64,000 nucleotides of DNA. Source: Halarcobacter sp. (lineage in GTDB: Bacteria > Campylobacterota > Campylobacteria > Campylobacterales > Arcobacteraceae). The translations under genes and the position numbers were made by a program. The notes under the pieces are model-generated. The model saw only the letters and a program-made list of their open reading frames with translations. It did no database searches and was not told the origin of the DNA. The stretch lies in the NCBI GenBank assembly GCA_048571215.1, contig CP182352.1:3540373-3604372 (forward strand), read 5' to 3'. Below, in pieces: positions 1 through 64,000 of the stretch (position 1 is the stretch's first letter; every line of letters begins with the position of its first letter).

Positions 1-599
1 AATCTTTAGAAGAAAAAAACTATAAGGTTGATCTTTTTGAAGATGGAAAAGAGGCAGTTAAAAAAATATATGATGGATATGATTGTTTTGTTTTGGATAT
101 AAATGTTCCAGGGATTGATGGACTTACAATACTTAGTGAAATTAAAAATATTGAGAAAAAAATCCCATGTATAATTATTAGTGCAAATGTGGATTTAGAA
201 ACCTTAAAAGATGCCTATGGAAAAGGGTGCAACGAATATTTGAAAAAACCATTTTATATATATGAGTTAGAATTAAAAATAGAAAAGCTTTGTAAAAAAG
301 ATAGGGATCTGATTTTATTAAAAGATGATACATCTTATAGCTTAGAAAAAGAAAAACTTTTTAAAGGTGAAGAGGAGATTAAACTATCAAAAAAAGAGAT
401 ACTTCTTTTAAACCTTTTTTCTAAAAATTTAGAAAAAATAGTTACCTTTGAACATATTGAACAATATGTATGGGAAGGGGATTTAACTACTACTGAAAAC
501 ATAAGAGCCCTTATAAAAAGAATTAGAAGAAAACTGCCAAAAGATACAATAGTTTCCCAAGGTGGTATGGGATACAAATTGGTTTTAAGGGATAAATAG
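1..599 (+). CDS. OmpR-family (winged-helix) response regulator, 5' end cut by window edge
   Basis: The frame of listed ORF 93..599 stays open back to nt 3 (SLEEKNYKVDLFEDGKEAVKK...), so Met93 is internal. Receiver motifs (FVLDINVPGIDG, KKPF) and a trans_reg_C-like C-terminus (GMGYKL). Confidence 0.8.
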   Translation, partial: SLEEKNYKVDLFEDGKEAVKKIYDGYDCFVLDINVPGIDGLTILSEIKNIEKKIPCIIISANVDLETLKDAYGKGCNEYLKKPFYIYELELKIEKLCKKDRDLILLKDDTSYSLEKEKLFKGEEEIKLSKKEILLLNLFSKNLEKIVTFEHIEQYVWEGDLTTTENIRALIKRIRRKLPKDTIVSQGGMGYKLVLRDK

Positions 600-1544
600 A
601 TGATAGATTTTTCTAGTTCATTAAATTTTTTGAAACCAAATATACAAATAGATTATAGTAGTTTTGATACTATAAAAGAGCATAACTATAAAAAACTTTT
701 AACACTACTTGCAAAAAAATATAATCTTTCAAAATCAAAAATAGAATTATACAATGGCTATAGTTCATCAATATATTCTATATTGAAATTTTTGGATTTG
801 AAGTATTGTTTTATCTATAAACCTTGTGAATTAGAATATCAAAAAGCAGCTATTAATCTAGGATATGAACTAAGGGCTATAAATAGATTTGAAAATATAT
901 ATTTGCCCATAAAAGAGAAAAGTGTTGTTATCTTTATGAATCCTTCTTTTTTAGATGGGACATATTATGAACTAGATAAATTGTTTGAATATTGGGTTTC
1001 AAAAGATGCAAGAATAATTATAGATGAGAGTTTTTTAGATTATTGTAATCTAAAATCAAAAGTTGAAGATATAGAAAAATATGAAAATCTTTATGTCATA
1101 AAAGATTTTAGTAGATATTTTTCAAATAATTTACTAAATGTTTCTTCTATTTTTTCAAGTGAAGAAAATATAAAGAAACTTAGAAAATATGAACCAAGTA
1201 GTAAACTTTCAATTTATGATATAAAATATTTAGAAGAATCTTTAAAAGATGAAAAATTTAAAACTATATCAAATAGTGTAAATATAAAAAATAGGATTGA
1301 GCTTGAAAATGCTTTTTTTGCTACAGGATTAGTTGATATAGTTTTTCAAAGCAGTTCAAATTCATTGTTGATAAAACTAAAAGATGAGGTAGATGTAGAA
1401 AGCTTGCAAAATAAATTTAAACAGAAAAATATAAATATTTTAACTTGTGCTAAATATGACTTCTTGGATGAGTTTTATATAAATATCTATGTGAACTCTA
1501 AAGATAAAATTGAGAAGTTAAAAGAGGTTTTAGATGTTATTTAA
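600..1544 (+). CDS. Class I/II aminotransferase-fold protein (HisC/CobD-like), catalytic Lys apparently absent
   Basis: ATG abuts the upstream stop (TAGATG). Family-like motifs FMNPSFLDG (cf. NPxNPTG) and IIDESFLDY (cf. DEAYxxF). The expected SxSK position reads KDFSRYF (Arg, not Lys). Confidence 0.45.
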   Translation: MIDFSSSLNFLKPNIQIDYSSFDTIKEHNYKKLLTLLAKKYNLSKSKIELYNGYSSSIYSILKFLDLKYCFIYKPCELEYQKAAINLGYELRAINRFENIYLPIKEKSVVIFMNPSFLDGTYYELDKLFEYWVSKDARIIIDESFLDYCNLKSKVEDIEKYENLYVIKDFSRYFSNNLLNVSSIFSSEENIKKLRKYEPSSKLSIYDIKYLEESLKDEKFKTISNSVNIKNRIELENAFFATGLVDIVFQSSSNSLLIKLKDEVDVESLQNKFKQKNINILTCAKYDFLDEFYINIYVNSKDKIEKLKEVLDVI

Positions 1545-2133
1545 AAGTAAAACAGCTTATATTTTGTCTACACTTATCTCAATATTCTCTATTGTATTTT
1601 TTATCATTATTATTTATAAATCTTTTTTTATAGTTAAAAATCAGTTTATAGATATAGAAGGCTTAACTTATGTAAATCAAGTTCAAACAGATGATTATAT
1701 AAAAAATTTAGCAAACAATTTAACACAAGGGTGTGATAATAAAGTTTGTGAAGTACAAAGTATGTTGGATTTTGTTACAAATATACCATACAAAGTGAAT
1801 AAATCAGTTGCAAGAAGTGCACAAAATGTTATAAAACAAAACTTTGGGGATTGTGATGACAAGAGTAATTTACTTATTTCTCTACTTCATGCAAAAGGAT
1901 ATGAAGCTTATTTTGTAGTTGTACCAAAACATATTTTTGTTATTGTTCATTTAAATAAAAAGATAAATAAAAAAGCACTTTATGTAAATGGTAAAGCCTA
2001 TTATAAATTGGAAAGCACTGCAAAAGGTTCAACAATAGGGTTCCCCCTAAAATATAGATTTAGTGAGATAAAAGCTATTATTGATCCATTTAAAAATAAA
2101 AAGTTGGTAGTTGAGTCTTTATCTTACCAATAA
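1534..2133 (+). CDS. Membrane-anchored transglutaminase-like (cysteine protease fold) protein
   Basis: N-terminal TM helix (AYILSTLISIFSIVFFIIIIY). Core motif GDCDDKSNLLISLLHAKGY followed by PKHIFVIVH (Cys/His spacing typical of the transglutaminase-like superfamily). Overlaps the upstream gene by 11 nt. Confidence 0.5.
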   Translation: MLFKSKTAYILSTLISIFSIVFFIIIIYKSFFIVKNQFIDIEGLTYVNQVQTDDYIKNLANNLTQGCDNKVCEVQSMLDFVTNIPYKVNKSVARSAQNVIKQNFGDCDDKSNLLISLLHAKGYEAYFVVVPKHIFVIVHLNKKINKKALYVNGKAYYKLESTAKGSTIGFPLKYRFSEIKAIIDPFKNKKLVVESLSYQ

Positions 2134-2244
2134 TAAAAGAACTATTTTCACTCATCTTTTGCATTGTTAGTTCTTTTATTTTAATTTAGTAAAATATTTT
2201 AAATGATAAAAACAAAGATATTAATAAAGGAAAATGATTAGACT

Positions 2245-2694
2245 ATGATAGCAGTGATTCAAAGAGTAAGTTCTTCAAGTGTAAAAGTAGAGGGTGATGT
2301 TGTTGGAAAAATAGGAAAAGGTTTAAATATTTTACTTGGTGTTAAAAAGGGTGACTCTAGTGAAGATATAAAAAAGTTGGTTTCAAAAATTGTAAATCTT
2401 AGAATTTTTCAAGATGAAAATGAGAAGATGAATCTATCACTAAAAGATATCCAAGGTGAAGCTTTAGTTATCTCTCAATTTACACTTGCAGGCAATATAA
2501 AAAAAGGAAGGCGTCCAAGCTTTGATTTAAGTGAAACTCCCAAAATAGCAAATAAGCTTTATGAAGAGTTTATAGATGATATGATAAAAGAAGATATCAA
2601 AGTAGAATGTGGTCTCTTTGGTGCAAAGATGGATGTAAGTATTCAAAACGATGGGCCAGTTACTTTTATAATAGATTCTAAGGAATTAAATTGA
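2245..2694 (+). CDS. dtd: D-aminoacyl-tRNA deacylase
   Basis: 149 aa. MIAVIQRV...GKIGKGLNILLGV...SQFTL...GRRPSF...NDGPVTFIID matches the Dtd family end to end. Confidence 0.9.
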   Translation: MIAVIQRVSSSSVKVEGDVVGKIGKGLNILLGVKKGDSSEDIKKLVSKIVNLRIFQDENEKMNLSLKDIQGEALVISQFTLAGNIKKGRRPSFDLSETPKIANKLYEEFIDDMIKEDIKVECGLFGAKMDVSIQNDGPVTFIIDSKELN

Positions 2695-3116
2695 CATATA
2701 ATGAATGGTTTGAAGCTCATGGAAAAAAACATGCAAAGATAATAGAAAAACTAAAAGATAAAAGTGATGATGAGCTTATAGCGTATTTTAGATTTGATAA
2801 TATGGTTAAAAAAGAGCCTGACTTTTGTCCACTATATAAGGATAATAAAAAGTGCCATGATTATGAAGAGTTGAACTGTTATTTATGTGCTTGTCCAAAT
2901 TTTAGATTTGATGATGAGGGTTTTGAAAAACAAGGGGATAAAACTTTATTTTCTTATTGTAGTATTGATTCTAAAGATGGGGATCAATATCTTGGAGAAG
3001 ATTATATTCATCAAAATTGTTCTGGGTGTTTAGTTCCCCATAAAGAAAGATATATAAAAAAACATTTTCATAGAAATTGGTTCAAAATCATGCAAAAGGT
3101 TAGTCCAAAACAATAG
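2691..3116 (+). CDS. Cysteine-rich small-domain protein (putative metal-binding)
   Basis: TTG start overlaps the dtd stop (TTGA). Cys cluster CPLYKDNKKCHDYEELNCYLCACPNF plus CSGC, reminiscent of the CxxCxCPxF/Y cysteine-rich small domain. Confidence 0.4.
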   Translation: MTYNEWFEAHGKKHAKIIEKLKDKSDDELIAYFRFDNMVKKEPDFCPLYKDNKKCHDYEELNCYLCACPNFRFDDEGFEKQGDKTLFSYCSIDSKDGDQYLGEDYIHQNCSGCLVPHKERYIKKHFHRNWFKIMQKVSPKQ

Positions 3117-4320
3117 AGAAGATATTTTCACCTTTGTGATGGGTATAGCTTAGTTTATAATCGTGTAGATTTGCAATGGTTTTTACTATATAGAGTCCAA
3201 GCCCAAAACCATCACTTCTTTTTTCCTCTTGAGAAAATGGTTCTGTGTAGTATTCTAGTTTATTTTTAAGAGGTTCCCCTTTTGAGATGACATCGATTCT
3301 ATATTTAGTAGCTTTTATAGTTGCATGATTATCTTCTGAAAACTTAATTGCATTGTCTATTAGATTTTTAAGGGCAATAGAAAACATAGAAGCATCTGCA
3401 TTTAGTTTAAAGTCATTGATTTTTGTACTGATTTTGCTAGCATTTATCATAGCAATCTCAATAGTTTTTGTATATATATTAAAAAATGAGGTTAACTCCT
3501 TGTAAACAAAAGTATTATTTGAGGTTAACTTCTCAACCATTGCTAACTCTTTTATAATATCATCCATTCTGTGAAAAGCTTTTTGTAGAGTGTTTCTTTT
3601 TTTATCATCATCCAAAGTTTCAGCTATAAACATCGCTTTTGTAATTGGAGTTTTTAGTTCATGCATCATATTTCGCATAAATAGGTCTTTTGACTTTGTT
3701 TGGTTGTTAATATGTGTTATAGCATCATTAAAAGTTTTTGCAATAGTTCCAATCTCATCTGAACTATTAGAGCATATTTTTACATTTAAATCCCCATTTG
3801 AAAATCTTTTTATCTCTTTATTTAATTTTTTAAGGGGTTTTAGTTTTCTTTTTAATATATAGTATAAGAGTACTAAAATACCCAATGAAAAGGTCATTGC
3901 AATAAAGATTATAATAAGATTGTATTTATAACCTTGGGTATCTTGGAACATAATATTGTATCCATCTCTTTGCACATAGATATATAAAGTATCATCTAAA
4001 ATATAGATTCTATACATCCCTTGGCTTGTATCTCTTAGGATTAATTGTTTTGCAGTATTTATAATATTTAGCTTAATATCATCATCTTCAATAAGTTTTA
4101 TTTTAAATTGGTCTGTAAATATTTTTACTCCACTTACAGTTGGTTTGGTATCTAAAGTTTTTAAAATACTTTCAGCTATTAATTCATGTTTTTTTTGAGT
4201 AGTTATTATATATCTTTGTTTATCTAATTTTATAAAAATTGCAAAGGTAAGGGTAACAGCAATAACTGCCAAAATAAAAATAGTATTGATAAAAGCAGAT
4301 ATAGATATATTTTTTATCAT
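3100..4320 (-). CDS. Membrane sensor histidine kinase (HAMP-HisKA-HATPase)
   Basis: Two TM segments, H-box MHELKTPIT, G-box region GFGLGLYIV. 4-nt overlap with the upstream regulator gene. The arrangement downstream of htrA mirrors C. jejuni htrA-cprR-cprS. Confidence 0.85.
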   Translation of the reverse strand: MIKNISISAFINTIFILAVIAVTLTFAIFIKLDKQRYIITTQKKHELIAESILKTLDTKPTVSGVKIFTDQFKIKLIEDDDIKLNIINTAKQLILRDTSQGMYRIYILDDTLYIYVQRDGYNIMFQDTQGYKYNLIIIFIAMTFSLGILVLLYYILKRKLKPLKKLNKEIKRFSNGDLNVKICSNSSDEIGTIAKTFNDAITHINNQTKSKDLFMRNMMHELKTPITKAMFIAETLDDDKKRNTLQKAFHRMDDIIKELAMVEKLTSNNTFVYKELTSFFNIYTKTIEIAMINASKISTKINDFKLNADASMFSIALKNLIDNAIKFSEDNHATIKATKYRIDVISKGEPLKNKLEYYTEPFSQEEKRSDGFGLGLYIVKTIANLHDYKLSYTHHKGENIFSIVLD

Positions 4321-4976
4321 AAAAGTTGGTAACCTATTCCTCGTACAGATTTTATATAGGTTTTACTATCATCAATTTTAGATAGTTTTGAACGGATTCT
4401 AGAAACCATAACATCAATATTTTTTAAACTACTATCATCTTCTATATGGTCACTAGCATAAATAAAATCTTCCCTTGCTATAACAGCACCATTTCTTTGA
4501 ATAAGAAGTTTTAATATATCAAATTCTGCTAAGGTAAGGGTTAGAAGTTGCTCTTTAAAATATATTTGAATATCATCCTCTTTTAGTAAAAAATCAGATT
4601 TTTTTATATTATCTTGTTTTTTCTCTAAAGGAGTTATCCTTTTTAAAATAGCCTTTATTCTAGCTTGTAGCTCTCTTGGATTGTATGGTTTAGGAAGATA
4701 ATCATCAGCGCCTCTTTCTAATCCCATTACTTTATCTAAGATATCATCCCTTGCACTAGAGATAATAATAGGAATTTCTGATTTTTGTCTAATTTTTGGA
4801 ATTAATTCTAGACCATCTATTTCAGGTAGGGTCAAATCTAAGATAATTAGTTTATAATCTTTCAAACTTAGCATTGATAGCCCATTATATGGGCTATCTG
4901 TATTTGTAACTTCTATATCATAAGAAGCTAAATAGTCAGTGATGATTTGTGCTAGCTCTAAATCATCCTCTATCAT
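4317..4976 (-). CDS. OmpR-family response regulator
   Basis: Receiver (IILDLTLPEIDG, LPKP) plus winged helix (VRGIGYQL). Sits directly downstream of htrA on the same strand. Confidence 0.85.
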   Translation of the reverse strand: MIEDDLELAQIITDYLASYDIEVTNTDSPYNGLSMLSLKDYKLIILDLTLPEIDGLELIPKIRQKSEIPIIISSARDDILDKVMGLERGADDYLPKPYNPRELQARIKAILKRITPLEKKQDNIKKSDFLLKEDDIQIYFKEQLLTLTLAEFDILKLLIQRNGAVIAREDFIYASDHIEDDSSLKNIDVMVSRIRSKLSKIDDSKTYIKSVRGIGYQLL

Positions 4977-5001
4977 AAGTACTTGTACTATGGCAAATCC
5001 T

Positions 5002-6420
5002 TTATTTAATAGCTAAAAGAATAGTTTGTCCATATCTATTGACATAAACTCTTTTGTTTTTATTATTATACTTTCTTATAGCTTGTTGTACATCAGCGAA
5101 ACTCTTAATTTCTATATCTTCTATTTGAATAATAACATCACCTGCTTGAAAACCAACTTTTTCAGCTTGTGAATTTGGTTCTACTCCTGTTACTAAAACT
5201 CCAGTTGAATTTGAACTAAGTCTAAATCTTTGGATCATATTTGCATCTAATTCTGATAGAAGTAAACCACCTAAAAAATTCCCATTATTTGCATCTGATG
5301 TTACAAGTCCAGCCCTATTTCCTAGGGTAATATTAAGTTCGATATTTCTTTTATCTCTTTCAAGTTTTATTGATACAGTATCATTTGGTTTAAATGAAGC
5401 GATAACATTTTGTAAATCTTTTCTATTTTTAATCTCTTTATTGTTTATAGAGTAGATTAAATCTCCCCTTTTTAGTCCAGCTTTTTGTGCAGGTGTGTCA
5501 TTTGCAACATCTAAGATTAATGCCCCTTTATTATGTGAATAAAGTTTTTCTATATTTGGTTTTAAATCATCTATTACAACACCTAAATAACCTCTTGTAA
5601 CTTTTCCATCAGCAATAAGTTTTTTTGCTACATCTTTTACCATTGAGATAGGAATTGCAAAACCAATACCATTGTTTCCACCACTTTTTGAGATAATTGC
5701 ACTATTAATACCAATTAAAGCACCTCTACTATCTACAAGTGCACCACCTGAGTTTCCTGGGTTAATTGAAGCATCTGTTTGAATAAAGTTTTCATATCTA
5801 TTTATACCTACATGGTCTTTATTTAGTGCAGAGATAATACCTTGGGTTACTGTTGTACCTATCCCAAATGGGTTCCCAATAGCAAAAATCAAATCTCCAA
5901 CTTTTAAATCAGTTGAGTAGCCAAATTCGATTGCTTTAAAATTGTTACCTTCTATTTTTATAACTGCCAAATCACTATCAGAGTCTTTTCCTATAACTCT
6001 TGCGTTGTACTCTTTTGGGTTATCCCCAATAGTTACAGATATCTCATCTGCATTTTCAACAACATGATTATTTGTAATTATATAACCATCTTTCGAGATA
6101 ATAACACCAGAACCAAGTGATCTTTGAATTTTATTTTGCTGAAATCTATCATTAAATTGATCTCCAAAAAATCTTCTTAAAAATGGGTCATTGAACATTT
6201 GAAATGGGATATTTCCTGCATTTGCAATTACCCTTCTTTTGGCTGCAATATTTACAACTGATTTCATTGAGTCTTTAATACTGTTGTTAAAAGATAAAAT
6301 TTCATTAGCACTATTTGGAATTACTCTTGCAGGTTCTTTTGGTGCCATTTGAAATTCAACATTGGCTGCAAATATATTGGTAGCAATTAATGTAGCTATC
6401 AAAAAACTTTTGTTTAACAT
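5002..6420 (-). CDS. htrA: Periplasmic serine endoprotease HtrA/DegP family (trypsin domain + 2 PDZ)
   Basis: Signal peptide. Catalytic motifs TNNHVV, DLAVIK, GNSGGALV. Two PDZ-like segments (LKRGDLIYSINN, FQAGDVIIQIED). Confidence 0.9.
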   Translation of the reverse strand: MLNKSFLIATLIATNIFAANVEFQMAPKEPARVIPNSANEILSFNNSIKDSMKSVVNIAAKRRVIANAGNIPFQMFNDPFLRRFFGDQFNDRFQQNKIQRSLGSGVIISKDGYIITNNHVVENADEISVTIGDNPKEYNARVIGKDSDSDLAVIKIEGNNFKAIEFGYSTDLKVGDLIFAIGNPFGIGTTVTQGIISALNKDHVGINRYENFIQTDASINPGNSGGALVDSRGALIGINSAIISKSGGNNGIGFAIPISMVKDVAKKLIADGKVTRGYLGVVIDDLKPNIEKLYSHNKGALILDVANDTPAQKAGLKRGDLIYSINNKEIKNRKDLQNVIASFKPNDTVSIKLERDKRNIELNITLGNRAGLVTSDANNGNFLGGLLLSELDANMIQRFRLSSNSTGVLVTGVEPNSQAEKVGFQAGDVIIQIEDIEIKSFADVQQAIRKYNNKNKRVYVNRYGQTILLAIK

Positions 6421-6547
6421 TTTTGGTCCTTCTTAAAATTTTATTAATATTTAAATTATAATAGCTAAATGTAAACTATTATTGAATAAAATGTAAATAA
6501 ATAATTAACGCAAAGTGTAGAAATTGTGGAGTTTTGAAGGGTTTTTG

Positions 6548-6576
6548 CTAAGATGTAGTATAAAACTACATCTTAG
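6548..6576 (-). terminator. Hairpin immediately 3' of ilvD (12-bp stem, 5-nt loop)
   Basis: CTAAGATGTAGT-ATAAA-ACTACATCTTAG, 3 nt from the ilvD stop. There is no clean U-tract in the minus direction. Confidence 0.4.
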
Positions 6577-6578
6577 TA

Positions 6579-8270
6579 TTAAAATAGGTCAGTTTTTAAA
6601 ACAGCTCCACTACTTGCATTTGTAACTAAGCTTCTATATTGTCCTAACCATTTAGATTTTAGAGTCTTTTTAAGAGGAGTAAACTCTGCTTTTCTTTTTT
6701 CTATCTCTTCCTCAGATAAGTTTACAGATAAAATATATTGGTCAACATCAATATGAATCTCATCACCATCTTTAAGTAAACCAATCATTCCACCTTCAGC
6801 AGCTTCAGGAGATACATGTCCAATTGAAGCTCCTCTTGTAGCACCTGAAAATCTTCCATCAGTGATAAGGGCAACTTTATCTCCAAGTCCCATACCCATG
6901 ATAAGTGAAGTTGGAGCTAGCATCTCTTGCATACCTGGGCCACCTTTTGGACCTTCATATCTAATAACAACTACATCGCCAGCTTTTACTTTACCACCAA
7001 CAATTCCAGCAATTGCTTCAGGTTGTCCATCAAAACAAACAGCACTACCTGTAAATACTCTTTCTCCTGTTATACCAGCAGTTTTGATAACAGCACCTTG
7101 TTCTGCTAAATTTCCATAAAGAATAGCAAGACCACCAACTTTTGAATAAGGGTTATCAATAGTATGGATGATATTAGTATCTTTTATATATGCATCAGAG
7201 ATTTTTTCATATAAAGACTCACCTGAGATAGTTAAATTATCTATTAAGATATCATCACCTCTTTTTGTCATCTCTTTCATAACTGCATTAACCCCACCAG
7301 CTTTATTTATATCTTCCATGTGTACTGTTGAAAGTGATGGAGAGATTTTAGCTATATGTGAGACTTTTTTAGAAATAGAGTTTATATCTTCAAGATTAAA
7401 ACTAACTTCTGCTTCTTTTGCAATAGCAAGCATATGTAGAACTGTATTTGAACTTCCACCCATTGCCATATCAACTGCAAAAGCATTTCTAACTGCATTT
7501 TCATTTAAGATATTTCTTAATTGATATTTTTCTCTTGCTTTTGCATCTTTTGCTATTTCACAAATTCTTCTTGCAGCTTTTCTATATAACTCTTCTCTTT
7601 CAGGGGTTAAAGCTAGTATTGTTCCATTTCCTGGAAGTGCAATTCCCATAGCTTCCATAAGTGTATTCATAGAGTTAGCTGTAAACATACCAGAACATGA
7701 ACCTCCACTAGGACAGGCATTACATTCAATATCTTTTAAGTCTTCATCACTCATTTGACCAGCTTCATGTTTTCCCACTGCTTCAAATGCAGTAGCTAAA
7801 TCAATAGGAGTTCCATCTTTAGTATGACCTTTTTGCATAGGTCCACCTGAAACAAATATTGTAGGTACATTTACTCTTAATGCACCCATTATCATACCTG
7901 GAACAATTTTATCACAGTTTGGAATAGCAATCATGGCATCAAGTTTATGTGCATTCATTACTGTTTCAATAGAGTTTGCAATTATCTCTCTACTTGGTAA
8001 GGAAAAAAGCATACCATCATGACCCATAGCAATACCATCATCAACACCAATAGTATTAAACTCAAAAGGAACACAACCATTTGCTTTTATCTCATCTTTT
8101 ATAATATCTGATACTTTATCTAAGAAAAAATGTCCTGGAATCAACTCTATAAATGAGTTAGCAACACCAATAAATGGTTTGTCAAAATCTTCATCTTTTA
8201 ATCCTGTAGCTCTTAACAATGACCTATGAGGCGTTCTATCAAAACCTTTTTTTACTTCATCACTTCTCAT
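6579..8270 (-). CDS. ilvD: Dihydroxy-acid dehydratase
   Basis: 563 aa with full-length IlvD-type sequence ([19 protein letters not shown]..., [30 protein letters not shown]). Confidence 0.95.
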
Positions 8271-8339
8271 AAAAACAACCTTTAAATATTTAAATTAAAA
8301 TGATTATATCAAAAATTTTAAAAAATTTTATTAAAACTC

Positions 8340-8368
8340 TTGACAAATAAAAAATTTTTGAATATAAT
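8340..8368 (+). promoter_or_regulatory. Consensus sigma70-type promoter upstream of the tRNA cluster
   Basis: TTGACA (8340-8345), 17-nt spacer, TATAAT (8363-8368), about 50 nt upstream of tRNA-Leu. Confidence 0.6.
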
Positions 8369-8416
8369 TCCACTCCAATTTGAAAGAAACGTCTTTCAAA
8401 TACTACAATTTAGAGT

Positions 8417-8503
8417 GCGAGTGTGGCGGAATAGGTAGACGCGTGGGACTTAAAATCCCATTCCGGTTTCGGAGTGTGAGTTCGATTCTCACCATTCGCA
8501 CCA
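8417..8503 (+). tRNA. tRNA-Leu (anticodon TAA)
   Basis: Acceptor stem GCGAGTG/CATTCGC, anticodon loop CTTAAAA, long variable arm, TPsiC GTTCGATTC, encoded CCA. Confidence 0.9.
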
Positions 8504-8528
8504 CTTTAATTATAATCAAAATACTAGT

Positions 8529-8617
8529 AGAGAGTTGACAGAGTTGGTCGAATGTACCGGTTTTGAAAACCGGCGAGGTTCACGCCTCCGAGGGTTCGAA
8601 TCCCTTGCTCTCTGCCA
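8529..8617 (+). tRNA. tRNA-Ser (anticodon TGA)
   Basis: Anticodon stem CCGGT/ACCGG with loop TTTGAAA, long variable arm, GGTTCGAATCC TPsiC arm, encoded CCA. The 5' end is uncertain by 1-2 nt. Confidence 0.85.
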
Positions 8618-8677
8618 CTATATATAAATCATCTAACTTTTTTTAAATTTTAAATGATTTACTCAAAACTTTTTGTT

Positions 8678-8753
8678 GGAGCTATAGCAAAGCTGGTAAT
8701 GCCTCGGATTGCAAATCCGATATGCGTTGGTTCGAGTCCGACTAGCTCCTCCA
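8678..8753 (+). tRNA. tRNA-Cys (anticodon GCA)
   Basis: Acceptor GGAGCTA/TAGCTCC, anticodon stem TCGGA/TCCGA with loop TTGCAAA, GGTTCGAGTCC TPsiC arm, encoded CCA. Confidence 0.9.
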
Positions 8754-8834
8754 CTTTTTTTTAATCAAATACATTATTATCAATGTATTTACAATATTAA
8801 TTTGTAAGCTAGTATTAGTTCTTAAGTTTTTATT

Positions 8835-10646
8835 CTAATCTTTATATTTTTCATGAATTTCAACAATCTCATCAAAAGAGTCAATAAAAGCTTTTACACA
8901 TTTTGGATCAAAATGTGTACCACTTTGTTTTATTATAATCTCTTTTGCTTTTGATGCTGGCATACTATTTTTATAACATCTTTTTGAAACTAAAGCATCA
9001 AATACATCAGCAATTGCAACAATTCTTGCAAATAGAGGTATTTCATTCTCTTTTAATTTTTGTGGATAGCCAGTTCCATCCCATTTTTCATGGTGATAAA
9101 GTGCTATAACTCTTCCATTTTCCATTAGATTTGAGCTTGGATTATCTAAGATATTGGCACCTATTTTTGAGTGTGTTTCCATTACAACTCTTTCTTCAGG
9201 GGATAATTTTGCAGGTTTCATTAAGATATTATCGGGAATGGCAAGTTTACCTATATCGTGCATACCACTTGCATGTTTTAAAATATAAAGGTCATCATCA
9301 CTAAGATTAAGTTTTTTCCCAATAGCTACACAATAATAACCTATTCTTTTGATATGCTCAGCCGTATCTGTATCTTTGAATTCAGAAGCAATAGCAAGTC
9401 TTAATAACGTGTCTGTATAAGCTTTTTTTAGACTATTTTTCATCTTATTAGATGCATTGATTGTTTCATTAAACTCAGTAAATATTGTTGGTTTTAAATC
9501 TGGGATATTAAGATTTAAATTATTCAACTCTTTTGCCATATATTGCAGTTTTTGTATAGAATTATTTATTGACCTTGCAACAAAATATCCAATAATAATA
9601 AATAAAAAACCAAATATTATAGTAATTAAAATATTTAGTTGTTGATTTCTTTTTATAGTTCCCAAATAGTCATCTTCTGGCAAATACATACCTATTATCC
9701 ACTTTATATTATTCATATTAAAGGGTATAAATAGACTATGATATGTGGTGCCATCGTCTGTTGTAAAAGTTAAATATTCTCTTTTGTTTATATTAAATCC
9801 ATTCTTAGCTTTAATTATATTGTATGCTTTTAATGCAATCTCATCTCCAAGTTGATGAATATCTTTTAACTCCGATTTATTTTCTTTTTTTATAACAACA
9901 TTTTTATTTGGAAAAGCCATCATTTTTAATGTATCATCCATCATAAAAACTTTACTATTTTTACTTATTTTAAGACTTGTGATAAATTTTGTTAATTCAC
10001 TTATCTCTATATCTACTCCAATAACACCTTCAAACTCATTATTTGAATTATAAATTGGAGATGCAGTTGTTATTCCTAACTTTTGAGAAGTAAAAAAGAT
10101 ATATGGATTTGTCCAAATTAAACTTTTTTTCTCTACTGCTTTTTTAAACCAAATTCTAGATCTTGGGTCATATAGCCCTTTAGATGTTGTTTTTTCTAAA
10201 ATATTTTTCATTGTATTATCATATTGAATTTTTAAAGCTACTTTTTCCCCTAATTCATTTGTAAAAACTCTTTTTGCAAAATAACCTTTTTTATTTTTTA
10301 ATAACATTGTAAAATTACTATTTTTATTTCCATAATAGAGGGCTGAAAACTCTTTATTTATTTGTAGCTGTTCATAAAAGTAGTGAATCATCAAGTTAAA
10401 ATCTTTGCTATTTACAACTTTATTTGAAGCTAATCTTTGTGATAAATTTGCGGCATCTTTCGCTTTATACATAAACTGTTTTGATTTGTCTAATGCAAAA
10501 TCGGAAATATTTAACATAATTTGATTTGCATGTTTTAACATAGATTGTTTTGATGAATAGTATGATGAAAATACAATAATACTAATTAAGAAAAAAGTAC
10601 CTAAAACTAATCCTATCATTAATAAAGTTTTTATTGATAATCTCAA
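8835..10646 (-). CDS. Membrane Cache-sensor / HAMP / HD-GYP domain protein (putative c-di-GMP phosphodiesterase)
   Basis: N-terminal TM, roughly 300-aa periplasmic Cache-like region, second TM, then HD-GYP motifs (MHDIGKLAIPDNIL, HHEKWDGTGYP). Confidence 0.85.
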   Translation of the reverse strand: MRLSIKTLLMIGLVLGTFFLISIIVFSSYYSSKQSMLKHANQIMLNISDFALDKSKQFMYKAKDAANLSQRLASNKVVNSKDFNLMIHYFYEQLQINKEFSALYYGNKNSNFTMLLKNKKGYFAKRVFTNELGEKVALKIQYDNTMKNILEKTTSKGLYDPRSRIWFKKAVEKKSLIWTNPYIFFTSQKLGITTASPIYNSNNEFEGVIGVDIEISELTKFITSLKISKNSKVFMMDDTLKMMAFPNKNVVIKKENKSELKDIHQLGDEIALKAYNIIKAKNGFNINKREYLTFTTDDGTTYHSLFIPFNMNNIKWIIGMYLPEDDYLGTIKRNQQLNILITIIFGFLFIIIGYFVARSINNSIQKLQYMAKELNNLNLNIPDLKPTIFTEFNETINASNKMKNSLKKAYTDTLLRLAIASEFKDTDTAEHIKRIGYYCVAIGKKLNLSDDDLYILKHASGMHDIGKLAIPDNILMKPAKLSPEERVVMETHSKIGANILDNPSSNLMENGRVIALYHHEKWDGTGYPQKLKENEIPLFARIVAIADVFDALVSKRCYKNSMPASKAKEIIIKQSGTHFDPKCVKAFIDSFDEIVEIHEKYKD

Positions 10647-10895
10647 TTGAACTCCTAGTATTAAGCTCTTAAGTTAGTATAGTATAAATAAGATTAATTT
10701 ATAATTGCATAAATTATAGTTATCTAAAAGTTCAATATTCTATAGTTTATTAAGAGATAAATAGATAATTTTTATTTAAATTATGACAAATTTATAAATT
10801 TCTTTATATTATAAGTTCAGCTTATGTAATATTAAGTTTATTTTTAACTTTAATGCGTATAATTACTTTGATTAATTTCATGCATATCTATAGTT

Positions 10896-10933
10896 AAAAA
10901 GGGCTCATCTGTAAAAGATGAGCCCTTTTTTTT
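10896..10933. terminator. Orphan bidirectional rho-independent terminator in a 456-bp intergenic region
   Basis: A5, then GGGCTCATCT-GTAAA-AGATGAGCCC, then T8. This is a perfect 10-bp GC-containing stem, and no annotated ORF ends nearby. Confidence 0.6.
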
Positions 10934-11102
10934 AATATTATTATTACTTATAGTAATAATAATATTGCAATAATAATATTAAACTAATATAGTTACTATC
11001 AAATTTTATTTCTAGATTTTCATTTGAACTCATAACCTTTAATCTTGTTGTTAATAAGGATATAATAAAATAATTACTTATTTTAAAACTAAAGAGAGAG
11101 AT

Positions 11103-12434
11103 ATGAAAAGAGTTAAGTTTTTACTGATAACAATTTTATGTGTATTTACTGTAGGCTGTGCTGATAAGGGTGAAAAACTTCTTACTGAAATAAAGCCAAT
11201 GGATAGAGAAAATATAATTCAAAAATCTACAATTCATGATGCAGTTAGAATAAATGATTTAAAGTTAGTTGATTATTTCATAAAAAGTGGTACAGATATT
11301 AATACAAAAGATAAATTTGGTTATACCCCTTTACATCTTGCTGCAAGATTTAATCACCTAGATATCGCAAAACTACTGATAAAAAATGGTGCAGATATAA
11401 ACACACAAGATAAATATTTTGATACTCCACTTATAGACTCAACAAGAAATGGTTATTCTGCAATGTCTGAATTACTTATTTGCAATGGTGCTAAAAGAGA
11501 TATGGTAGATAAATATAAAATGACCCCTTCTGATTATGCATTAAGAGCAAATGATACAAGATTATCAAAGCTTTTAAAACTTAAAGACCTAAGTGGATAT
11601 TGTCAAAATAAGATAAAAAAAGAGAAAAAAATTGAAGTTGAGAAAGATAATAACTCAAATGAAAATGGTACTTCGATAAATATTGATGATCATGCAATCA
11701 TAAATCAAAGTAAACCCCTAATTTGTGGTGATATTATTGACCCTACGGTTCTTCAAATTCAAGTTTCACTTGATGAAGGGAAAACTGTATATGATGCAAA
11801 TTTAGATAATGAAAACAAAAGATGGTGTGCAAAAATACCTACTAAGCTTGAAGCAGGTGATTATAATATCGCTGCAATATCTATAAACAAATTTAATAAA
11901 ATGAGTAGAGTAGATGATGATTTTAAAATCGAGTTTTCTTCTAAACTTTTTGATTCTTTGAAAAATGAGTTTAAAGATGATTTTAAAAAATGGAATTTAG
12001 TATTATTAGAAGATAATAATATTTTAAGATTCAAAAACCCTTCATCTATGTTTTCAAGGGGACGAGATAATATAAGTGAAAAATATCAAAAGATATTTAA
12101 TGACTTTTTCCCAAGATATATAAAGATTATAGAAAAACATAAAAATGAGATTAAATCTATTTTTGTTGAGGGACATACCTCTTCAAGATATAGAACTGCA
12201 AAAACAAAAGAGGAAAAGTTTGAAAAAAATAGAATACTTTCTCAAAAAAGAGCAAATGAAGTTTTATCATTTTTAAAAAATATTAATGATTCAAGGGTGC
12301 ACGAAAATTTAGGCTTAATAGATGAACTTTTCACAGCAAAGGGGATGTCTTCATCACAATTAATTTATAATGAAGATGGAAGTGAAAATATTGAAGCTTC
12401 AAGAAGAGTTGAATTTAAAATAGAATTAAAATAG
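11103..12434 (+). CDS. Lipoprotein with ankyrin repeats and C-terminal OmpA/MotB-like peptidoglycan-binding domain
   Basis: Signal peptide with Cys (FTVGC). ANK repeats (GYTPLHLAARFNHLDIAKLLIKNGADIN). C-terminus EGHTSS...LSQKRANEV...ASRRVEFKI. Paralog of 44719..46056. Confidence 0.7.
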   Translation: MKRVKFLLITILCVFTVGCADKGEKLLTEIKPMDRENIIQKSTIHDAVRINDLKLVDYFIKSGTDINTKDKFGYTPLHLAARFNHLDIAKLLIKNGADINTQDKYFDTPLIDSTRNGYSAMSELLICNGAKRDMVDKYKMTPSDYALRANDTRLSKLLKLKDLSGYCQNKIKKEKKIEVEKDNNSNENGTSINIDDHAIINQSKPLICGDIIDPTVLQIQVSLDEGKTVYDANLDNENKRWCAKIPTKLEAGDYNIAAISINKFNKMSRVDDDFKIEFSSKLFDSLKNEFKDDFKKWNLVLLEDNNILRFKNPSSMFSRGRDNISEKYQKIFNDFFPRYIKIIEKHKNEIKSIFVEGHTSSRYRTAKTKEEKFEKNRILSQKRANEVLSFLKNINDSRVHENLGLIDELFTAKGMSSSQLIYNEDGSENIEASRRVEFKIELK

Positions 12435-12449
12435 ATAAGGTCTTATTAT

Positions 12450-15400
12450 ATGGGAAAAGAGGTAGGGTACATAAAAGAGATTATTTTAAAAGTAAGGGAA
12501 TCCCTATCTTTTGGAAGCACTTTTTCAATATCAAATCAAGAACAATTGGCTTATAATCCAAAAATATCTCAAGTTTATATAACTTTATTTCAAGAGGGAT
12601 TAAAGCCAATACGTTGGGGTTCAAGAAAAAAAACACTTGAAGAGTCAATTCAAAGAATTATTTTTAAGCTTAAAACTAATTCTAATTTTTATAATTTTAA
12701 TATAAGTGAAAATACAAAATGTAGAATTTTGTTTGAGATGGTTACTAAAGAGTATCCTTGTAATATTAGAAATTTAACTACAATGAATATGGATTCGCCA
12801 AATAGATTTGAATCAGGAGTAAATGGTTTAAAGTATAAATATAATGCACAAACAAGATTTTTTATGCCAACTGATGGATATACAAAATCGATTATGAGTG
12901 TAAATCAGCTTTTGAATTATTTATCAAAACAGTGTGGGATATCAAAAAAAACAAATAAGATTAGTGAACGGGTTCATTTAATGAGAAGAGAGCCAATTGA
13001 GTACACTTTTATAGAATCTATAGCCTTTATAACTTATGGTGACGAAGTGTTAAAACTTGAAAGAGGCTATCCTTTACCTATTGATTTTAATAAAGATATA
13101 ATTTATGACAAGATGATGAAAAGTGTTGATTGGTTAATAAAAAATATGAATAATGATGGTAGTTTTTTATACTATTATGATCCATATAAAGACACAATTG
13201 TAGATGATATGCATCCTAAGATGATAAACCCTTTATATAACAATATATTAAGACATAGTGGAGGAACAATCTCTTTATTAAGAGCTTATGAATTAAGTGA
13301 TAATAAAATTTATTTACAAAAAGCAAAAGAGTCTATAGAGTTTTTAATAACTACATTTAAAGAACATCAATATAATAATCAGTATGCTTGTTTCCCATTT
13401 TTTAATAAAAAATCAAAATTAGGTGGTGCAGGGATTGGTTTAGTAGCAATGATGCACTATTATATGCATACAAAAGATGAAAGTTATAGAAAATATTTAG
13501 ATGGTCTTGTAAGACATATTTTAAGTAGAGTTGATGAAAGTGGAGAGCTAATTGGTTATTATATTCATCCCCAATTTAATGAGGGAAAACCTTTAATAAA
13601 TCCAAGTGATGAAGTTAAGAAAAATTTATTTTCTTTCTATTATCCTGGGGAAGCACTTTTAGGTCTTGCTTTATATTATCTTTATATTGATAACATTGAT
13701 GAAGAGTTGAAGAGTGATATAAAAGAAAAGAGTGAAAAAGCCTTAGACTTTTTAGTTGATATTAGACCTATAAAATATGATTATATGTTTGATACACTAC
13801 CCGCTGATGCTTGGCTTATGCAAGCGATTGAAGAGTGGGTTAAAGTTGATGGTTTAAAAAAACAAAGCTATATTGATTTTGTTTTTAATGATACTAAGCA
13901 GATGTTTGAACATATGTATAAAGAAGAGAACACTTTAGCAACAAATAAAGACTATATAGGTGGATTTTATTATGAATATGGTGATCATGTTTATCATGAT
14001 GCATCGAGATGTGAAGGGGTTGTTAGCGCCTACTATTTAGCAAAATATTTAAAAGATGAAAATAAAGCTTCTTGGATAATGGAAAATATGATCTTAAGTG
14101 CAAAGGGTTTAATGAAAACATTTCATGATGAAAAATCTGTTTATGCCCATATAAATCCAGAAAAAGCGCTTCATAGTTTTAGATTTAAACTCACAAGACA
14201 GTGGGTTAGGGTTGATTCAGTTCAACACGCTTCATGTTTTTTTGCTAGATTAATCCCTGTTTTTGATGACAAAAAAAAATTAGATAATAATATATTAAAT
14301 AAATATGAGATTGTAGATACTATTGATAAAGCAGGGTATAGTACCGTGTATCTAGTAAAAGACAAGTCATCAAAGCTTTTTGCTATGAAGAAAATAGAAC
14401 AAACCAGATATTTAAGATTAATAGAAAATGAGATTAAATTTTTAAGAGTTTTAAATGAATTTAACAGTTTAAAATTTATTGAAGTTATAAAAAATGGTGA
14501 AGAGCTTTATTTAATATTTGATTATGCAGAAGCTGGAAATTTAAAAAAACATGTTGAAAAAAATGCAGTTTTATCAGATGAAGAAACTTTTGAGTATTTG
14601 AAGCAGATGTTAGAAGTTTTGAATTTTATTAATCAAAAAGGGATTTTGCATTTAGATTTGAAACCTGCAAATACCTTAATTTATAATAAAAAGTTTATTT
14701 TGGCTGATTGGGGTAATGCGGAAAAAACAAGAGTATCAAAAAGTGTACATCTAAAAGGAAATCCAATCTATATTGCTCCAGAGTTTTATTGGGGGGAAAG
14801 AACTATCTCCTCAGAGATTTATTCTTTAGGTTGCTCTTTATATTTTTTATTAACAGGTAAACATATTTACAGTTTACGAAATAGATATTCATTACTTCAA
14901 AAGATATATTCAAGTTTATATTTTCATGCAGATTTATCTGAAATAAAATCAAATAAGATGAAATATATTTTGGGTAGAATGTTAGAAAAAGAGCCTCAAA
15001 AAAGAATCGGTTTAGATGAATTAAATAAAGAGTTAAAAAAAGATGAAAGTGCTTTTGAAGATTTTTTATATATAAAATATAAAAATGAACAAGTAGATTT
15101 TTCAGATGAGGAAAAACTTTATGATAAAATGTTAAAAGATAATATTCCTTTTTTATTTAATGAAAAAGGCAGATTGTTTATAAAACAAGGTGAATTTCAA
15201 AAAGCTTATGAGATGTTTGAAAAAGGTGCAAAGGCGGGATATGTAAATGCACAATTAAATCTTGCATTGATGCATTATAATAAAAAATATGAGATCCTAG
15301 ATTTAAAAAAGGCATTTTATTGGATAGAAAAAGCTTCACAAGTTGAATATGACAAGGCTCAATATTTTATGGGAATATTTTACGAAAATGGTCTATATGT

Positions 15401-15518
15401 AGATAAAGATTTAGAAAAAGCTATTTTTTGGTTTAAAAAATCTGCACGAAATGCATATAGAAAAGCTTATACAAAACTGGATAAGTACAATATTAAATTG
15501 GAGGTAAATTTAAAATGA
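12450..15518 (+). CDS. Multidomain protein: AMMECR1-like N-terminus, alpha/alpha-toroid-like middle, Hanks-type Ser/Thr kinase, C-terminal Sel1/TPR repeats
   Basis: Kinase motifs LFAMKKI, HLDLKPANTL, LADWGNA, IYIAPEF. Sel1-like repeats (GYVNAQLNLALMHY, YDKAQYFMGIFYENG). The N-terminal calls rest on weaker pattern matches (VYITLFQEG..IRWGS; GGAGIGLVAMMHYY; YYPGEALLGLALYY). Confidence 0.6.
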   Translation: MGKEVGYIKEIILKVRESLSFGSTFSISNQEQLAYNPKISQVYITLFQEGLKPIRWGSRKKTLEESIQRIIFKLKTNSNFYNFNISENTKCRILFEMVTKEYPCNIRNLTTMNMDSPNRFESGVNGLKYKYNAQTRFFMPTDGYTKSIMSVNQLLNYLSKQCGISKKTNKISERVHLMRREPIEYTFIESIAFITYGDEVLKLERGYPLPIDFNKDIIYDKMMKSVDWLIKNMNNDGSFLYYYDPYKDTIVDDMHPKMINPLYNNILRHSGGTISLLRAYELSDNKIYLQKAKESIEFLITTFKEHQYNNQYACFPFFNKKSKLGGAGIGLVAMMHYYMHTKDESYRKYLDGLVRHILSRVDESGELIGYYIHPQFNEGKPLINPSDEVKKNLFSFYYPGEALLGLALYYLYIDNIDEELKSDIKEKSEKALDFLVDIRPIKYDYMFDTLPADAWLMQAIEEWVKVDGLKKQSYIDFVFNDTKQMFEHMYKEENTLATNKDYIGGFYYEYGDHVYHDASRCEGVVSAYYLAKYLKDENKASWIMENMILSAKGLMKTFHDEKSVYAHINPEKALHSFRFKLTRQWVRVDSVQHASCFFARLIPVFDDKKKLDNNILNKYEIVDTIDKAGYSTVYLVKDKSSKLFAMKKIEQTRYLRLIENEIKFLRVLNEFNSLKFIEVIKNGEELYLIFDYAEAGNLKKHVEKNAVLSDEETFEYLKQMLEVLNFINQKGILHLDLKPANTLIYNKKFILADWGNAEKTRVSKSVHLKGNPIYIAPEFYWGERTISSEIYSLGCSLYFLLTGKHIYSLRNRYSLLQKIYSSLYFHADLSEIKSNKMKYILGRMLEKEPQKRIGLDELNKELKKDESAFEDFLYIKYKNEQVDFSDEEKLYDKMLKDNIPFLFNEKGRLFIKQGEFQKAYEMFEKGAKAGYVNAQLNLALMHYNKKYEILDLKKAFYWIEKASQVEYDKAQYFMGIFYENGLYVDKDLEKAIFWFKKSARNAYRKAYTKLDKYNIKLEVNLK

Positions 15519-16480
15519 AAACTTTTTTTTTAATTCTATTATTAACTATTTCTTTAAATGCAGGATGGAAAACACAAAGGGAAAATCTTGATAAGGTTTA
15601 TATTTTAGGAGATTTTAGAGTTTTTTATACTTTAAAAGGAAAGGATGCCCTTCCTAGAAAAAATAGAGTGGATTTAAATAAAAACTCTATTCCTGATTAT
15701 GTAGAAAATATTGCACAAAGATTAAATGTAACAAAAGAACTTTATACAAAAATATTGGGGTTTCAAGATCCTCTAAAATCAAAAAGATATAGAGGGGTAA
15801 AATATATTGATATACATATTTTAAATTCAAAACATAGTTCATCAGGAGATGCTGTTGTAACTTTTAACTATAAAATTTTAGATAAAGAAGATGAAGTTAT
15901 AAGTATGAAAATAAGAAACAATCTTGATAAAGATACTTTAACTCCTTCCCATGAATATTTTCACTTGCTTCAAAATAGTTATAGTATGTTTAAAAATAGA
16001 TGGTATACAGAAGGTACTGCAAGATGGTCTGAAAGAGTATTTAAAAAAGGTACTGGTAAAAGAGGAATATTACCCCAAAATTCAAGATCTTTAGATGTAT
16101 TATTAGATATGACATATGATGCAAAGGGATTTTGGAGAAAATTAGCTTACCTTTGTGATACAAATAATGGGAGTTTTGTAAATAGTCTAAATCTTAAAAC
16201 AGATGTACCAAATTATCCAAACTTGATAGAAGACAGAAGGATTTATGGTTATGAATTTATAAGAGTCTTTTTAGAAAATTTGGACAAACAAGATAATATT
16301 GTTTCTAAAAAAAGAGGTTATGGTGAGTTTGATTGGAGTGAAAAAAATCAAAAATATAATGAAGACAACAACAAGTATATTTTAAAAGCTGTAGTTGATA
16401 CTATAAATACAGTTTGTCCAAAAACAAATCAAGAGATAAACAATTTTAAAATTGTTGCAAAAGATTATATTAGAAGATAA
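15515..16480 (+). CDS. Secreted protein with HExxH motif (putative zinc metallopeptidase)
   Basis: Signal peptide MKTFFLILLLTISLNAG. HEYFH motif followed by WYTEGTARW. Start overlaps the upstream stop (ATGA). Confidence 0.4.
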   Translation: MKTFFLILLLTISLNAGWKTQRENLDKVYILGDFRVFYTLKGKDALPRKNRVDLNKNSIPDYVENIAQRLNVTKELYTKILGFQDPLKSKRYRGVKYIDIHILNSKHSSSGDAVVTFNYKILDKEDEVISMKIRNNLDKDTLTPSHEYFHLLQNSYSMFKNRWYTEGTARWSERVFKKGTGKRGILPQNSRSLDVLLDMTYDAKGFWRKLAYLCDTNNGSFVNSLNLKTDVPNYPNLIEDRRIYGYEFIRVFLENLDKQDNIVSKKRGYGEFDWSEKNQKYNEDNNKYILKAVVDTINTVCPKTNQEINNFKIVAKDYIRR

Positions 16481-18882
16481 TGGAAAATAAATTACTATTT
16501 TCATTAAAAGAGATTGAATCTATTACAGGTGGTAAATGGGTTAATTTTGATGAAAAATTAGTTATAGATGAGTTTGTCCATCTACTACCACATATAAAAG
16601 ACGGGGATCTTTTTATTGTACATTATGCAAATTGGTATAATAAAAAAACAGATAATGAAAAGGATATTCCAAGAGCTATTAAAAAAGGTGCTCGTGCTTT
16701 AATGGTTCAAAAACAAACTGATATATCAAATTTATCTATGCCTGTTTTAGTAGTAGATGACACTTATTATGCCTTAAAAAATTTAGCTTTGTATGCATCC
16801 GAAAAAGCAAGTTCAAAACGAGTTGTTATCACAGGAAGTTATGGAAAAACAGGTTTCAAAAATCACTTATATCATTTGATAAAAGATAAAACAAAAGTAT
16901 TTGCAAGACTTAGTAGTTCAAATAGAGTTGCTTCAACCTATGGAAACTTAGCTTCCCTAAAAAAAGATACAGAAGTTTTATTAGTTGAAATCCCTATTAG
17001 TACTAGAAATAAAACACAAAGACGAGCAGGTTATGTTAGACCTGATATTTGTGTTATAACTTCAATTGGGCATGAACATATAGAAAGACATGCTAGTGTA
17101 AATAATATTATAAAAAAGAAGTGTTCTATTGCTGGAACTTTGCCAGAAGAAGGAAAAATAATTGTACCTAGTGATGGAGAATATAGTGATCTTATAAAAA
17201 AAGAGTTAAGAAAATATGAAGATATAGAGGTTTTAACTTTTGGATATAAAGATAATTGTAATGCTCAGTTATTAAGTGTATGGTACGAGAATTATAGATA
17301 TAAGGTGATTGCTAGAATTGAAGAGGAACTTGTGCAATATGAAGTTCCTTTTGTAGATGATCATGCACCTCTTAGTTCAATATGTGAATTATTGTGTATA
17401 AAACACTTAGGTTTTGATATATATGAATGTGCAAAAAATTATAAAAATATTAAAAATTTTAGAAGTAGTGGGAATTTATATAAATTAGAATATAAAGAAA
17501 AAACCTTTTATCTGTATGACCATAGTAGAAGGGGTGGAGTAGAAGGGTACCGTTCTTTTTTGAAAACAATTAAAAAGATTAATCCTAAGGGAAAAGGAAG
17601 AAAAATATTTGTTACTTCTGAGTTTGTAGATATTCAAGATGGTGAAGAGAAGTTTATAGATAAAAATGAGTTTAAACAATTGATTGAAGAAGCATCAATT
17701 GATCAGTTTTATACAGTAGAAAATTTTAAAGCTGTTCATGAAGATTTAATAAGTGATAAAAAAAAGTGGATACAACACTCTTTAAAAGTTGAAGATTTAA
17801 GAGAAAATTTTCTTAATAATATTCATGAGGGAGATGTTATTTGTATAAAAGCTATATTTGAAAGCTCTCTTCAGCTACTTAGTAAAGATATTTTACACAA
17901 TTCAGAAATATTAAACTCTCAGCAAGAATATAATACAAAGGTTGATTTATTAAAAAACTGTAGGATAATTGATACAAAATATATGGAAAGATTTTATTCT
18001 ATAATGGACAATGCAAAAAAAGAGAATTGGGTTAATTATTTTCCTTTTTTATATACCTTCTCTGCCTCAAAAAGTAGAAAAATTTTACTAAATTTTGAAG
18101 ATGATGTAATGAGTGTTTATTTTTTAAGACATCTAAACAGTAGAAGAAGAGAACCTTTTTTACAATTGTATTTTATACCTATACCTTTTAGTTCTCAAAA
18201 GTTAAAAAAAGCATTAACCTTAGTTAAAGAGTTTAATCATGCATCTTCAAATACAATTCTTTGGTGTGATGCAGAGGATATAAAAAGAGTTAGAGAAAAT
18301 AAAGAATTTGATAAGGTAATAAAATTTAGATATAAGGAGTCTGAGTTTATATATTCTCCACAAAATTATGAAACTTTATCAGGTAGTAAATACAAATATT
18401 TAAGACGACAAATAGGATGGATAAATGCTTTAAAAGATGTAAAAGTAACCTCTTATAAAAAAGAGCATTTAAAAGACTGTTTATCTTTATATGATGATTG
18501 GAAAAAAACTCAAGGTCTTAAATATGAATCTATAGAAGATGAATCTTATACAAAACTTTGTCTTTATCATAGTTTTGATTTTCCTAAAGAGATATTAGAT
18601 GGAATAGTGGTCTTAATAGATAATCAGGTTAAATCTTTTGCTTTTTATGGAAAAATCACAAATGAAATATCAAATATGTTTATTGCAAAAAGTGACCATA
18701 GTATAAGAGGTTTGCAAGTTTTTACAAATTATCAAATATTATTAAGATTAGAAGATTACAAATATGCAAATGCTTCAGGAGGAGATTTAAGTAAAGGTTT
18801 ATACGAATCCAAAAAAAAATTCAGACCTTCAAAAATGCATAAAATTTATAAAGGGGCTGTTAAATTTAGTTTTTTTAGATAA
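16480..18882 (+). CDS. MurF-type Mur ligase fused to a DUF2156 (MprF C-terminal, aminoacyl-tRNA transferase-like) domain
   Basis: Residues 1-~480: P-loop ITGSYGKTGFKN, VITSIGHEHI, and the same length and ends as the two stand-alone paralogs. Residues ~500-800: LSGSKYKYLRRQI...LSLYDDWKK pattern typical of DUF2156. TAATG overlap with the upstream gene. Confidence 0.6.
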   Translation: MENKLLFSLKEIESITGGKWVNFDEKLVIDEFVHLLPHIKDGDLFIVHYANWYNKKTDNEKDIPRAIKKGARALMVQKQTDISNLSMPVLVVDDTYYALKNLALYASEKASSKRVVITGSYGKTGFKNHLYHLIKDKTKVFARLSSSNRVASTYGNLASLKKDTEVLLVEIPISTRNKTQRRAGYVRPDICVITSIGHEHIERHASVNNIIKKKCSIAGTLPEEGKIIVPSDGEYSDLIKKELRKYEDIEVLTFGYKDNCNAQLLSVWYENYRYKVIARIEEELVQYEVPFVDDHAPLSSICELLCIKHLGFDIYECAKNYKNIKNFRSSGNLYKLEYKEKTFYLYDHSRRGGVEGYRSFLKTIKKINPKGKGRKIFVTSEFVDIQDGEEKFIDKNEFKQLIEEASIDQFYTVENFKAVHEDLISDKKKWIQHSLKVEDLRENFLNNIHEGDVICIKAIFESSLQLLSKDILHNSEILNSQQEYNTKVDLLKNCRIIDTKYMERFYSIMDNAKKENWVNYFPFLYTFSASKSRKILLNFEDDVMSVYFLRHLNSRRREPFLQLYFIPIPFSSQKLKKALTLVKEFNHASSNTILWCDAEDIKRVRENKEFDKVIKFRYKESEFIYSPQNYETLSGSKYKYLRRQIGWINALKDVKVTSYKKEHLKDCLSLYDDWKKTQGLKYESIEDESYTKLCLYHSFDFPKEILDGIVVLIDNQVKSFAFYGKITNEISNMFIAKSDHSIRGLQVFTNYQILLRLEDYKYANASGGDLSKGLYESKKKFRPSKMHKIYKGAVKFSFFR

Positions 18883-18910
18883 TATTTAAATATTAAATAA
18901 GAGGATATGT

Positions 18911-20359
18911 ATGATTGTATTAAATAATAGTGAAATTGAAGAAGCAACAAAAGGGACTTGGATAAATAAAATTGATGAATTAGATATAAAAAGAGTAATA
19001 TTTAGTAGTACAAAAATTCAAAATTCAGATTTTTATTTCCCATACAATCAAGAAAAATTTCTAGAAGACAGTGAAGAAAATATCAATTTAATAAATAGAG
19101 TATTTAAAAAAGGTGCTATTGCTATAGCTTTACCTAAAAATTCCAAAATAAAAATTGACAAACCAACCCTTCTTGTTGATCATTTAAGAGATTCTTTTAG
19201 AGATTTAGCATTAGCTTCTACTAATAAAACCCAAGCAACAAAAATTTTAGTAACTGGTTCCTATGGAAAAACAGGATTTAAAAATCAACTTTATACTTTG
19301 ATAAATGAGTTTAAAAACACTTTTACTTTTTTAGATTCTGCAAATAAAAGTCTTCCTATATATAAAACTTTAAGTTCAATTCCTAGTGATTGTGAAGTTG
19401 CTATAGTTGAAGTTGCTGCTCCTGGCTATGAGATATCAAAAAAAAGAGCCAATTATGTGAAACCAGATATTGCAGTTATAACAAATATTGGGCCTGAACA
19501 TTTAAGACAACATGGTGGTAGTATTGAAAATGTTATTGAGAATAAATCAAGAGTTGCATATGGACTTAAAGATAATGGTTTGATAATAATTCCTAACCAA
19601 AAAGAATATAATACAAAAGAAAAAATGACTAAGTATATCCATGAGATAAACCCTACACTAGAAATATTGAGTTTTGGAGAAGATAGTGATAATAATGCAT
19701 ATATTTTAGAAAAAAACTTTTTAGATGTAGGATGGAATTTAAAAATAAAAATAAATGATAAAGAAATAGATTTTACACTACCTTTTTTAGAAGAGTATTC
19801 AGTAAAAGCAACTTTACCTATTTTATTAGTTTGTGATTACTTAGATTTAGATTTAAAGCAGATTGTTACAAAATATAAAAACTATACACACTTTGCAAGT
19901 AGTGGAAACTTTTATAAGGTAACTTCATATGAAAAAACCTTTTATCTTTATGATCAAAGTATTAGGGGAATATTAGATGGATTCAAAGAGACTTTAAAAG
20001 TAATTAGTCAAATGAAACCTCAAAAAAAGGGAAAGAAAATAGCACTTTTTTCTGAGTTTATAAATTTTGATGAGAGTTCGGTTGATGTTGTTAATTTGGA
20101 TGAGTTTAAACTTTTGTTTAAAAATTCAGGTTTAAAATCATTATTTACAATCAATAAGTTTTGTGAGCATATAAATGTATTGCATGATAAATCAATATGG
20201 AAAGAGCATAGATTTAGTATAAATGATATTATGGATAAAGTTATAGCTGATATAGAAGATGATGATATGCTTTTTATTCGTGCGACTCAAGAAAGTAAAG
20301 CAGACACTTTAGTAAAAAATATCTTGGATAATGCAAGTAGTGTAGAACAATATTATTAA
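18911..20359 (+). CDS. Divergent MurF-type Mur ligase family protein (paralog 2)
   Basis: VTGSYGKTGFKNQ P-loop, VITNIGPEHLRQHG, YLYDQSIRG in place of the canonical DxSYNANP. Confidence 0.7.
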   Translation: MIVLNNSEIEEATKGTWINKIDELDIKRVIFSSTKIQNSDFYFPYNQEKFLEDSEENINLINRVFKKGAIAIALPKNSKIKIDKPTLLVDHLRDSFRDLALASTNKTQATKILVTGSYGKTGFKNQLYTLINEFKNTFTFLDSANKSLPIYKTLSSIPSDCEVAIVEVAAPGYEISKKRANYVKPDIAVITNIGPEHLRQHGGSIENVIENKSRVAYGLKDNGLIIIPNQKEYNTKEKMTKYIHEINPTLEILSFGEDSDNNAYILEKNFLDVGWNLKIKINDKEIDFTLPFLEEYSVKATLPILLVCDYLDLDLKQIVTKYKNYTHFASSGNFYKVTSYEKTFYLYDQSIRGILDGFKETLKVISQMKPQKKGKKIALFSEFINFDESSVDVVNLDEFKLLFKNSGLKSLFTINKFCEHINVLHDKSIWKEHRFSINDIMDKVIADIEDDDMLFIRATQESKADTLVKNILDNASSVEQYY

Positions 20360-20377
20360 AATAGATGTGGAATTAAG

Positions 20378-21133
20378 ATGATTAATATAATAACAAACCC
20401 TTTTTTAAAAAAAAGATATTTTTCCGACTTTTCAAATGAATATATTATAAAAAGTAATACTAGTTTGAGTGGAGCAATTTTATTAATGTTTAGTCTAACA
20501 GTAGTTTCATTTGTATTCTTTTGGATATTTTCAAATGAACTACTTATAAACAGTACTCCTATAGCTATAGAAAATGTAAAGAATTTTTCTTTTGTAAGTG
20601 GAGTGATCTCTTTTATTATAGCTTTTTTTGCATATTATAAGCCAGGATTATCTCCAATCTTAGCACCCTTATATGCAGTTTTTTCGGGTATTTTTATCTC
20701 AGGTCTGAGTTTTGCTGCAGAACAAAAGTTTCCAGGTATTGCAATGCTAACTGCTGAAGTTACTTTAACAACTTTTATTATTGTTTATATTGGATATAAG
20801 ATTGGTATTATTAAAGTAACACAAAAATTTAAATCTATAGTTTATTCACTTATTGGGATTATATCATTTTTGTATTTATTGAGTTTCATCTTAATGCTTT
20901 TTAATACCACTATCCCTTTGATTCACGAAGCAGGTATAGGTGGAGTAATATGGACTTTTTTTATTATGGCTACAGCTTCATTTCATCTTGCAATAGATAT
21001 AGATAAGGTAGAAAAATCTAATACTAACAAAGGGTATGAAAACTGGAACTTAGCTTTAGGATTAATGGTATCTTTGATATGGCTTTATTTTTCAACTTTA
21101 AGATTTTTATCTCGAATTAAGAGTCTAAAATAG
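20378..21133 (+). CDS. Polytopic membrane protein, Bax-inhibitor-1-like (Bax1-I_2-type)
   Basis: About 7 predicted TM helices. N-terminal NPFLKKRYF resembles the SNPxL start of BI-1-like proteins. Confidence 0.4.
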   Translation: MINIITNPFLKKRYFSDFSNEYIIKSNTSLSGAILLMFSLTVVSFVFFWIFSNELLINSTPIAIENVKNFSFVSGVISFIIAFFAYYKPGLSPILAPLYAVFSGIFISGLSFAAEQKFPGIAMLTAEVTLTTFIIVYIGYKIGIIKVTQKFKSIVYSLIGIISFLYLLSFILMLFNTTIPLIHEAGIGGVIWTFFIMATASFHLAIDIDKVEKSNTNKGYENWNLALGLMVSLIWLYFSTLRFLSRIKSLK

Positions 21134-21210
21134 GGATTTGAAATGAAATATTTTAAGCTAATATAGGGAATTTTTTGGTATTATTATTGGCAAAAGAGGG
21201 ATATTAAAAT

Positions 21211-22914
21211 ATGCAAATATTATTTTTGACAGATCAAAATATTAATGAAAAATATTCTAAAGTTATTTTACAATATAACAAAGCACTTACTCAAAATATC
21301 TTATTAGTTAATTATTCTTCCCTATATGAAAAACAAAAGTTTATTTATGCAAAAGAGTGTATGGTATTAAATAAAGAGGAAGTGCTTACTGACGTACTTC
21401 TTTCCCCATCTATTGTTATTGATTTAAGTCAAACTTTAGAATATACAATTTTAGAAAAATATTTAAAAACATGTTGGGTAAATGTACAACAAGCATTTTT
21501 CCAAAAAGATGAAGCAAAACAAAACTCCATTGGAAGCATAGAATCTTCTGCAAAAGTATCAAATTGTATTTGTTATACCAATAATAATGAAGCACCAATA
21601 TTAAAAGTTATTGAAGATAGTATTAATTTATCTTCAGACAATAAAATATTAAGCCCTTTTAACACAATTGGATTAATCGAACAAGCTATTACTGAATTTT
21701 TTGCAGATATAAATTATTTTAGTCAATTTGAGTGGCCTAGAAATAAGGATATTTCAAATCATCAAAGTACAGTATTCTTTGTACAATTTGAAGTTTTTGA
21801 AAGATTTGGTGATTTTATAGTAGAAAATATTCAATATCAATCTTTAAATTATGAACAACTCATATCTTATAATAATCATTTTCTTTTTAAATATATTGAT
21901 GATTTATTAGACTTTAGACTTGATAGGTATATCCAACAAGTAAAATTTAGAACACATATTATAAAGCTTTGTGAAAAATATAAAATAGATTTAGAACCTT
22001 CATATTATAAAACTTTTGTACTTACCAAAGATAATCATATTGGACTACAACGTAGATATTATGGATCACTTAATAGTAAAAGAGGTATAAATATTATAAA
22101 TGATAAACATAAGACTAATACTTTTTTAAGAGAAAATGGTTTTAATGCTAACTTATCTTATGAATATACACTAAAGCAATTACTTGAAGAGGAAGTAATT
22201 GATAATTTGCCAATTGATTATCCCCTAACTTTAAAACCTACGGATAAAAAAGAGGGTTATGGGGTTGTAACTAATATTCCCAATAAAAAGCGTATGAAAA
22301 TCTCTATCAAAAAAATGTTAAACTTAGAGGATATCAATTCAGTTTTAATTGAAGAGTTTTTTGAGGGTGTAACCTATCGAGTATTAGTTGTTAGTGGTGA
22401 AGTTACGGCAGTACTTAAATATATCCCAGCATCTATTTTAGGAGATGGAGAGAGTAGTATTGAAGAGCTTATAAAAAATAAAAATCTTATTTCTAAGTCA
22501 AGAGTAAGGATAAATAATGCTCTTAGATTAAGTATTTTTAATGATGAAAAAAGATGGGAAACTGTATTACCTGAAGGGAAGAAATATATTATAAGTCATA
22601 ATTCCCATGCATCAAATGGGGGACAATCAATAAATGTTACTAATCTTTTTGATGAAAAGTATAAAAAAGTTTGTTCTCAAGCATGTAAAAGCTTAGGATT
22701 GAAAATGGCAGGTATCGATATGATAGTAAACTCAGCTGGAGATTATAGAATTATTGAGATAAATTGTGGTCCTGCTTTGGCAACACATGTTAATCCTAAA
22801 CATGGCTCTTCTATTAAAACATATACAAAAGTCTTATATTCACTGTTAGAAGAGGTGGATATTGAAAAAGATGAAAATAGTTATCTAAAAGATTTAGTAC
22901 CATATCATAAATAA
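21211..22914 (+). CDS. ATP-grasp ligase, cyanophycin-synthetase G-domain-like, with ~270-aa N-terminal domain of unknown function
   Basis: LTLKPTDKKEGYGV, VLIEEFFEGVTYRVLVVSGEVTAVLKYIPASILGDGESSIEELI, HNSHASNGGQSINVT, GIDMIV...YRIIEINCGPAL..HVNPKHG. The order and spacing follow the CphA1 G domain. Confidence 0.65.
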   Translation: MQILFLTDQNINEKYSKVILQYNKALTQNILLVNYSSLYEKQKFIYAKECMVLNKEEVLTDVLLSPSIVIDLSQTLEYTILEKYLKTCWVNVQQAFFQKDEAKQNSIGSIESSAKVSNCICYTNNNEAPILKVIEDSINLSSDNKILSPFNTIGLIEQAITEFFADINYFSQFEWPRNKDISNHQSTVFFVQFEVFERFGDFIVENIQYQSLNYEQLISYNNHFLFKYIDDLLDFRLDRYIQQVKFRTHIIKLCEKYKIDLEPSYYKTFVLTKDNHIGLQRRYYGSLNSKRGINIINDKHKTNTFLRENGFNANLSYEYTLKQLLEEEVIDNLPIDYPLTLKPTDKKEGYGVVTNIPNKKRMKISIKKMLNLEDINSVLIEEFFEGVTYRVLVVSGEVTAVLKYIPASILGDGESSIEELIKNKNLISKSRVRINNALRLSIFNDEKRWETVLPEGKKYIISHNSHASNGGQSINVTNLFDEKYKKVCSQACKSLGLKMAGIDMIVNSAGDYRIIEINCGPALATHVNPKHGSSIKTYTKVLYSLLEEVDIEKDENSYLKDLVPYHK

Positions 22915-22938
22915 GTAAGAAAGGATAAAATAAAAATT

Positions 22939-23889
22939 ATGAGTAAATTAAATATATTAAAAGAGTTTGATCATCGACAGTTATTCCGTTTCTTTGTAGA
23001 TGGGCGTTTATATGTAAAAGAAAATGGTTGGGAAGGTTATGAAAGTAGACAACCTGGATGCATAAAAGGGATGAGCCTATCTTATGCCCATATGGTTAAT
23101 AACTTTGAATTAAAAGATGGTTTAACTTTGGAATATATATCTAAATTACATGACCTTACATTTTATAATATTGAAAAAAAATTACGTAGAAATCGTTACC
23201 CTGGTGAGATTAGAGAGTTTAGAATTAGTTTTCTTGTTAAACCTGTTATTACAAAGGGTGGTATAGCAGAGTTAATGGGAGATAGAACAGTTGTTGATGC
23301 TTTTAAAAAGGGTATAAGAGGGTGTAATACTGCAGAAGATATATATAATGCTATTATGGCTGGGAAAAAAATCCGTTATATTTCAGAAGTTGGTTATTTA
23401 ACACCAGAATTAAATCAAGCATCTTTGGATAGAGAGCCAAAAGATTTATATCTTAAAGCAAGAGCACAAGTTAAAAAGAATATTACAGAAAAAACATTAC
23501 AACTTATTAATGAGTATAATGAAAAAATCAATACTTTAGAGGAAGAAGAGAAAATCTATTTTATTGTAGATGTAATTAAAAGATTAGAAAGATTACACCC
23601 TTTTGTTGATGGAAATATTCGTGTATTTGTTACTATTTTACTAAACCATTTATTGATGTTAAATGATTTTTATCCAGCTATTTTTGAAGAACCAAGTGTT
23701 TTTGATGCTTATACAACAAAGGAGATAGTAGAAGAGGTTAAAAAGGGGCAAGAGTTAGTTAAACAATTGATTGATAATCCAGAGAGTAGAGTATTTGGAC
23801 ATTCAATAACTGATGAAAGTGAAGAAAACATTTCAACAATTTGTGAGTTGATGTCTGAATTTTCAGAAGCAATAAAAAATCATAATTAA
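22939..23889 (+). CDS. Fic-domain protein with non-canonical active-site motif
   Basis: HPFVDGNIRVFV versus canonical HxFx(D/E)GNGRxxR. His, Phe, Asp, Gly, Asn and the first Arg are kept; the second Gly and the last Arg are replaced. Confidence 0.65.
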   Translation: MSKLNILKEFDHRQLFRFFVDGRLYVKENGWEGYESRQPGCIKGMSLSYAHMVNNFELKDGLTLEYISKLHDLTFYNIEKKLRRNRYPGEIREFRISFLVKPVITKGGIAELMGDRTVVDAFKKGIRGCNTAEDIYNAIMAGKKIRYISEVGYLTPELNQASLDREPKDLYLKARAQVKKNITEKTLQLINEYNEKINTLEEEEKIYFIVDVIKRLERLHPFVDGNIRVFVTILLNHLLMLNDFYPAIFEEPSVFDAYTTKEIVEEVKKGQELVKQLIDNPESRVFGHSITDESEENISTICELMSEFSEAIKNHN

Positions 23890-23895
23890 TCAAAC

Positions 23896-25575
23896 ATGCA
23901 AATTTTATTTTTAGTTGAAGATAAAGAAAATTTATGGGAAGAGTCTCGTATTAAATTAGAGCCCCTTTTAAAATATAATAAGTCTTTATCTCAAAATATT
24001 TTATTATCAGATTGTGCTTATATTTCTAATGGTTTTTCAAGTAAATGTTTAGTCGTAAATACAAACGAGATGAAAAAACTTGTAATGTTATCACCCTCTT
24101 TGATTGTAAATCTTTATAATAAAAAATCTCAATTGGATATTGAAGCATATTTTCGTGTCAAATGGCCTAGTGCACAAATAGTTTGTTGGAATAAAAAATA
24201 TTTAGATAAAAGATATTTTGATAATTTTATAGATGAAAAAGATATTATAGAATCTATAGCATATACAACAAATTTAGAAGCACCAAAATTTAAATTACTT
24301 AGTAAAACTGTTAAAGATGAAGATTTTATTGGTCTTATTGAGCAAGCAGTAACTGAGTATTTCTCAGATAGAAACTTTTACAAATCTTTTAAATTACTTC
24401 AAACAAGTAAGATTTTAAAAAACCGTAGTATTATCTTTAAATTTCAATATAAAATTATAAAAGAAAATGCTGATTATACTATTAAAATCAATTCTGTATC
24501 TTTACTTAGTTTTTTTGATTTAGTTGAATTGGATATAAATTATGTTTATGAGTATTTTGATGAGGTATTAGATTTTAGATATAAATATTATATAGAACAA
24601 GTTAAATTAAGACAATATATAGATGATTTATGTAAAAAGCATAATATTAATCTTGAACCCTCAATTTTTAGAACTTTTGTTTTATCAAAAGATGATAAAT
24701 TAGGATTACATAGACCATATTTTGGTGGAGTTAATGACTTAGAAGGTATAAAAACAATTAATGATAAACATTTAACGAATGTTATTTTAAAAGAGAAAGG
24801 GTTTAAAACAAATATCTCTTATGAATATTCATTAGATGAACTCAATAATGAAAAAGTTATTGAAGAGATTCCTTTGGAGTATCCATTGGTTTTAAAACCA
24901 ACAGATAAGAAAAAAGGATATGGTGTAGTAACAAATATTTTAAATCCAGAAAAAATGCTTTTTTCAGTTAAGGAACTAATGAAACTAGGAGATATAAAAC
25001 CTGTTTTAATTGAAGAGTTTTTTGTTGGTATGACATATCGTGTTTTAGTAGTTGCAGAAGAGGTAATTGCTGTACTTAAATTTATGCCTACTTATATTGT
25101 AGGAAATGGAAAATTAACTATTAAAGAGTTGATACTATCAAAAAATATACTTTTAAGATCTCGTATTCGTATAAATGATGCCTTAGAGTTGAATCTTTTA
25201 AATGATGGGTATAATTATAGTACAATATTAGAAAATGGTCATAAATATATTCTTAGTCATAACTCTCATGCTTCAATGGGTGGACAAGCTACTAATGTAA
25301 CTGATATATTTAGTGATGAATTAAAACAAATATCATGTGAAGTTACTAAAAGTTTAGGTTTAACACATACAGGAATAGATATGAATGTAAATGCTCAAGG
25401 AGATTATCGTATATTAGAAGTTAATTGTGCTCCAGCATTATCATCACATTTATATCCTAAATATGGAACATCAATTGATACTTATAGCAAAGTTTTAGAA
25501 GCTTTTTTTACTCATACTGACTTACAAAGAGTAGAAAATAAATATCTTCCCGAAATGTTTAAATATCATAAGTAA
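23896..25575 (+). CDS. ATP-grasp ligase, cyanophycin-synthetase G-domain-like (paralog of 21211..22914)
   Basis: Collinear with the paralog from MQILFL to the terminal YHK. VLKPTDKKKGYGV, YRVLVVAEEVIAVLKFMPTYIVGNGKLTIKELI, HNSHASMGGQATNVT, GIDMNV...YRILEVNCAPAL. Confidence 0.65.
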   Translation: MQILFLVEDKENLWEESRIKLEPLLKYNKSLSQNILLSDCAYISNGFSSKCLVVNTNEMKKLVMLSPSLIVNLYNKKSQLDIEAYFRVKWPSAQIVCWNKKYLDKRYFDNFIDEKDIIESIAYTTNLEAPKFKLLSKTVKDEDFIGLIEQAVTEYFSDRNFYKSFKLLQTSKILKNRSIIFKFQYKIIKENADYTIKINSVSLLSFFDLVELDINYVYEYFDEVLDFRYKYYIEQVKLRQYIDDLCKKHNINLEPSIFRTFVLSKDDKLGLHRPYFGGVNDLEGIKTINDKHLTNVILKEKGFKTNISYEYSLDELNNEKVIEEIPLEYPLVLKPTDKKKGYGVVTNILNPEKMLFSVKELMKLGDIKPVLIEEFFVGMTYRVLVVAEEVIAVLKFMPTYIVGNGKLTIKELILSKNILLRSRIRINDALELNLLNDGYNYSTILENGHKYILSHNSHASMGGQATNVTDIFSDELKQISCEVTKSLGLTHTGIDMNVNAQGDYRILEVNCAPALSSHLYPKYGTSIDTYSKVLEAFFTHTDLQRVENKYLPEMFKYHK

Positions 25576-25609
25576 GTAAATCAAGAAGATAAAAAAGGAG
25601 AACTGTAAT

Positions 25610-27415
25610 ATGCAAGCACTAATACTAGCAGCAGGTACAGGGAGTAGATTAGGTAAATATACAAAAGAAAATACTAAATGTATGTTAGAAGTTAATGGTG
25701 AAACTTTAATTAATCAAGCTCTAGCTAAATTAAATAATGTAGGTATAAAAAAACTAATAATGGTTGTTGGGTATAAAAAAGATAATCTAATTGAACATGT
25801 AGGAAATAGATATAAAAATATTGAAATTGAATATATAGAAAATCCAATTTATAGTACTACAAACAATATTTATTCTTTGTATTTAGCTAAAGATAAGTTA
25901 GCGCAAGATGATACTATATTATTAGAAAGTGATTTACTTTTTGAAGAAAAAATTCTTTTGAATTTAATAAATGATAAAAGAAAGTCATTGGCAGTAGTGG
26001 ATAAGTATCAGGCTTGGATGGATGGAACAGCTGTTACCTTGAGTGATAATGATGATATTTTAGGTTTTTATGGTAAAAAAGCATTTCAGTTTAAAAATGT
26101 TGATAAATATTATAAAACAGTAAATATTTATAAATTTTCAAAAGAGTTTTCTTTAGATGTATATATCCCTTTTTTAGAAGCATATTCAAAGGCAATGGGT
26201 GACAATGAATATTATGAATCTGTATTAAGAGTAGTTTTAATGCTAGAAGACCAAGAGTTAAAAGCTTTAAAACTTAATGGTGAAAAATGGTATGAGATTG
26301 ATGATGTACAAGATAAAGCAAATGCAGAAGTAATATTCTCTAAAAATGCAAAAGATAAATTAAAATTGATTCAAAGTAGATATGGGGGTTATTGGAAGTT
26401 TCCAGAGTTAAAAGATTTTTGTTATTTAGTTAATCCATATTTTCCAACTTTTAAAATGCAAGAGGAGATGAAAGCATATTTTTATGAACTTCTTTCTCAA
26501 TATCCATCAGGGCAATCAACACTAAGACTTCTTGCTGGGAAAATGTTTAAAGTAGAGGCTGAAAATATTTTAGTTGGAAATGGAGCATCAGAGATAATAA
26601 GAGGCTTAGGAAATGCAATTGAGGGAACTTTTGGTTTAGCTTTTCCAACATTTAATGAATATCCTGAAAGTCTAGGTTATAATAGAATAGTTAAATTTAT
26701 GCCAAAAAATGACCAATTTTCTTATGATATAAATGATATGATGAATCTAGCTAATAATTGTGACAATCTATTATTAATCAATCCTGACAATCCAAGTGGT
26801 AATTTTATATCAAAAGATTTTTTATTAGAGCTTGTAGAAAAACTTCAAAAAATAAATAAGAATTTAATTTTAGATGAGTCTTTTGTTGATTTTTCAACAC
26901 AAGGTGAAAAAGAGACTATGATTACACAAAAAATAATAGATAGATATCCTAATTTAATAGTTATAAAAAGTATATCAAAAAGTTATGGAGTTCCAGGTAT
27001 AAGACTTGGAGTTGTAGCAACATCAAATATGAAAATTATGTCAGCACTAGAAAAAGAAGTAACTATATGGAACATTAATTCTTATGGTGAATTTTTCTTA
27101 CAAATTATTGGAAAATATAAAAAAGATTATAATGCAAGTTGTGAAGAGATTTCCATGGAAAGAGATAGATTTTATATTAAACTTCAAGAAATCTCCTATC
27201 TAAAAGTTGTCTCTTCTCAGGCGAATTATTTTTTACTACATGTAAGTGATAAATTTACAGCAACTGAACTCACTGAGTTATTATTATATAAATATGAAAT
27301 TTATATAAAAGACTTGACAGGAAAAATTGGTTTTGAAGATAAACAATGTATACGAATAGCTGTAAGAAGTTATGAAGATAATGAGTTTTTAATTGATAGA
27401 TTAAAAGAGTTATAA
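25610..27415 (+). CDS. Bifunctional LicC/MobA-like nucleotidyltransferase + class I/II PLP enzyme (aminotransferase or CobD-like decarboxylase)
   Basis: N-terminus ALILAAGTGSRLG...MLEVNGETLI. C-terminal half INPDNPSGNF, ILDESFVDF, SISKSYGVPGIRLG (PLP lysine present). Confidence 0.7.
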   Translation: MQALILAAGTGSRLGKYTKENTKCMLEVNGETLINQALAKLNNVGIKKLIMVVGYKKDNLIEHVGNRYKNIEIEYIENPIYSTTNNIYSLYLAKDKLAQDDTILLESDLLFEEKILLNLINDKRKSLAVVDKYQAWMDGTAVTLSDNDDILGFYGKKAFQFKNVDKYYKTVNIYKFSKEFSLDVYIPFLEAYSKAMGDNEYYESVLRVVLMLEDQELKALKLNGEKWYEIDDVQDKANAEVIFSKNAKDKLKLIQSRYGGYWKFPELKDFCYLVNPYFPTFKMQEEMKAYFYELLSQYPSGQSTLRLLAGKMFKVEAENILVGNGASEIIRGLGNAIEGTFGLAFPTFNEYPESLGYNRIVKFMPKNDQFSYDINDMMNLANNCDNLLLINPDNPSGNFISKDFLLELVEKLQKINKNLILDESFVDFSTQGEKETMITQKIIDRYPNLIVIKSISKSYGVPGIRLGVVATSNMKIMSALEKEVTIWNINSYGEFFLQIIGKYKKDYNASCEEISMERDRFYIKLQEISYLKVVSSQANYFLLHVSDKFTATELTELLLYKYEIYIKDLTGKIGFEDKQCIRIAVRSYEDNEFLIDRLKEL

Positions 27416-27446
27416 AAATTATTAAAATTTTGCTAAAGGTTAATCA

Positions 27447-28898
27447 ATGGACGATAGAGTGATGTTATTAAACTCAGATGATATAGCACAAATCACTGGT
27501 GGGGAATGGTTTAATTTAAATGAAACAATAAAGTTTCATGGAATTAGAGTGAATATTAAACGTTTAGAAAAAAATGATATATGCTTTTGTACAAATCCTG
27601 AACAATGGGGTAAAAAGATTGTTAACTCAGAAAAATCGCTTCAGAAGATTTTTGAAAGAGGAGCTAGTGCAGCTGTAATTGTAAATAAAGAACTTGTAAA
27701 TAGTATAAAAAAACCATTATTATTAGTTGAAAATAGTAAAAAAGCTTTAGAAGATATAGCTTTTTATGTTAGAGATAATATTAATATTCCTAGAGTTTTA
27801 GTTACTGGTACAGAAGGTAAAACAGGTTTTAAAAATCAAATTTATTCACTATTGTCAAGACAGATTAATGTACATGCCAAACTCGATAGTTCAAATTTAA
27901 ATGTACCTATAATGTGCTCTTTGGCAAGTTTATCGGAGAATGATAAAGTAGAAATTTTAGAAGCATCTGTTGCAGGTCCAAATGTTGGTGTGACTAGAAG
28001 CAATATAGTAAAACCAGATATATGTGTAATAACACAAGTTGGTATTGCCCATATTACTACTCATGGTTCAGTTGATAATATGATTGAAAATAAAGCATCA
28101 ATAATAGATGCCCTTAAGAAAGATGGTATTTGTATTGTAAATGCAGATAGTGATAATTATGATAAATTAAGAGAAGCTATATATAGAAGAAAATATGTTG
28201 ATATCAAAACCTTTGGAAGTAGTTCTAAATGTAATGCTAGGATAATTGAATCTTCATTTGATAAAAAAGAACTTTTATGGAATGTAAAAGCTAATATAGA
28301 GGGGATAGAACTAGAGTATAAAGTTCCTTTATTGGGTGATTATGTTCCTGTTGCTAGTTTAATACCTTTACTTACGATTCATTATTTAGGCTATGATGTA
28401 AAAAAAGCTGCAGCTGATTTTATATATTTTAAAAGTATGGATACTATGGGTGGATTGAGTGAAATTGTTTGTAAAGATAAAACATTTAGATTTTTTGATC
28501 ATTCTCATAGGGGTTCACTTTTAGGTTATAGCTCTGCTTTAAAAGATTTTGCTTATATGCATCCTAAAAAAAATGGTAAAAAGATTGCAGTTATTGGAAA
28601 TATGATGAATATAGGAAAAATATCAAAAAAAGCTCATGCTGATTTAGTACCTTTAATAGAAGAAGCAAAAGTTGAAAGATTATATACCGTAGGTAAATTT
28701 GCAAAACCAATACATGAAAAACTTAAAGATAAATCAATTTTAATAAATCATGCAGATAAATATCAAGATATAGAAAAACAAATTTTAGCAGATATAGATG
28801 ATGGCGATGTAATTTTTATGAAAGGTAATCATAGAATTTGGTTAAAAGAACTTGCTGCAAAGATATATGATATGGGAGAACGACATGCGATCAGATGA
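27447..28898 (+). CDS. Divergent MurF-type Mur ligase family protein (paralog 3)
   Basis: VTGTEGKTGFKNQ P-loop, VITQVGIAHITTHG, RFFDHSHRG, C-terminal GDVIFMKG as in the paralogs. Confidence 0.7.
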   Translation: MDDRVMLLNSDDIAQITGGEWFNLNETIKFHGIRVNIKRLEKNDICFCTNPEQWGKKIVNSEKSLQKIFERGASAAVIVNKELVNSIKKPLLLVENSKKALEDIAFYVRDNINIPRVLVTGTEGKTGFKNQIYSLLSRQINVHAKLDSSNLNVPIMCSLASLSENDKVEILEASVAGPNVGVTRSNIVKPDICVITQVGIAHITTHGSVDNMIENKASIIDALKKDGICIVNADSDNYDKLREAIYRRKYVDIKTFGSSSKCNARIIESSFDKKELLWNVKANIEGIELEYKVPLLGDYVPVASLIPLLTIHYLGYDVKKAAADFIYFKSMDTMGGLSEIVCKDKTFRFFDHSHRGSLLGYSSALKDFAYMHPKKNGKKIAVIGNMMNIGKISKKAHADLVPLIEEAKVERLYTVGKFAKPIHEKLKDKSILINHADKYQDIEKQILADIDDGDVIFMKGNHRIWLKELAAKIYDMGERHAIR

Positions 28899-29964
28899 TA
28901 ATGTAGATATTTTCTTTTTAGGAGATACGTATTTTGGCGAATGGCATATGAGACTTCGTGGAAGAAAAGGGCAGTCTAATATTTTAGAGGAAAAAGGTTA
29001 TTTACATTTTGGTAAAAATTTTGAAGAAATACTAAGTGATGGTGATGAGGTTCTTATGAATTTAGAATGTACTATTACCGAAATAGAACCATCACCTTTG
29101 AAAGGTACTGAAAAAAAACATCTTTATTCTGCAAGAGCAGAAGGAACAATTTCAGCACTTAAAAAGTTAAATATAACCACATGTATTTTAGCAAATAATC
29201 ATGCGGTAGATTATGGTAAGGCTGGACTTATTGATACTATTACAAATTTAGAAGAAGCTGGTATTAAATATATTGGAGGAGGTAGAAATGAAGCAGAAGC
29301 AGCGGCTCCACTAATATTTCAAAAAAAACTAGGTGATAAAAAATTCAAAGCAGCTATAGTATCAACATACAATTATGGTGTAGCATCTGATAGATATGGA
29401 TTTTATGCAAAGGGTGATATCCCAGGAGTTAATAGAAAAAATTTATCAAAAATTACAGAACAAATTAAAAAAATAAAAGCAAAAGACAATGATATAATGT
29501 ATATTTTGTCTCCCCATTGGGGACCAAATTATGTATGGAGAACTTTTACTCAACAAAAACAAGGTGAAGAATTTATAAGATCAGGTGTTGATTTAATAGT
29601 TGGACATAGTGCCCATATGATTCAGGAAGTTGAATATTATAAAGATAGACTTATAATATATAGTATAGGTAATTTTCTTATAAATGGTAATGGTGAATAT
29701 AAAAGAAGAAGATTGCCACCTTATAGTTTTATAGCAAGATTGAATGTGCAAAATATTGATAATACTTTTGTTAAAAAGATCTATTTATATCCTATATTTG
29801 TTGATAATATGGCAAGTGATTTTACCCCTAGATTTGTAGATAAAAAAGAGTTTATTCATGTAAAAGATATATTAAGAAGTCATGAAATAAGTACAGATAT
29901 ATTTGATAATACAGTAATTTTAGGTCAAGATAAGTTTGGATATTTTTTAGAATATGAAATTTAA
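28885..29964 (+). CDS. CapA/PgsA-family (PGA_cap, metallophosphatase-fold) protein, no obvious membrane anchor
   Basis: FLGDTYFGEW, MNLECTIT, LANNHAVDYGKAGL, SPHWGPNY, VGHSAHMIQEVE, YSIGNFL. Start moved from 28852 to Met12 (ATG 28885), which follows GGAGAA and gives a 14-nt overlap with the upstream gene. Confidence 0.75.
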   Translation: MRSDDNVDIFFLGDTYFGEWHMRLRGRKGQSNILEEKGYLHFGKNFEEILSDGDEVLMNLECTITEIEPSPLKGTEKKHLYSARAEGTISALKKLNITTCILANNHAVDYGKAGLIDTITNLEEAGIKYIGGGRNEAEAAAPLIFQKKLGDKKFKAAIVSTYNYGVASDRYGFYAKGDIPGVNRKNLSKITEQIKKIKAKDNDIMYILSPHWGPNYVWRTFTQQKQGEEFIRSGVDLIVGHSAHMIQEVEYYKDRLIIYSIGNFLINGNGEYKRRRLPPYSFIARLNVQNIDNTFVKKIYLYPIFVDNMASDFTPRFVDKKEFIHVKDILRSHEISTDIFDNTVILGQDKFGYFLEYEI

Positions 29965-30037
29965 TTAAAAAGCAACTTTTAGGCAACTTTTATAATTTAT
30001 AATTAGAAAGATAAGAGTCTATAGTAAGGAATACAAG

Positions 30038-33000
30038 ATGATTAAGCTAATAATTAGACACACAAATGCTGAGATTGAAGAAAAAGTTGTTGAAGATGGT
30101 ATGAAGTTTCAACCATTGGAAGGTGAACAATTCTACTTCATAGGTTCTGATGGTTATACATTTACTTTATCAGGGAATGAATCTACAGTAAATCTTTCTT
30201 TAATGGATGGTAATGAAAGAGTTAGTGTAAGTCTTGATAACATGGCAGATTTAATAAAAGCTAATAATCCTGGAGATGCATTTGCTTTAACTACAGCACT
30301 AGGGGTGTCTTCAACTCCGGATGGTGCAGCTGAAATAGAACAAGCATTAGCAGACCCAAATTTAGAATCAGCACAAATTATAGATGTATTAAAAGAGAAT
30401 TTATCAGAAAGTACTGTTGCAGAAAATGATGGTGCAATTATTGATAACTTTGGTTCATTGGCAGAAGCTCTTGATGCAGCTGCAGCAGGTGCAATACAGA
30501 GTGATCCGACTTTATTTATAGACGAAACTAGAGGGCAAGAAGAAACTCCAGCAGATACGGAGAGAGGTGAACGAATCGAGACTGATACCGACACGGATAC
30601 TGATACAGATACAGATACTGACACGGATACAGATACCGATACTGATACCGACACAGATACGGACACGGACACAGATACAGACACGGATACTGATACAGAC
30701 ACTGACACAGACACTGATACAGATACTGACACGGATACAGATACCGACACAGACACTGATACAGATACTGATACCGACACCGACACTGACACCGATACTG
30801 ATACAGACACAGATACAGACACGGACACAGACACGGACACAGACACGGACACAGACACGGATACAGACACGGATACCGATACCGACACTGACACCGATAC
30901 TGATACAGACACCGATACAGATACTGATACAGACACTGATACAGACACTGATACCGACACAGACACGGATACAGATACTGATACCGACACTGACACAGAC
31001 ACTGATACAGATACAGACACCGATACTGATACTGATACCGATACTGACACAGACACGGATACAGATACTGATACCGATACTGATACCGACACGGATACAG
31101 ATACTGATACCGATACTGATACCGACACGGATACTGACACAGACACCGATACAGACACTGATACAGATACAGACACCGATACTGATACTGATACCGACAC
31201 AGATACTGACACAGACACGGATACAGATACTGATACCGACACGGATACAGATACTGATACTGACACGGATACAGACACCGATACTGATACCGATACCGAC
31301 ACTGATACCGATACAGACACAGATACAGATACTGACACAGACACTGATACTGATACAGACACTGATACTGATACTGATACCGACACGGATACAGATACGG
31401 ACACTGACACAGACACGGACACGGACACTGATACAGATACTGACACAGACACTGATACCGACACGGATACAGACACGGATACAGATACGGATACAGATAC
31501 TGATACTGATACAGATACTGACACGGATACAGATACCGACACGGACACAGACACTGATACAGATACTGACACGGACACTGATACAGATACTGACACAGAC
31601 ACTGATACAGATACAGATACAGATACCGACACTGACACAGATACAGATACAGATACTGATACAGATACAGATACAGATACTGATACAGACACGGATACAG
31701 ATACTGATACCGACACGGATACAGACACGGATACAGATACAGACACGGATACAGATACTGATACTGATACAGATACTGACACGGATACAGATACCGACAC
31801 GGACACAGACACTGATACAGATACTGACACGGATACAGATACTGATACCGACACTGACACAGATACAGACACCGATACTGATACAGACTCTGATTCAGAC
31901 AGTGATACCGATTCGGATTCAGACTCTGACACCGATAGTGATAGTGACTCAGACACTGATTCAGATACCGACAGTGATAGTGATTCAGACACAGACTCTG
32001 ACTCAGACAGTGATACGGATTCTGATAGTGACTCAGATTCTGATTCGGATAGTGATTCAGACTCAGATAGTGACTCTGATTCAGATACTGACACGGATAC
32101 GGACACAGATACCGACACAGACACTGATACGGACGCAGACACTGACACAGACACTGACACGGATACAGATACAGATACGGACACAGACTCTGACTCAGAT
32201 AGCGATACCGATAGTGATAGTGACTCAGACACAGACAGTGATACAGATTCAGACACAGATTCGGATAGCGACTCAGATACAGACTCTGATTCAGACAGTG
32301 ATACCGATTCGGATTCAGACTCTGACACCGATAGTGATAGTGACTCAGACACTGATTCAGATACCGACAGTGATAGTGATTCAGACACAGACTCTGACTC
32401 AGACAGTGATACGGATTCTGATAGTGACTCAGATTCTGATTCGGATAGTGATTCAGACTCAGATAGTGACTCTGATTCAGATACTGACACGGATACGGAC
32501 ACAGATACCGACACAGACACTGATACTGATACGGACACAGACACTGATACCGACACAGACACTGATACGGACACAGACACTGATACCGACACAGACACGG
32601 ATACCGATACTGATACGGACACAGATACGGACACAGACACTGATACAGACACAGACACTGACACGGATACAGATACAGATACGGACACAGACTCTGACTC
32701 AGATAGCGATACCGATAGTGATAGTGACTCAGACACAGACAGTGATACAGATTCAGACACAGATTCGGATAGCGACTCAGATACAGACTCTGATTCAGAC
32801 AGTGATACCGATTCGGATTCAGACTCTGACACCGATAGTGATAGTGACTCAGACACTGATTCAGATACCGACAGTGATAGTGATTCAGACACAGACTCTG
32901 ACTCAGACAGTGATACGGATTCTGATAGTGACTCAGATTCTGATTCGGATAGTGATTCAGACTCAGATAGTGACTCTGATTCAGATACTGACACGGATAC

Positions 33001-36000
33001 GGACACAGATACCGACACAGACACTGATACTGATACGGACACAGACACTGATACCGACACAGACACTGATACTGATACTGATACGGACACAGACACTGAT
33101 ACCGACACAGACACGGATACCGATACTGATACGGACACAGACACTGATACGGACACAGACACTGATACAGACACAGACACGGATACAGATACGGACACAG
33201 ACTCTGACTCAGATAGTGATAGTGACTCAGACACAGACAGTGATACAGATTCAGACACAGATTCGGATAGCGACTCAGATACAGACTCTGATTCAGACAG
33301 TGATACCGATTCGGATTCAGACTCTGACACCGATAGTGATAGTGACTCAGACACTGATTCAGATACCGACAGTGACAGTGATTCAGACACAGACTCTGAC
33401 TCAGACAGTGATACGGATTCTGATAGTGACTCAGATTCTGATTCGGATAGTGATTCAGACTCAGATAGTGACTCTGATTCAGATACTGACACGGATACGG
33501 ACACAGATACCGACACAGACACTGATACTGATACTGATACGGACACAGACACTGATACCGACACAGACACTGATACTGATACTGATACGGACACAGACAC
33601 TGATACCGACACAGACACGGATACCGATACTGATACGGACACAGACACTGATACGGACACAGACACTGATACAGACACAGACACGGATACAGATACGGAC
33701 ACAGACTCTGACTCAGATAGTGATAGTGACTCAGACACAGACAGTGATACAGATTCAGACACAGATTCGGATAGCGACTCAGATACAGACTCTGATTCAG
33801 ACAGTGATACCGATTCGGATTCAGACTCTGACACCGATAGTGATAGTGACTCAGACACTGATTCAGATACCGACAGTGATAGTGATTCAGACACAGACTC
33901 TGACTCAGACAGTGATACGGATTCTGATAGTGACTCAGATTCTGATTCGGATAGTGATTCAGACTCAGATAGTGACTCTGATTCAGATACTGACACGGAT
34001 ACGGACACAGATACCGACACAGACACTGATACTGATACGGACACAGATACTGATACTGATACGGACACAGACACTGATACCGACACAGACACTGATACCG
34101 ACACAGACACTGATACCGACACAGACACGGATACCGATACTGATACGGACACAGATACGGACACAGACACTGATACAGACACAGACACTGACACGGATAC
34201 AGATACAGATACAGATACGGACACAGACTCTGACTCAGATAGCGATACCGATAGTGATAGTGACTCAGACACAGACAGTGATACAGATTCAGACACAGAT
34301 TCGGATAGCGACTCAGATACAGACTCTGATTCAGACAGTGATACCGATTCGGATTCAGACTCTGACACCGATAGTGATAGTGACTCAGACACTGATTCAG
34401 ATACCGACAGTGACAGTGATTCAGACACAGACTCTGACTCAGACAGTGATACGGATTCTGATAGTGACTCAGATTCTGATTCGGATAGTGATTCAGACTC
34501 AGATAGTGACTCTGATTCAGATACTGACACGGATACGGACACAGATACCGACACAGACACTGATACTGATACTGATACTGATACGGACACAGACACTGAT
34601 ACCGACACAGACACTGATACTGATACTGATACGGACACAGACACTGATACCGACACAGACACGGATACCGATACTGATACGGACACAGACACTGATACGG
34701 ACACAGACACTGATACAGACACAGACACGGATACAGATACGGACACAGACTCTGACTCAGATAGTGATAGTGACTCAGACACAGACAGTGATACAGATTC
34801 AGACACAGATTCGGATAGCGACTCAGATACAGACTCTGATTCAGACAGTGATACCGATTCGGATTCAGACTCTGACACCGATAGTGATAGTGACTCAGAC
34901 ACTGATTCAGATACCGACAGTGATAGTGATTCAGACACAGACTCTGACTCAGACAGTGATACGGATTCTGATAGTGACTCAGATTCTGATTCGGATAGTG
35001 ATTCAGACTCAGATAGTGACTCTGATTCAGATACTGACACGGATACGGACACAGATACCGACACAGACACTGATACTGATACGGACACAGATACTGATAC
35101 TGATACGGACACAGACACTGATACCGACACAGACACTGATACCGACACAGACACTGATACGGACACAGACACTGATACCGACACAGACACGGATACCGAT
35201 ACTGATACGGACACAGATACGGACACAGACACTGATACAGACACAGACACTGACACGGATACAGATACAGATACGGACACAGACTCTGACTCAGATAGCG
35301 ATACCGATAGTGATAGTGACTCAGACACAGACAGTGATACAGATTCAGACACAGATTCGGATAGCGACTCAGATACAGACTCTGATTCAGACAGTGATAC
35401 CGATTCGGATTCAGACTCTGACACCGATAGTGATAGTGACTCAGACACTGATTCAGATACCGACAGTGATAGTGATTCAGACACAGACTCTGACTCAGAC
35501 AGTGATACGGATTCTGATAGTGACTCAGATTCTGATTCGGATAGTGATTCAGACTCAGATAGTGACTCTGATTCAGATACTGACACGGATACGGACACAG
35601 ATACCGACACAGACACTGATACTGATACGGACACAGACACTGATACCGACACAGACACTGATACTGATACTGATACGGACACAGACACTGATACCGACAC
35701 AGACACGGATACCGATACTGATACGGACACAGACACTGATACGGACACAGACACTGATACAGACACAGACACGGATACAGATACGGACACAGACTCTGAC
35801 TCAGATAGTGATAGTGACTCAGACACAGACAGTGATACAGATTCAGACACAGATTCGGATAGCGACTCAGATACAGACTCTGATTCAGACAGTGATACCG
35901 ATTCGGATTCAGACTCTGACACCGATAGTGATAGTGACTCAGACACTGATTCAGATACCGACAGTGACAGTGATTCAGACACAGACTCTGACTCAGACAG

Positions 36001-37729
36001 TGATACGGATTCTGATACCGATTCAGATTCAGATAGTGACACCGATTCTGATAGCGATAGTGACACAGATTCAGATTGTGATACAGATGTTGATGCAGAT
36101 AAACCAATTGCAGATATTGAAGTTGAGTATGAAAAAACAGTTACCGTAAATGAAGTTTGTTCTACTTCACAAAATCTAGGTAATTTAGCTGCTTATTTAG
36201 ATGGTATGAATAATGTAAATGCAAATGAAGTTGTTGATTTAGCAAAAGATCAAAATGGTAACCCACAACAAGATCAATACAACTTAGAATTGACTTCATT
36301 TGGAGATGGAGATTTAGCATTATATGATAATGAATCTAATCAAAATGAAACTAGAGATATCAATGATATTGATTTAAATGATGTTACACCATTTGATCCA
36401 TCAAATGCAGAAGTAGTAAATAACACCATAAATCATACATACAATATGACATCAAATGAAGTTATTTTTGAAGGTGATATTGTTCAAAATGGTAATGTAA
36501 TAGGAACATCAGACAATGATGTGATTATTGTAAAAGGTGAGGTTCAAGGTGGTTCAAATGTTAATGCAGGTGCTGGAAATGACCTTATTGCAATAGTAGG
36601 AAATATTGGAGAAAATCAACCAGCAATTGATGGGGATAGTGGTACAGACATACTATATCTAAGTAAACCTGCATCTAATTATGAGTTTTTAGATATCCAC
36701 TTCCATGACAATTTAGATGGACATATTTTAGATAAAGAGACTCAAAGTGTATTAACATTTAATAACATAGAAGGAATTGCCTTTGGTGATGGTTCTGGGG
36801 TAAATTGTAAAGTAAATACATCAACAAGCTATCAATACAATGTAAGTATAAGTGCTGCATTAACTGATATTGATGGAAGTGAAACTTTATCTGTAGCAAT
36901 ATCTGGAGTGCCAAATGGTGCTACACTATCAAGTGATACCTATACATTAATTGATAATGGAAATGGAAATTGGACAGTTGAAGTACCAAATGGAGATGTA
37001 TCTATAGTTGATGATATTACTATGAATGTTCCATCAGATATAGGAGATTTTAACCTTGAAATAACAGCAAGAGCAACTGAAATCAATGATAATGATGGTA
37101 CTGATTATGCAGAAACAACAGATAGTGATTTTGTAACTGATGATATCGATCCAGATACAGAAATCAATAAATTTGACTTAGTAGGAAATGTAACTACTGG
37201 TTCAGGAGATGATACAATTAATGTGTCAGATGATATATTCTTAGCTAATGTTGATACTGGAGCAGGAGATGATACAATCAATGTAGGAGATGATATAGGA
37301 TTATTTACTTCAATAGATACCGGAGCAGGAGATGATACAATTAATATTGGTGACAATATTAGTTATTCAGCTCAAATTGATATGGGTGATGGTATTGATA
37401 CCCTAAGTTTAGATGATGATATTGATTTATCTGATATAGCAAAAAATGTTGATAATGTTGAAATAATTGATTTGGATAATGATGAAGACCAAGATCTAGA
37501 AATAGATTTAGATTCAATTATCGATTTAACTGATGATGATAATGATTTAGTTGTTATTGGTGATAATGGTGACAAAATTGACTTTAATGATTCTGGTTGG
37601 GAAAAAGGCGATAGCACAAAAACTGTTGATGGACAAGATGGAGAGTTTACTGAATACACAAATACAAACAATCCAAATGTATCAATTTTAATTGATAATG
37701 ACATTGACGTAGATGATGATGACATTTAA
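30038..37729 (+). CDS. Giant T1SS substrate: LapA-like N-terminal module, 1840-aa (Thr/Ser)-Asp dipeptide array, C-terminal RTX-like/acidic secretion region
   Basis: RBS AAGGAA upstream. N-terminal 181 aa non-repetitive. Residues 182-2021 alternate X-Asp. The C-terminal 542 aa carry [16 protein letters not shown], 3x TGAGDDTIN(V/I)GD repeats and the acidic tail [10 protein letters not shown]1SS genes lie downstream. Confidence 0.85.
30581..36100 (+). repeat. Coding hexanucleotide-period array (GAY + ACN/TCN/AGY), 920 dipeptide units, with roughly 0.5-kb higher-order repeats
   Basis: Direct reading. Higher-order unit starts at 32186, 32690, 33200, 33704, 34226, 34748, 35282 and 35792, with a truncated first Ser-rich block at 31886. 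Confidence 0.95.
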
Positions 37730-37736
37730 AAAAACT

Positions 37737-37770
37737 ATATAAGATAGCATTTCGCTATCTTATATTTTAT
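37737..37770 (+). terminator. Rho-independent terminator after the giant gene
   Basis: ATATAAGATAGC-ATTTC-GCTATCTTATAT (12-bp perfect stem) followed by TTTAT, 8 nt after the stop codon. Confidence 0.7.
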
Positions 37771-37781
37771 ATAGGTTTAAT

Positions 37782-38594
37782 TTGACTTTAGATGAGTTAA
37801 AAAAAGAGAATGAAACTCTTAAAAATGAAATTGTACTGTTGAATAGTAAAATATCAGAGAATCTAGAACAAAATAGAATCAATGATAAGATGCTATTTCA
37901 ACAAAGTAAAATGGCTTCAATGGGTGAAATGATTGGAAATATTGCACACCAATGGAGACAACCTCTTATGGAGCTTTCTTCTATTTTTATGTTAATTCAA
38001 ACTAAAATTGAGTTTGAAGGAGATATAGAAAATAGTGAACTTATTGATTTTATTAAAAAATCTGACGAAATTACCCATTACATGTCTCAGACAATAGATG
38101 ATTTTAGAAACTTCTTTGCAAAAGAAAAAATTAAAGTTGATTATAAAATATCAAACCAAGTAAGTTTAGCTGTAAGTATGTTAAATATGTGTTTAAAACA
38201 GCATGGAATAAAAGTAGAAATAGTTGTTCTTAAAAATCCAAAACTTTATGGTTTTAAAAATGAATATTCGCAAGTTCTTATTAATATTTTAAATAATTGT
38301 AAGGATGCTTTGATTCAAAGAAATATAAAGAATCCCAAAATCAAGATTATAATTAATAAAAAAGATGATAAATCAGTTTTAACAATTGAAGATAATGCTA
38401 AAGGAATAAATATAGAACCTATAGAAAAAATATTTGAACCATTTTTTACCCATGACAAAAAAAATGGAACAGGAATAGGTTTATTCATGTCAAAACTAAT
38501 AATTGAAAATAATATGAATGGAAGATTATTTGTTGAAAATATTAACAATGGTGCAAAATTTACTATAACAGTACCCTTTAGTCATAAGTTATAA
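37782..38594 (+). CDS. Soluble histidine kinase (coiled coil + HisKA-like + HATPase), no sensor or TM domain
   Basis: TTG start. H-box GNIAHQWRQPL. ATPase motifs EDNAKGI, GTGIGLFMSKLI. Confidence 0.75.
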   Translation: MTLDELKKENETLKNEIVLLNSKISENLEQNRINDKMLFQQSKMASMGEMIGNIAHQWRQPLMELSSIFMLIQTKIEFEGDIENSELIDFIKKSDEITHYMSQTIDDFRNFFAKEKIKVDYKISNQVSLAVSMLNMCLKQHGIKVEIVVLKNPKLYGFKNEYSQVLINILNNCKDALIQRNIKNPKIKIIINKKDDKSVLTIEDNAKGINIEPIEKIFEPFFTHDKKNGTGIGLFMSKLIIENNMNGRLFVENINNGAKFTITVPFSHKL

Positions 38595-39270
38595 GTTGGT
38601 ATCCTACACTAGAAATATTTTTTATGGAATCTTTTCCAATTTTATTTCTTAATTTATTCATTAAAGATTTAAATGCAGATTCTGTAGAGCTATAACTATC
38701 TTCCCAGACATGACATTGAATCTCCTCTTTAGAAACAACTCTATTTTTATTTTCATACAAGTATTCAAGTAATAGTATCTCTTTTGCTGTAATGTCTATT
38801 ATTTTAGTATCTATTGATAATATCTTTTTATTAAAATTATATTCTATTTTATTATTGAACTTTATTATAAAATCATTATTCTCAAAGTATTCATTTCCTG
38901 CATTTAGTAATGCTTTTTTAAGTTTATTAAAATCAATGGGTTTTGTTAAATAATCCACAAGTTTTAATCTTGCTGCTTTTAATAAAAACTTAGTATCGGT
39001 ATGTGCCGTTAAGAGTATCACTGGTATAGTGATTTTTTCTTTTCTTAAATATTCTACAAAATCTAAACCTGTTTTTCCAGGCATACTTATATCACTTAAT
39101 ATCACATGCACACAATTAGATGAAAAAACCTTTAAGGCATCATCTACACATGATACAGAGTAGACATTTTTAAATATATAACCTAATATTTTAGTTATAT
39201 TTTCTCTTATTTGATTTTCATCTTCTAGATACAAAATATTTAATTGTTTTAAAGAATTATCTTTTACCAT
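38578..39270 (-). CDS. Response regulator (receiver + winged-helix DNA-binding domain)
   Basis: HVILSDISMPGKTG, LTKP, C-terminal VGYQL. The 3' end overlaps the convergent kinase gene by 17 nt. Confidence 0.8.
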   Translation of the reverse strand: MVKDNSLKQLNILYLEDENQIRENITKILGYIFKNVYSVSCVDDALKVFSSNCVHVILSDISMPGKTGLDFVEYLRKEKITIPVILLTAHTDTKFLLKAARLKLVDYLTKPIDFNKLKKALLNAGNEYFENNDFIIKFNNKIEYNFNKKILSIDTKIIDITAKEILLLEYLYENKNRVVSKEEIQCHVWEDSYSSTESAFKSLMNKLRNKIGKDSIKNISSVGYQLITYD

Positions 39271-39379
39271 AAAGTATTATACCAAAAATGTATAAATAAA
39301 TTACTAAAATTTATTTTAGTCGCTAAAAAGTTACTATAAAATAATTTTTTAAGTAACTTGTAAACTTAATTAAAGTATT

Positions 39380-41221
39380 ATGTTTTTACAATCAAACAAT
39401 ATGGATAAAACTATGAAAACAATAATCGAAAGAATTCTCATTTTAAGTCTCTTTGTAACATATGCTAGTTCAACTTCTTTAAAAGATTCAGTTATAAGTA
39501 CTTTAGGTAAAAACCCTGATGTATTATCTGAAAAATTAAATAGGGATGCTTATCAAAAGTATGTTGATGAAGAAAAAGGTGATTATTATCCAACACTAGA
39601 TTTTCAAGGATATGTTGAAAAATCTAGAACAAGAAATGATAGAGATAATGTTGCTACAGATCCAAGCAGTGCAAAAAAAGATGGATGGCATGCTGCATTA
39701 ACTTTTGAACAGATCATTTATGATGGTGGACAAACACCAAGTCAAGTAGAACAGTATAAACATACTTATCTATCAAATAAGTACAGAAGTTTAATTAGAG
39801 TTGATGAAATTGTAAGGTCAACTATTGATAATTATCTTAATGCAGTTAAATATCAAGAGTTAATTGATCTTTCTCAATTAAATCTACAGGTACATGAAGA
39901 TTATTTAGTGATTGCACAAGAGAAAGAAAATATAAGTGGAGAAATCTTAGAGACTTATCAAGTAAACTCTAAAAAACATTATGTGATAGACAGATATTTG
40001 GAACAAAAAATAAATGAAGATGAGGCAAGAAATATTTTTGCAGAAAAGTCAGGTATTGAAAATCCAGGAAATATTTGTAGACCTACAATTAATGAAGCTT
40101 TTATACCTAGTACTTTAGAAGAAGCAATAGAAAAAGCAGTTAGAAATAGTCCAAAAATATTAAGAGCTATTGAAGATATTAAGGAGCAAAGGGAAAATGT
40201 AGTACAAGCTAATGCTACATATCTACCTACTTTAAGATTCCAATGGGTAGGAAGTTTAGATGATGATTTATCAAATGCAGAAAATGGTAGACAAGATATA
40301 TCTAGATTTAGAATTATTATGGATTGGAATCTATTTGAAGGTGGAAAAAATAAAATTGCAAAAGAAAGAGAAGTTCTTTTTTTACAAGAAAAACAAAAAA
40401 TTCTTGATACAACAGTAAATCAAGTTATTCAAGAGGTTACCACAAGTTATAAAAAGTATTTTTCTTTTAAAGAAAAAATAGAAAATTATAAAAAATATGT
40501 TAAAGATAACTATTATATTAAAGAGGTATATTTTAAACAATTAACAGATGGTACTAGAACTTTTATTGATATACTAGATGCAGAATCAGAATATTATAGA
40601 TCATCATTAGATTTAATAGATTTTGAATATCAGTTATATGGATATTATTATGATATTTTAAATCATAGTGGTCTATTGAGTACAAGCATTTTGATGTCTG
40701 AAAATCAAGTATGTAAAGAATTCAAATTATCAAAATATGAAAGTAGATTTAAACAAAAAGTAAAAGATAATAATAGTGAATTAAATGACTTAGATTTACT
40801 CCAAGAGCTTGGTCAAGCACAAAGTAAAACAAAAACTGAGGAAGGAAATACAAAAGAAGTAGATATGGAGATTGATAATTTAATCAATGGTACCTCTGTA
40901 GGGGAGAACAATGAAACTAAAAATCCAGATGAAAATGCAGTAAAAAATTTACCTACAGGAAAGTATACTATTAAGCTTGCGACTTTTGATCAAAACTATG
41001 ATATTAATTCATTTATAGAAAAAAATAAACTAAATCCAGATGATGTATATGCATACAGTACTAACAATAATATAAATGTTATTTATGGGCACTTTAATAA
41101 GCTTGGTGATGCTAAAGCACTATTAAGCAGTTTAGATAAAAGTTTAATTAATAGTAATGTATATATTGATATTCTTGAAAAACATAGAAAACTTTATCAA
41201 AAATATAAAACAAATAATTAG
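39380..41221 (+). CDS. TolC-family outer-membrane efflux protein with C-terminal SPOR-like domain
   Basis: The first ~440 aa are typical OEP repeats (YYPTLDFQGY, YLPTLRFQW). The last ~90 aa (KYTIKLATFDQNYDINSFIEKNKL...VIYGHFNKLGDAKALLSSL) match the SPOR pattern. The true start may be Met12 (39413). Confidence 0.75.
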   Translation: MFLQSNNMDKTMKTIIERILILSLFVTYASSTSLKDSVISTLGKNPDVLSEKLNRDAYQKYVDEEKGDYYPTLDFQGYVEKSRTRNDRDNVATDPSSAKKDGWHAALTFEQIIYDGGQTPSQVEQYKHTYLSNKYRSLIRVDEIVRSTIDNYLNAVKYQELIDLSQLNLQVHEDYLVIAQEKENISGEILETYQVNSKKHYVIDRYLEQKINEDEARNIFAEKSGIENPGNICRPTINEAFIPSTLEEAIEKAVRNSPKILRAIEDIKEQRENVVQANATYLPTLRFQWVGSLDDDLSNAENGRQDISRFRIIMDWNLFEGGKNKIAKEREVLFLQEKQKILDTTVNQVIQEVTTSYKKYFSFKEKIENYKKYVKDNYYIKEVYFKQLTDGTRTFIDILDAESEYYRSSLDLIDFEYQLYGYYYDILNHSGLLSTSILMSENQVCKEFKLSKYESRFKQKVKDNNSELNDLDLLQELGQAQSKTKTEEGNTKEVDMEIDNLINGTSVGENNETKNPDENAVKNLPTGKYTIKLATFDQNYDINSFIEKNKLNPDDVYAYSTNNNINVIYGHFNKLGDAKALLSSLDKSLINSNVYIDILEKHRKLYQKYKTNN

Positions 41222-41232
41222 TTAGTGAAGAT

Positions 41233-43362
41233 ATGGAAGAATTAGAAAAAACAGTTAATAGAAAAGTAGATACTCTTTTAGAGTCTCTATTTTTTATTGC
41301 TAAATATTATCAAAGAGCGACTTCTAAAGAGTCATTACTTAATGGCTTGTCAATTTTTGGAGATGTAATGGATGTTGATAATTTTATTCAAGCATCAAAA
41401 AAGGTTGCATTAATCTCAAAATTTGTTAAAAGAGATAATATTGAAGATATAAATAAATTAACATTTCCAGCTGTAATTTTCACAACAAAATACGACTCTA
41501 TGATTTTACTTGACTACGATGAAGAAGGGAATAGTGCAAATTTGATTATTCCTGAATTGAGTTTAGGTGAAACTACTATGCCATTAGATGAACTTAATTC
41601 ACTTTATACAGGCAGGGTAATTATTATTAAGCCTGCATATAATTTTGAAAATCGTTCTTCAAGAGAAGTATCTATCTTAAATCCAAAAAAATGGTTTTGG
41701 GATACAATGAAGAAAAGTAAAGAGTTCTACGCAAGAGTTATTGTTGCAACTATTTTTATCAATATCTTTGTGATAGCTTTACCTTTATTTATAATGAATG
41801 TCTATGATAGAATTTTACCAAACAATGCTATTGAATCCTTATGGGCATTAGCAATTGGTGTATTTGTTGTAATGATATTTGATTTTATTCTTAAAATTAT
41901 TAGGTCGTATTACATTGGTAAAGCTTCAAAAAAAGCAGATATCATTATGTCAAATAAAATATTTGATCATCTTTTAAATTTAAGGCTTGATTCTAGACCT
42001 TCATCTACTGGTATGTTTGTTAATAGATTACAATCTTTTGAATCTATAAAAGAGTTTTTTACAACAGCAACAATTACTACTTTAGTGGATATTCCATTTT
42101 TATTTATTTTTGTAGCAATTATTTTTTATATTGGTGGACCTTTAGGATGGATTCCTGTAATTACAATAATTATAGCTCTAATTAGTTCTTTTTTTATGCA
42201 AAAGATAATTAAAAAAAATGTTACAAATACAGTTAATGAGGAACAATTAAAACAAACAACATTAAATGAAACTGTAACAGGATTAGAAATAATAAAAAGT
42301 GTTCGCGGTCAAAATAGAATGAAAACACACTGGGATAAATCATTAAGTCAAACAGCATATTATGGAGAAAAAACACAACTTTTCTCACAAGTTGCAAGTG
42401 GCCTTACCGATTTTATAACAAAGTTTTCAAATGTAGTTATTATTGTATTTGGAGTTTTTTTAGCTTCAAGTGGTGATATGACGATGGGTGCAATCGTAGC
42501 TTCAATGATGTTAAACAGAAGAGCAGTTGCTCCTGCATCAAAGATTGTGAATCTAGTTATAAAATATGATAGAGCAATGATTGCATTAAAAAATATTGAT
42601 GACATTATGAGTTTAGATGTTGAAAAAGATCATAAAGTATATTTAAGTAGACCCCATTTAATTGGAGACATAGAGTTTCAAGATGTAAGTTTTTCTTATA
42701 AAAAACAAAATTATGAAGTATTAAAAAATATAAATTTAAAGATAAATCAAGGTGAAAAAGTAGCGATTTTAGGAAAAATTGGTTCAGGAAAGTCAACACT
42801 AATTAAGATGATTCAAAATCTTTATGTTCCAACAAAAGGTTCAATTTTAATTGATAATACAGATGTTAGACAAATTGACCCAGTAGATTTAAGAAAGGCT
42901 ATAGGTGTTGTTCCTCAAGAATCATTTTTATTTATGGGAAGTGTAAAAGATAATATTACAATAGGAGATCCTTTTGCAACAGATGAGGAGATATTAAAAG
43001 CTTCAAAAATTGCTGGAGTTCATGATTTCTTAGGTAAACATGAAGCGGGTTATGATTTTCTTGTAGGTGAAAGAGGAGAAGGATTAAGTGGTGGTGAAAT
43101 TCAATCTATTACTTTAGCAAGAGCACTTGTAAGTAATCCAGATTTTATGATATTTGATGAGCCTACAAACTCAATGGATAAACAAACAGAAAGAGATTTT
43201 TTAAAAAAATTAAAACTTATTTTAGATAAACAAACTGTGATTATTGTTACCCATAAGTTATCTTTATTGTCTTTGGTTGATAGGGTAATAGTTTTAGATA
43301 ATGGTAAAATAGTAGCTGATGGTCCAAAAGAAAAAGTATTTTCTAAAGCGAATAAAGAGTAG
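41233..43362 (+). CDS. Type I secretion ABC transporter (HlyB-like; N-terminal C39-like domain without catalytic Cys)
   Basis: Walker A GKIGSGKST, signature LSGGE, Walker B MIFDEPT, 6-TM core. The N-terminal ~130 aa are C39-like but have no Cys at the expected site. Confidence 0.9.
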   Translation: MEELEKTVNRKVDTLLESLFFIAKYYQRATSKESLLNGLSIFGDVMDVDNFIQASKKVALISKFVKRDNIEDINKLTFPAVIFTTKYDSMILLDYDEEGNSANLIIPELSLGETTMPLDELNSLYTGRVIIIKPAYNFENRSSREVSILNPKKWFWDTMKKSKEFYARVIVATIFINIFVIALPLFIMNVYDRILPNNAIESLWALAIGVFVVMIFDFILKIIRSYYIGKASKKADIIMSNKIFDHLLNLRLDSRPSSTGMFVNRLQSFESIKEFFTTATITTLVDIPFLFIFVAIIFYIGGPLGWIPVITIIIALISSFFMQKIIKKNVTNTVNEEQLKQTTLNETVTGLEIIKSVRGQNRMKTHWDKSLSQTAYYGEKTQLFSQVASGLTDFITKFSNVVIIVFGVFLASSGDMTMGAIVASMMLNRRAVAPASKIVNLVIKYDRAMIALKNIDDIMSLDVEKDHKVYLSRPHLIGDIEFQDVSFSYKKQNYEVLKNINLKINQGEKVAILGKIGSGKSTLIKMIQNLYVPTKGSILIDNTDVRQIDPVDLRKAIGVVPQESFLFMGSVKDNITIGDPFATDEEILKASKIAGVHDFLGKHEAGYDFLVGERGEGLSGGEIQSITLARALVSNPDFMIFDEPTNSMDKQTERDFLKKLKLILDKQTVIIVTHKLSLLSLVDRVIVLDNGKIVADGPKEKVFSKANKE

Positions 43363-43364
43363 TT

Positions 43365-44708
43365 ATGAAAAAGAATAATGATATAAATTTTGTGCATAAC
43401 CTTTATGGTCAAGCAAATGAAAAAGCTTCATCAAAAATAGATTTTTTATTTATATTTATTTTATGCTTTTTAGTAGCTGCCATTGTTTGGTCAAGTATAG
43501 CTCAAATAGATGAATTAGCAAGGGGTCAAGGTAAAGTAATCCCTTCAAGTAAAATCCAAACTATTCAATCTTTAGATGGAGGATTAGTTGAAGAGATTTT
43601 AGTTAAATCTGGTGATCAAGTAAAAAAAGGGCAACCTCTTATGAAAATTGATACAACAAGATTTCTAGCTTCTTTAGAGGAAAATCAAGAGAGTTACTAT
43701 CAATGGCTAGCTATGAGAGTTAGACTTGAAAAAGAATCTGTTGTTGATATTGATAAGAAAATTGAAAAGTTAGTTTTCCCTGATGATATTAAAAAAATTG
43801 CAAAAGATTATATTAAATCAGAAACATTTTTATATATTAATAGGGTTAATGAGTTGAAAAGTTCTATAAATGTTTTTGATTCACAACTAAATCAAAGATA
43901 TCAAGAGATAAAAGAGATCAATCAAGAGATTTCTAAATTAAAAACTAGATTAAAACTTGTAACTATTGAGAGAAAAACTATAAAAGATTTAGTTAGAACA
44001 GGGGTTAAGTCAAAAGTTGAATTAATTGCAATTGAAAAAGAATATCAACAAATTGTCGGAGATTTAAAATCAGCAGAATTATCAATTCCTAAATCTAGAT
44101 ATGCAATAAATGAGATAAAAAACAAAAGATTAGAGAGGATAACTCAATTTAGAACAGAAGCATCAAAAGAGTTACAAAGAATTTCTGTTGAAATTAAAAA
44201 AGCAGAAGCAAGAATGATTTCAGCTACAGATAAAGTTAATAAAACGGTTATAAAATCAAGTGTTAATGGAATTGTAAAAGAGATTTATATGAATACAATT
44301 GGTGGAGTTGTTCAATCAGGAGCAAGTTTATTAGATATTATTCCTAATAGTGACAATCTACTTGTTGAAGCAAAAATAGACCCTAAAGATATTGCTTTTA
44401 TAAGTCCCATGCAAAAAGCTATAGTTAAAATTTCAGCTTATGATTATTCAATATATGGAGGTCTAGATGGAAAAATTGTTGAGATATCTGCAGATAGTAT
44501 CATTGATAAAGAGAGTAAAGATGGTAAAAGTTACTATAAAATTATAGTTCAAACTGAAAAGAATTATTTGGAGAAAAATGGAAATAAATTGCCAATTATT
44601 CCTGGGATGATAGCCAATGTTGATGTAATTACAGGTAAGAAAACTATTATGGATTACATCTTAAAACCAATACTTAAAATAAAACAAAATTCATTACATG
44701 AAAAATAA
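43365..44708 (+). CDS. HlyD-family type I secretion membrane-fusion protein
   Basis: N-terminal TM, long coiled-coil region, beta-barrel end (IPGMIANVDVITGKKTIMDYILKP). Confidence 0.9.
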   Translation: MKKNNDINFVHNLYGQANEKASSKIDFLFIFILCFLVAAIVWSSIAQIDELARGQGKVIPSSKIQTIQSLDGGLVEEILVKSGDQVKKGQPLMKIDTTRFLASLEENQESYYQWLAMRVRLEKESVVDIDKKIEKLVFPDDIKKIAKDYIKSETFLYINRVNELKSSINVFDSQLNQRYQEIKEINQEISKLKTRLKLVTIERKTIKDLVRTGVKSKVELIAIEKEYQQIVGDLKSAELSIPKSRYAINEIKNKRLERITQFRTEASKELQRISVEIKKAEARMISATDKVNKTVIKSSVNGIVKEIYMNTIGGVVQSGASLLDIIPNSDNLLVEAKIDPKDIAFISPMQKAIVKISAYDYSIYGGLDGKIVEISADSIIDKESKDGKSYYKIIVQTEKNYLEKNGNKLPIIPGMIANVDVITGKKTIMDYILKPILKIKQNSLHEK

Positions 44709-44718
44709 AGGAAATAAC

Positions 44719-46056
44719 ATGAAAAAATTAATTTTTATAACTTTTACATCTTTATTATTATTAACTGGATGTGCTCAAAAGAGTGAAGTTACTAATAGTG
44801 GAAATAGTGAAGTAAAAAAAGAGCAGATGAAATCAATGCAGAGTGATGGTGATTTTATCAATGAGTTAGCATTGCATGATGCAGTTAGAGCAAAAGACTT
44901 TGATATAGTAAAAGATTTAGTTAACAATGGTATGCAGGTTGATACGAAAGATAAATATGGATATACACCTTTACATTTAGCTGCAAGATTAAATCAATAT
45001 GATATTGCAGAGTTTTTAATAAATAAAGGTGCAAATGTCAATAACGTAGACGTTTTTAAAGATACGCCACTTTTAGATTCCACTAGAAATGGTACAAATG
45101 AAATGTCAAGATTGCTTTTATGTAATGGTGCATCTCCTGATGTATATGATAGACATGATATGAAACCTATACATAATGCATCTAAGAATAATGATTTGTA
45201 TATTGTTGAAATGATTGAAAGTGATGATATTACTAAAATGTGTGAAAAATTAGATATCACTTTAGATGAATATATTGAAGATACCAATCAAATTTGTGGA
45301 AAAATTGTAAAAGGTTATGCGACAGATATTGATTTAGCTATTACCGATGAATCAAGTGATTCAGTAAAACCTTTTGGAAAATACAAAGCTGAATTTGATA
45401 GTGAAAAATATTGTGCTACTTTAGATAAAAAGCCAGATTTAACAAAAAGTTATATTGTTACAGCAGTTGGTTCAAACTCAATTGATAAAGATATAGAGAT
45501 CGCAAATTTAGGTGACTTAGTTAAAAAAGAAGAACCAGTAAAATCTCCTTATATTTCAGGATTATATGAAGATTTAATGGCAGAATTTGGTCCTGATTTT
45601 GAACCATGGAATGCTCAGTTAGACAAAGATGGTTTGGTATTTAGATTTAAGAAACCAGAATTATTGTTTAGTCATGGTAGTTCAAATATTAAAAATAGTT
45701 ACAAAAAGATTTTAGATGACTTTTTCCCAAGATATTTGAAGGTAATAGAAAAGTATAAAGATCAAATTAAAGATATCATAGTGGAAGGGCATACATCATC
45801 AGTATATGCAAGTGCAAAAACTCAAGCAGAAAAATATGCAAAAAATAAAATTTTATCTGAAAAAAGAGCAAAAAAAGTTTATGATTATACTTTATCTCAA
45901 GAAGGACCAATGACAAGTGAAAATAAAGACTGGTTATCTTCTCATTATAGTTATGAAGGTTTATCTTCAGATAATTTGATTTATGATGCTAATGGTAAGG
46001 AAGATGAAGCTTTATCTAGAAGAGTTGAATTTAGGATAAATAAAATTGTAGAGTAA
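44719..46056 (+). CDS. Lipoprotein with ankyrin repeats and OmpA/MotB-like C-terminal domain (paralog of 11103..12434)
   Basis: Start moved to Met8 (AAGGAAATAAC-ATG), giving MKKLIFITFTSLLLLTGC with a canonical lipobox. ANK repeats GYTPLHLAARLNQYDIAEFLINKGANVN. EGHTSS...LSEKRAKKV...LSRRVEFRI. Confidence 0.75.
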   Translation: MKKLIFITFTSLLLLTGCAQKSEVTNSGNSEVKKEQMKSMQSDGDFINELALHDAVRAKDFDIVKDLVNNGMQVDTKDKYGYTPLHLAARLNQYDIAEFLINKGANVNNVDVFKDTPLLDSTRNGTNEMSRLLLCNGASPDVYDRHDMKPIHNASKNNDLYIVEMIESDDITKMCEKLDITLDEYIEDTNQICGKIVKGYATDIDLAITDESSDSVKPFGKYKAEFDSEKYCATLDKKPDLTKSYIVTAVGSNSIDKDIEIANLGDLVKKEEPVKSPYISGLYEDLMAEFGPDFEPWNAQLDKDGLVFRFKKPELLFSHGSSNIKNSYKKILDDFFPRYLKVIEKYKDQIKDIIVEGHTSSVYASAKTQAEKYAKNKILSEKRAKKVYDYTLSQEGPMTSENKDWLSSHYSYEGLSSDNLIYDANGKEDEALSRRVEFRINKIVE

Positions 46057-46068
46057 TAAGGCTAAATT

Positions 46069-46824
46069 ATGAAAAATATATTAACATTTGTAGCAATTGT
46101 ATTGCTGTGTGCTGGGTGTAGTTATAAAAATGATGCAACTACTGTATCAGTGGCTAAAAAAGAAGGACTTATAAATAGAAATGGTGAGATTGAAGTTAAA
46201 CCCATCTATAAAGATATGAGTTATCTAAAAGATTTTGATTCAAATGAGTATGAACATCCTCATTATATTAATTTACATTGGCTACATTTTGGAGATGATG
46301 AGTTTGCAGTAGTAAGAAATGTAGATGATAAGTATGGGATTATTGGAAGAGATGGAAAATTAAAATTGAAGGCAATCTTTGATTCAATTGGAGAGTTCTT
46401 TAATGGCTATGCAAAAATTGAAGTTGATAAAAAGTTTGGACTTATTAATGAAAAATTTGAAATAGTTGTTAAACCAATTTATGACGATGTCAGAAATGTC
46501 ATAGATGGAAGTGTTATTGTAAAAAATTATGATAAAAATAAAAGAACAAAATATGGGTGTTTAAACTTAGATAATAAGTTAGTTGCTCCACTTGATTATG
46601 ATATGATTTACTTATCAAATGAAAAAAGAATGAGAATTGTAAAAGATGGTAAATGGGGTTTTATGGATACAAAATGTAATGTTGTTGTAGACCCTATCTA
46701 TACTTTTGCAGATGATTATTCAAAAGGGATTGCAAGAGTAAAAAAATCTGAGTTATGGACTTACCTTAACCTTGATGGTAAGGAATTGACCCGTAAAACT
46801 TTCGACTCTGCTGATAATTTTTAA
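46069..46824 (+). CDS. WG/KWG-repeat lipoprotein
   Basis: Signal peptide with Cys (LLCAGC). Repeated units such as KYGIIGRDGKLKLKAIFDSIGEFFNGYAKI and KFGLINEKFEIVVKPIYDD. Confidence 0.65.
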   Translation: MKNILTFVAIVLLCAGCSYKNDATTVSVAKKEGLINRNGEIEVKPIYKDMSYLKDFDSNEYEHPHYINLHWLHFGDDEFAVVRNVDDKYGIIGRDGKLKLKAIFDSIGEFFNGYAKIEVDKKFGLINEKFEIVVKPIYDDVRNVIDGSVIVKNYDKNKRTKYGCLNLDNKLVAPLDYDMIYLSNEKRMRIVKDGKWGFMDTKCNVVVDPIYTFADDYSKGIARVKKSELWTYLNLDGKELTRKTFDSADNF

Positions 46825-46830
46825 TTAAAT

Positions 46831-46860
46831 ATAACAGAAACTATTATAAGTTTCTGTTAT
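46831..46860 (+). terminator. Hairpin terminator closing the accessory locus
   Basis: ATAACAGAAAC-TATTATAA-GTTTCTGTTAT (11-bp perfect stem), with a T-run about 15 nt further on. Confidence 0.55.
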
Positions 46861-46942
46861 AAATTTAATTCATTTTTTTTTTATTAAACTTTAGATATAA
46901 TCGCTCAAAATTAAAATAAAACTTCTTAAAATTAGGATAATT

Positions 46943-48853
46943 ATGTCAAAACAACTACTTCAGAAACAAGCAGATACGATTAGATTTTTAGCTGCGGATA
47001 TGGTACAAAAAGCAAACTCTGGACACCCAGGTGCACCTATGGGAATGGCAGATATTGCTACAGTATTAAGTTCACACTTAAATTTAAATCCAGCAAATGA
47101 TAAATGGCTAAACAGAGATAGATTAGTATTCTCAGGTGGTCATGCTACTGGTTTAGTATATTCTTTATTACATCTTTGGGGATTTGATGTAAGTTTAAGT
47201 GATATGAGAAATTTTAGACAACTTAATTCTAAAACACCTGGACATCCAGAATATGGTCATACTCATGGAGTAGAGATAACAACTGGTCCCTTGGGACAAG
47301 GTATTGCAAACTCAGTTGGTTTTGCGATGGCTTCAAAGTATGCAAAAAATATTTTAGGAAAAGATGTAATTACTCACAATGTGTATTGCCTTTGTGGTGA
47401 TGGAGATTTACAAGAGGGTATTTCATATGAAGCTTGTGCAACAGCAGGGCATCTTGGTTTAGATAACTTAATTGTAATTTATGATTCAAATAATATTACG
47501 ATTGAAGGTGATGCTTCAATTGCGTGGAGTGAAAATGTTAAAAAAAGATTCCAAGCAATTAATTTTGAAGTTTTAGAAATAGATGGACATAATTTTGATC
47601 AAATTGATAAAGCAATTATCAGTGCAAAATCTTGTGATAAACCTGTTCTTATTATTGCAAATACTGCAATTGGAAAGGGTGCAGCTACTTTAGAGGGATC
47701 TCATCATACTCATGGGGCTCCTTTAGGTGAAGATGAGATTAGAGCATCTAAAGAAAAAGCTGGGTTTAATCCTGATGAGACATTTGTAGTTCCTTATGAT
47801 ATAAAAGGTGCTTTTGATAAACTTATAAAAGGTGTTGAAGCTGAAAATGCTTGGCTTGCTACATTAAGTGATGAAACAAAAGCAAAAATTGAAGAGTTAC
47901 AAAATCCAGATTATGATTCTATCTCTTATCCAGAATTTGAAGTTGGAGCAAAGGTAGCTACGAGAGAATCAAATCATAAAATATTAAATGCTATTGCACA
48001 AGCTGTTCCAGGATTTTTAGGTGGTAGTGCAGATTTAGCACCTTCAAATAAAACTGAATTAAAAGGGATGGGTGATTTTCCAAATGGAAGAAATATCCAT
48101 TTTGGTATTAAAGAACACGCAATGGCAGCAATGACAAATGCAATGAATCTTTATGGTTTATTTAAAGTATTTTCAGCAACATTTTTTGTATTTTCAGATT
48201 ATTTAAAACCAAGTGCAAGAATAGCAGCACTTGCAGGTATTCCACAACACTTTGTATGGACACATGATTCTATTGGTGTTGGAGAAGATGGACCAACTCA
48301 CCAACCAATTGAACATTTATCTCAATTTAGAGCCTTACCAAACTTTTATACTTTTAGACCTGCTGATGCAAGTGAAAATATTGAGTCTTGGAAAATTGCC
48401 CTTACAATGAAAGCTCCTACTGCTTTTGTATGTTCAAGACAAGGCTTAGAGGTATTAAAAGATGAAAGAGAGTTTGGAACAGTTTCTCATGGTGGATATC
48501 TTTTGAAAAAAAGAGAAAATGCAACTATAACACTTATGGCAAGTGGTAGTGAAGTGATGCTTGCACTTCAAACAGCATGTGAATTAGCAAAAGAGGGGAT
48601 CAATGCAAATATTGTTTCTGTACCTTGTTTTGATTTACTTGTTGAACAAGATAAAGAGTATATTGATACAATTATTGACCCAAATACAAAAGTGTTTGCA
48701 ATTGAAGCAGCAAGAGGAATGGAATATTATAAATTTGCGGATGAAGTTTATGGTATGGATACCTTTGGAGCTTCTGGACCAGCTGGTGATTTATTTAAAG
48801 AGTTTGGTTTTACTACTGAGGCTTTAGTAGAAAAAATCAAAAGAGATATATAA
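46943..48853 (+). CDS. tkt: Transketolase
   Basis: 636 aa. SGHPGAPMGMA, GDGDLQEGISYEA, DSIGVGEDGPTHQPIE. Full-length Tkt pattern. Confidence 0.95.
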   Translation: MSKQLLQKQADTIRFLAADMVQKANSGHPGAPMGMADIATVLSSHLNLNPANDKWLNRDRLVFSGGHATGLVYSLLHLWGFDVSLSDMRNFRQLNSKTPGHPEYGHTHGVEITTGPLGQGIANSVGFAMASKYAKNILGKDVITHNVYCLCGDGDLQEGISYEACATAGHLGLDNLIVIYDSNNITIEGDASIAWSENVKKRFQAINFEVLEIDGHNFDQIDKAIISAKSCDKPVLIIANTAIGKGAATLEGSHHTHGAPLGEDEIRASKEKAGFNPDETFVVPYDIKGAFDKLIKGVEAENAWLATLSDETKAKIEELQNPDYDSISYPEFEVGAKVATRESNHKILNAIAQAVPGFLGGSADLAPSNKTELKGMGDFPNGRNIHFGIKEHAMAAMTNAMNLYGLFKVFSATFFVFSDYLKPSARIAALAGIPQHFVWTHDSIGVGEDGPTHQPIEHLSQFRALPNFYTFRPADASENIESWKIALTMKAPTAFVCSRQGLEVLKDEREFGTVSHGGYLLKKRENATITLMASGSEVMLALQTACELAKEGINANIVSVPCFDLLVEQDKEYIDTIIDPNTKVFAIEAARGMEYYKFADEVYGMDTFGASGPAGDLFKEFGFTTEALVEKIKRDI

Positions 48854-48877
48854 AGTTAGAGTTTAATCTCTAACTTT
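48852..48877 (+). terminator. Hairpin overlapping the tkt stop codon
   Basis: AAAGTTAGAG-TTTAAT-CTCTAACTTT (10-bp stem), with no strong U-tract. Confidence 0.4.
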
Positions 48878-49036
48878 AGTCCTCAAACAAAACTTATTTG
48901 GTTTTTCTCTTCATATACTTAATTGATTTATCTTTATTCATTTTTAAACTATCATTTATCTTAGCCATTTTTAACCTTGAAATAATATAGCTAGTTTTTT
49001 ATACTATTTTGTAAATATGATAATATTATAGTTTAA

Positions 49037-49079
49037 TATATCAAGATATATTGATATATTAAAAATTTTATGATATACT
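49037..49079 (+). promoter_or_regulatory. Putative ArsR operator overlapping the arsR promoter
   Basis: TATATCAA-GATATA-TTGATATA inverted repeat (49037-49058). Its right arm contains TTGATA (-35), and 17 nt later comes the extended -10 TGATATACT (49071-49079). Confidence 0.5.
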
Positions 49080-49104
49080 TTCAAAACAAAATAAAAGGCT
49101 TGTC

Positions 49105-49413
49105 ATGGAAATTTTTTTAAAGTCTGTTTCTGCATTAAATGATGAAACAAGAGTTAAACTCATAAAATTTATAAATATTCATGGTAAATGTTGTGTATGT
49201 GATTTAGAAAACTCTTTTGATATGATTCAATCGAGATTATCAAGACATCTAAAGATACTTAAAGAAGCTGGCTTTCTAAGAGTTGAAAGATTAGGTAGAT
49301 GGGCTTATTATTCTATAAGAACTCCTTTAGATGAATTTAGACAAGCTTCAATAAAAGAGATTATGACTTTAGAAATAGAGTTACCAAAATTAGTAAAGGC
49401 TTGTGAGAATTAA
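49105..49413 (+). CDS. arsR: ArsR/SmtB-family metalloregulator
   Basis: 102 aa. Metal-site-like CCVCDL, HTH region SRLSRHLKILKEAGFL. Heads an ars gene set. Confidence 0.85.
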   Translation: MEIFLKSVSALNDETRVKLIKFINIHGKCCVCDLENSFDMIQSRLSRHLKILKEAGFLRVERLGRWAYYSIRTPLDEFRQASIKEIMTLEIELPKLVKACEN

Positions 49414-49766
49414 TGACTGAAACGCTATTTGTATATGGAACTTTGATGCCAAACTGTCCAAATGGACATGTTTTAGAAAAAATTGTAGGTAGATTTGTAA
49501 GAGCAACAGTTAAAGGAAAACTTGTGGATGCAGGTTGGAGTGCTGGTATGGGTTATCCTGGAATAAAACTTGATGAGCAAGTTGATACGGTTCATGGATA
49601 TTTGTTTTATTCAAGTAATCTGATAAACCATTGGGATTTTTTAGATGAGTTTGAAGGAGAAGAGTTCGTAAGAACACCTGTTAGGGTAGAAAGATATGAT
49701 GAATTGGATGTTGATACTTATATATATACTTTAAAACCTGAAGTGGAAGAGATGTTGGAAGAGTAA
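49413..49766 (+). CDS. Gamma-glutamylcyclotransferase-like (AIG2/GGACT fold) protein
   Basis: LFVYGTLMP N-terminal signature, 117 aa. Start overlaps the arsR stop (TAATG). Confidence 0.55.
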   Translation: MTETLFVYGTLMPNCPNGHVLEKIVGRFVRATVKGKLVDAGWSAGMGYPGIKLDEQVDTVHGYLFYSSNLINHWDFLDEFEGEEFVRTPVRVERYDELDVDTYIYTLKPEVEEMLEE

Positions 49767-49786
49767 GTAAAATTACTCTTTTTTTT
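49759..49786 (+). terminator. Hairpin + T6 spanning the stop codon of the GGCT-like gene
   Basis: AAGAGTAA-GTAAAA-TTACTCTT followed by TTTTTT. Confidence 0.5.
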
Positions 49787-49795
49787 AAATTTTAT

Positions 49796-49817
49796 TATAT
49801 CAATATATCTTGATGTA
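49796..49817 (+). promoter_or_regulatory. Second copy of the ars operator, inverted, upstream of arsB
   Basis: TATATCAATATATCTTGATGTA is the reverse complement of the 49037-49058 site with one mismatch. It lies 19 nt before the arsB ATG. Confidence 0.5.
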
Positions 49818-49835
49818 TTGATAAAAAGGAATGGG

Positions 49836-51089
49836 ATGTTTTTAGCTAGTGGAATATTTATACTTACACTAATTTTTGTGATTTGGCAACCAAAAAATTT
49901 GCAAATAGGAACTACAGCAGTTATTGGTGCGATAGTTGCTTTAGTTTTAGGGGTTGTAAGTTTTGATGATGTATTAATAGTTACTAATATAGTTTGGGAT
50001 GCAACTTTGGCATTCATTGGTATTATAATTTTATCTATGGTTTTAGATGAGATTGGATTTTTTGAGTGGTGTGCTATAAAAATGGCTAAGCTTTCGAATG
50101 GTAATGGGCATTTAATGTTTGTATATGCTCTTATTTTAGGTTCTTTTGTCTCAGCACTATTTGCAAATGATGGAGCTGCACTTATTTTAACACCAATTTT
50201 ATTGGCAAAAATGAGGATTTTGAAACTAAATACAAAAACTATTTTAGCGTTTTTATTAGCAGGAGGATTTATAAGTGATAGTGCTTCATTGCCTTTTGTA
50301 TTTTCAAATCTAACAAATATAGTTACAGCAAACTACTTTGAGATAGGTTTTTTACAATATCTATCAAATATGTTTATTCCATATATAGTAAGTACTATAG
50401 TTTCTATTTTAGTCTTATGGTTAATTCTTAAAAATGATATTCCAAAAGAGATTGATATAAGTTTACTTAAAAATCCAGATGAAGTGTTAAAAAATAAAAC
50501 CTTATTTAAATTTTCTTGGTTTTTTCTTGTTTTACTTTTATTTGCATATTTTATTGGGGATGCTTTTAATTTACCCATATCAATTTTTGCTTTAGGTGGG
50601 GGACTTATTTTTCTAGGAATTGCAAGTTATTATAAAAGTGCAAAGGCATGGCTTACTATTAAAACTGCACCTTGGCAAGTTGTTTGGTTTAGTATAGGGC
50701 TTTATATTGTTGTTTATGGGCTAAAAAATGCTGGATTAACTGATTATTTAACAATGATTTTAAATGATTTAGTACAAAGGGGTGATGCTATTGCCATAAT
50801 AGGTACGGGGTTTATATCTGCTTTTTTAAGTGCGATTATGAATAATATGCCAACAGTTATGGTAATGGATATAGCTTTAAAGGATATCCCAAATGAAGCC
50901 TTAGCTTATGCAAATATTATTGGATGTAATTTAGGTCCCAAAATGACACCATTTGGTAGTCTTGCAACCTTACTTTGGCTTCATGTATTAAGTAAAAAAG
51001 GTGTTAAAATAGGATTTTGGCAATACAGTAAATTTGGACTAATGGTAACTCCTCCAGTATTATTAGTAGTATTATTAACATTAATTTAA
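49836..51089 (+). CDS. arsB: Arsenite efflux permease (ArsB/NhaD family)
   Basis: About 11-12 TM helices and ArsB-like sequence throughout. Start moved from the listed TTG (49818) to ATG 49836, which follows AAAGGAA. Confidence 0.8.
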   Translation: MFLASGIFILTLIFVIWQPKNLQIGTTAVIGAIVALVLGVVSFDDVLIVTNIVWDATLAFIGIIILSMVLDEIGFFEWCAIKMAKLSNGNGHLMFVYALILGSFVSALFANDGAALILTPILLAKMRILKLNTKTILAFLLAGGFISDSASLPFVFSNLTNIVTANYFEIGFLQYLSNMFIPYIVSTIVSILVLWLILKNDIPKEIDISLLKNPDEVLKNKTLFKFSWFFLVLLLFAYFIGDAFNLPISIFALGGGLIFLGIASYYKSAKAWLTIKTAPWQVVWFSIGLYIVVYGLKNAGLTDYLTMILNDLVQRGDAIAIIGTGFISAFLSAIMNNMPTVMVMDIALKDIPNEALAYANIIGCNLGPKMTPFGSLATLLWLHVLSKKGVKIGFWQYSKFGLMVTPPVLLVVLLTLI

Positions 51090-51100
51090 AAGGGAAAAAA

Positions 51101-51505
51101 ATGGATAAGAAAGTTTTGATTTTATGTACAGGGAACTCATGTAGAAGTATTATTGCTGAAGCTCAAATTAATGCTTTATTAGATGGAGTAAGTAGTGATA
51201 GTAGTGGAGTAAAAGCTAGTGGAAGAGTAAATCCAAATGCTAAAAAGCTATTAGAACAAAAGGGTATCTGGAAAGAGGAGTATCATTCAAAAACTATTGA
51301 TAAGGTTATAAACAAAGAATATGATTTAGTAGTAACAGTTTGTGACAATGCAAATGAGACTTGCCCAATGTTTCCAAAAGCAATTAAAGTTATTCATGTG
51401 GGATTTGAAGATCCAGATGGTAAAGGGTATGAAGCATTTGAACAAACTTATAAAGAGATTGAAGAGATTTTATTACCAAAGGTAAAAGAGGCTTTAAATG
51501 TTTAG
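51101..51505 (+). CDS. arsC: Arsenate reductase, LMW-PTPase/thioredoxin-coupled type
   Basis: CTGNSCRS P-loop plus downstream Cys pair (TVCDNANETCP). Confidence 0.9.
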   Translation: MDKKVLILCTGNSCRSIIAEAQINALLDGVSSDSSGVKASGRVNPNAKKLLEQKGIWKEEYHSKTIDKVINKEYDLVVTVCDNANETCPMFPKAIKVIHVGFEDPDGKGYEAFEQTYKEIEEILLPKVKEALNV

Positions 51506-52457
51506 TTATTGGGAAAAGCTTGTTGATTATTTTATTTATACATTAATTGGATTAGATAAGAGTACTCATTTTGCACAAGCCTTCCATTTTTTTATTTTTG
51601 ATACAGTTAAAATATTTATTTTACTTATTGGAATAATATTCCTTGTATCATATTTAAGAACCTGGTTTAATGTGGAAAAGGTAAGAGCATATTTACAAGG
51701 AAAATCTGAATTTACAGGAAATGTTTTTGCAAGTATATTTGGAATAATCACTCCTTTTTGTACTTGTAGTGCAATTCCTCTTTTTTTAGGATTTTTACAA
51801 GCAAGAATCCCTTTAGGTGTAACTTTTTCATTTTTAATATCAGCTCCTTTAAATAATGAAATAGCAATAGCAATGTTGTTTTCTTTATTTGGTTGGAAAA
51901 TTACTGCTATATATATTGGGTTTGGTTTACTTGTTGCCATAGTTGGTGGATATATAATTGGTAAATTAAAAATGGAAAAATATATTTTACTTGATATACA
52001 ACCAATGGAAGGATGTTGCAAAAATCCTACAATAGATTTGGATAATAAAACAAGAATAAAAGATGCTTGGGTATACACTATGGATATATTTAAAAAAATA
52101 TATTTATATGTGATCATTGGTGTTAGTGTTGGAGCATTTATTCATGGGTATATTCCTACAGATTTTATTGCAAAATATACAGGTGGAGATGCTTGGTATA
52201 CTGTTCCTTTATCTGTGATTTTAGGAATACCAATGTATGCAAGTGCAGCAGGAGTTATGCCATTAGTTGAAGTGTTAACTTCAAAAGGGATGTTGTTAGG
52301 GAGTGCACTTTCTTTTATGATGGCAGTTACAGCTTTATCTTTACCAGAGGCTATGATTTTAAAAAGATTATTACATACAAAACTTATTGTTACATTTTTT
52401 GCAATAATAGGAATAGGAATTATAATAATTGGATATATATTTAATGCAATTTTATAA
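51498..52457 (+). CDS. arsP: ArsP-type permease (PF03773-like; putative organoarsenical efflux)
   Basis: 8-10 TM helices, conserved TPFCTCSAIP motif. 8-nt overlap with arsC. Confidence 0.7.
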   Translation: MFSYWEKLVDYFIYTLIGLDKSTHFAQAFHFFIFDTVKIFILLIGIIFLVSYLRTWFNVEKVRAYLQGKSEFTGNVFASIFGIITPFCTCSAIPLFLGFLQARIPLGVTFSFLISAPLNNEIAIAMLFSLFGWKITAIYIGFGLLVAIVGGYIIGKLKMEKYILLDIQPMEGCCKNPTIDLDNKTRIKDAWVYTMDIFKKIYLYVIIGVSVGAFIHGYIPTDFIAKYTGGDAWYTVPLSVILGIPMYASAAGVMPLVEVLTSKGMLLGSALSFMMAVTALSLPEAMILKRLLHTKLIVTFFAIIGIGIIIIGYIFNAIL

Positions 52458-52591
52458 GAAGAATGAGCAAATTGAGAATTTGAAAATAAAAAAGATTGAA
52501 TCAAGACAAAGTATATAGTTTAAGAAACTACCCTTACTTACCTAAAGTAAAGTATTGAGATGTTACAATTCTCAAAAACTAAGGTGTATAT

Positions 52592-53467
52592 GTGAGTGAG
52601 AAAAATCTAGGTTTAATTTATGCTTTATGTGCTTTTTTCTTTTGGGGTTTAGTTCCTATTTATTACAAACAAGTAATGATGGTACCTCCTTTTGAGATTT
52701 TAGCTTCAAGGATTGTTTTTTCTGTAATAGTCCTATTATTTTTGCTTACGGTTAGTAAACAGTTTAATACAATTAAGCCGATAATAAAAAGTTTAAGTAA
52801 GATGAGATATTTAGTTATGGCATCTTTACTTATTTCTTTAAATTGGTTTACTTTTATATATGCTATATCAGTAAATAAAATTGTGGAAGCAAGTTTGGGA
52901 TATTTTATTACTCCATTAGTTAGTGTTGCATTGGGTTATTTTATATTTAAAGAGAGTATTAATAAAATCCAAAAAGTAGCTATTTTATTAGCTTTTATTG
53001 CCATTGTTTACCAACTTATGACAATAGGAAGTATTCCTATAATTGCACTAAGTTTAGCATTTTCATTTGGTTTTTATGGAATGGTTCGAAAAAAAGTACA
53101 AATAGCTTCAATACCTGGACTTTTTATTGAGACAATAATTGTATTACCCATTGCACTATTTTATTTATATTTTATATATGATAATTCAACAAGCGTATTT
53201 AATACTTTAAGCTCTTATGATTTTACAATATTGAGTTTAAGTGGATTAGTGACTGTATTACCTCTATTATGGTTTAATAGTGCAGCAATTAGAATGGATC
53301 TTACCACTTTAGGCTTTTTGCAATATATTGGTCCCACAGTGGCATTTTTAGTAGCAATTTTTATTTATGGTGAGAATCTAAATATAAATAAATTGATTAC
53401 ATTTATTATAATTTGGATAGCTTTGGCAATTTTTTCATTTGATATTATTAAAAGAAGAAGAAATTAG
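52592..53467 (+). CDS. rarD: EamA/RarD-family transporter
   Basis: GTG start, 10 TM helices. N-terminus LIYALCAFFFWGLVPIYYK...EILASRIVFS is typical of RarD. Confidence 0.7.
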   Translation: MSEKNLGLIYALCAFFFWGLVPIYYKQVMMVPPFEILASRIVFSVIVLLFLLTVSKQFNTIKPIIKSLSKMRYLVMASLLISLNWFTFIYAISVNKIVEASLGYFITPLVSVALGYFIFKESINKIQKVAILLAFIAIVYQLMTIGSIPIIALSLAFSFGFYGMVRKKVQIASIPGLFIETIIVLPIALFYLYFIYDNSTSVFNTLSSYDFTILSLSGLVTVLPLLWFNSAAIRMDLTTLGFLQYIGPTVAFLVAIFIYGENLNINKLITFIIIWIALAIFSFDIIKRRRN

Positions 53468-53647
53468 TCTTCTAGTTTTATCTAAAAAGTAAAATTGTAT
53501 TTTTTATAGTTTAACTATAATCAATGTATAATTTAGGAAACTCTTAAAAAGGATAGTTCCTGATTACAGAAGCTAAAGAGTATTTTGTGGTATTTAGAAA
53601 AACTTTTACAAAAGAAAAATAACGATTAATTTATCTTAAGGAATAAA

Positions 53648-53875
53648 ATGAAAATAGAGATTTTAGGAACAGGTTGTTCAAAATGTGAAACTTTAGCAAA
53701 TAATGCAAAAACTGCAGTTGCAAATGCAAAGGTTTTTGCCCAAGTTGAAAAAGTAGAAGATATGGTAAAAATCATGGAATATGGTGTGATGAGTACACCT
53801 GGACTTGTTATCAATGGGGAAGTAAAATCAGTAGGAAAAGTTTTAACAGCTCAAGAGATTCAAGAACTATTTTAA
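53648..53875 (+). CDS. Small thioredoxin-fold protein (redox-active disulfide protein 2 type)
   Basis: 75 aa. MKIEILGTGCSKCETL with a CxxC motif, and VMSTPGLVINGE. Confidence 0.8.
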   Translation: MKIEILGTGCSKCETLANNAKTAVANAKVFAQVEKVEDMVKIMEYGVMSTPGLVINGEVKSVGKVLTAQEIQELF

Positions 53876-53896
53876 TTACAAATTAGTTACAAACTA

Positions 53897-53977
53897 AAAA
53901 GTAAAGAGTTGTACTCTTGACTTTTTTATTTATTTTCTCTATAATTTCAAAAGTAAAGAGTTAAACTCTTTACTTTT
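53897..53977 (+). promoter_or_regulatory. Consensus promoter flanked by two related palindromes upstream of the MerR-like gene
   Basis: Palindrome 1 at 53897-53925 (AAAAGTAAAGAGT-TGT-ACTCTTGACTTTT, 12/13). TTGACT at 53917-53922, 17-nt spacer, TATAAT at 53940-53945. Palindrome 2 at 53949-53977 (AAAAGTAAAGAGTT-A-AACTCTTTACTTTT, perfect 14+1+14). Confidence 0.6.
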
Positions 53978-53988
53978 AGGAGTGAATT

Positions 53989-54627
53989 ATGAAAATTATA
54001 GATGAAAAAAACTATTATAAGATGAGTGAACTTGTTGAGCAAGTTGAGCTTAGCAATCACACAATCGCTTTTTATCACAAAAAAGGCTTACTTCCAAATA
54101 CAGTTAATACTTCAAAAAATATGAAGTATTATCCAGAAATCACAATCACTGTTTTGAATATGATTAAATATTTCAAAGATAATCTAAATTTTTCTATTGA
54201 TTACATTAAAGAGTTGTTTGATTATTATAGAATAGATTTCAATGATAGAGCAGAACTTATTTTACAATCAATACAGATGTTATCAAGTGAGATAAAAAAT
54301 CCAATTGAGAGAAAAGATTTAAATCAAGAACTTTTACAAGAAGCAATAGATTTAGATTTACTTGATAAAAAAGAGATATATTTTAAAACTGAAGTTGCCG
54401 TTTTAAAAACTTATGAAGAGTTAAGAAAATATGAAATTTCAAATCAACTAATAAGTGAATATGTGACTACAAGTAAAAGATTAGCATTACTTGAAAGGCA
54501 ATTAAGTACAAAGGTTTTAGAAAAAACAGGGTATTTACCTGAGATTTTAGTTTTAGATATTTTAAACTCATTTAAACCTTATATTTTTAATAGACATACA
54601 ATTATAGAATTTAAAAAGGATGTCTAA
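53989..54627 (+). CDS. MerR-family HTH transcriptional regulator
   Basis: N-terminal YYKMSELVEQVELSNHTIAFYHKKGLLP matches the MerR HTH pattern. The helical C-terminal region has no recognisable ligand motif. Confidence 0.65.
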   Translation: MKIIDEKNYYKMSELVEQVELSNHTIAFYHKKGLLPNTVNTSKNMKYYPEITITVLNMIKYFKDNLNFSIDYIKELFDYYRIDFNDRAELILQSIQMLSSEIKNPIERKDLNQELLQEAIDLDLLDKKEIYFKTEVAVLKTYEELRKYEISNQLISEYVTTSKRLALLERQLSTKVLEKTGYLPEILVLDILNSFKPYIFNRHTIIEFKKDV

Positions 54628-55631
54628 TGGAAACTGTAGATTTTCATACCCACTTATTAAATCCAAATGTATCTTTTTCAAGAGTTTATGACAAAGTTGC
54701 TATTTCACTTTTTGCAAAAAAACTTGGTGTTGAAAAAAATGATTTATTAAATAGAAAATATAATGCTTTTGTTGATGCTTTTATTAACAACATACAAACT
54801 TCAAAATATGTATCAAAATCAGTAGTTCTTCCCGTTGATGCAAAAATAGACTCAAAAGGGAAAGAGATATCAAGGGATAAAACCGTATGTTCTTCAAATG
54901 AAGATGTTTTAAATGAATATAAAAAATATCCAAATGAAGTTATCCCATTCTTTTCTGTAAATCCAAATAGAGTAGATGCCTTAGATTTGATTGATAAATA
55001 TACTTCCCAAGGCTTCAAAGGAGCAAAATTTTTACAAAATTATTGGGATATAGATATAAATCAAGATAGATATATCCCTTATTTTGAAAAGATGAAATCA
55101 TACGATTTGCCAATTATTATCCACACAGGGAGTGAACATGCAGTGGAATCAAATCCTATGTATGAAAAGGTTGAAGTTGCAAACTTAGCAATAGAAATAG
55201 GATGTAAAGTGGTACTTGCACATTTTGGGGTTAACTCAATTATGGAACATAATCCTAGAAAATTTTTGAATAATTTTTCATTTGATAATAAAAAATTTGG
55301 TGATGATTATTTTAAAACAATTGAATATTTAGAAAATCATGAAAATGTATATGCTGATTTGTCCGCTATGATTATGAATTTTAGATCAAAGATTATTGAA
55401 GATTTAGCAAAAAATCAAACTCAAATACATCACAAACTACTTTTTGGGACAGATTATCCTGTCCCCTTTTCTCCAATGTTTTCTTATCACTCTTTGGATT
55501 TAAATAAAAGAAGAAAGTTGGAAAAAATAGAGAATCCACTTGATAGAAATATAGAATTTTTTAATCACTATTTTGAAGAAAAATCTTGTATATATACAAA
55601 CTGGCAAAAGTTAATAAAGGATATTGCATGA
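54627..55631 (+). CDS. Metal-dependent amidohydrolase (TIM-barrel, Amidohydro_2-like)
   Basis: VDFHTHL at the N-terminus, IIHTGSEH, LAHFG, LFGTDYP. Start overlaps the upstream stop (TAATG). Confidence 0.65.
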   Translation: METVDFHTHLLNPNVSFSRVYDKVAISLFAKKLGVEKNDLLNRKYNAFVDAFINNIQTSKYVSKSVVLPVDAKIDSKGKEISRDKTVCSSNEDVLNEYKKYPNEVIPFFSVNPNRVDALDLIDKYTSQGFKGAKFLQNYWDIDINQDRYIPYFEKMKSYDLPIIIHTGSEHAVESNPMYEKVEVANLAIEIGCKVVLAHFGVNSIMEHNPRKFLNNFSFDNKKFGDDYFKTIEYLENHENVYADLSAMIMNFRSKIIEDLAKNQTQIHHKLLFGTDYPVPFSPMFSYHSLDLNKRRKLEKIENPLDRNIEFFNHYFEEKSCIYTNWQKLIKDIA

Positions 55632-58600
55632 AAAATATAAAAATAAATTTGTCTTTAATAAAAATCGCCTTTTTATTAGTAGTATTTTGTAATGTTGCTG
55701 TTGATATTTCACATAAGATTTTACTTCAAAATATTGCTTTTAAGATATATGATGGGAGTGAGCAAGTTATCTGGATATCTGTAATCAATATGCTAATCTT
55801 AATCCCTTTTTTACTTCTTTTTACTCTAAGTGGACATTTGTCTGATAAATATCCTAAAAAAAGTATTTTAATATATGGGGCTATTTCATCTTTTTGCTTA
55901 TCCGTATTTATGATTGTAGCTTATTTAGTAGGAAGTTTTTATCTTGCTATGTTTGGATTGTTTTTACTTGCAATTCAAAGTGCTATTTATTCTCCTGCAA
56001 AATTTGGAATAATAATAGATATTTATGGTAAGAGTGAATTGTCTCGTGGGAATTCAAGTTTACAAGGGGCTTCTATAATCTCTATACTTGTGGCAATGGC
56101 AAGTTTTTCTTTTCTATTTGAATCTTTTTACATATCAAACAATCTTGAAATTTTAACTTCAAAAGAGCAATTACTACAAGCAGTGTTTCCTTTATGTCTT
56201 TATATTTTACCAATTGCTTTTATTGAGATGATGGTATCTCTATTTGTTTTAAGAAAAATTAAAACAACAAGTAAAATAAATGAACAATTATCATTAGCTA
56301 ATAAAGAGTTAGTTCTTGGAAAACTATTTAGAAAAAATATAAATAAAATTACTTCTAATAAGATAATATTTTTATGTGTTTTAGGTTTGGGATTATTTTG
56401 GGGAGTATCTCAAGGTATGATTGCTGTTTTCCCATCTTATGCAAAAATGTATTTAGATATTACAAATGTTTTTGTAATAAATGGTGTAATAGCAGCTTCG
56501 GGTATTGGTATAGCAATTGGCTCTATTCTTTATGCTAAATACTCTAAACATTATATTGAAGTTGGAACGATTCCCTTTGCTGCCCTTGGGATGAGTATGA
56601 TGATTTATATTGCAACAATAGTAAATAAGCCTTCAAGTTTAGCTTTAGCTTTTTTATTATTTGGTATTTTTGGAGGATTATTTGTAGTGCCTTTAAATGC
56701 TCTTATTCAATTTAACTCAAAAAAGAGATATTTAGGAACAATTTTAGCTGGAAATAATTGGTTTCAATCTTTATTTATGTTTGTAGTTTTAATAGCTACC
56801 ACTGCTGTATCTTTATTTAAATTTGATCCACTTCATACCATATATATTATTTTGCTATTAATGTTTTGTGGAGCAATATTTATAGTTTATTTTATTCCTC
56901 AATCTATGATTATATTTTTTATGAAGTGTATAGTTGGCTTAAAATATAAGTTGGAAGTAAATGGAATAAAAAATATTCCATCTAGTGGGGGAGCTCTTCT
57001 TTTAGGAAACCATGTTTCTTGGTTAGACTGGGCAGTTATATATATGTCAACTCCAAGGGATATAAAGTTTGTAATGGATAAACATATATATTCAAAATGG
57101 TATCTAAATGGTTTAATGAAGTTTTTCAAAATCATTCCAATATCTTCATCTTATAGTAGAACTACTCTTCAAACTATAGCAAATGAGCTTGATAATGGAA
57201 ATATAATTGTATTGTTTCCAGAAGGAAATATTACTAGAACTGGTCATTTAGGGGAGTTTAAAAAAGGTTTTGAAAAGATTTTAGAACAAACAAAAACGGA
57301 TGTTCCAGTTATCGCTTTTTATATTAGAGGTTTATGGGAAAGTATGTTTAGCAGGGCAAATAGAAAATATAAAAAATCAAAACGAACAGGTAGTGTTTCA
57401 GTATCTTTTTCAAAACCTATTAAAAAAAGTAAAGCTACTGTAACTAGAGTTAAAAGTGAAGTTGTAAATCTTACAACTAAATCTTGGGTAAAACATATTA
57501 ATAAAGAATCTGGTATTGCACAAACTATTTTTGATAGATTAAAAGAGGTAAAAAAAGAGACAATTTTTGCTGATTCTACAGGAGTAGAACTTAGTGGATA
57601 TAGATTTTTAAGCGCATCAATACTATTTAAAAATCTTTTAGCAGAAGAGATTAAAGGGCAAAATATAGGATTATTAATCCCATCAAGTGTAGCAGGTGCT
57701 TTTGTTAATACTTCTATTTTGATGTTGGGTAAATGTTGTGTAAATCTTAATTTTACAGCTTCAATAGATGCTTTAAAAGAGTCTGTAAAAAGTGCAGATA
57801 TAAACTCAATTGTGACGTCAAAAAAATTTATTGAAAAGTTAAAAGATAGGGGAGTTGCTATTGATGAGGTATTAAATTTATGTGATGTGATATATTTAGA
57901 AGATTTAAAAACTAAAATATCAAAACCAAAGGCTTTGATAACTCTTTTAAGTGTAGTTTTCTTACCTTCAAAAATATTAAAAGCTCTTCATATAATAAAA
58001 GTATCAACAAAATCTACAGCTTTAATTCTATTTAGTAGTGGAAGTGAAGGGGTTCCAAAAGGTGTAGAATTAAGTCATAAAAATGTTATAGGAAATGCTC
58101 AACAAATCTCTACTGTATTAAATGTAGATGAGTATGATACTATAATTGGCTCTTTACCTTTATTTCACGCTTTTGGTATAGTTGTAACAAACTTTCTGCC
58201 ATTACTTGAGGGGATAAAATGTGTTTCACATCCTGATCCTACCGATGGATATGCAATAGGAAAGTTAGTTCAAAAACATAAAGGAACTATTATTCTTGGT
58301 ACATCAACTTTTTTTAGACTTTATACAAAAAATAATAAACTTACAAAAGAGATGTTTGAGAGTCTAAGATTGGTGGTTTCAGGAGCAGAAAAACTATCAC
58401 AAAAAGTTAGAGAAGAGTTTAAAGAGAAATTTAATAAAGATATTTTAGAAGGGTATGGTACTACAGAAACAACACCAGTTGCTGCTTGTAACCTTCCTGA
58501 TGTAAAAGCGCCTAATGGAGTTTATCAAATAGGTGGAAAAATAGGAACAGTTGGTATGGCTATGCCTGGAACAAGAATTAAGATTGTTGATTCTTCAAGT

Positions 58601-59101
58601 TTTAAGCAATTAGATATAGCAGAAGAGGGGATGATATTAATCTCTGGTGTTCAAGTTATGAAAGGGTATTTAAAAAACAAAAAGAAAACAAAAGAGGTTT
58701 TGGTAAATATAAAAGGTAATACTTATTATGTAACAGGGGATAAAGGTAAACTTGACGAAGATGGTTTTTTAACAATAGTTGATAGATATTCAAGGTTCGC
58801 AAAGCTTGGTGGAGAGATGATAAGTTTAGGTGCAGTGGAACAAAAAATTGAGAAGTTAATTCCTAATGATGAAATAGAATTTATTGCAAGTTCAATTAGT
58901 GATGATAAGAAAGGTGAAAAAATAGTTTTACTTATTTCCCATATTAGCCAAGATGAATTAGAAGAGTTAAAGGTAAAAATAAAAGAGAACTTTGATACAA
59001 AACTTATGGTTCCTAGTGTATATAAAGTATTAGATGAGATACCAAAACTTGGAAGTGGTAAAAAAGATTTTGCAAAAGCTAAGGCTTTGGCATTAGCTTA
59101 A
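55628..59101 (+). CDS. Triple fusion: MFS lysophospholipid transporter (LplT-like) + PlsC-type acyltransferase + acyl-ACP synthetase (Aas-like)
   Basis: About 12 TM helices N-terminally. Acyltransferase HX4D (GNHVSWLDWAV) and FPEGNITR. AMP-binding motifs FSSGSEGVPKGV, GYGTTE, GDKGKLDEDGF. Start moved to ATG 55628 (MKNIKINL), a 4-nt overlap with the upstream gene. Confidence 0.8.
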   Translation: MKNIKINLSLIKIAFLLVVFCNVAVDISHKILLQNIAFKIYDGSEQVIWISVINMLILIPFLLLFTLSGHLSDKYPKKSILIYGAISSFCLSVFMIVAYLVGSFYLAMFGLFLLAIQSAIYSPAKFGIIIDIYGKSELSRGNSSLQGASIISILVAMASFSFLFESFYISNNLEILTSKEQLLQAVFPLCLYILPIAFIEMMVSLFVLRKIKTTSKINEQLSLANKELVLGKLFRKNINKITSNKIIFLCVLGLGLFWGVSQGMIAVFPSYAKMYLDITNVFVINGVIAASGIGIAIGSILYAKYSKHYIEVGTIPFAALGMSMMIYIATIVNKPSSLALAFLLFGIFGGLFVVPLNALIQFNSKKRYLGTILAGNNWFQSLFMFVVLIATTAVSLFKFDPLHTIYIILLLMFCGAIFIVYFIPQSMIIFFMKCIVGLKYKLEVNGIKNIPSSGGALLLGNHVSWLDWAVIYMSTPRDIKFVMDKHIYSKWYLNGLMKFFKIIPISSSYSRTTLQTIANELDNGNIIVLFPEGNITRTGHLGEFKKGFEKILEQTKTDVPVIAFYIRGLWESMFSRANRKYKKSKRTGSVSVSFSKPIKKSKATVTRVKSEVVNLTTKSWVKHINKESGIAQTIFDRLKEVKKETIFADSTGVELSGYRFLSASILFKNLLAEEIKGQNIGLLIPSSVAGAFVNTSILMLGKCCVNLNFTASIDALKESVKSADINSIVTSKKFIEKLKDRGVAIDEVLNLCDVIYLEDLKTKISKPKALITLLSVVFLPSKILKALHIIKVSTKSTALILFSSGSEGVPKGVELSHKNVIGNAQQISTVLNVDEYDTIIGSLPLFHAFGIVVTNFLPLLEGIKCVSHPDPTDGYAIGKLVQKHKGTIILGTSTFFRLYTKNNKLTKEMFESLRLVVSGAEKLSQKVREEFKEKFNKDILEGYGTTETTPVAACNLPDVKAPNGVYQIGGKIGTVGMAMPGTRIKIVDSSSFKQLDIAEEGMILISGVQVMKGYLKNKKKTKEVLVNIKGNTYYVTGDKGKLDEDGFLTIVDRYSRFAKLGGEMISLGAVEQKIEKLIPNDEIEFIASSISDDKKGEKIVLLISHISQDELEELKVKIKENFDTKLMVPSVYKVLDEIPKLGSGKKDFAKAKALALA

Positions 59102-59113
59102 CAGATGGGTTTA

Positions 59114-61648
59114 TTACCCATCTGTAGCTAAAGCATTTATAATCTCATCTTGTTTACTACAAAATCTTCCATTTTTTTCAATCAGGAATAAATCTTTTGC
59201 CATCCCTTTTATAGAACCAACTTTTGCACTTTCTATCTCTATACTAAAGTCATCAAAAATTTGTGCAATATATGCAAAAAGAGCTTTTTGGTCTTTTGCT
59301 GTTACCTGCATAGAAGCTAAATAAGTTGTATGGTTACAATCAATAGATATATTCTCTTTTTTAATTATAGGTTTTTTTAAGTTTGCTTTTTTATCCATAT
59401 CAAATGAGTTTTCAATTATATAAGAGATATGAAGTAAATCCTCTTCATCTATAATTGATTCTGAAAATTTAATTTCAAAAAACTTCTTCTCATCATATAG
59501 TTTAAAAATATTCATGGTAGAGATATTTAAAAACTCTAACCTTCCCAATAAATACCCTAAATTTAAAGGTTGTTTTCTAATGATTCTAATTATAAGTGTA
59601 GGTTCATTTTTTATTTCATAATCATAAGTTGAAATATCATTTGCTTTAATTGCAATATCCAAAATCTCTTTTGCTTTTTTTTGTAAGAAGATTTGATTAG
59701 ATGCAATATAATGAATTTTCTTTTTCATTAAGTTAGATAACTCTTTATATTGCTTAGATTTTTTAATTGTATTCATTTTAGCAATTCTTCTAGAGTTTTC
59801 ATTTAATAAATTAACATTTTCAAATGCAGGTAGAGATTGTAAATAAAGTTGTCTCATAAGTGAGGCTGTTGAACTTTTATAAACACTATCCCCAACAGCT
59901 GAAATATCTGCATAAGTTACCACATATAACATTTTTAATGCCAGTTCAGACTTAATCAATGCGGTAAAAGATAAAATCACTTTTTCAGAATAGATATCTT
60001 CATGGGATGCAACTTTGCTCATCATATTATGGTATCTTACTAATAAAGCTCCTAATTGAATATCATTATATTCAAAATCAAGTGAAGTGGTAAGATTCTT
60101 AAATAGTTTCTCCCCAGATAAATGGTGGTCATTCACCCTTCCTTTACCAACATCGTGTAATAAACAAACCAATCTTACTAAAGCTCTTTGTTTTTCATCT
60201 AGTTCATCATATATCTCTTTTACATAAGGGTCTTTAATCTCTTGAAGTTTTTTCAAGGTTTTGATAGAGTGTACATCTACAGGATGTTGATGATATCCAT
60301 CAAATTGAGGCTGATTTACTATTTTTTTTGCTATTGGAAGTACAGATTGAAAAAGTCTTGCATTGTATATTAGTTTTATAATTGGGTATAAATTTTCTTT
60401 ATAAAGTAAAGTTTTAATAAGTTTTTTTACATCTTTAGTGAGTTTACTTGGTAGTATTGTTTTACTTGCATAATATATATATGATCTATCAAAATATTGA
60501 ACTTCATTGGGTAAATCTATAAGCTCTTGTAAAATCTCTATAAGTTTTTTTGGTTTTGCACTAAATGAGGTATAAAGTTTGTTTTCAAAAATATATAGAT
60601 TTTTTTTGTATCTATAGTTTTTGATTTCTAAAGGATGTTCTTTATTTGTTATAATTTGTCTTGTAAATTTTTTTATCATAACTGTTGAGAAAAAATGAAC
60701 TCTATGTAAGGATTCTAATATTTTTGCCATACATTGTCTCTCTTTAGTCATTCTTGGTTTATGAACAAAACCAAGCTTAGAACTAAGTTCAGGCAAAATA
60801 TCAAAATTTACCACATCAATTTTCTTTTTTGCTATATTATGTAGGGCACTTCTTACTTGAAAAATATATTCTAAAGAGGTTCTATATTTTTTGTATTCCT
60901 CATCGTTAAACTCTTTATCCATAAGTTGTTTAATATCAGAAACTCCATAAATAACTGTAGCCATCCAAAATATCATATTGGATTCTCTCATTCCACCATA
61001 ACCATCTTTAATATTTGGTTCCATTTTTAGAGGATATTTTAAAAGTCTTTGTTTATGCTCTTCTAGTTTTTCTAATACAAACTCTTTTTGATTTGTTTTT
61101 CTAATTTTTCTTAAAACATTTTGATAACTATACCAAAGGTGTTTTGAACCATAAATCATTCTTGATTCTAAAATTGAGCTTTTTATAGTTATATCCTCTT
61201 TTACAGAGTCTACTACCTCTTTTATTTCATGTACTCTTGAACCAAGCTTCAATCCACAATCCCAAGCAAGAGTTATAAGCTCTTCAATAATAACTTTTAA
61301 ATTATAACCTTTAATATCCTCATAAAGAATCATTAAATCAACATCAGAATAGATACATAGTTGTTCTCTTCCATAACTTCCTAGTGCAATTAAAGTAATA
61401 GGTACAGATGTACTCATTGGTTGATAATCACCAAAATGTTTTCTTAACATATATTTGTATAATAGAATAATAAATTTGTCAGTCTCTTTTGTGTGTTTTA
61501 CAAAAAAATCTTTTCCGCCAGTTGTTTCTACTGTAGTGTCAATAGAATTTACATAGTCTTTAAAATATTTTTTAAAAACTTTTGAAATTTCAAAATCTGG
61601 TGCATTATTTGAAATTAAATCCTCAACGAGGATGTTTATTTCACTCAT
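59114..61648 (-). CDS. glnD: [Protein-PII] uridylyltransferase/uridylyl-removing enzyme
   Basis: 844 aa. Nucleotidyltransferase motif GSYGREQLCIYSDVDL, HD domain (HQHPVDVHS...LHDVGKG), two C-terminal ACT-like segments. Confidence 0.85.
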   Translation of the reverse strand: MSEINILVEDLISNNAPDFEISKVFKKYFKDYVNSIDTTVETTGGKDFFVKHTKETDKFIILLYKYMLRKHFGDYQPMSTSVPITLIALGSYGREQLCIYSDVDLMILYEDIKGYNLKVIIEELITLAWDCGLKLGSRVHEIKEVVDSVKEDITIKSSILESRMIYGSKHLWYSYQNVLRKIRKTNQKEFVLEKLEEHKQRLLKYPLKMEPNIKDGYGGMRESNMIFWMATVIYGVSDIKQLMDKEFNDEEYKKYRTSLEYIFQVRSALHNIAKKKIDVVNFDILPELSSKLGFVHKPRMTKERQCMAKILESLHRVHFFSTVMIKKFTRQIITNKEHPLEIKNYRYKKNLYIFENKLYTSFSAKPKKLIEILQELIDLPNEVQYFDRSYIYYASKTILPSKLTKDVKKLIKTLLYKENLYPIIKLIYNARLFQSVLPIAKKIVNQPQFDGYHQHPVDVHSIKTLKKLQEIKDPYVKEIYDELDEKQRALVRLVCLLHDVGKGRVNDHHLSGEKLFKNLTTSLDFEYNDIQLGALLVRYHNMMSKVASHEDIYSEKVILSFTALIKSELALKMLYVVTYADISAVGDSVYKSSTASLMRQLYLQSLPAFENVNLLNENSRRIAKMNTIKKSKQYKELSNLMKKKIHYIASNQIFLQKKAKEILDIAIKANDISTYDYEIKNEPTLIIRIIRKQPLNLGYLLGRLEFLNISTMNIFKLYDEKKFFEIKFSESIIDEEDLLHISYIIENSFDMDKKANLKKPIIKKENISIDCNHTTYLASMQVTAKDQKALFAYIAQIFDDFSIEIESAKVGSIKGMAKDLFLIEKNGRFCSKQDEIINALATDG

Positions 61649-62399
61649 TCAATAGTTCCTTATGTATATCCAATTTTTTTCGAAGTGTAATTCTGTTTAA
61701 TCCTAAATGTTTTGCCATTTGAACTTGAGACTTATATTTTTTTGTAGCTGCTTTTAATAGAGGAACTTCAAGTAGATATAAAAAATCTTTATAAGAGTTT
61801 TCCCCCTCCATATTTGCAAACATATAGTTTTCCATAAACATTAAAATTTCATCTTCACCAATAGTTTCAAAAAGGTATGAAAAGTATATAGACTTTCTTA
61901 AACTGTGGGCATTATTTGAGATATTTATCATAAGTTTAGATGGTATAATTCTATCCAAGTCTAAAGTGTCACTTGCCTCTTTAGAGAATTTTTCTGTTAA
62001 TGCCTTAACATCTTCATCTCTATCTCTTAAAGGTGGTAGCTCAATTGTAATAGAAAACATTTCAGATAATTTTGAATTTAATTCATCTTTTAAAGTTGTT
62101 GCTATTACTCTTATATTGTTTTCATTAATCCAAGTTGTAAGTAAATCTACATTTGTAATATTTTCAATTTTATCAATTATTATTGAACAATTTTGTAAGT
62201 TAATTATCCCATCACTTACATCTTGTTGTAGATTCTTTGCTTTAAAAACTGGAGCTTTTGGCACAATATATTGGGACAATGATTTTTTACCAACTCCAGC
62301 TTCGCCTGAAATCAATGCATTTACTTGCACACTTTGTAATAAGTGAGCAGAATTTAATATCTCTTTTGAATTTTTTGAAATTGCTATATATTCTTCCAT
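61641..62399 (-). CDS. Truncated sigma54-activator-like protein (Walker A only) with Fis-type HTH
   Basis: ISGEAGVGKKSLSQYI P-loop and C-terminal HTH QMAKHLGLNRITLRKKL. Only 252 aa, with no receiver domain. 8-nt overlap with glnD. Confidence 0.55.
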   Translation of the reverse strand: MEEYIAISKNSKEILNSAHLLQSVQVNALISGEAGVGKKSLSQYIVPKAPVFKAKNLQQDVSDGIINLQNCSIIIDKIENITNVDLLTTWINENNIRVIATTLKDELNSKLSEMFSITIELPPLRDRDEDVKALTEKFSKEASDTLDLDRIIPSKLMINISNNAHSLRKSIYFSYLFETIGEDEILMFMENYMFANMEGENSYKDFLYLLEVPLLKAATKKYKSQVQMAKHLGLNRITLRKKLDIHKELLNE

Positions 62400-62419
62400 T
62401 TAATACCTTCTTTATTATA

Positions 62420-63283
62420 CTATATTTCTTTTTTGTTTAGATAAATAAATATTGATAGAGCAATCAATATTAGTGATATTCCTGTAATTAGGTATAAAGC
62501 ATTTATCATTTTATCATAATCATGTATGGCTATTTTAAATACAACCATTAAACCTTCAATAGATAAGGCAATAATGATTGAGATTAAAAACTTAGTAATC
62601 ATCTTTGTTTCAACTTTAGAGTTTTTGGAATAACTCTTAAAATAAACCTCTTGTTCTAAAATAGTTTTTGCCAAGTCAAAGATGGCAACTCCCAAGGTTA
62701 GTGCAATAATTGGTTTAAATATTGTATCTAAATCAAATATTCCTTTAATTATAAAGGAGTGTGCAAAATCATAAAGTGAATAAAAAACTATAAAAATTGA
62801 AAGCAAAAACATAGAATACCCAGCAAGAGTATAAAAAGCTTTTGTTAATGTATGAAAAGGTTTATTAAGTTCTATTAAATGTAACCTTTCTAATAAAGTT
62901 TCTAATTTAAAATCAAAAAAGATTATATAGTTTCCCTCTTTTATAGAAACTGTAATGCAGTTGTTTCTAGTTGCATTGCTTATATAAGGGTTACTAAAAG
63001 CTGCACTTGAGTTTTCTTTAAAGTGTAGTTTTGAGATTAAATATTCTCTTGTTTTATTTTGCGCACTTGCATCAACACCATTTCTAGTAAAATTTGGAGA
63101 AATTTGAAGTTTAGTGTCTTTATTTATTATATACACTAATTCCAATGATGGAAATAATTCAAAAACATCTTTAAATTTAAATTCTCTTAATCTCTTTATC
63201 TCACCCAAATTAAGAAGGCTCTCTTGTATAAAGTCTTCAATTTTGTTTTGATTTTGAGAATATGCTTCTAAATATTCTTTCAT
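62420..63283 (-). CDS. Membrane protein: cytoplasmic PAS/Cache-like N-domain + 4 TM helices
   Basis: The N-terminal ~140 aa are soluble (PYISNATRNNCITVS is a sensor-like motif), followed by four hydrophobic helices. Function unknown. Confidence 0.35.
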   Translation of the reverse strand: MKEYLEAYSQNQNKIEDFIQESLLNLGEIKRLREFKFKDVFELFPSLELVYIINKDTKLQISPNFTRNGVDASAQNKTREYLISKLHFKENSSAAFSNPYISNATRNNCITVSIKEGNYIIFFDFKLETLLERLHLIELNKPFHTLTKAFYTLAGYSMFLLSIFIVFYSLYDFAHSFIIKGIFDLDTIFKPIIALTLGVAIFDLAKTILEQEVYFKSYSKNSKVETKMITKFLISIIIALSIEGLMVVFKIAIHDYDKMINALYLITGISLILIALSIFIYLNKKEI

Positions 63284-63563
63284 ACTATTCTCCTAAATAT
63301 GATTATTATATCATACAGTTGTTTAAATATTGTGTATATATATTATACAATTATTTAAAAAGTGAGAAAATGTTCAAGAAATAAAAAAATGAAAAAAAAA
63401 TATATTAAAAATAGATTTTTGAAAAAAAGCCAAAATAGTGGGCTTAGTTAAACAATTTTACATAAAATCAAATCAAGTGTGTATAAATATTATACAAGTG
63501 GGGTGAATATTTACTTTTTAAATCTGATAAAATTCCAACATAACATTTTTGTAAAGGAAAAAT

Positions 63564-64000
63564 ATGGAAAATTTTGCTGATGTAAAATATATTCTTGATG
63601 GATTTCTATTTTGTATAATGGGAGTCTTAGTAATGTGGATGGCTGCAGGTTTTGCAATGCTAGAGTCTGGTCTAACAAGATCAAAAAATAACGCGACGGT
63701 GTTAACAAAAAATATTGCATTGTTTGCAATCTCTTGTATTATGTACTACTTTATTGGGTACAACGTAATGTATGGTGAGGGTTCATCTTTCATTGGAAGT
63801 TTTTCAACTATTAGTATGGTAACTGCACCTGATGCATCTTATCCTGCTGCTGCTGATTTCTTCTTCCAAGTTGTATTCGTTGCAACTGCTGCATCTGTAA
63901 TTTCAGGTTCAATTGCAGAAAGAATGAAATTATGGCCATTTTTAATATTTGTTGTAATATTAAGTGGTATTATTTATCCAATTCAAGGTCACTGGACATG
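63564..64000 (+). CDS. amt: Ammonium transporter (Amt family), 3' end cut by window edge; not in the supplied ORF track
   Basis: AAAGGAAAAAT-ATG at 63564. Translation MENFADVKYILDGFLFCIMGVLVMWMAAGFAMLESGLTRSKN...ADFFFQVVFVATAASVISGSIAERMK is canonical Amt. The frame is open to the window end. Confidence 0.85.
   Translation, partial: MENFADVKYILDGFLFCIMGVLVMWMAAGFAMLESGLTRSKNNATVLTKNIALFAISCIMYYFIGYNVMYGEGSSFIGSFSTISMVTAPDASYPAAADFFFQVVFVATAASVISGSIAERMKLWPFLIFVVILSGIIYPIQGHWT

Follow-up and report, generated by a model that had tools for sequence, protein, structure and literature searches.

A 920-dipeptide Thr/Ser-Asp array as the probable acidic stalk of a type I-secreted adhesin in Halarcobacter

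Introduction

In RTX adhesins, Ig-like domains stiffened by Ca2+ are thought to form the chains on which the protein extends from the cell. Repeats of the form (Asp-Ser-Ser)n are known from dentin phosphophoryn, a eukaryotic protein that carries heavy phosphorylation and does not serve as an anchored adhesin stalk.

The layout for adhesin retention comprises a beta-strand domain, a helix, a [T/A/P]AAG scissile motif and an unstructured segment that spans the conduit (PMC13090378). In staphylococci, the SD repeats of the Sdr/Clf proteins (consensus taken from PMC3324548) were measured as highly extended and resistant to compaction (PMC10367597), and are modified with GlcNAc by SdgA/SdgB (PMC3794999, PMC8561734).

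In the current study, a long X-Asp array was analyzed in the window, a 64-kb stretch of a 3.6-Mb contig from the metagenome-assembled genome of a marine Halarcobacter bacterium. The array is real and very long, most likely an acidic stalk of an ordinary kind, the type I secretion (T1SS) counterpart of the staphylococcal Ser-Asp repeats; the reading that it forms a long and floppy stalk, negatively charged, on a surface adhesin of the RTX type secreted by T1SS is given a rough probability of 0.62. It resembles phosphophoryn in its very long low-complexity repeats of Asp and hydroxy-amino acids and in its extreme negative charge, and by analogy may have cation affinity, but it is bacterial and lies in a putative anchored adhesin stalk.

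Results and Discussion

Composition and unit structure of the array

The ORF carrying the array is preceded by a Shine-Dalgarno-like AAGGA at about -12 to -8 of its start, and is flanked by two further signal-like elements.

29996-30025, + strand: promoter-like site TTTATA-18-TATAGT, just 5' of the adhesin start (consensus match only)
30038-37729, + strand: adhesin ORF, 2563 aa, Asp 40%, net charge about -1052
37737-37765, no strand assigned: terminator-like hairpin of 12-13 pairs, 8 nt past the adhesin stop (consensus match only)

The longest (X-D)n run covers nt 30581-36100 (residues 182-2021) and consists of 920 dipeptides without a break, a length read from one assembly that contains an exact internal repeat of 892 nt. 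Asp occupies every one of the 920 even positions, while X is Thr (592), Ser (324), Ala (2), Cys (1) or Val (1); Glu is absent, and X is other than Thr or Ser at 5 of 920 positions. The coordinates, dipeptide count and X composition reported by the sequence-only reading for this 2563-aa ORF were all reproduced by the recount. The array is built as follows.

30581-31885, + strand: pure Thr-Asp run, 218 dipeptides, synonymous codons scrambled
31886-32185, + strand: 5'-truncated higher-order unit, aligning to positions 97-408 of unit 1 (identity 294/300)
32186-32689, + strand: unit 1, type A, 294-nt Ser/Thr-Asp block and 35 Thr-Asp, 504 nt
32690-33199, + strand: unit 2, type A, 36 Thr-Asp, 510 nt
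33200-33703, + strand: unit 3, type B, 282-nt block and 37 Thr-Asp, 504 nt
33704-34225, + strand: unit 4, type B, 40 Thr-Asp, 522 nt
34226-34747, + strand: unit 5, type A, 38 Thr-Asp, 522 nt
34748-35281, + strand: unit 6, type B, 42 Thr-Asp, 534 nt
35282-35791, + strand: unit 7, type A, 36 Thr-Asp, 510 nt
35792-36100, + strand: unit 8 (terminal), type B, 309 nt, 3' end diverged, ending ...S-C-T-V-A with Asp partners

This agrees with the earlier description of about 1.3 kb of Thr-Asp, a partial unit and eight unit starts from 32186 to 35792, and the two subtypes distinguished by a 12-nt indel, in the order A A B B A B A B, were likewise recovered. The Ser-rich blocks measure 294 nt in type A and 282 nt in type B units, and the first seven blocks differ at a single synonymous site. 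The Thr-Asp runs comprise 35-42 dipeptides in the seven full units and 4 in the terminal one, varying in multiples of 6 nt. Identity among these ~0.5-kb units, which make up the distal 4 kb of the array, is 94-100% (100% between units 2 and 7), and the longest stretch repeated exactly spans 892 nt.

Such near-identity raises the question of whether unit number and order (AABBABAB, 920 dipeptides) in an otherwise real array are the assembler's reconstruction of an unresolvable repeat. Besides the 892-nt exact repeat and the 94-100% identity, this would fit the metagenomic source, the short-read contigs of the same organism, which end at both edges of the array, and the frameshifts near arrays in the related long-contig assemblies L003 and L011. 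However, the frame is open across all 5520 nt with perfect dipeptide periodicity, the Thr-Asp runs differ between units, which is not expected from a collapsed consensus, and arrays at the orthologous loci of independent genomes range from 176 to at least 620 dipeptides. An artefact of this kind is therefore regarded as somewhat unlikely. Since arrays break short-read assemblies, adhesins of this type are likely to be under-counted and mis-annotated in metagenome-assembled genomes.

The earlier analogy with the staphylococcal Sdr proteins proved apt. As in the R/SD regions of ClfA/ClfB and SdrC-E, a long X-Asp array with degenerate codons and in-frame length variation lies between a cell-anchoring element and functional domains, and would form a polyanionic stalk that is extended and compaction-resistant, as was shown for SD repeats (PMC10367597); 324 of the 920 dipeptides are themselves Ser-Asp. 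Unlike in those proteins, X is mainly Thr, the host is Gram-negative, the higher-order units are 0.5 kb (compared to an 18-nt unit), and a putative N-terminal T1SS plug is present instead of a C-terminal LPXTG motif, membrane span and basic tail. The array is also ~5 times longer than the cited ClfA example of 189 dipeptides.

Codon usage and evolution of the array

The array Asp codons are GAT (503) and GAC (417), the Thr codons ACA (221), ACT (159), ACG (113) and ACC (99), and the Ser codons TCA (121), AGT (104), TCT (61), TCG (25) and AGC (13). In chi-square tests, usage differs strongly (Asp, p = 1e-58; Thr, p = 1e-24) from that in 28 other window ORFs, in which GAT and GAC account for 0.89 and 0.11 of Asp codons and ACG+ACC for a fraction of 0.12. 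The freer use of G/C-containing codons in the array than in its AT-rich flanks was thus borne out, both by the GAC share of Asp codons (45% vs 11%) and by the GC content (0.43-0.46 vs 0.24-0.33 elsewhere).

Tandem Repeats Finder detected only a degenerate 24/36-nt period with 72% matches in the array, indicating much less regularity in the DNA than in the peptide. Synonymous-site entropy was near its maximum (1.90 of 2 bits for Thr and 0.97 of 1 bit for Asp), in line with the claim that synonymous codons are shuffled. This entropy, together with zero Glu and the 5/920 X residues outside Thr/Ser, also upholds the proposal of selection on the peptide. Codon scrambling is not general to such arrays, as the Thr-Asp arrays of L010, L031 and L110 are unscrambled.

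The suggestion that codon shuffling damps replication slippage held only at short range. In the first Thr-Asp run, neighbouring identical Thr codons were found 29 times against 61 expected (0 of 2000 shuffles), and adjacent identical hexamers 18 times against 31.6 expected (p = 0.0015). At long range, the 94-100% identical units and the 892-nt exact repeat speak against it. Because of these near-identical units, the exact repeat and the 6-nt steps in run length, the array is judged to be actively expanding, contracting or being homogenised. Purifying selection would maintain the perfect dipeptide pattern, while synonymous sites would have been diversified beyond chance, leading to less hexamer slippage. 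Array length may shift both through 6-nt gains or losses within the Thr-Asp runs and through unequal recombination between the near-identical 0.5-kb units, which would make stalk length a fast-evolving trait.

Secretion and surface retention of the adhesin

The array is bordered by two terminal regions, and the adhesin gene is followed by regulatory and secretion genes.

30038-30580, + strand: N-terminal domain, 181 aa, putative periplasmic retention plug (profile search, AF2)
30476-30490, + strand: AAAAG (aa 147-151), of which AAAG at aa 148-151 fits LapG-type [T/A/P]AAG (from sequence)
36101-37729, + strand: C-terminal 542 aa, with ~110 poorly modelled residues, beta-rich domains, RTX-like repeats and a T1SS-type end
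37195-37345, + strand: 60-nt tandem repeats encoding three 20-aa RTX-like units
37782-38594, + strand: histidine kinase, its place beside the adhesin kept in L003
38578-39270, - strand: OmpR-type response regulator, also kept in L003
39380-41221, + strand: TolC-family outer-membrane protein of T1SS (PF02321, TIGR01844)
41233-43362, + strand: LssB/LapB-type T1SS ABC permease/ATPase with N-terminal C39-like domain (TIGR03375, 823 bits, cutoff 693)
43365-44708, + strand: HlyD-family T1SS periplasmic adaptor (TIGR01843, 377 bits, cutoff 209)

The TolC-like protein scored 115.7 bits with PF02321 OEP (cutoff 22) and 163.7 bits with TIGR01844 (E 7e-48, under its 225 cutoff), and the ABC transporter contains PF03412, PF00664 and PF00005. 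In a Foldseek search, the AF2 model of the C-terminal part (pLDDT 66) matched best to 9cse (E 3.8e-7), which is an RTX-like domain from an adhesin of Aeromonas hydrophila; RTX lipases ranked next. The assignment to T1SS adhesins is therefore supported both by the TolC-like, LssB-type ABC and HlyD genes just downstream and by a C-terminus that models as RTX-like. This terminus ends in ...DVDDDDI, and its last 100 aa share 47-53% identity with the C-terminal ends of giant adhesins. The C-terminal part is 66% identical to Halarcobacter P0001, the best C-terminal homolog lying at a syntenic Halarcobacter locus. No Pfam match at E <= 0.01 was obtained in the C-terminus for HemolysinCabind (PF00353, GGxGxDxUx nonapeptides), of which only the 20-aa variants are present.

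The N-terminal domain is predicted to form beta strands at residues 3-67 and helices thereafter. A profile search placed it in an unannotated family of 49 representatives, all of which match residues 1 to ~180; the family was found nowhere but at the N-terminus of T1SS adhesins, including adhesins of 2271-4285 aa with T1SS-type C-termini. The AAAG motif lies at the end of a predicted helix (residues 126-149), about 30 residues ahead of the array, and [TAP]AAG occurs at positions 142-153 in 20 of 42 family representatives. The AF2 model was of low confidence (pLDDT 58.9) and had no Foldseek match to structures, profile-profile comparison (hhalign) yielded no more than weak local matches (probabilities of 3.9% and 8.7%), and the NCBIfam retention-module model NF033682 matched neither this domain nor the N-terminus of the L127 ortholog.

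In the proposed stalk model, the adhesin would leave the cell C-terminus first via the adjoining T1SS, and its N-terminal beta-rich domain, blocked at the outer-membrane channel, would anchor it. The 1840-residue (Thr/Ser-Asp)920, following the putative cleavage site, would thread the channel and push the C-terminal binding/RTX region outward from the cell. Putatively an unfolded, self-repelling polyanion with ~920 negative charges, the stalk would measure about 0.66 um in contour length, counting 0.36 nm for each residue, and stand in for the Ig-like extender domains that Ca2+ rigidifies in classical RTX adhesins. Neither LapG (PF06035) nor LapD was found among the ORFs scanned in the 64-kb window, and a Transglut_core protein at 1534-2133 gave no LapG match; surface retention and regulated release are for this reason put forward as proposals.

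The locus resembles LapA/MpIBP/FrhA-type RTX adhesins in its adjoining TolC, LssB/LapB-type ABC and HlyD genes, its modelled RTX-like C-terminal fold and secretion end, its giant size with rapidly evolving repeat number, and its N-terminal succession of beta-domain, helix, AAG motif and putative unstructured segment. It differs in that the extender is one 1840-residue low-complexity polyanion instead of a Ca2+-stiffened Ig-like chain, that NF033682 does not match, that LapG and LapD are missing from the window ORFs scanned, and that canonical nonapeptide repeats were undetected by Pfam.

Alternatively, the protein might be a fully secreted acidic polymer, similar to the Asp/Ser-rich biomineralisation proteins, which would bind Ca2+/Mg2+ or other metals or modulate minerals in the matrix, its N-terminal domain having no retention role. 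The unmatched retention model, the lack of LapG and LapD matches among the window ORFs scanned, the extreme Asp content and charge, and the mostly environmental or marine hosts of similar arrays are in keeping with such a function. It is nevertheless judged unlikely, as the N-terminal family occurs strictly at the start of giant adhesins and has [T/A]AAG at a fixed position, the ABC transporter is of the LssB/LapB type that retained adhesins use, and in other lineages Thr-Asp arrays follow genuine retention modules or, in Gram-positives, occupy a wall-anchor position.

Genes upstream of the adhesin

On the same strand, directly 5' of the adhesin, lie genes for a Ser/Thr protein kinase, three Mur-ligase-family proteins, two ATP-grasp proteins, and one Fic-like and one CapA-like protein. 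If the array hydroxyls or Asp carboxylates were enzymatically glycosylated, phosphorylated or amino-acylated, a hybrid polymer would result and the properties of the mature stalk would depend on the modification. Besides the precedent of SdgA/SdgB, such an idea draws on the position of this cluster and on its presence ahead of the orthologous adhesin in L127. However, no glycosyltransferase Pfam family, including the SdgA/SdgB type present in staphylococci, was found among the window ORFs scanned. The cluster is also kept without an adjoining adhesin in L125/L126, L128, L129 and L130, so that its adjacency here may be coincidental. Modification is thus considered improbable, and it is very improbable that the array is the substrate of the cluster itself, with hydroxyls phosphorylated or Asp beta-carboxylates amino-acylated (cyanophycin-like) before export. 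If that were true, the product would be a polyanionic surface polymer, ribosomally templated and decorated by enzymes, of a kind undescribed for T1SS adhesins.

Distribution of Thr-Asp arrays

The acidic stalk is also indicated by comparison with relatives. In P0117, the closest full-length homolog, the N-terminal domain is 57% identical through 'RGERID' and is followed by folded repeats, whereas in the window adhesin the array begins at this point, after 'RGERIE'. Folded repeats also lie between the termini of P0120, P0126 and P0128. No Ig-like or cadherin-like extender domains were found in the window adhesin, the whole middle of which is filled by (X-Asp)920. The earlier proposal that the array replaces extender repeats is thereby supported. 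Among orthologs, arrays of (TD)176 (L127), (TD)236(SD)153 (L079, ~390 dipeptides), at least 620 (L003) and 537 dipeptides (L011) were found.

The rarity implied by the earlier reading was overstated. Public genomes commonly contain arrays of 30 or more Thr-Asp pairs, and similar arrays come mostly from environmental or marine bacteria (Sulfurimonas, Arcobacter, Nitrotoga, Desulfobulbaceae). In Gram-negatives, Thr-Asp arrays directly follow LapA-type retention modules: NF033682 (cutoff 50) scored 119 bits in Pseudocitrobacter faecalis, 116 in a Methylococcaceae MAG and 90 in Wenzhouxiangella (N-termini of L072, L052 and L012, 90-119 bits), with sub-threshold scores in the Sulfurimonas array proteins. 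In the Gram-positives L067, L099 and L123, the arrays directly precede sortase-type anchors, the site of the staphylococcal SD stalks.

A literature search found no paper on Thr-Asp stalks. The window adhesin and its relatives suggest a second solution to adhesin extension, i.e. a repeat-encoded polyelectrolyte stalk placed directly after the retention/cleavage site. Together with these, the Ser-Asp and Thr-Asp arrays of Gram-positive sortase-anchored proteins point to convergent use of generic, length-tunable X-Asp spacers across envelope types. A cultured carrier exists in Pseudocitrobacter faecalis DSM 27453 (L072), which makes the stalk idea open to experiment.

Structure of the X-Asp array

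The window derives from a metagenome-assembled genome of Halarcobacter sp. (3.64-Mb contig). The adhesin gene and the parts of it discussed here are:

30038-37729, + strand: adhesin ORF, 2563 aa
30038-30580, + strand: N-terminal domain, 181 aa (family P0116-P0164)
30476-30490, + strand: AAAAG motif (aa 147-151), at the end of a predicted helix (residues 126-149) and 30 residues before the array
30581-36100, + strand: longest uninterrupted (X-Asp)n run (aa 182-2021), exactly 920 dipeptides
31886-32185, + strand: partial unit, matching unit 1 at its positions 97-408 (294/300 identical)

The sequence-only reading had described this array exactly to the base, and the ORF, its coordinates and the count of 920 dipeptides were all confirmed. 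Asp occupied 920 of the 920 even positions, and X was Thr (592), Ser (324), Ala (2), Cys (1) or Val (1). The array contains neither Lys nor Arg and opens with 218 pure Thr-Asp dipeptides. Eight higher-order units were found to start at exactly the bases where that reading had placed them, and measured, in order, 504, 510, 504, 522, 522, 534, 510 and 309 nt. The Ser/Thr-Asp block of a unit was 294 nt in type A and 282 nt in type B, and both the 12-nt indel between the subtypes and the order AABBABAB held. The closing Thr-Asp run comprised 35-42 dipeptides in the seven full units and 4 in the terminal one.

Tandem Repeats Finder returned only degenerate 24/36-nt periods with 72% matches, indicating that regularity is far lower in the DNA than in the peptide, as had been claimed. 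A repeat-family search of the array yielded degenerate families of 392 copies, from which no usable unit structure emerged. Since GAYACN repeats lack stop codons in the frames concerned, three spurious ORFs of 1859-1970 aa also cover the array as by-products of the repeat:

30154-36066, - strand
30528-36107, - strand
30567-36149, + strand

Only the Thr-Asp frame runs through into the conserved domains at the N- and C-terminus, and gene callers could mis-annotate the others. The perfect in-frame periodicity over 5.5 kb makes it very unlikely that the adhesin is a pseudogene. The array length is known from a single assembly, and short-read contigs of the same organism stop at both array edges; that the assembly misstates array length or order is somewhat unlikely, and would be compatible with the export and stalk mechanism proposed below. 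An exact-sequence look-up of the whole adhesin protein returned no record.

Codon usage and repeat dynamics

GAC accounted for 0.45 of the Asp codons in the array, compared with 0.11 in 28 other ORFs of the window (chi-square p = 1e-58), and ACG plus ACC for 0.36 of the Thr codons, compared with 0.12 (p = 1e-24). This shift in codon usage explains the jump in GC content, which was 0.43-0.46 in the array and 0.24-0.33 elsewhere in the window, and agrees with the earlier remark that G/C-containing codons are used freely here, unlike in the flanks. Horizontal transfer from a GC-rich donor was rejected as the source of these codons: Thr-Asp arrays in most hosts examined had a GC content of 0.44-0.48 (0.52-0.54 in the two hosts richest in GC), whereas their flanks tracked host GC (0.27-0.51).

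The absence of Glu from the array, the low number of X residues other than Thr or Ser (5/920) and the diversity at synonymous sites show strong purifying selection on the peptide; the sequence-only reading had likewise taken the codon shuffling to argue for selection on the peptide. In the first Thr-Asp run, codon entropy was near maximal (Thr 1.90 of 2 bits, Asp 0.97 of 1 bit), and a longer period beneath it was rejected, as identities at lags of 12 to 198 nt were about 0.80, the random expectation. Identical neighbouring Thr codons occurred 29 times in this run against 61 expected (0/2000 shuffles), and identical neighbouring hexamers 18 times against 31.6 expected (p = 0.0015). The same avoidance was found in arrays of four other loci (L041, L068, L107 and L123), and was not seen in three (L010, L031 and L110). 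These data show some selection, or mutational bias, against short-range DNA identity in the array.

In the distal 4 kb the units were 94-100% identical, unit 2 being the same as unit 7; the first seven Ser blocks differed at one site, which was synonymous, and the longest exact repeat within the array was 892 nt. This part of the array has recently been expanded or homogenised by unequal recombination. The proposal that codon shuffling damps replication slippage is thus only partly right: short-range neighbour repeats are avoided, but the distal units are near-identical and the Thr-Asp runs within units vary by multiples of 6 nt.

Secretion genes and C-terminal region

The adhesin gene is followed on its 3' side by genes for a histidine kinase and a response regulator, and then by genes for a TolC-family protein, an ABC transporter and an HlyD adaptor. 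The TolC-family protein scored under the model cut-off of TIGR01844 and above that of Pfam OEP, the transporter was of LssB/LapB type with a C39-like domain (TIGR03375, 823 bits, cutoff 693), and the adaptor matched TIGR01843 with 377 bits. The T1SS genes are followed by those for an Ank-OmpA protein and a WG-repeat protein.

The C-terminal 542 aa of the adhesin were 66% identical to a protein at the syntenic locus of another Halarcobacter genome. Their AF2 model (pLDDT 66) best matched 9cse, a crystal structure of the RTX-like domain of an Aeromonas hydrophila adhesin (E 3.8e-7), followed by T1SS lipases with RTX beta-rolls. The repeats of this region are 20-aa variants, and Pfam HemolysinCabind gave no match in it.

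N-terminal domain and retention

The N-terminal 181 residues matched no Pfam or NCBIfam model. A word-indexed search with them recovered two fragments only, and an exhaustive profile search was required to define the family, yielding 49 representatives (50% clustering) with the domain at residues 1 to ~180 in 49/49. Among them are adhesins of 2271-4285 aa that have folded repeats, VWA domains and C-termini of T1SS type. The family shares a conserved segment, 'IIDDFGSL..LDA[AT]AAG', and a [T/A/P]AAG motif at positions 142-153 was present in 20 of the 42 members long enough to judge, the rest having close variants.

In LapG-regulated adhesins a beta-rich domain is followed by a helix, an AAG motif and an unstructured segment (PMC13090378), and the window N-terminus has the same layout. 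A scan of it with NF033682, the curated model of the LapA-type retention module, gave no match; hhalign of the family against the module was weak (probability 3.9% with 3 sequences and 8.7% with 38), and the AF2 model was of low confidence, with no fold match by Foldseek against the PDB. Membership in the LapA retention-module family is therefore not demonstrated. Neither LapG nor LapD was found among the scanned ORFs of the 64-kb window. A Transglut_core protein (1534-2133) was rejected as LapG, since neither the PDB nor Pfam gave a LapG match for it. Full release of the adhesin, as a matrix or cation-binding polyanion, is considered unlikely.

A Desulfobulbaceae contig (L131) also encodes a Transglut_core protein (7439-8371), between a CapA homolog and an HlyD-type gene. 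In the window, immediately 5' of the cluster-adhesin-T1SS region, a dCache sensor is fused to HD_5, an HD-GYP-like domain (8835-10646, - strand); it may be a c-di-GMP phosphodiesterase close to an adhesin locus without visible LapD or LapG.

Thr-Asp arrays in relatives and other genomes

The closest full-length homolog (P0117) was 57% identical over the N-terminal domain up to 'RGERID' and continued with ~1900 aa of folded repeats, whereas the window adhesin has 'RGERIE' followed by 1840 aa of X-Asp. The array thus stands at the extender position, in line with the earlier suggestion that it takes the place of extender repeats, and is, in evolution, a labile substitute for folded extenders or a supplement to them. 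Its size and composition differed greatly among orthologs and close relatives:

L127 (2.79-Mb contig; N-terminus 47% identical): (TD)176, then other acidic repeats
L079 (Arcobacter sp. MAG SZUA-449; N- and C-terminal sequences match): (TD)236(SD)153
L003 (syntenic locus in Halarcobacter): 620 or more Thr-Asp, followed by folded domains over 1850 aa
L011 (MAG of Sulfurimonas): 537 dipeptides in a different higher-order organisation, in which Thr-Asp runs alternate with Asn/Ser blocks

In L127 the second repeats are ~60-aa acidic 'EDT/DET' repeats, and in L051 (Sulfurimonas) a long (GSKD)n array follows the Thr-Asp array, showing that stalks can be composites of different repeat chemistries. Frame breaks were noted near two arrays: in L003 (9275-10001) a 3533-aa ORF and a 657-aa ORF are separated by a gap, and in L011 (about 7100-7370) the ORF stops 15 aa past the array and the homologous C-terminus is encoded further on in another frame. 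The cause is either indels in the assembly or pseudogenisation. An N-terminal homolog on contig L004 (P0020, 58% identical) ends right where the array would begin, and the contig runs on into an unrelated integrase-like gene in place of an array, which made it uninformative. Either the short-read contig is chimeric or a mobile element has inserted there.

One genome per species was scanned for runs of 30 or more Thr-Asp codon pairs, with loci of 8 kb; this gave at least 120 Thr-Asp stretches, with many phyla among the matches listed. One of two recurrent contexts among these loci was that of Gram-negative T1SS adhesins with the array directly after a retention module and AAG motif. NF033682 scored 119 bits in Pseudocitrobacter faecalis DSM 27453, 116 in a Methylococcaceae MAG and 90 in Wenzhouxiangella limi, and was below threshold in two Sulfurimonas MAGs with Thr-Asp arrays. 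The P. faecalis strain, a cultured enterobacterial type strain in which a canonical LapA-type module precedes a 143-dipeptide array (L072), is a tractable organism for experiments.

The other recurrent context was Gram-positive: in at least 13 loci (by a loose motif rule) the array lies directly before an apparent sortase motif, membrane span and basic tail, as staphylococcal Ser-Asp stalks precede their sortase anchor. Clostridia MAGs (L067, L099, L123 and ~10 others) had arrays of up to ~500 dipeptides in this arrangement. Poribacteria (L019, L084, L100 and L111) had shorter arrays after a signal peptide and a domain that looked cohesin-like by eye.

Full-text literature searches returned no account of bacterial proteins with Thr-Asp arrays (oligo-dT and vitamin D matches were irrelevant), and nothing specific on Arcobacter T1SS adhesins. 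Given how common they were in the genome scan, Thr-Asp arrays are real, widespread and apparently undescribed, and not mechanistically surprising.

A proposed polyanionic stalk

The best-supported explanation, to which we give a probability of about 0.6, is that the adhesin would be exported C-terminus first via the adjacent T1SS, its RTX-like C-terminal part would fold outside the cell, and the N-terminal domain would remain behind as a putative anchor. The (Thr/Ser-Asp)920 array would then thread the outer-membrane channel as a long, unfolded, self-repelling polyanionic stalk, whose length evolves fast and always in frame, by 6-nt slippage and recombination of units. The stalk carries ~920 negative charges (net charge of the whole protein about -1052), and its computed contour length is ~0.66 um at 0.36 nm per residue. 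By analogy with the SdrC Ser-Asp region, measured as extended and compaction-resistant (PMC10367597), the array may be similarly extended. Putative cation binding by it in seawater is plausible.

The array is the T1SS counterpart of the staphylococcal Ser-Asp repeats in function and DNA behaviour, which bears out the analogy drawn from the sequence; the in-frame length evolution here parallels the behaviour of SD repeats (PMC3324548). There are differences: the main X residue is Thr, the length is about 5 times that of the 189-dipeptide ClfA example, the higher-order organisation is in 0.5-kb units, and the anchor, of another kind, lies at the opposite end. Unlike the case of the staphylococcal proteins, Sdg-type glycosyltransferases were not found near the adhesin among the window ORFs scanned. 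An enzymatically modified scaffold is improbable. Compared with RTX adhesins, the secretion system, C-terminal fold and N-terminal layout are kept, whereas Ig-like extenders are missing and the N-terminal domain is unrecognised by current models.

Upstream gene cluster

Directly upstream of the adhesin lies a tightly packed cluster on the same strand:

11103-29964, + strand: Mur-ligase/CapA/kinase gene cluster

Its first genes encode an Ank-OmpA protein, a 1022-aa Ser/Thr kinase with Sel1, an unknown protein, a Mur ligase-LPG_synthase_C fusion, a Mur ligase and BaxI, and the later ones an ATP-grasp protein, a Fic-like protein, a second ATP-grasp protein, an NTP-transferase/CobD-like aminotransferase fusion, a third Mur ligase and CapA (PGA_cap). 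For the N-terminal half of the kinase, the matches obtained were all insignificant and of (alpha/alpha)6 type. The core of the cluster (Mur ligase-CapA, ATP-grasp and NTP-transferase/aminotransferase) was 56-83% identical in Sulfurimonas, other Campylobacterota and Desulfobulbaceae. The cluster was carried by the window, L125/L126, L127, L128, L129, L130 and L131, mostly with no adjoining adhesin; it adjoins one in the window and L127, but not in L125/126, L128, L129 or L130, so a functional link to the adhesin was downgraded to a low-probability lead. The product of the cluster may be a novel polymer or metabolite that contains amino acids.

Two Ank-OmpA paralogues, with ankyrin repeats and an OmpA domain (11103-12434 and 44698-46056), bracket the whole cluster-adhesin-T1SS region, and the downstream one is kept after HlyD in two other loci (L001 and L003).
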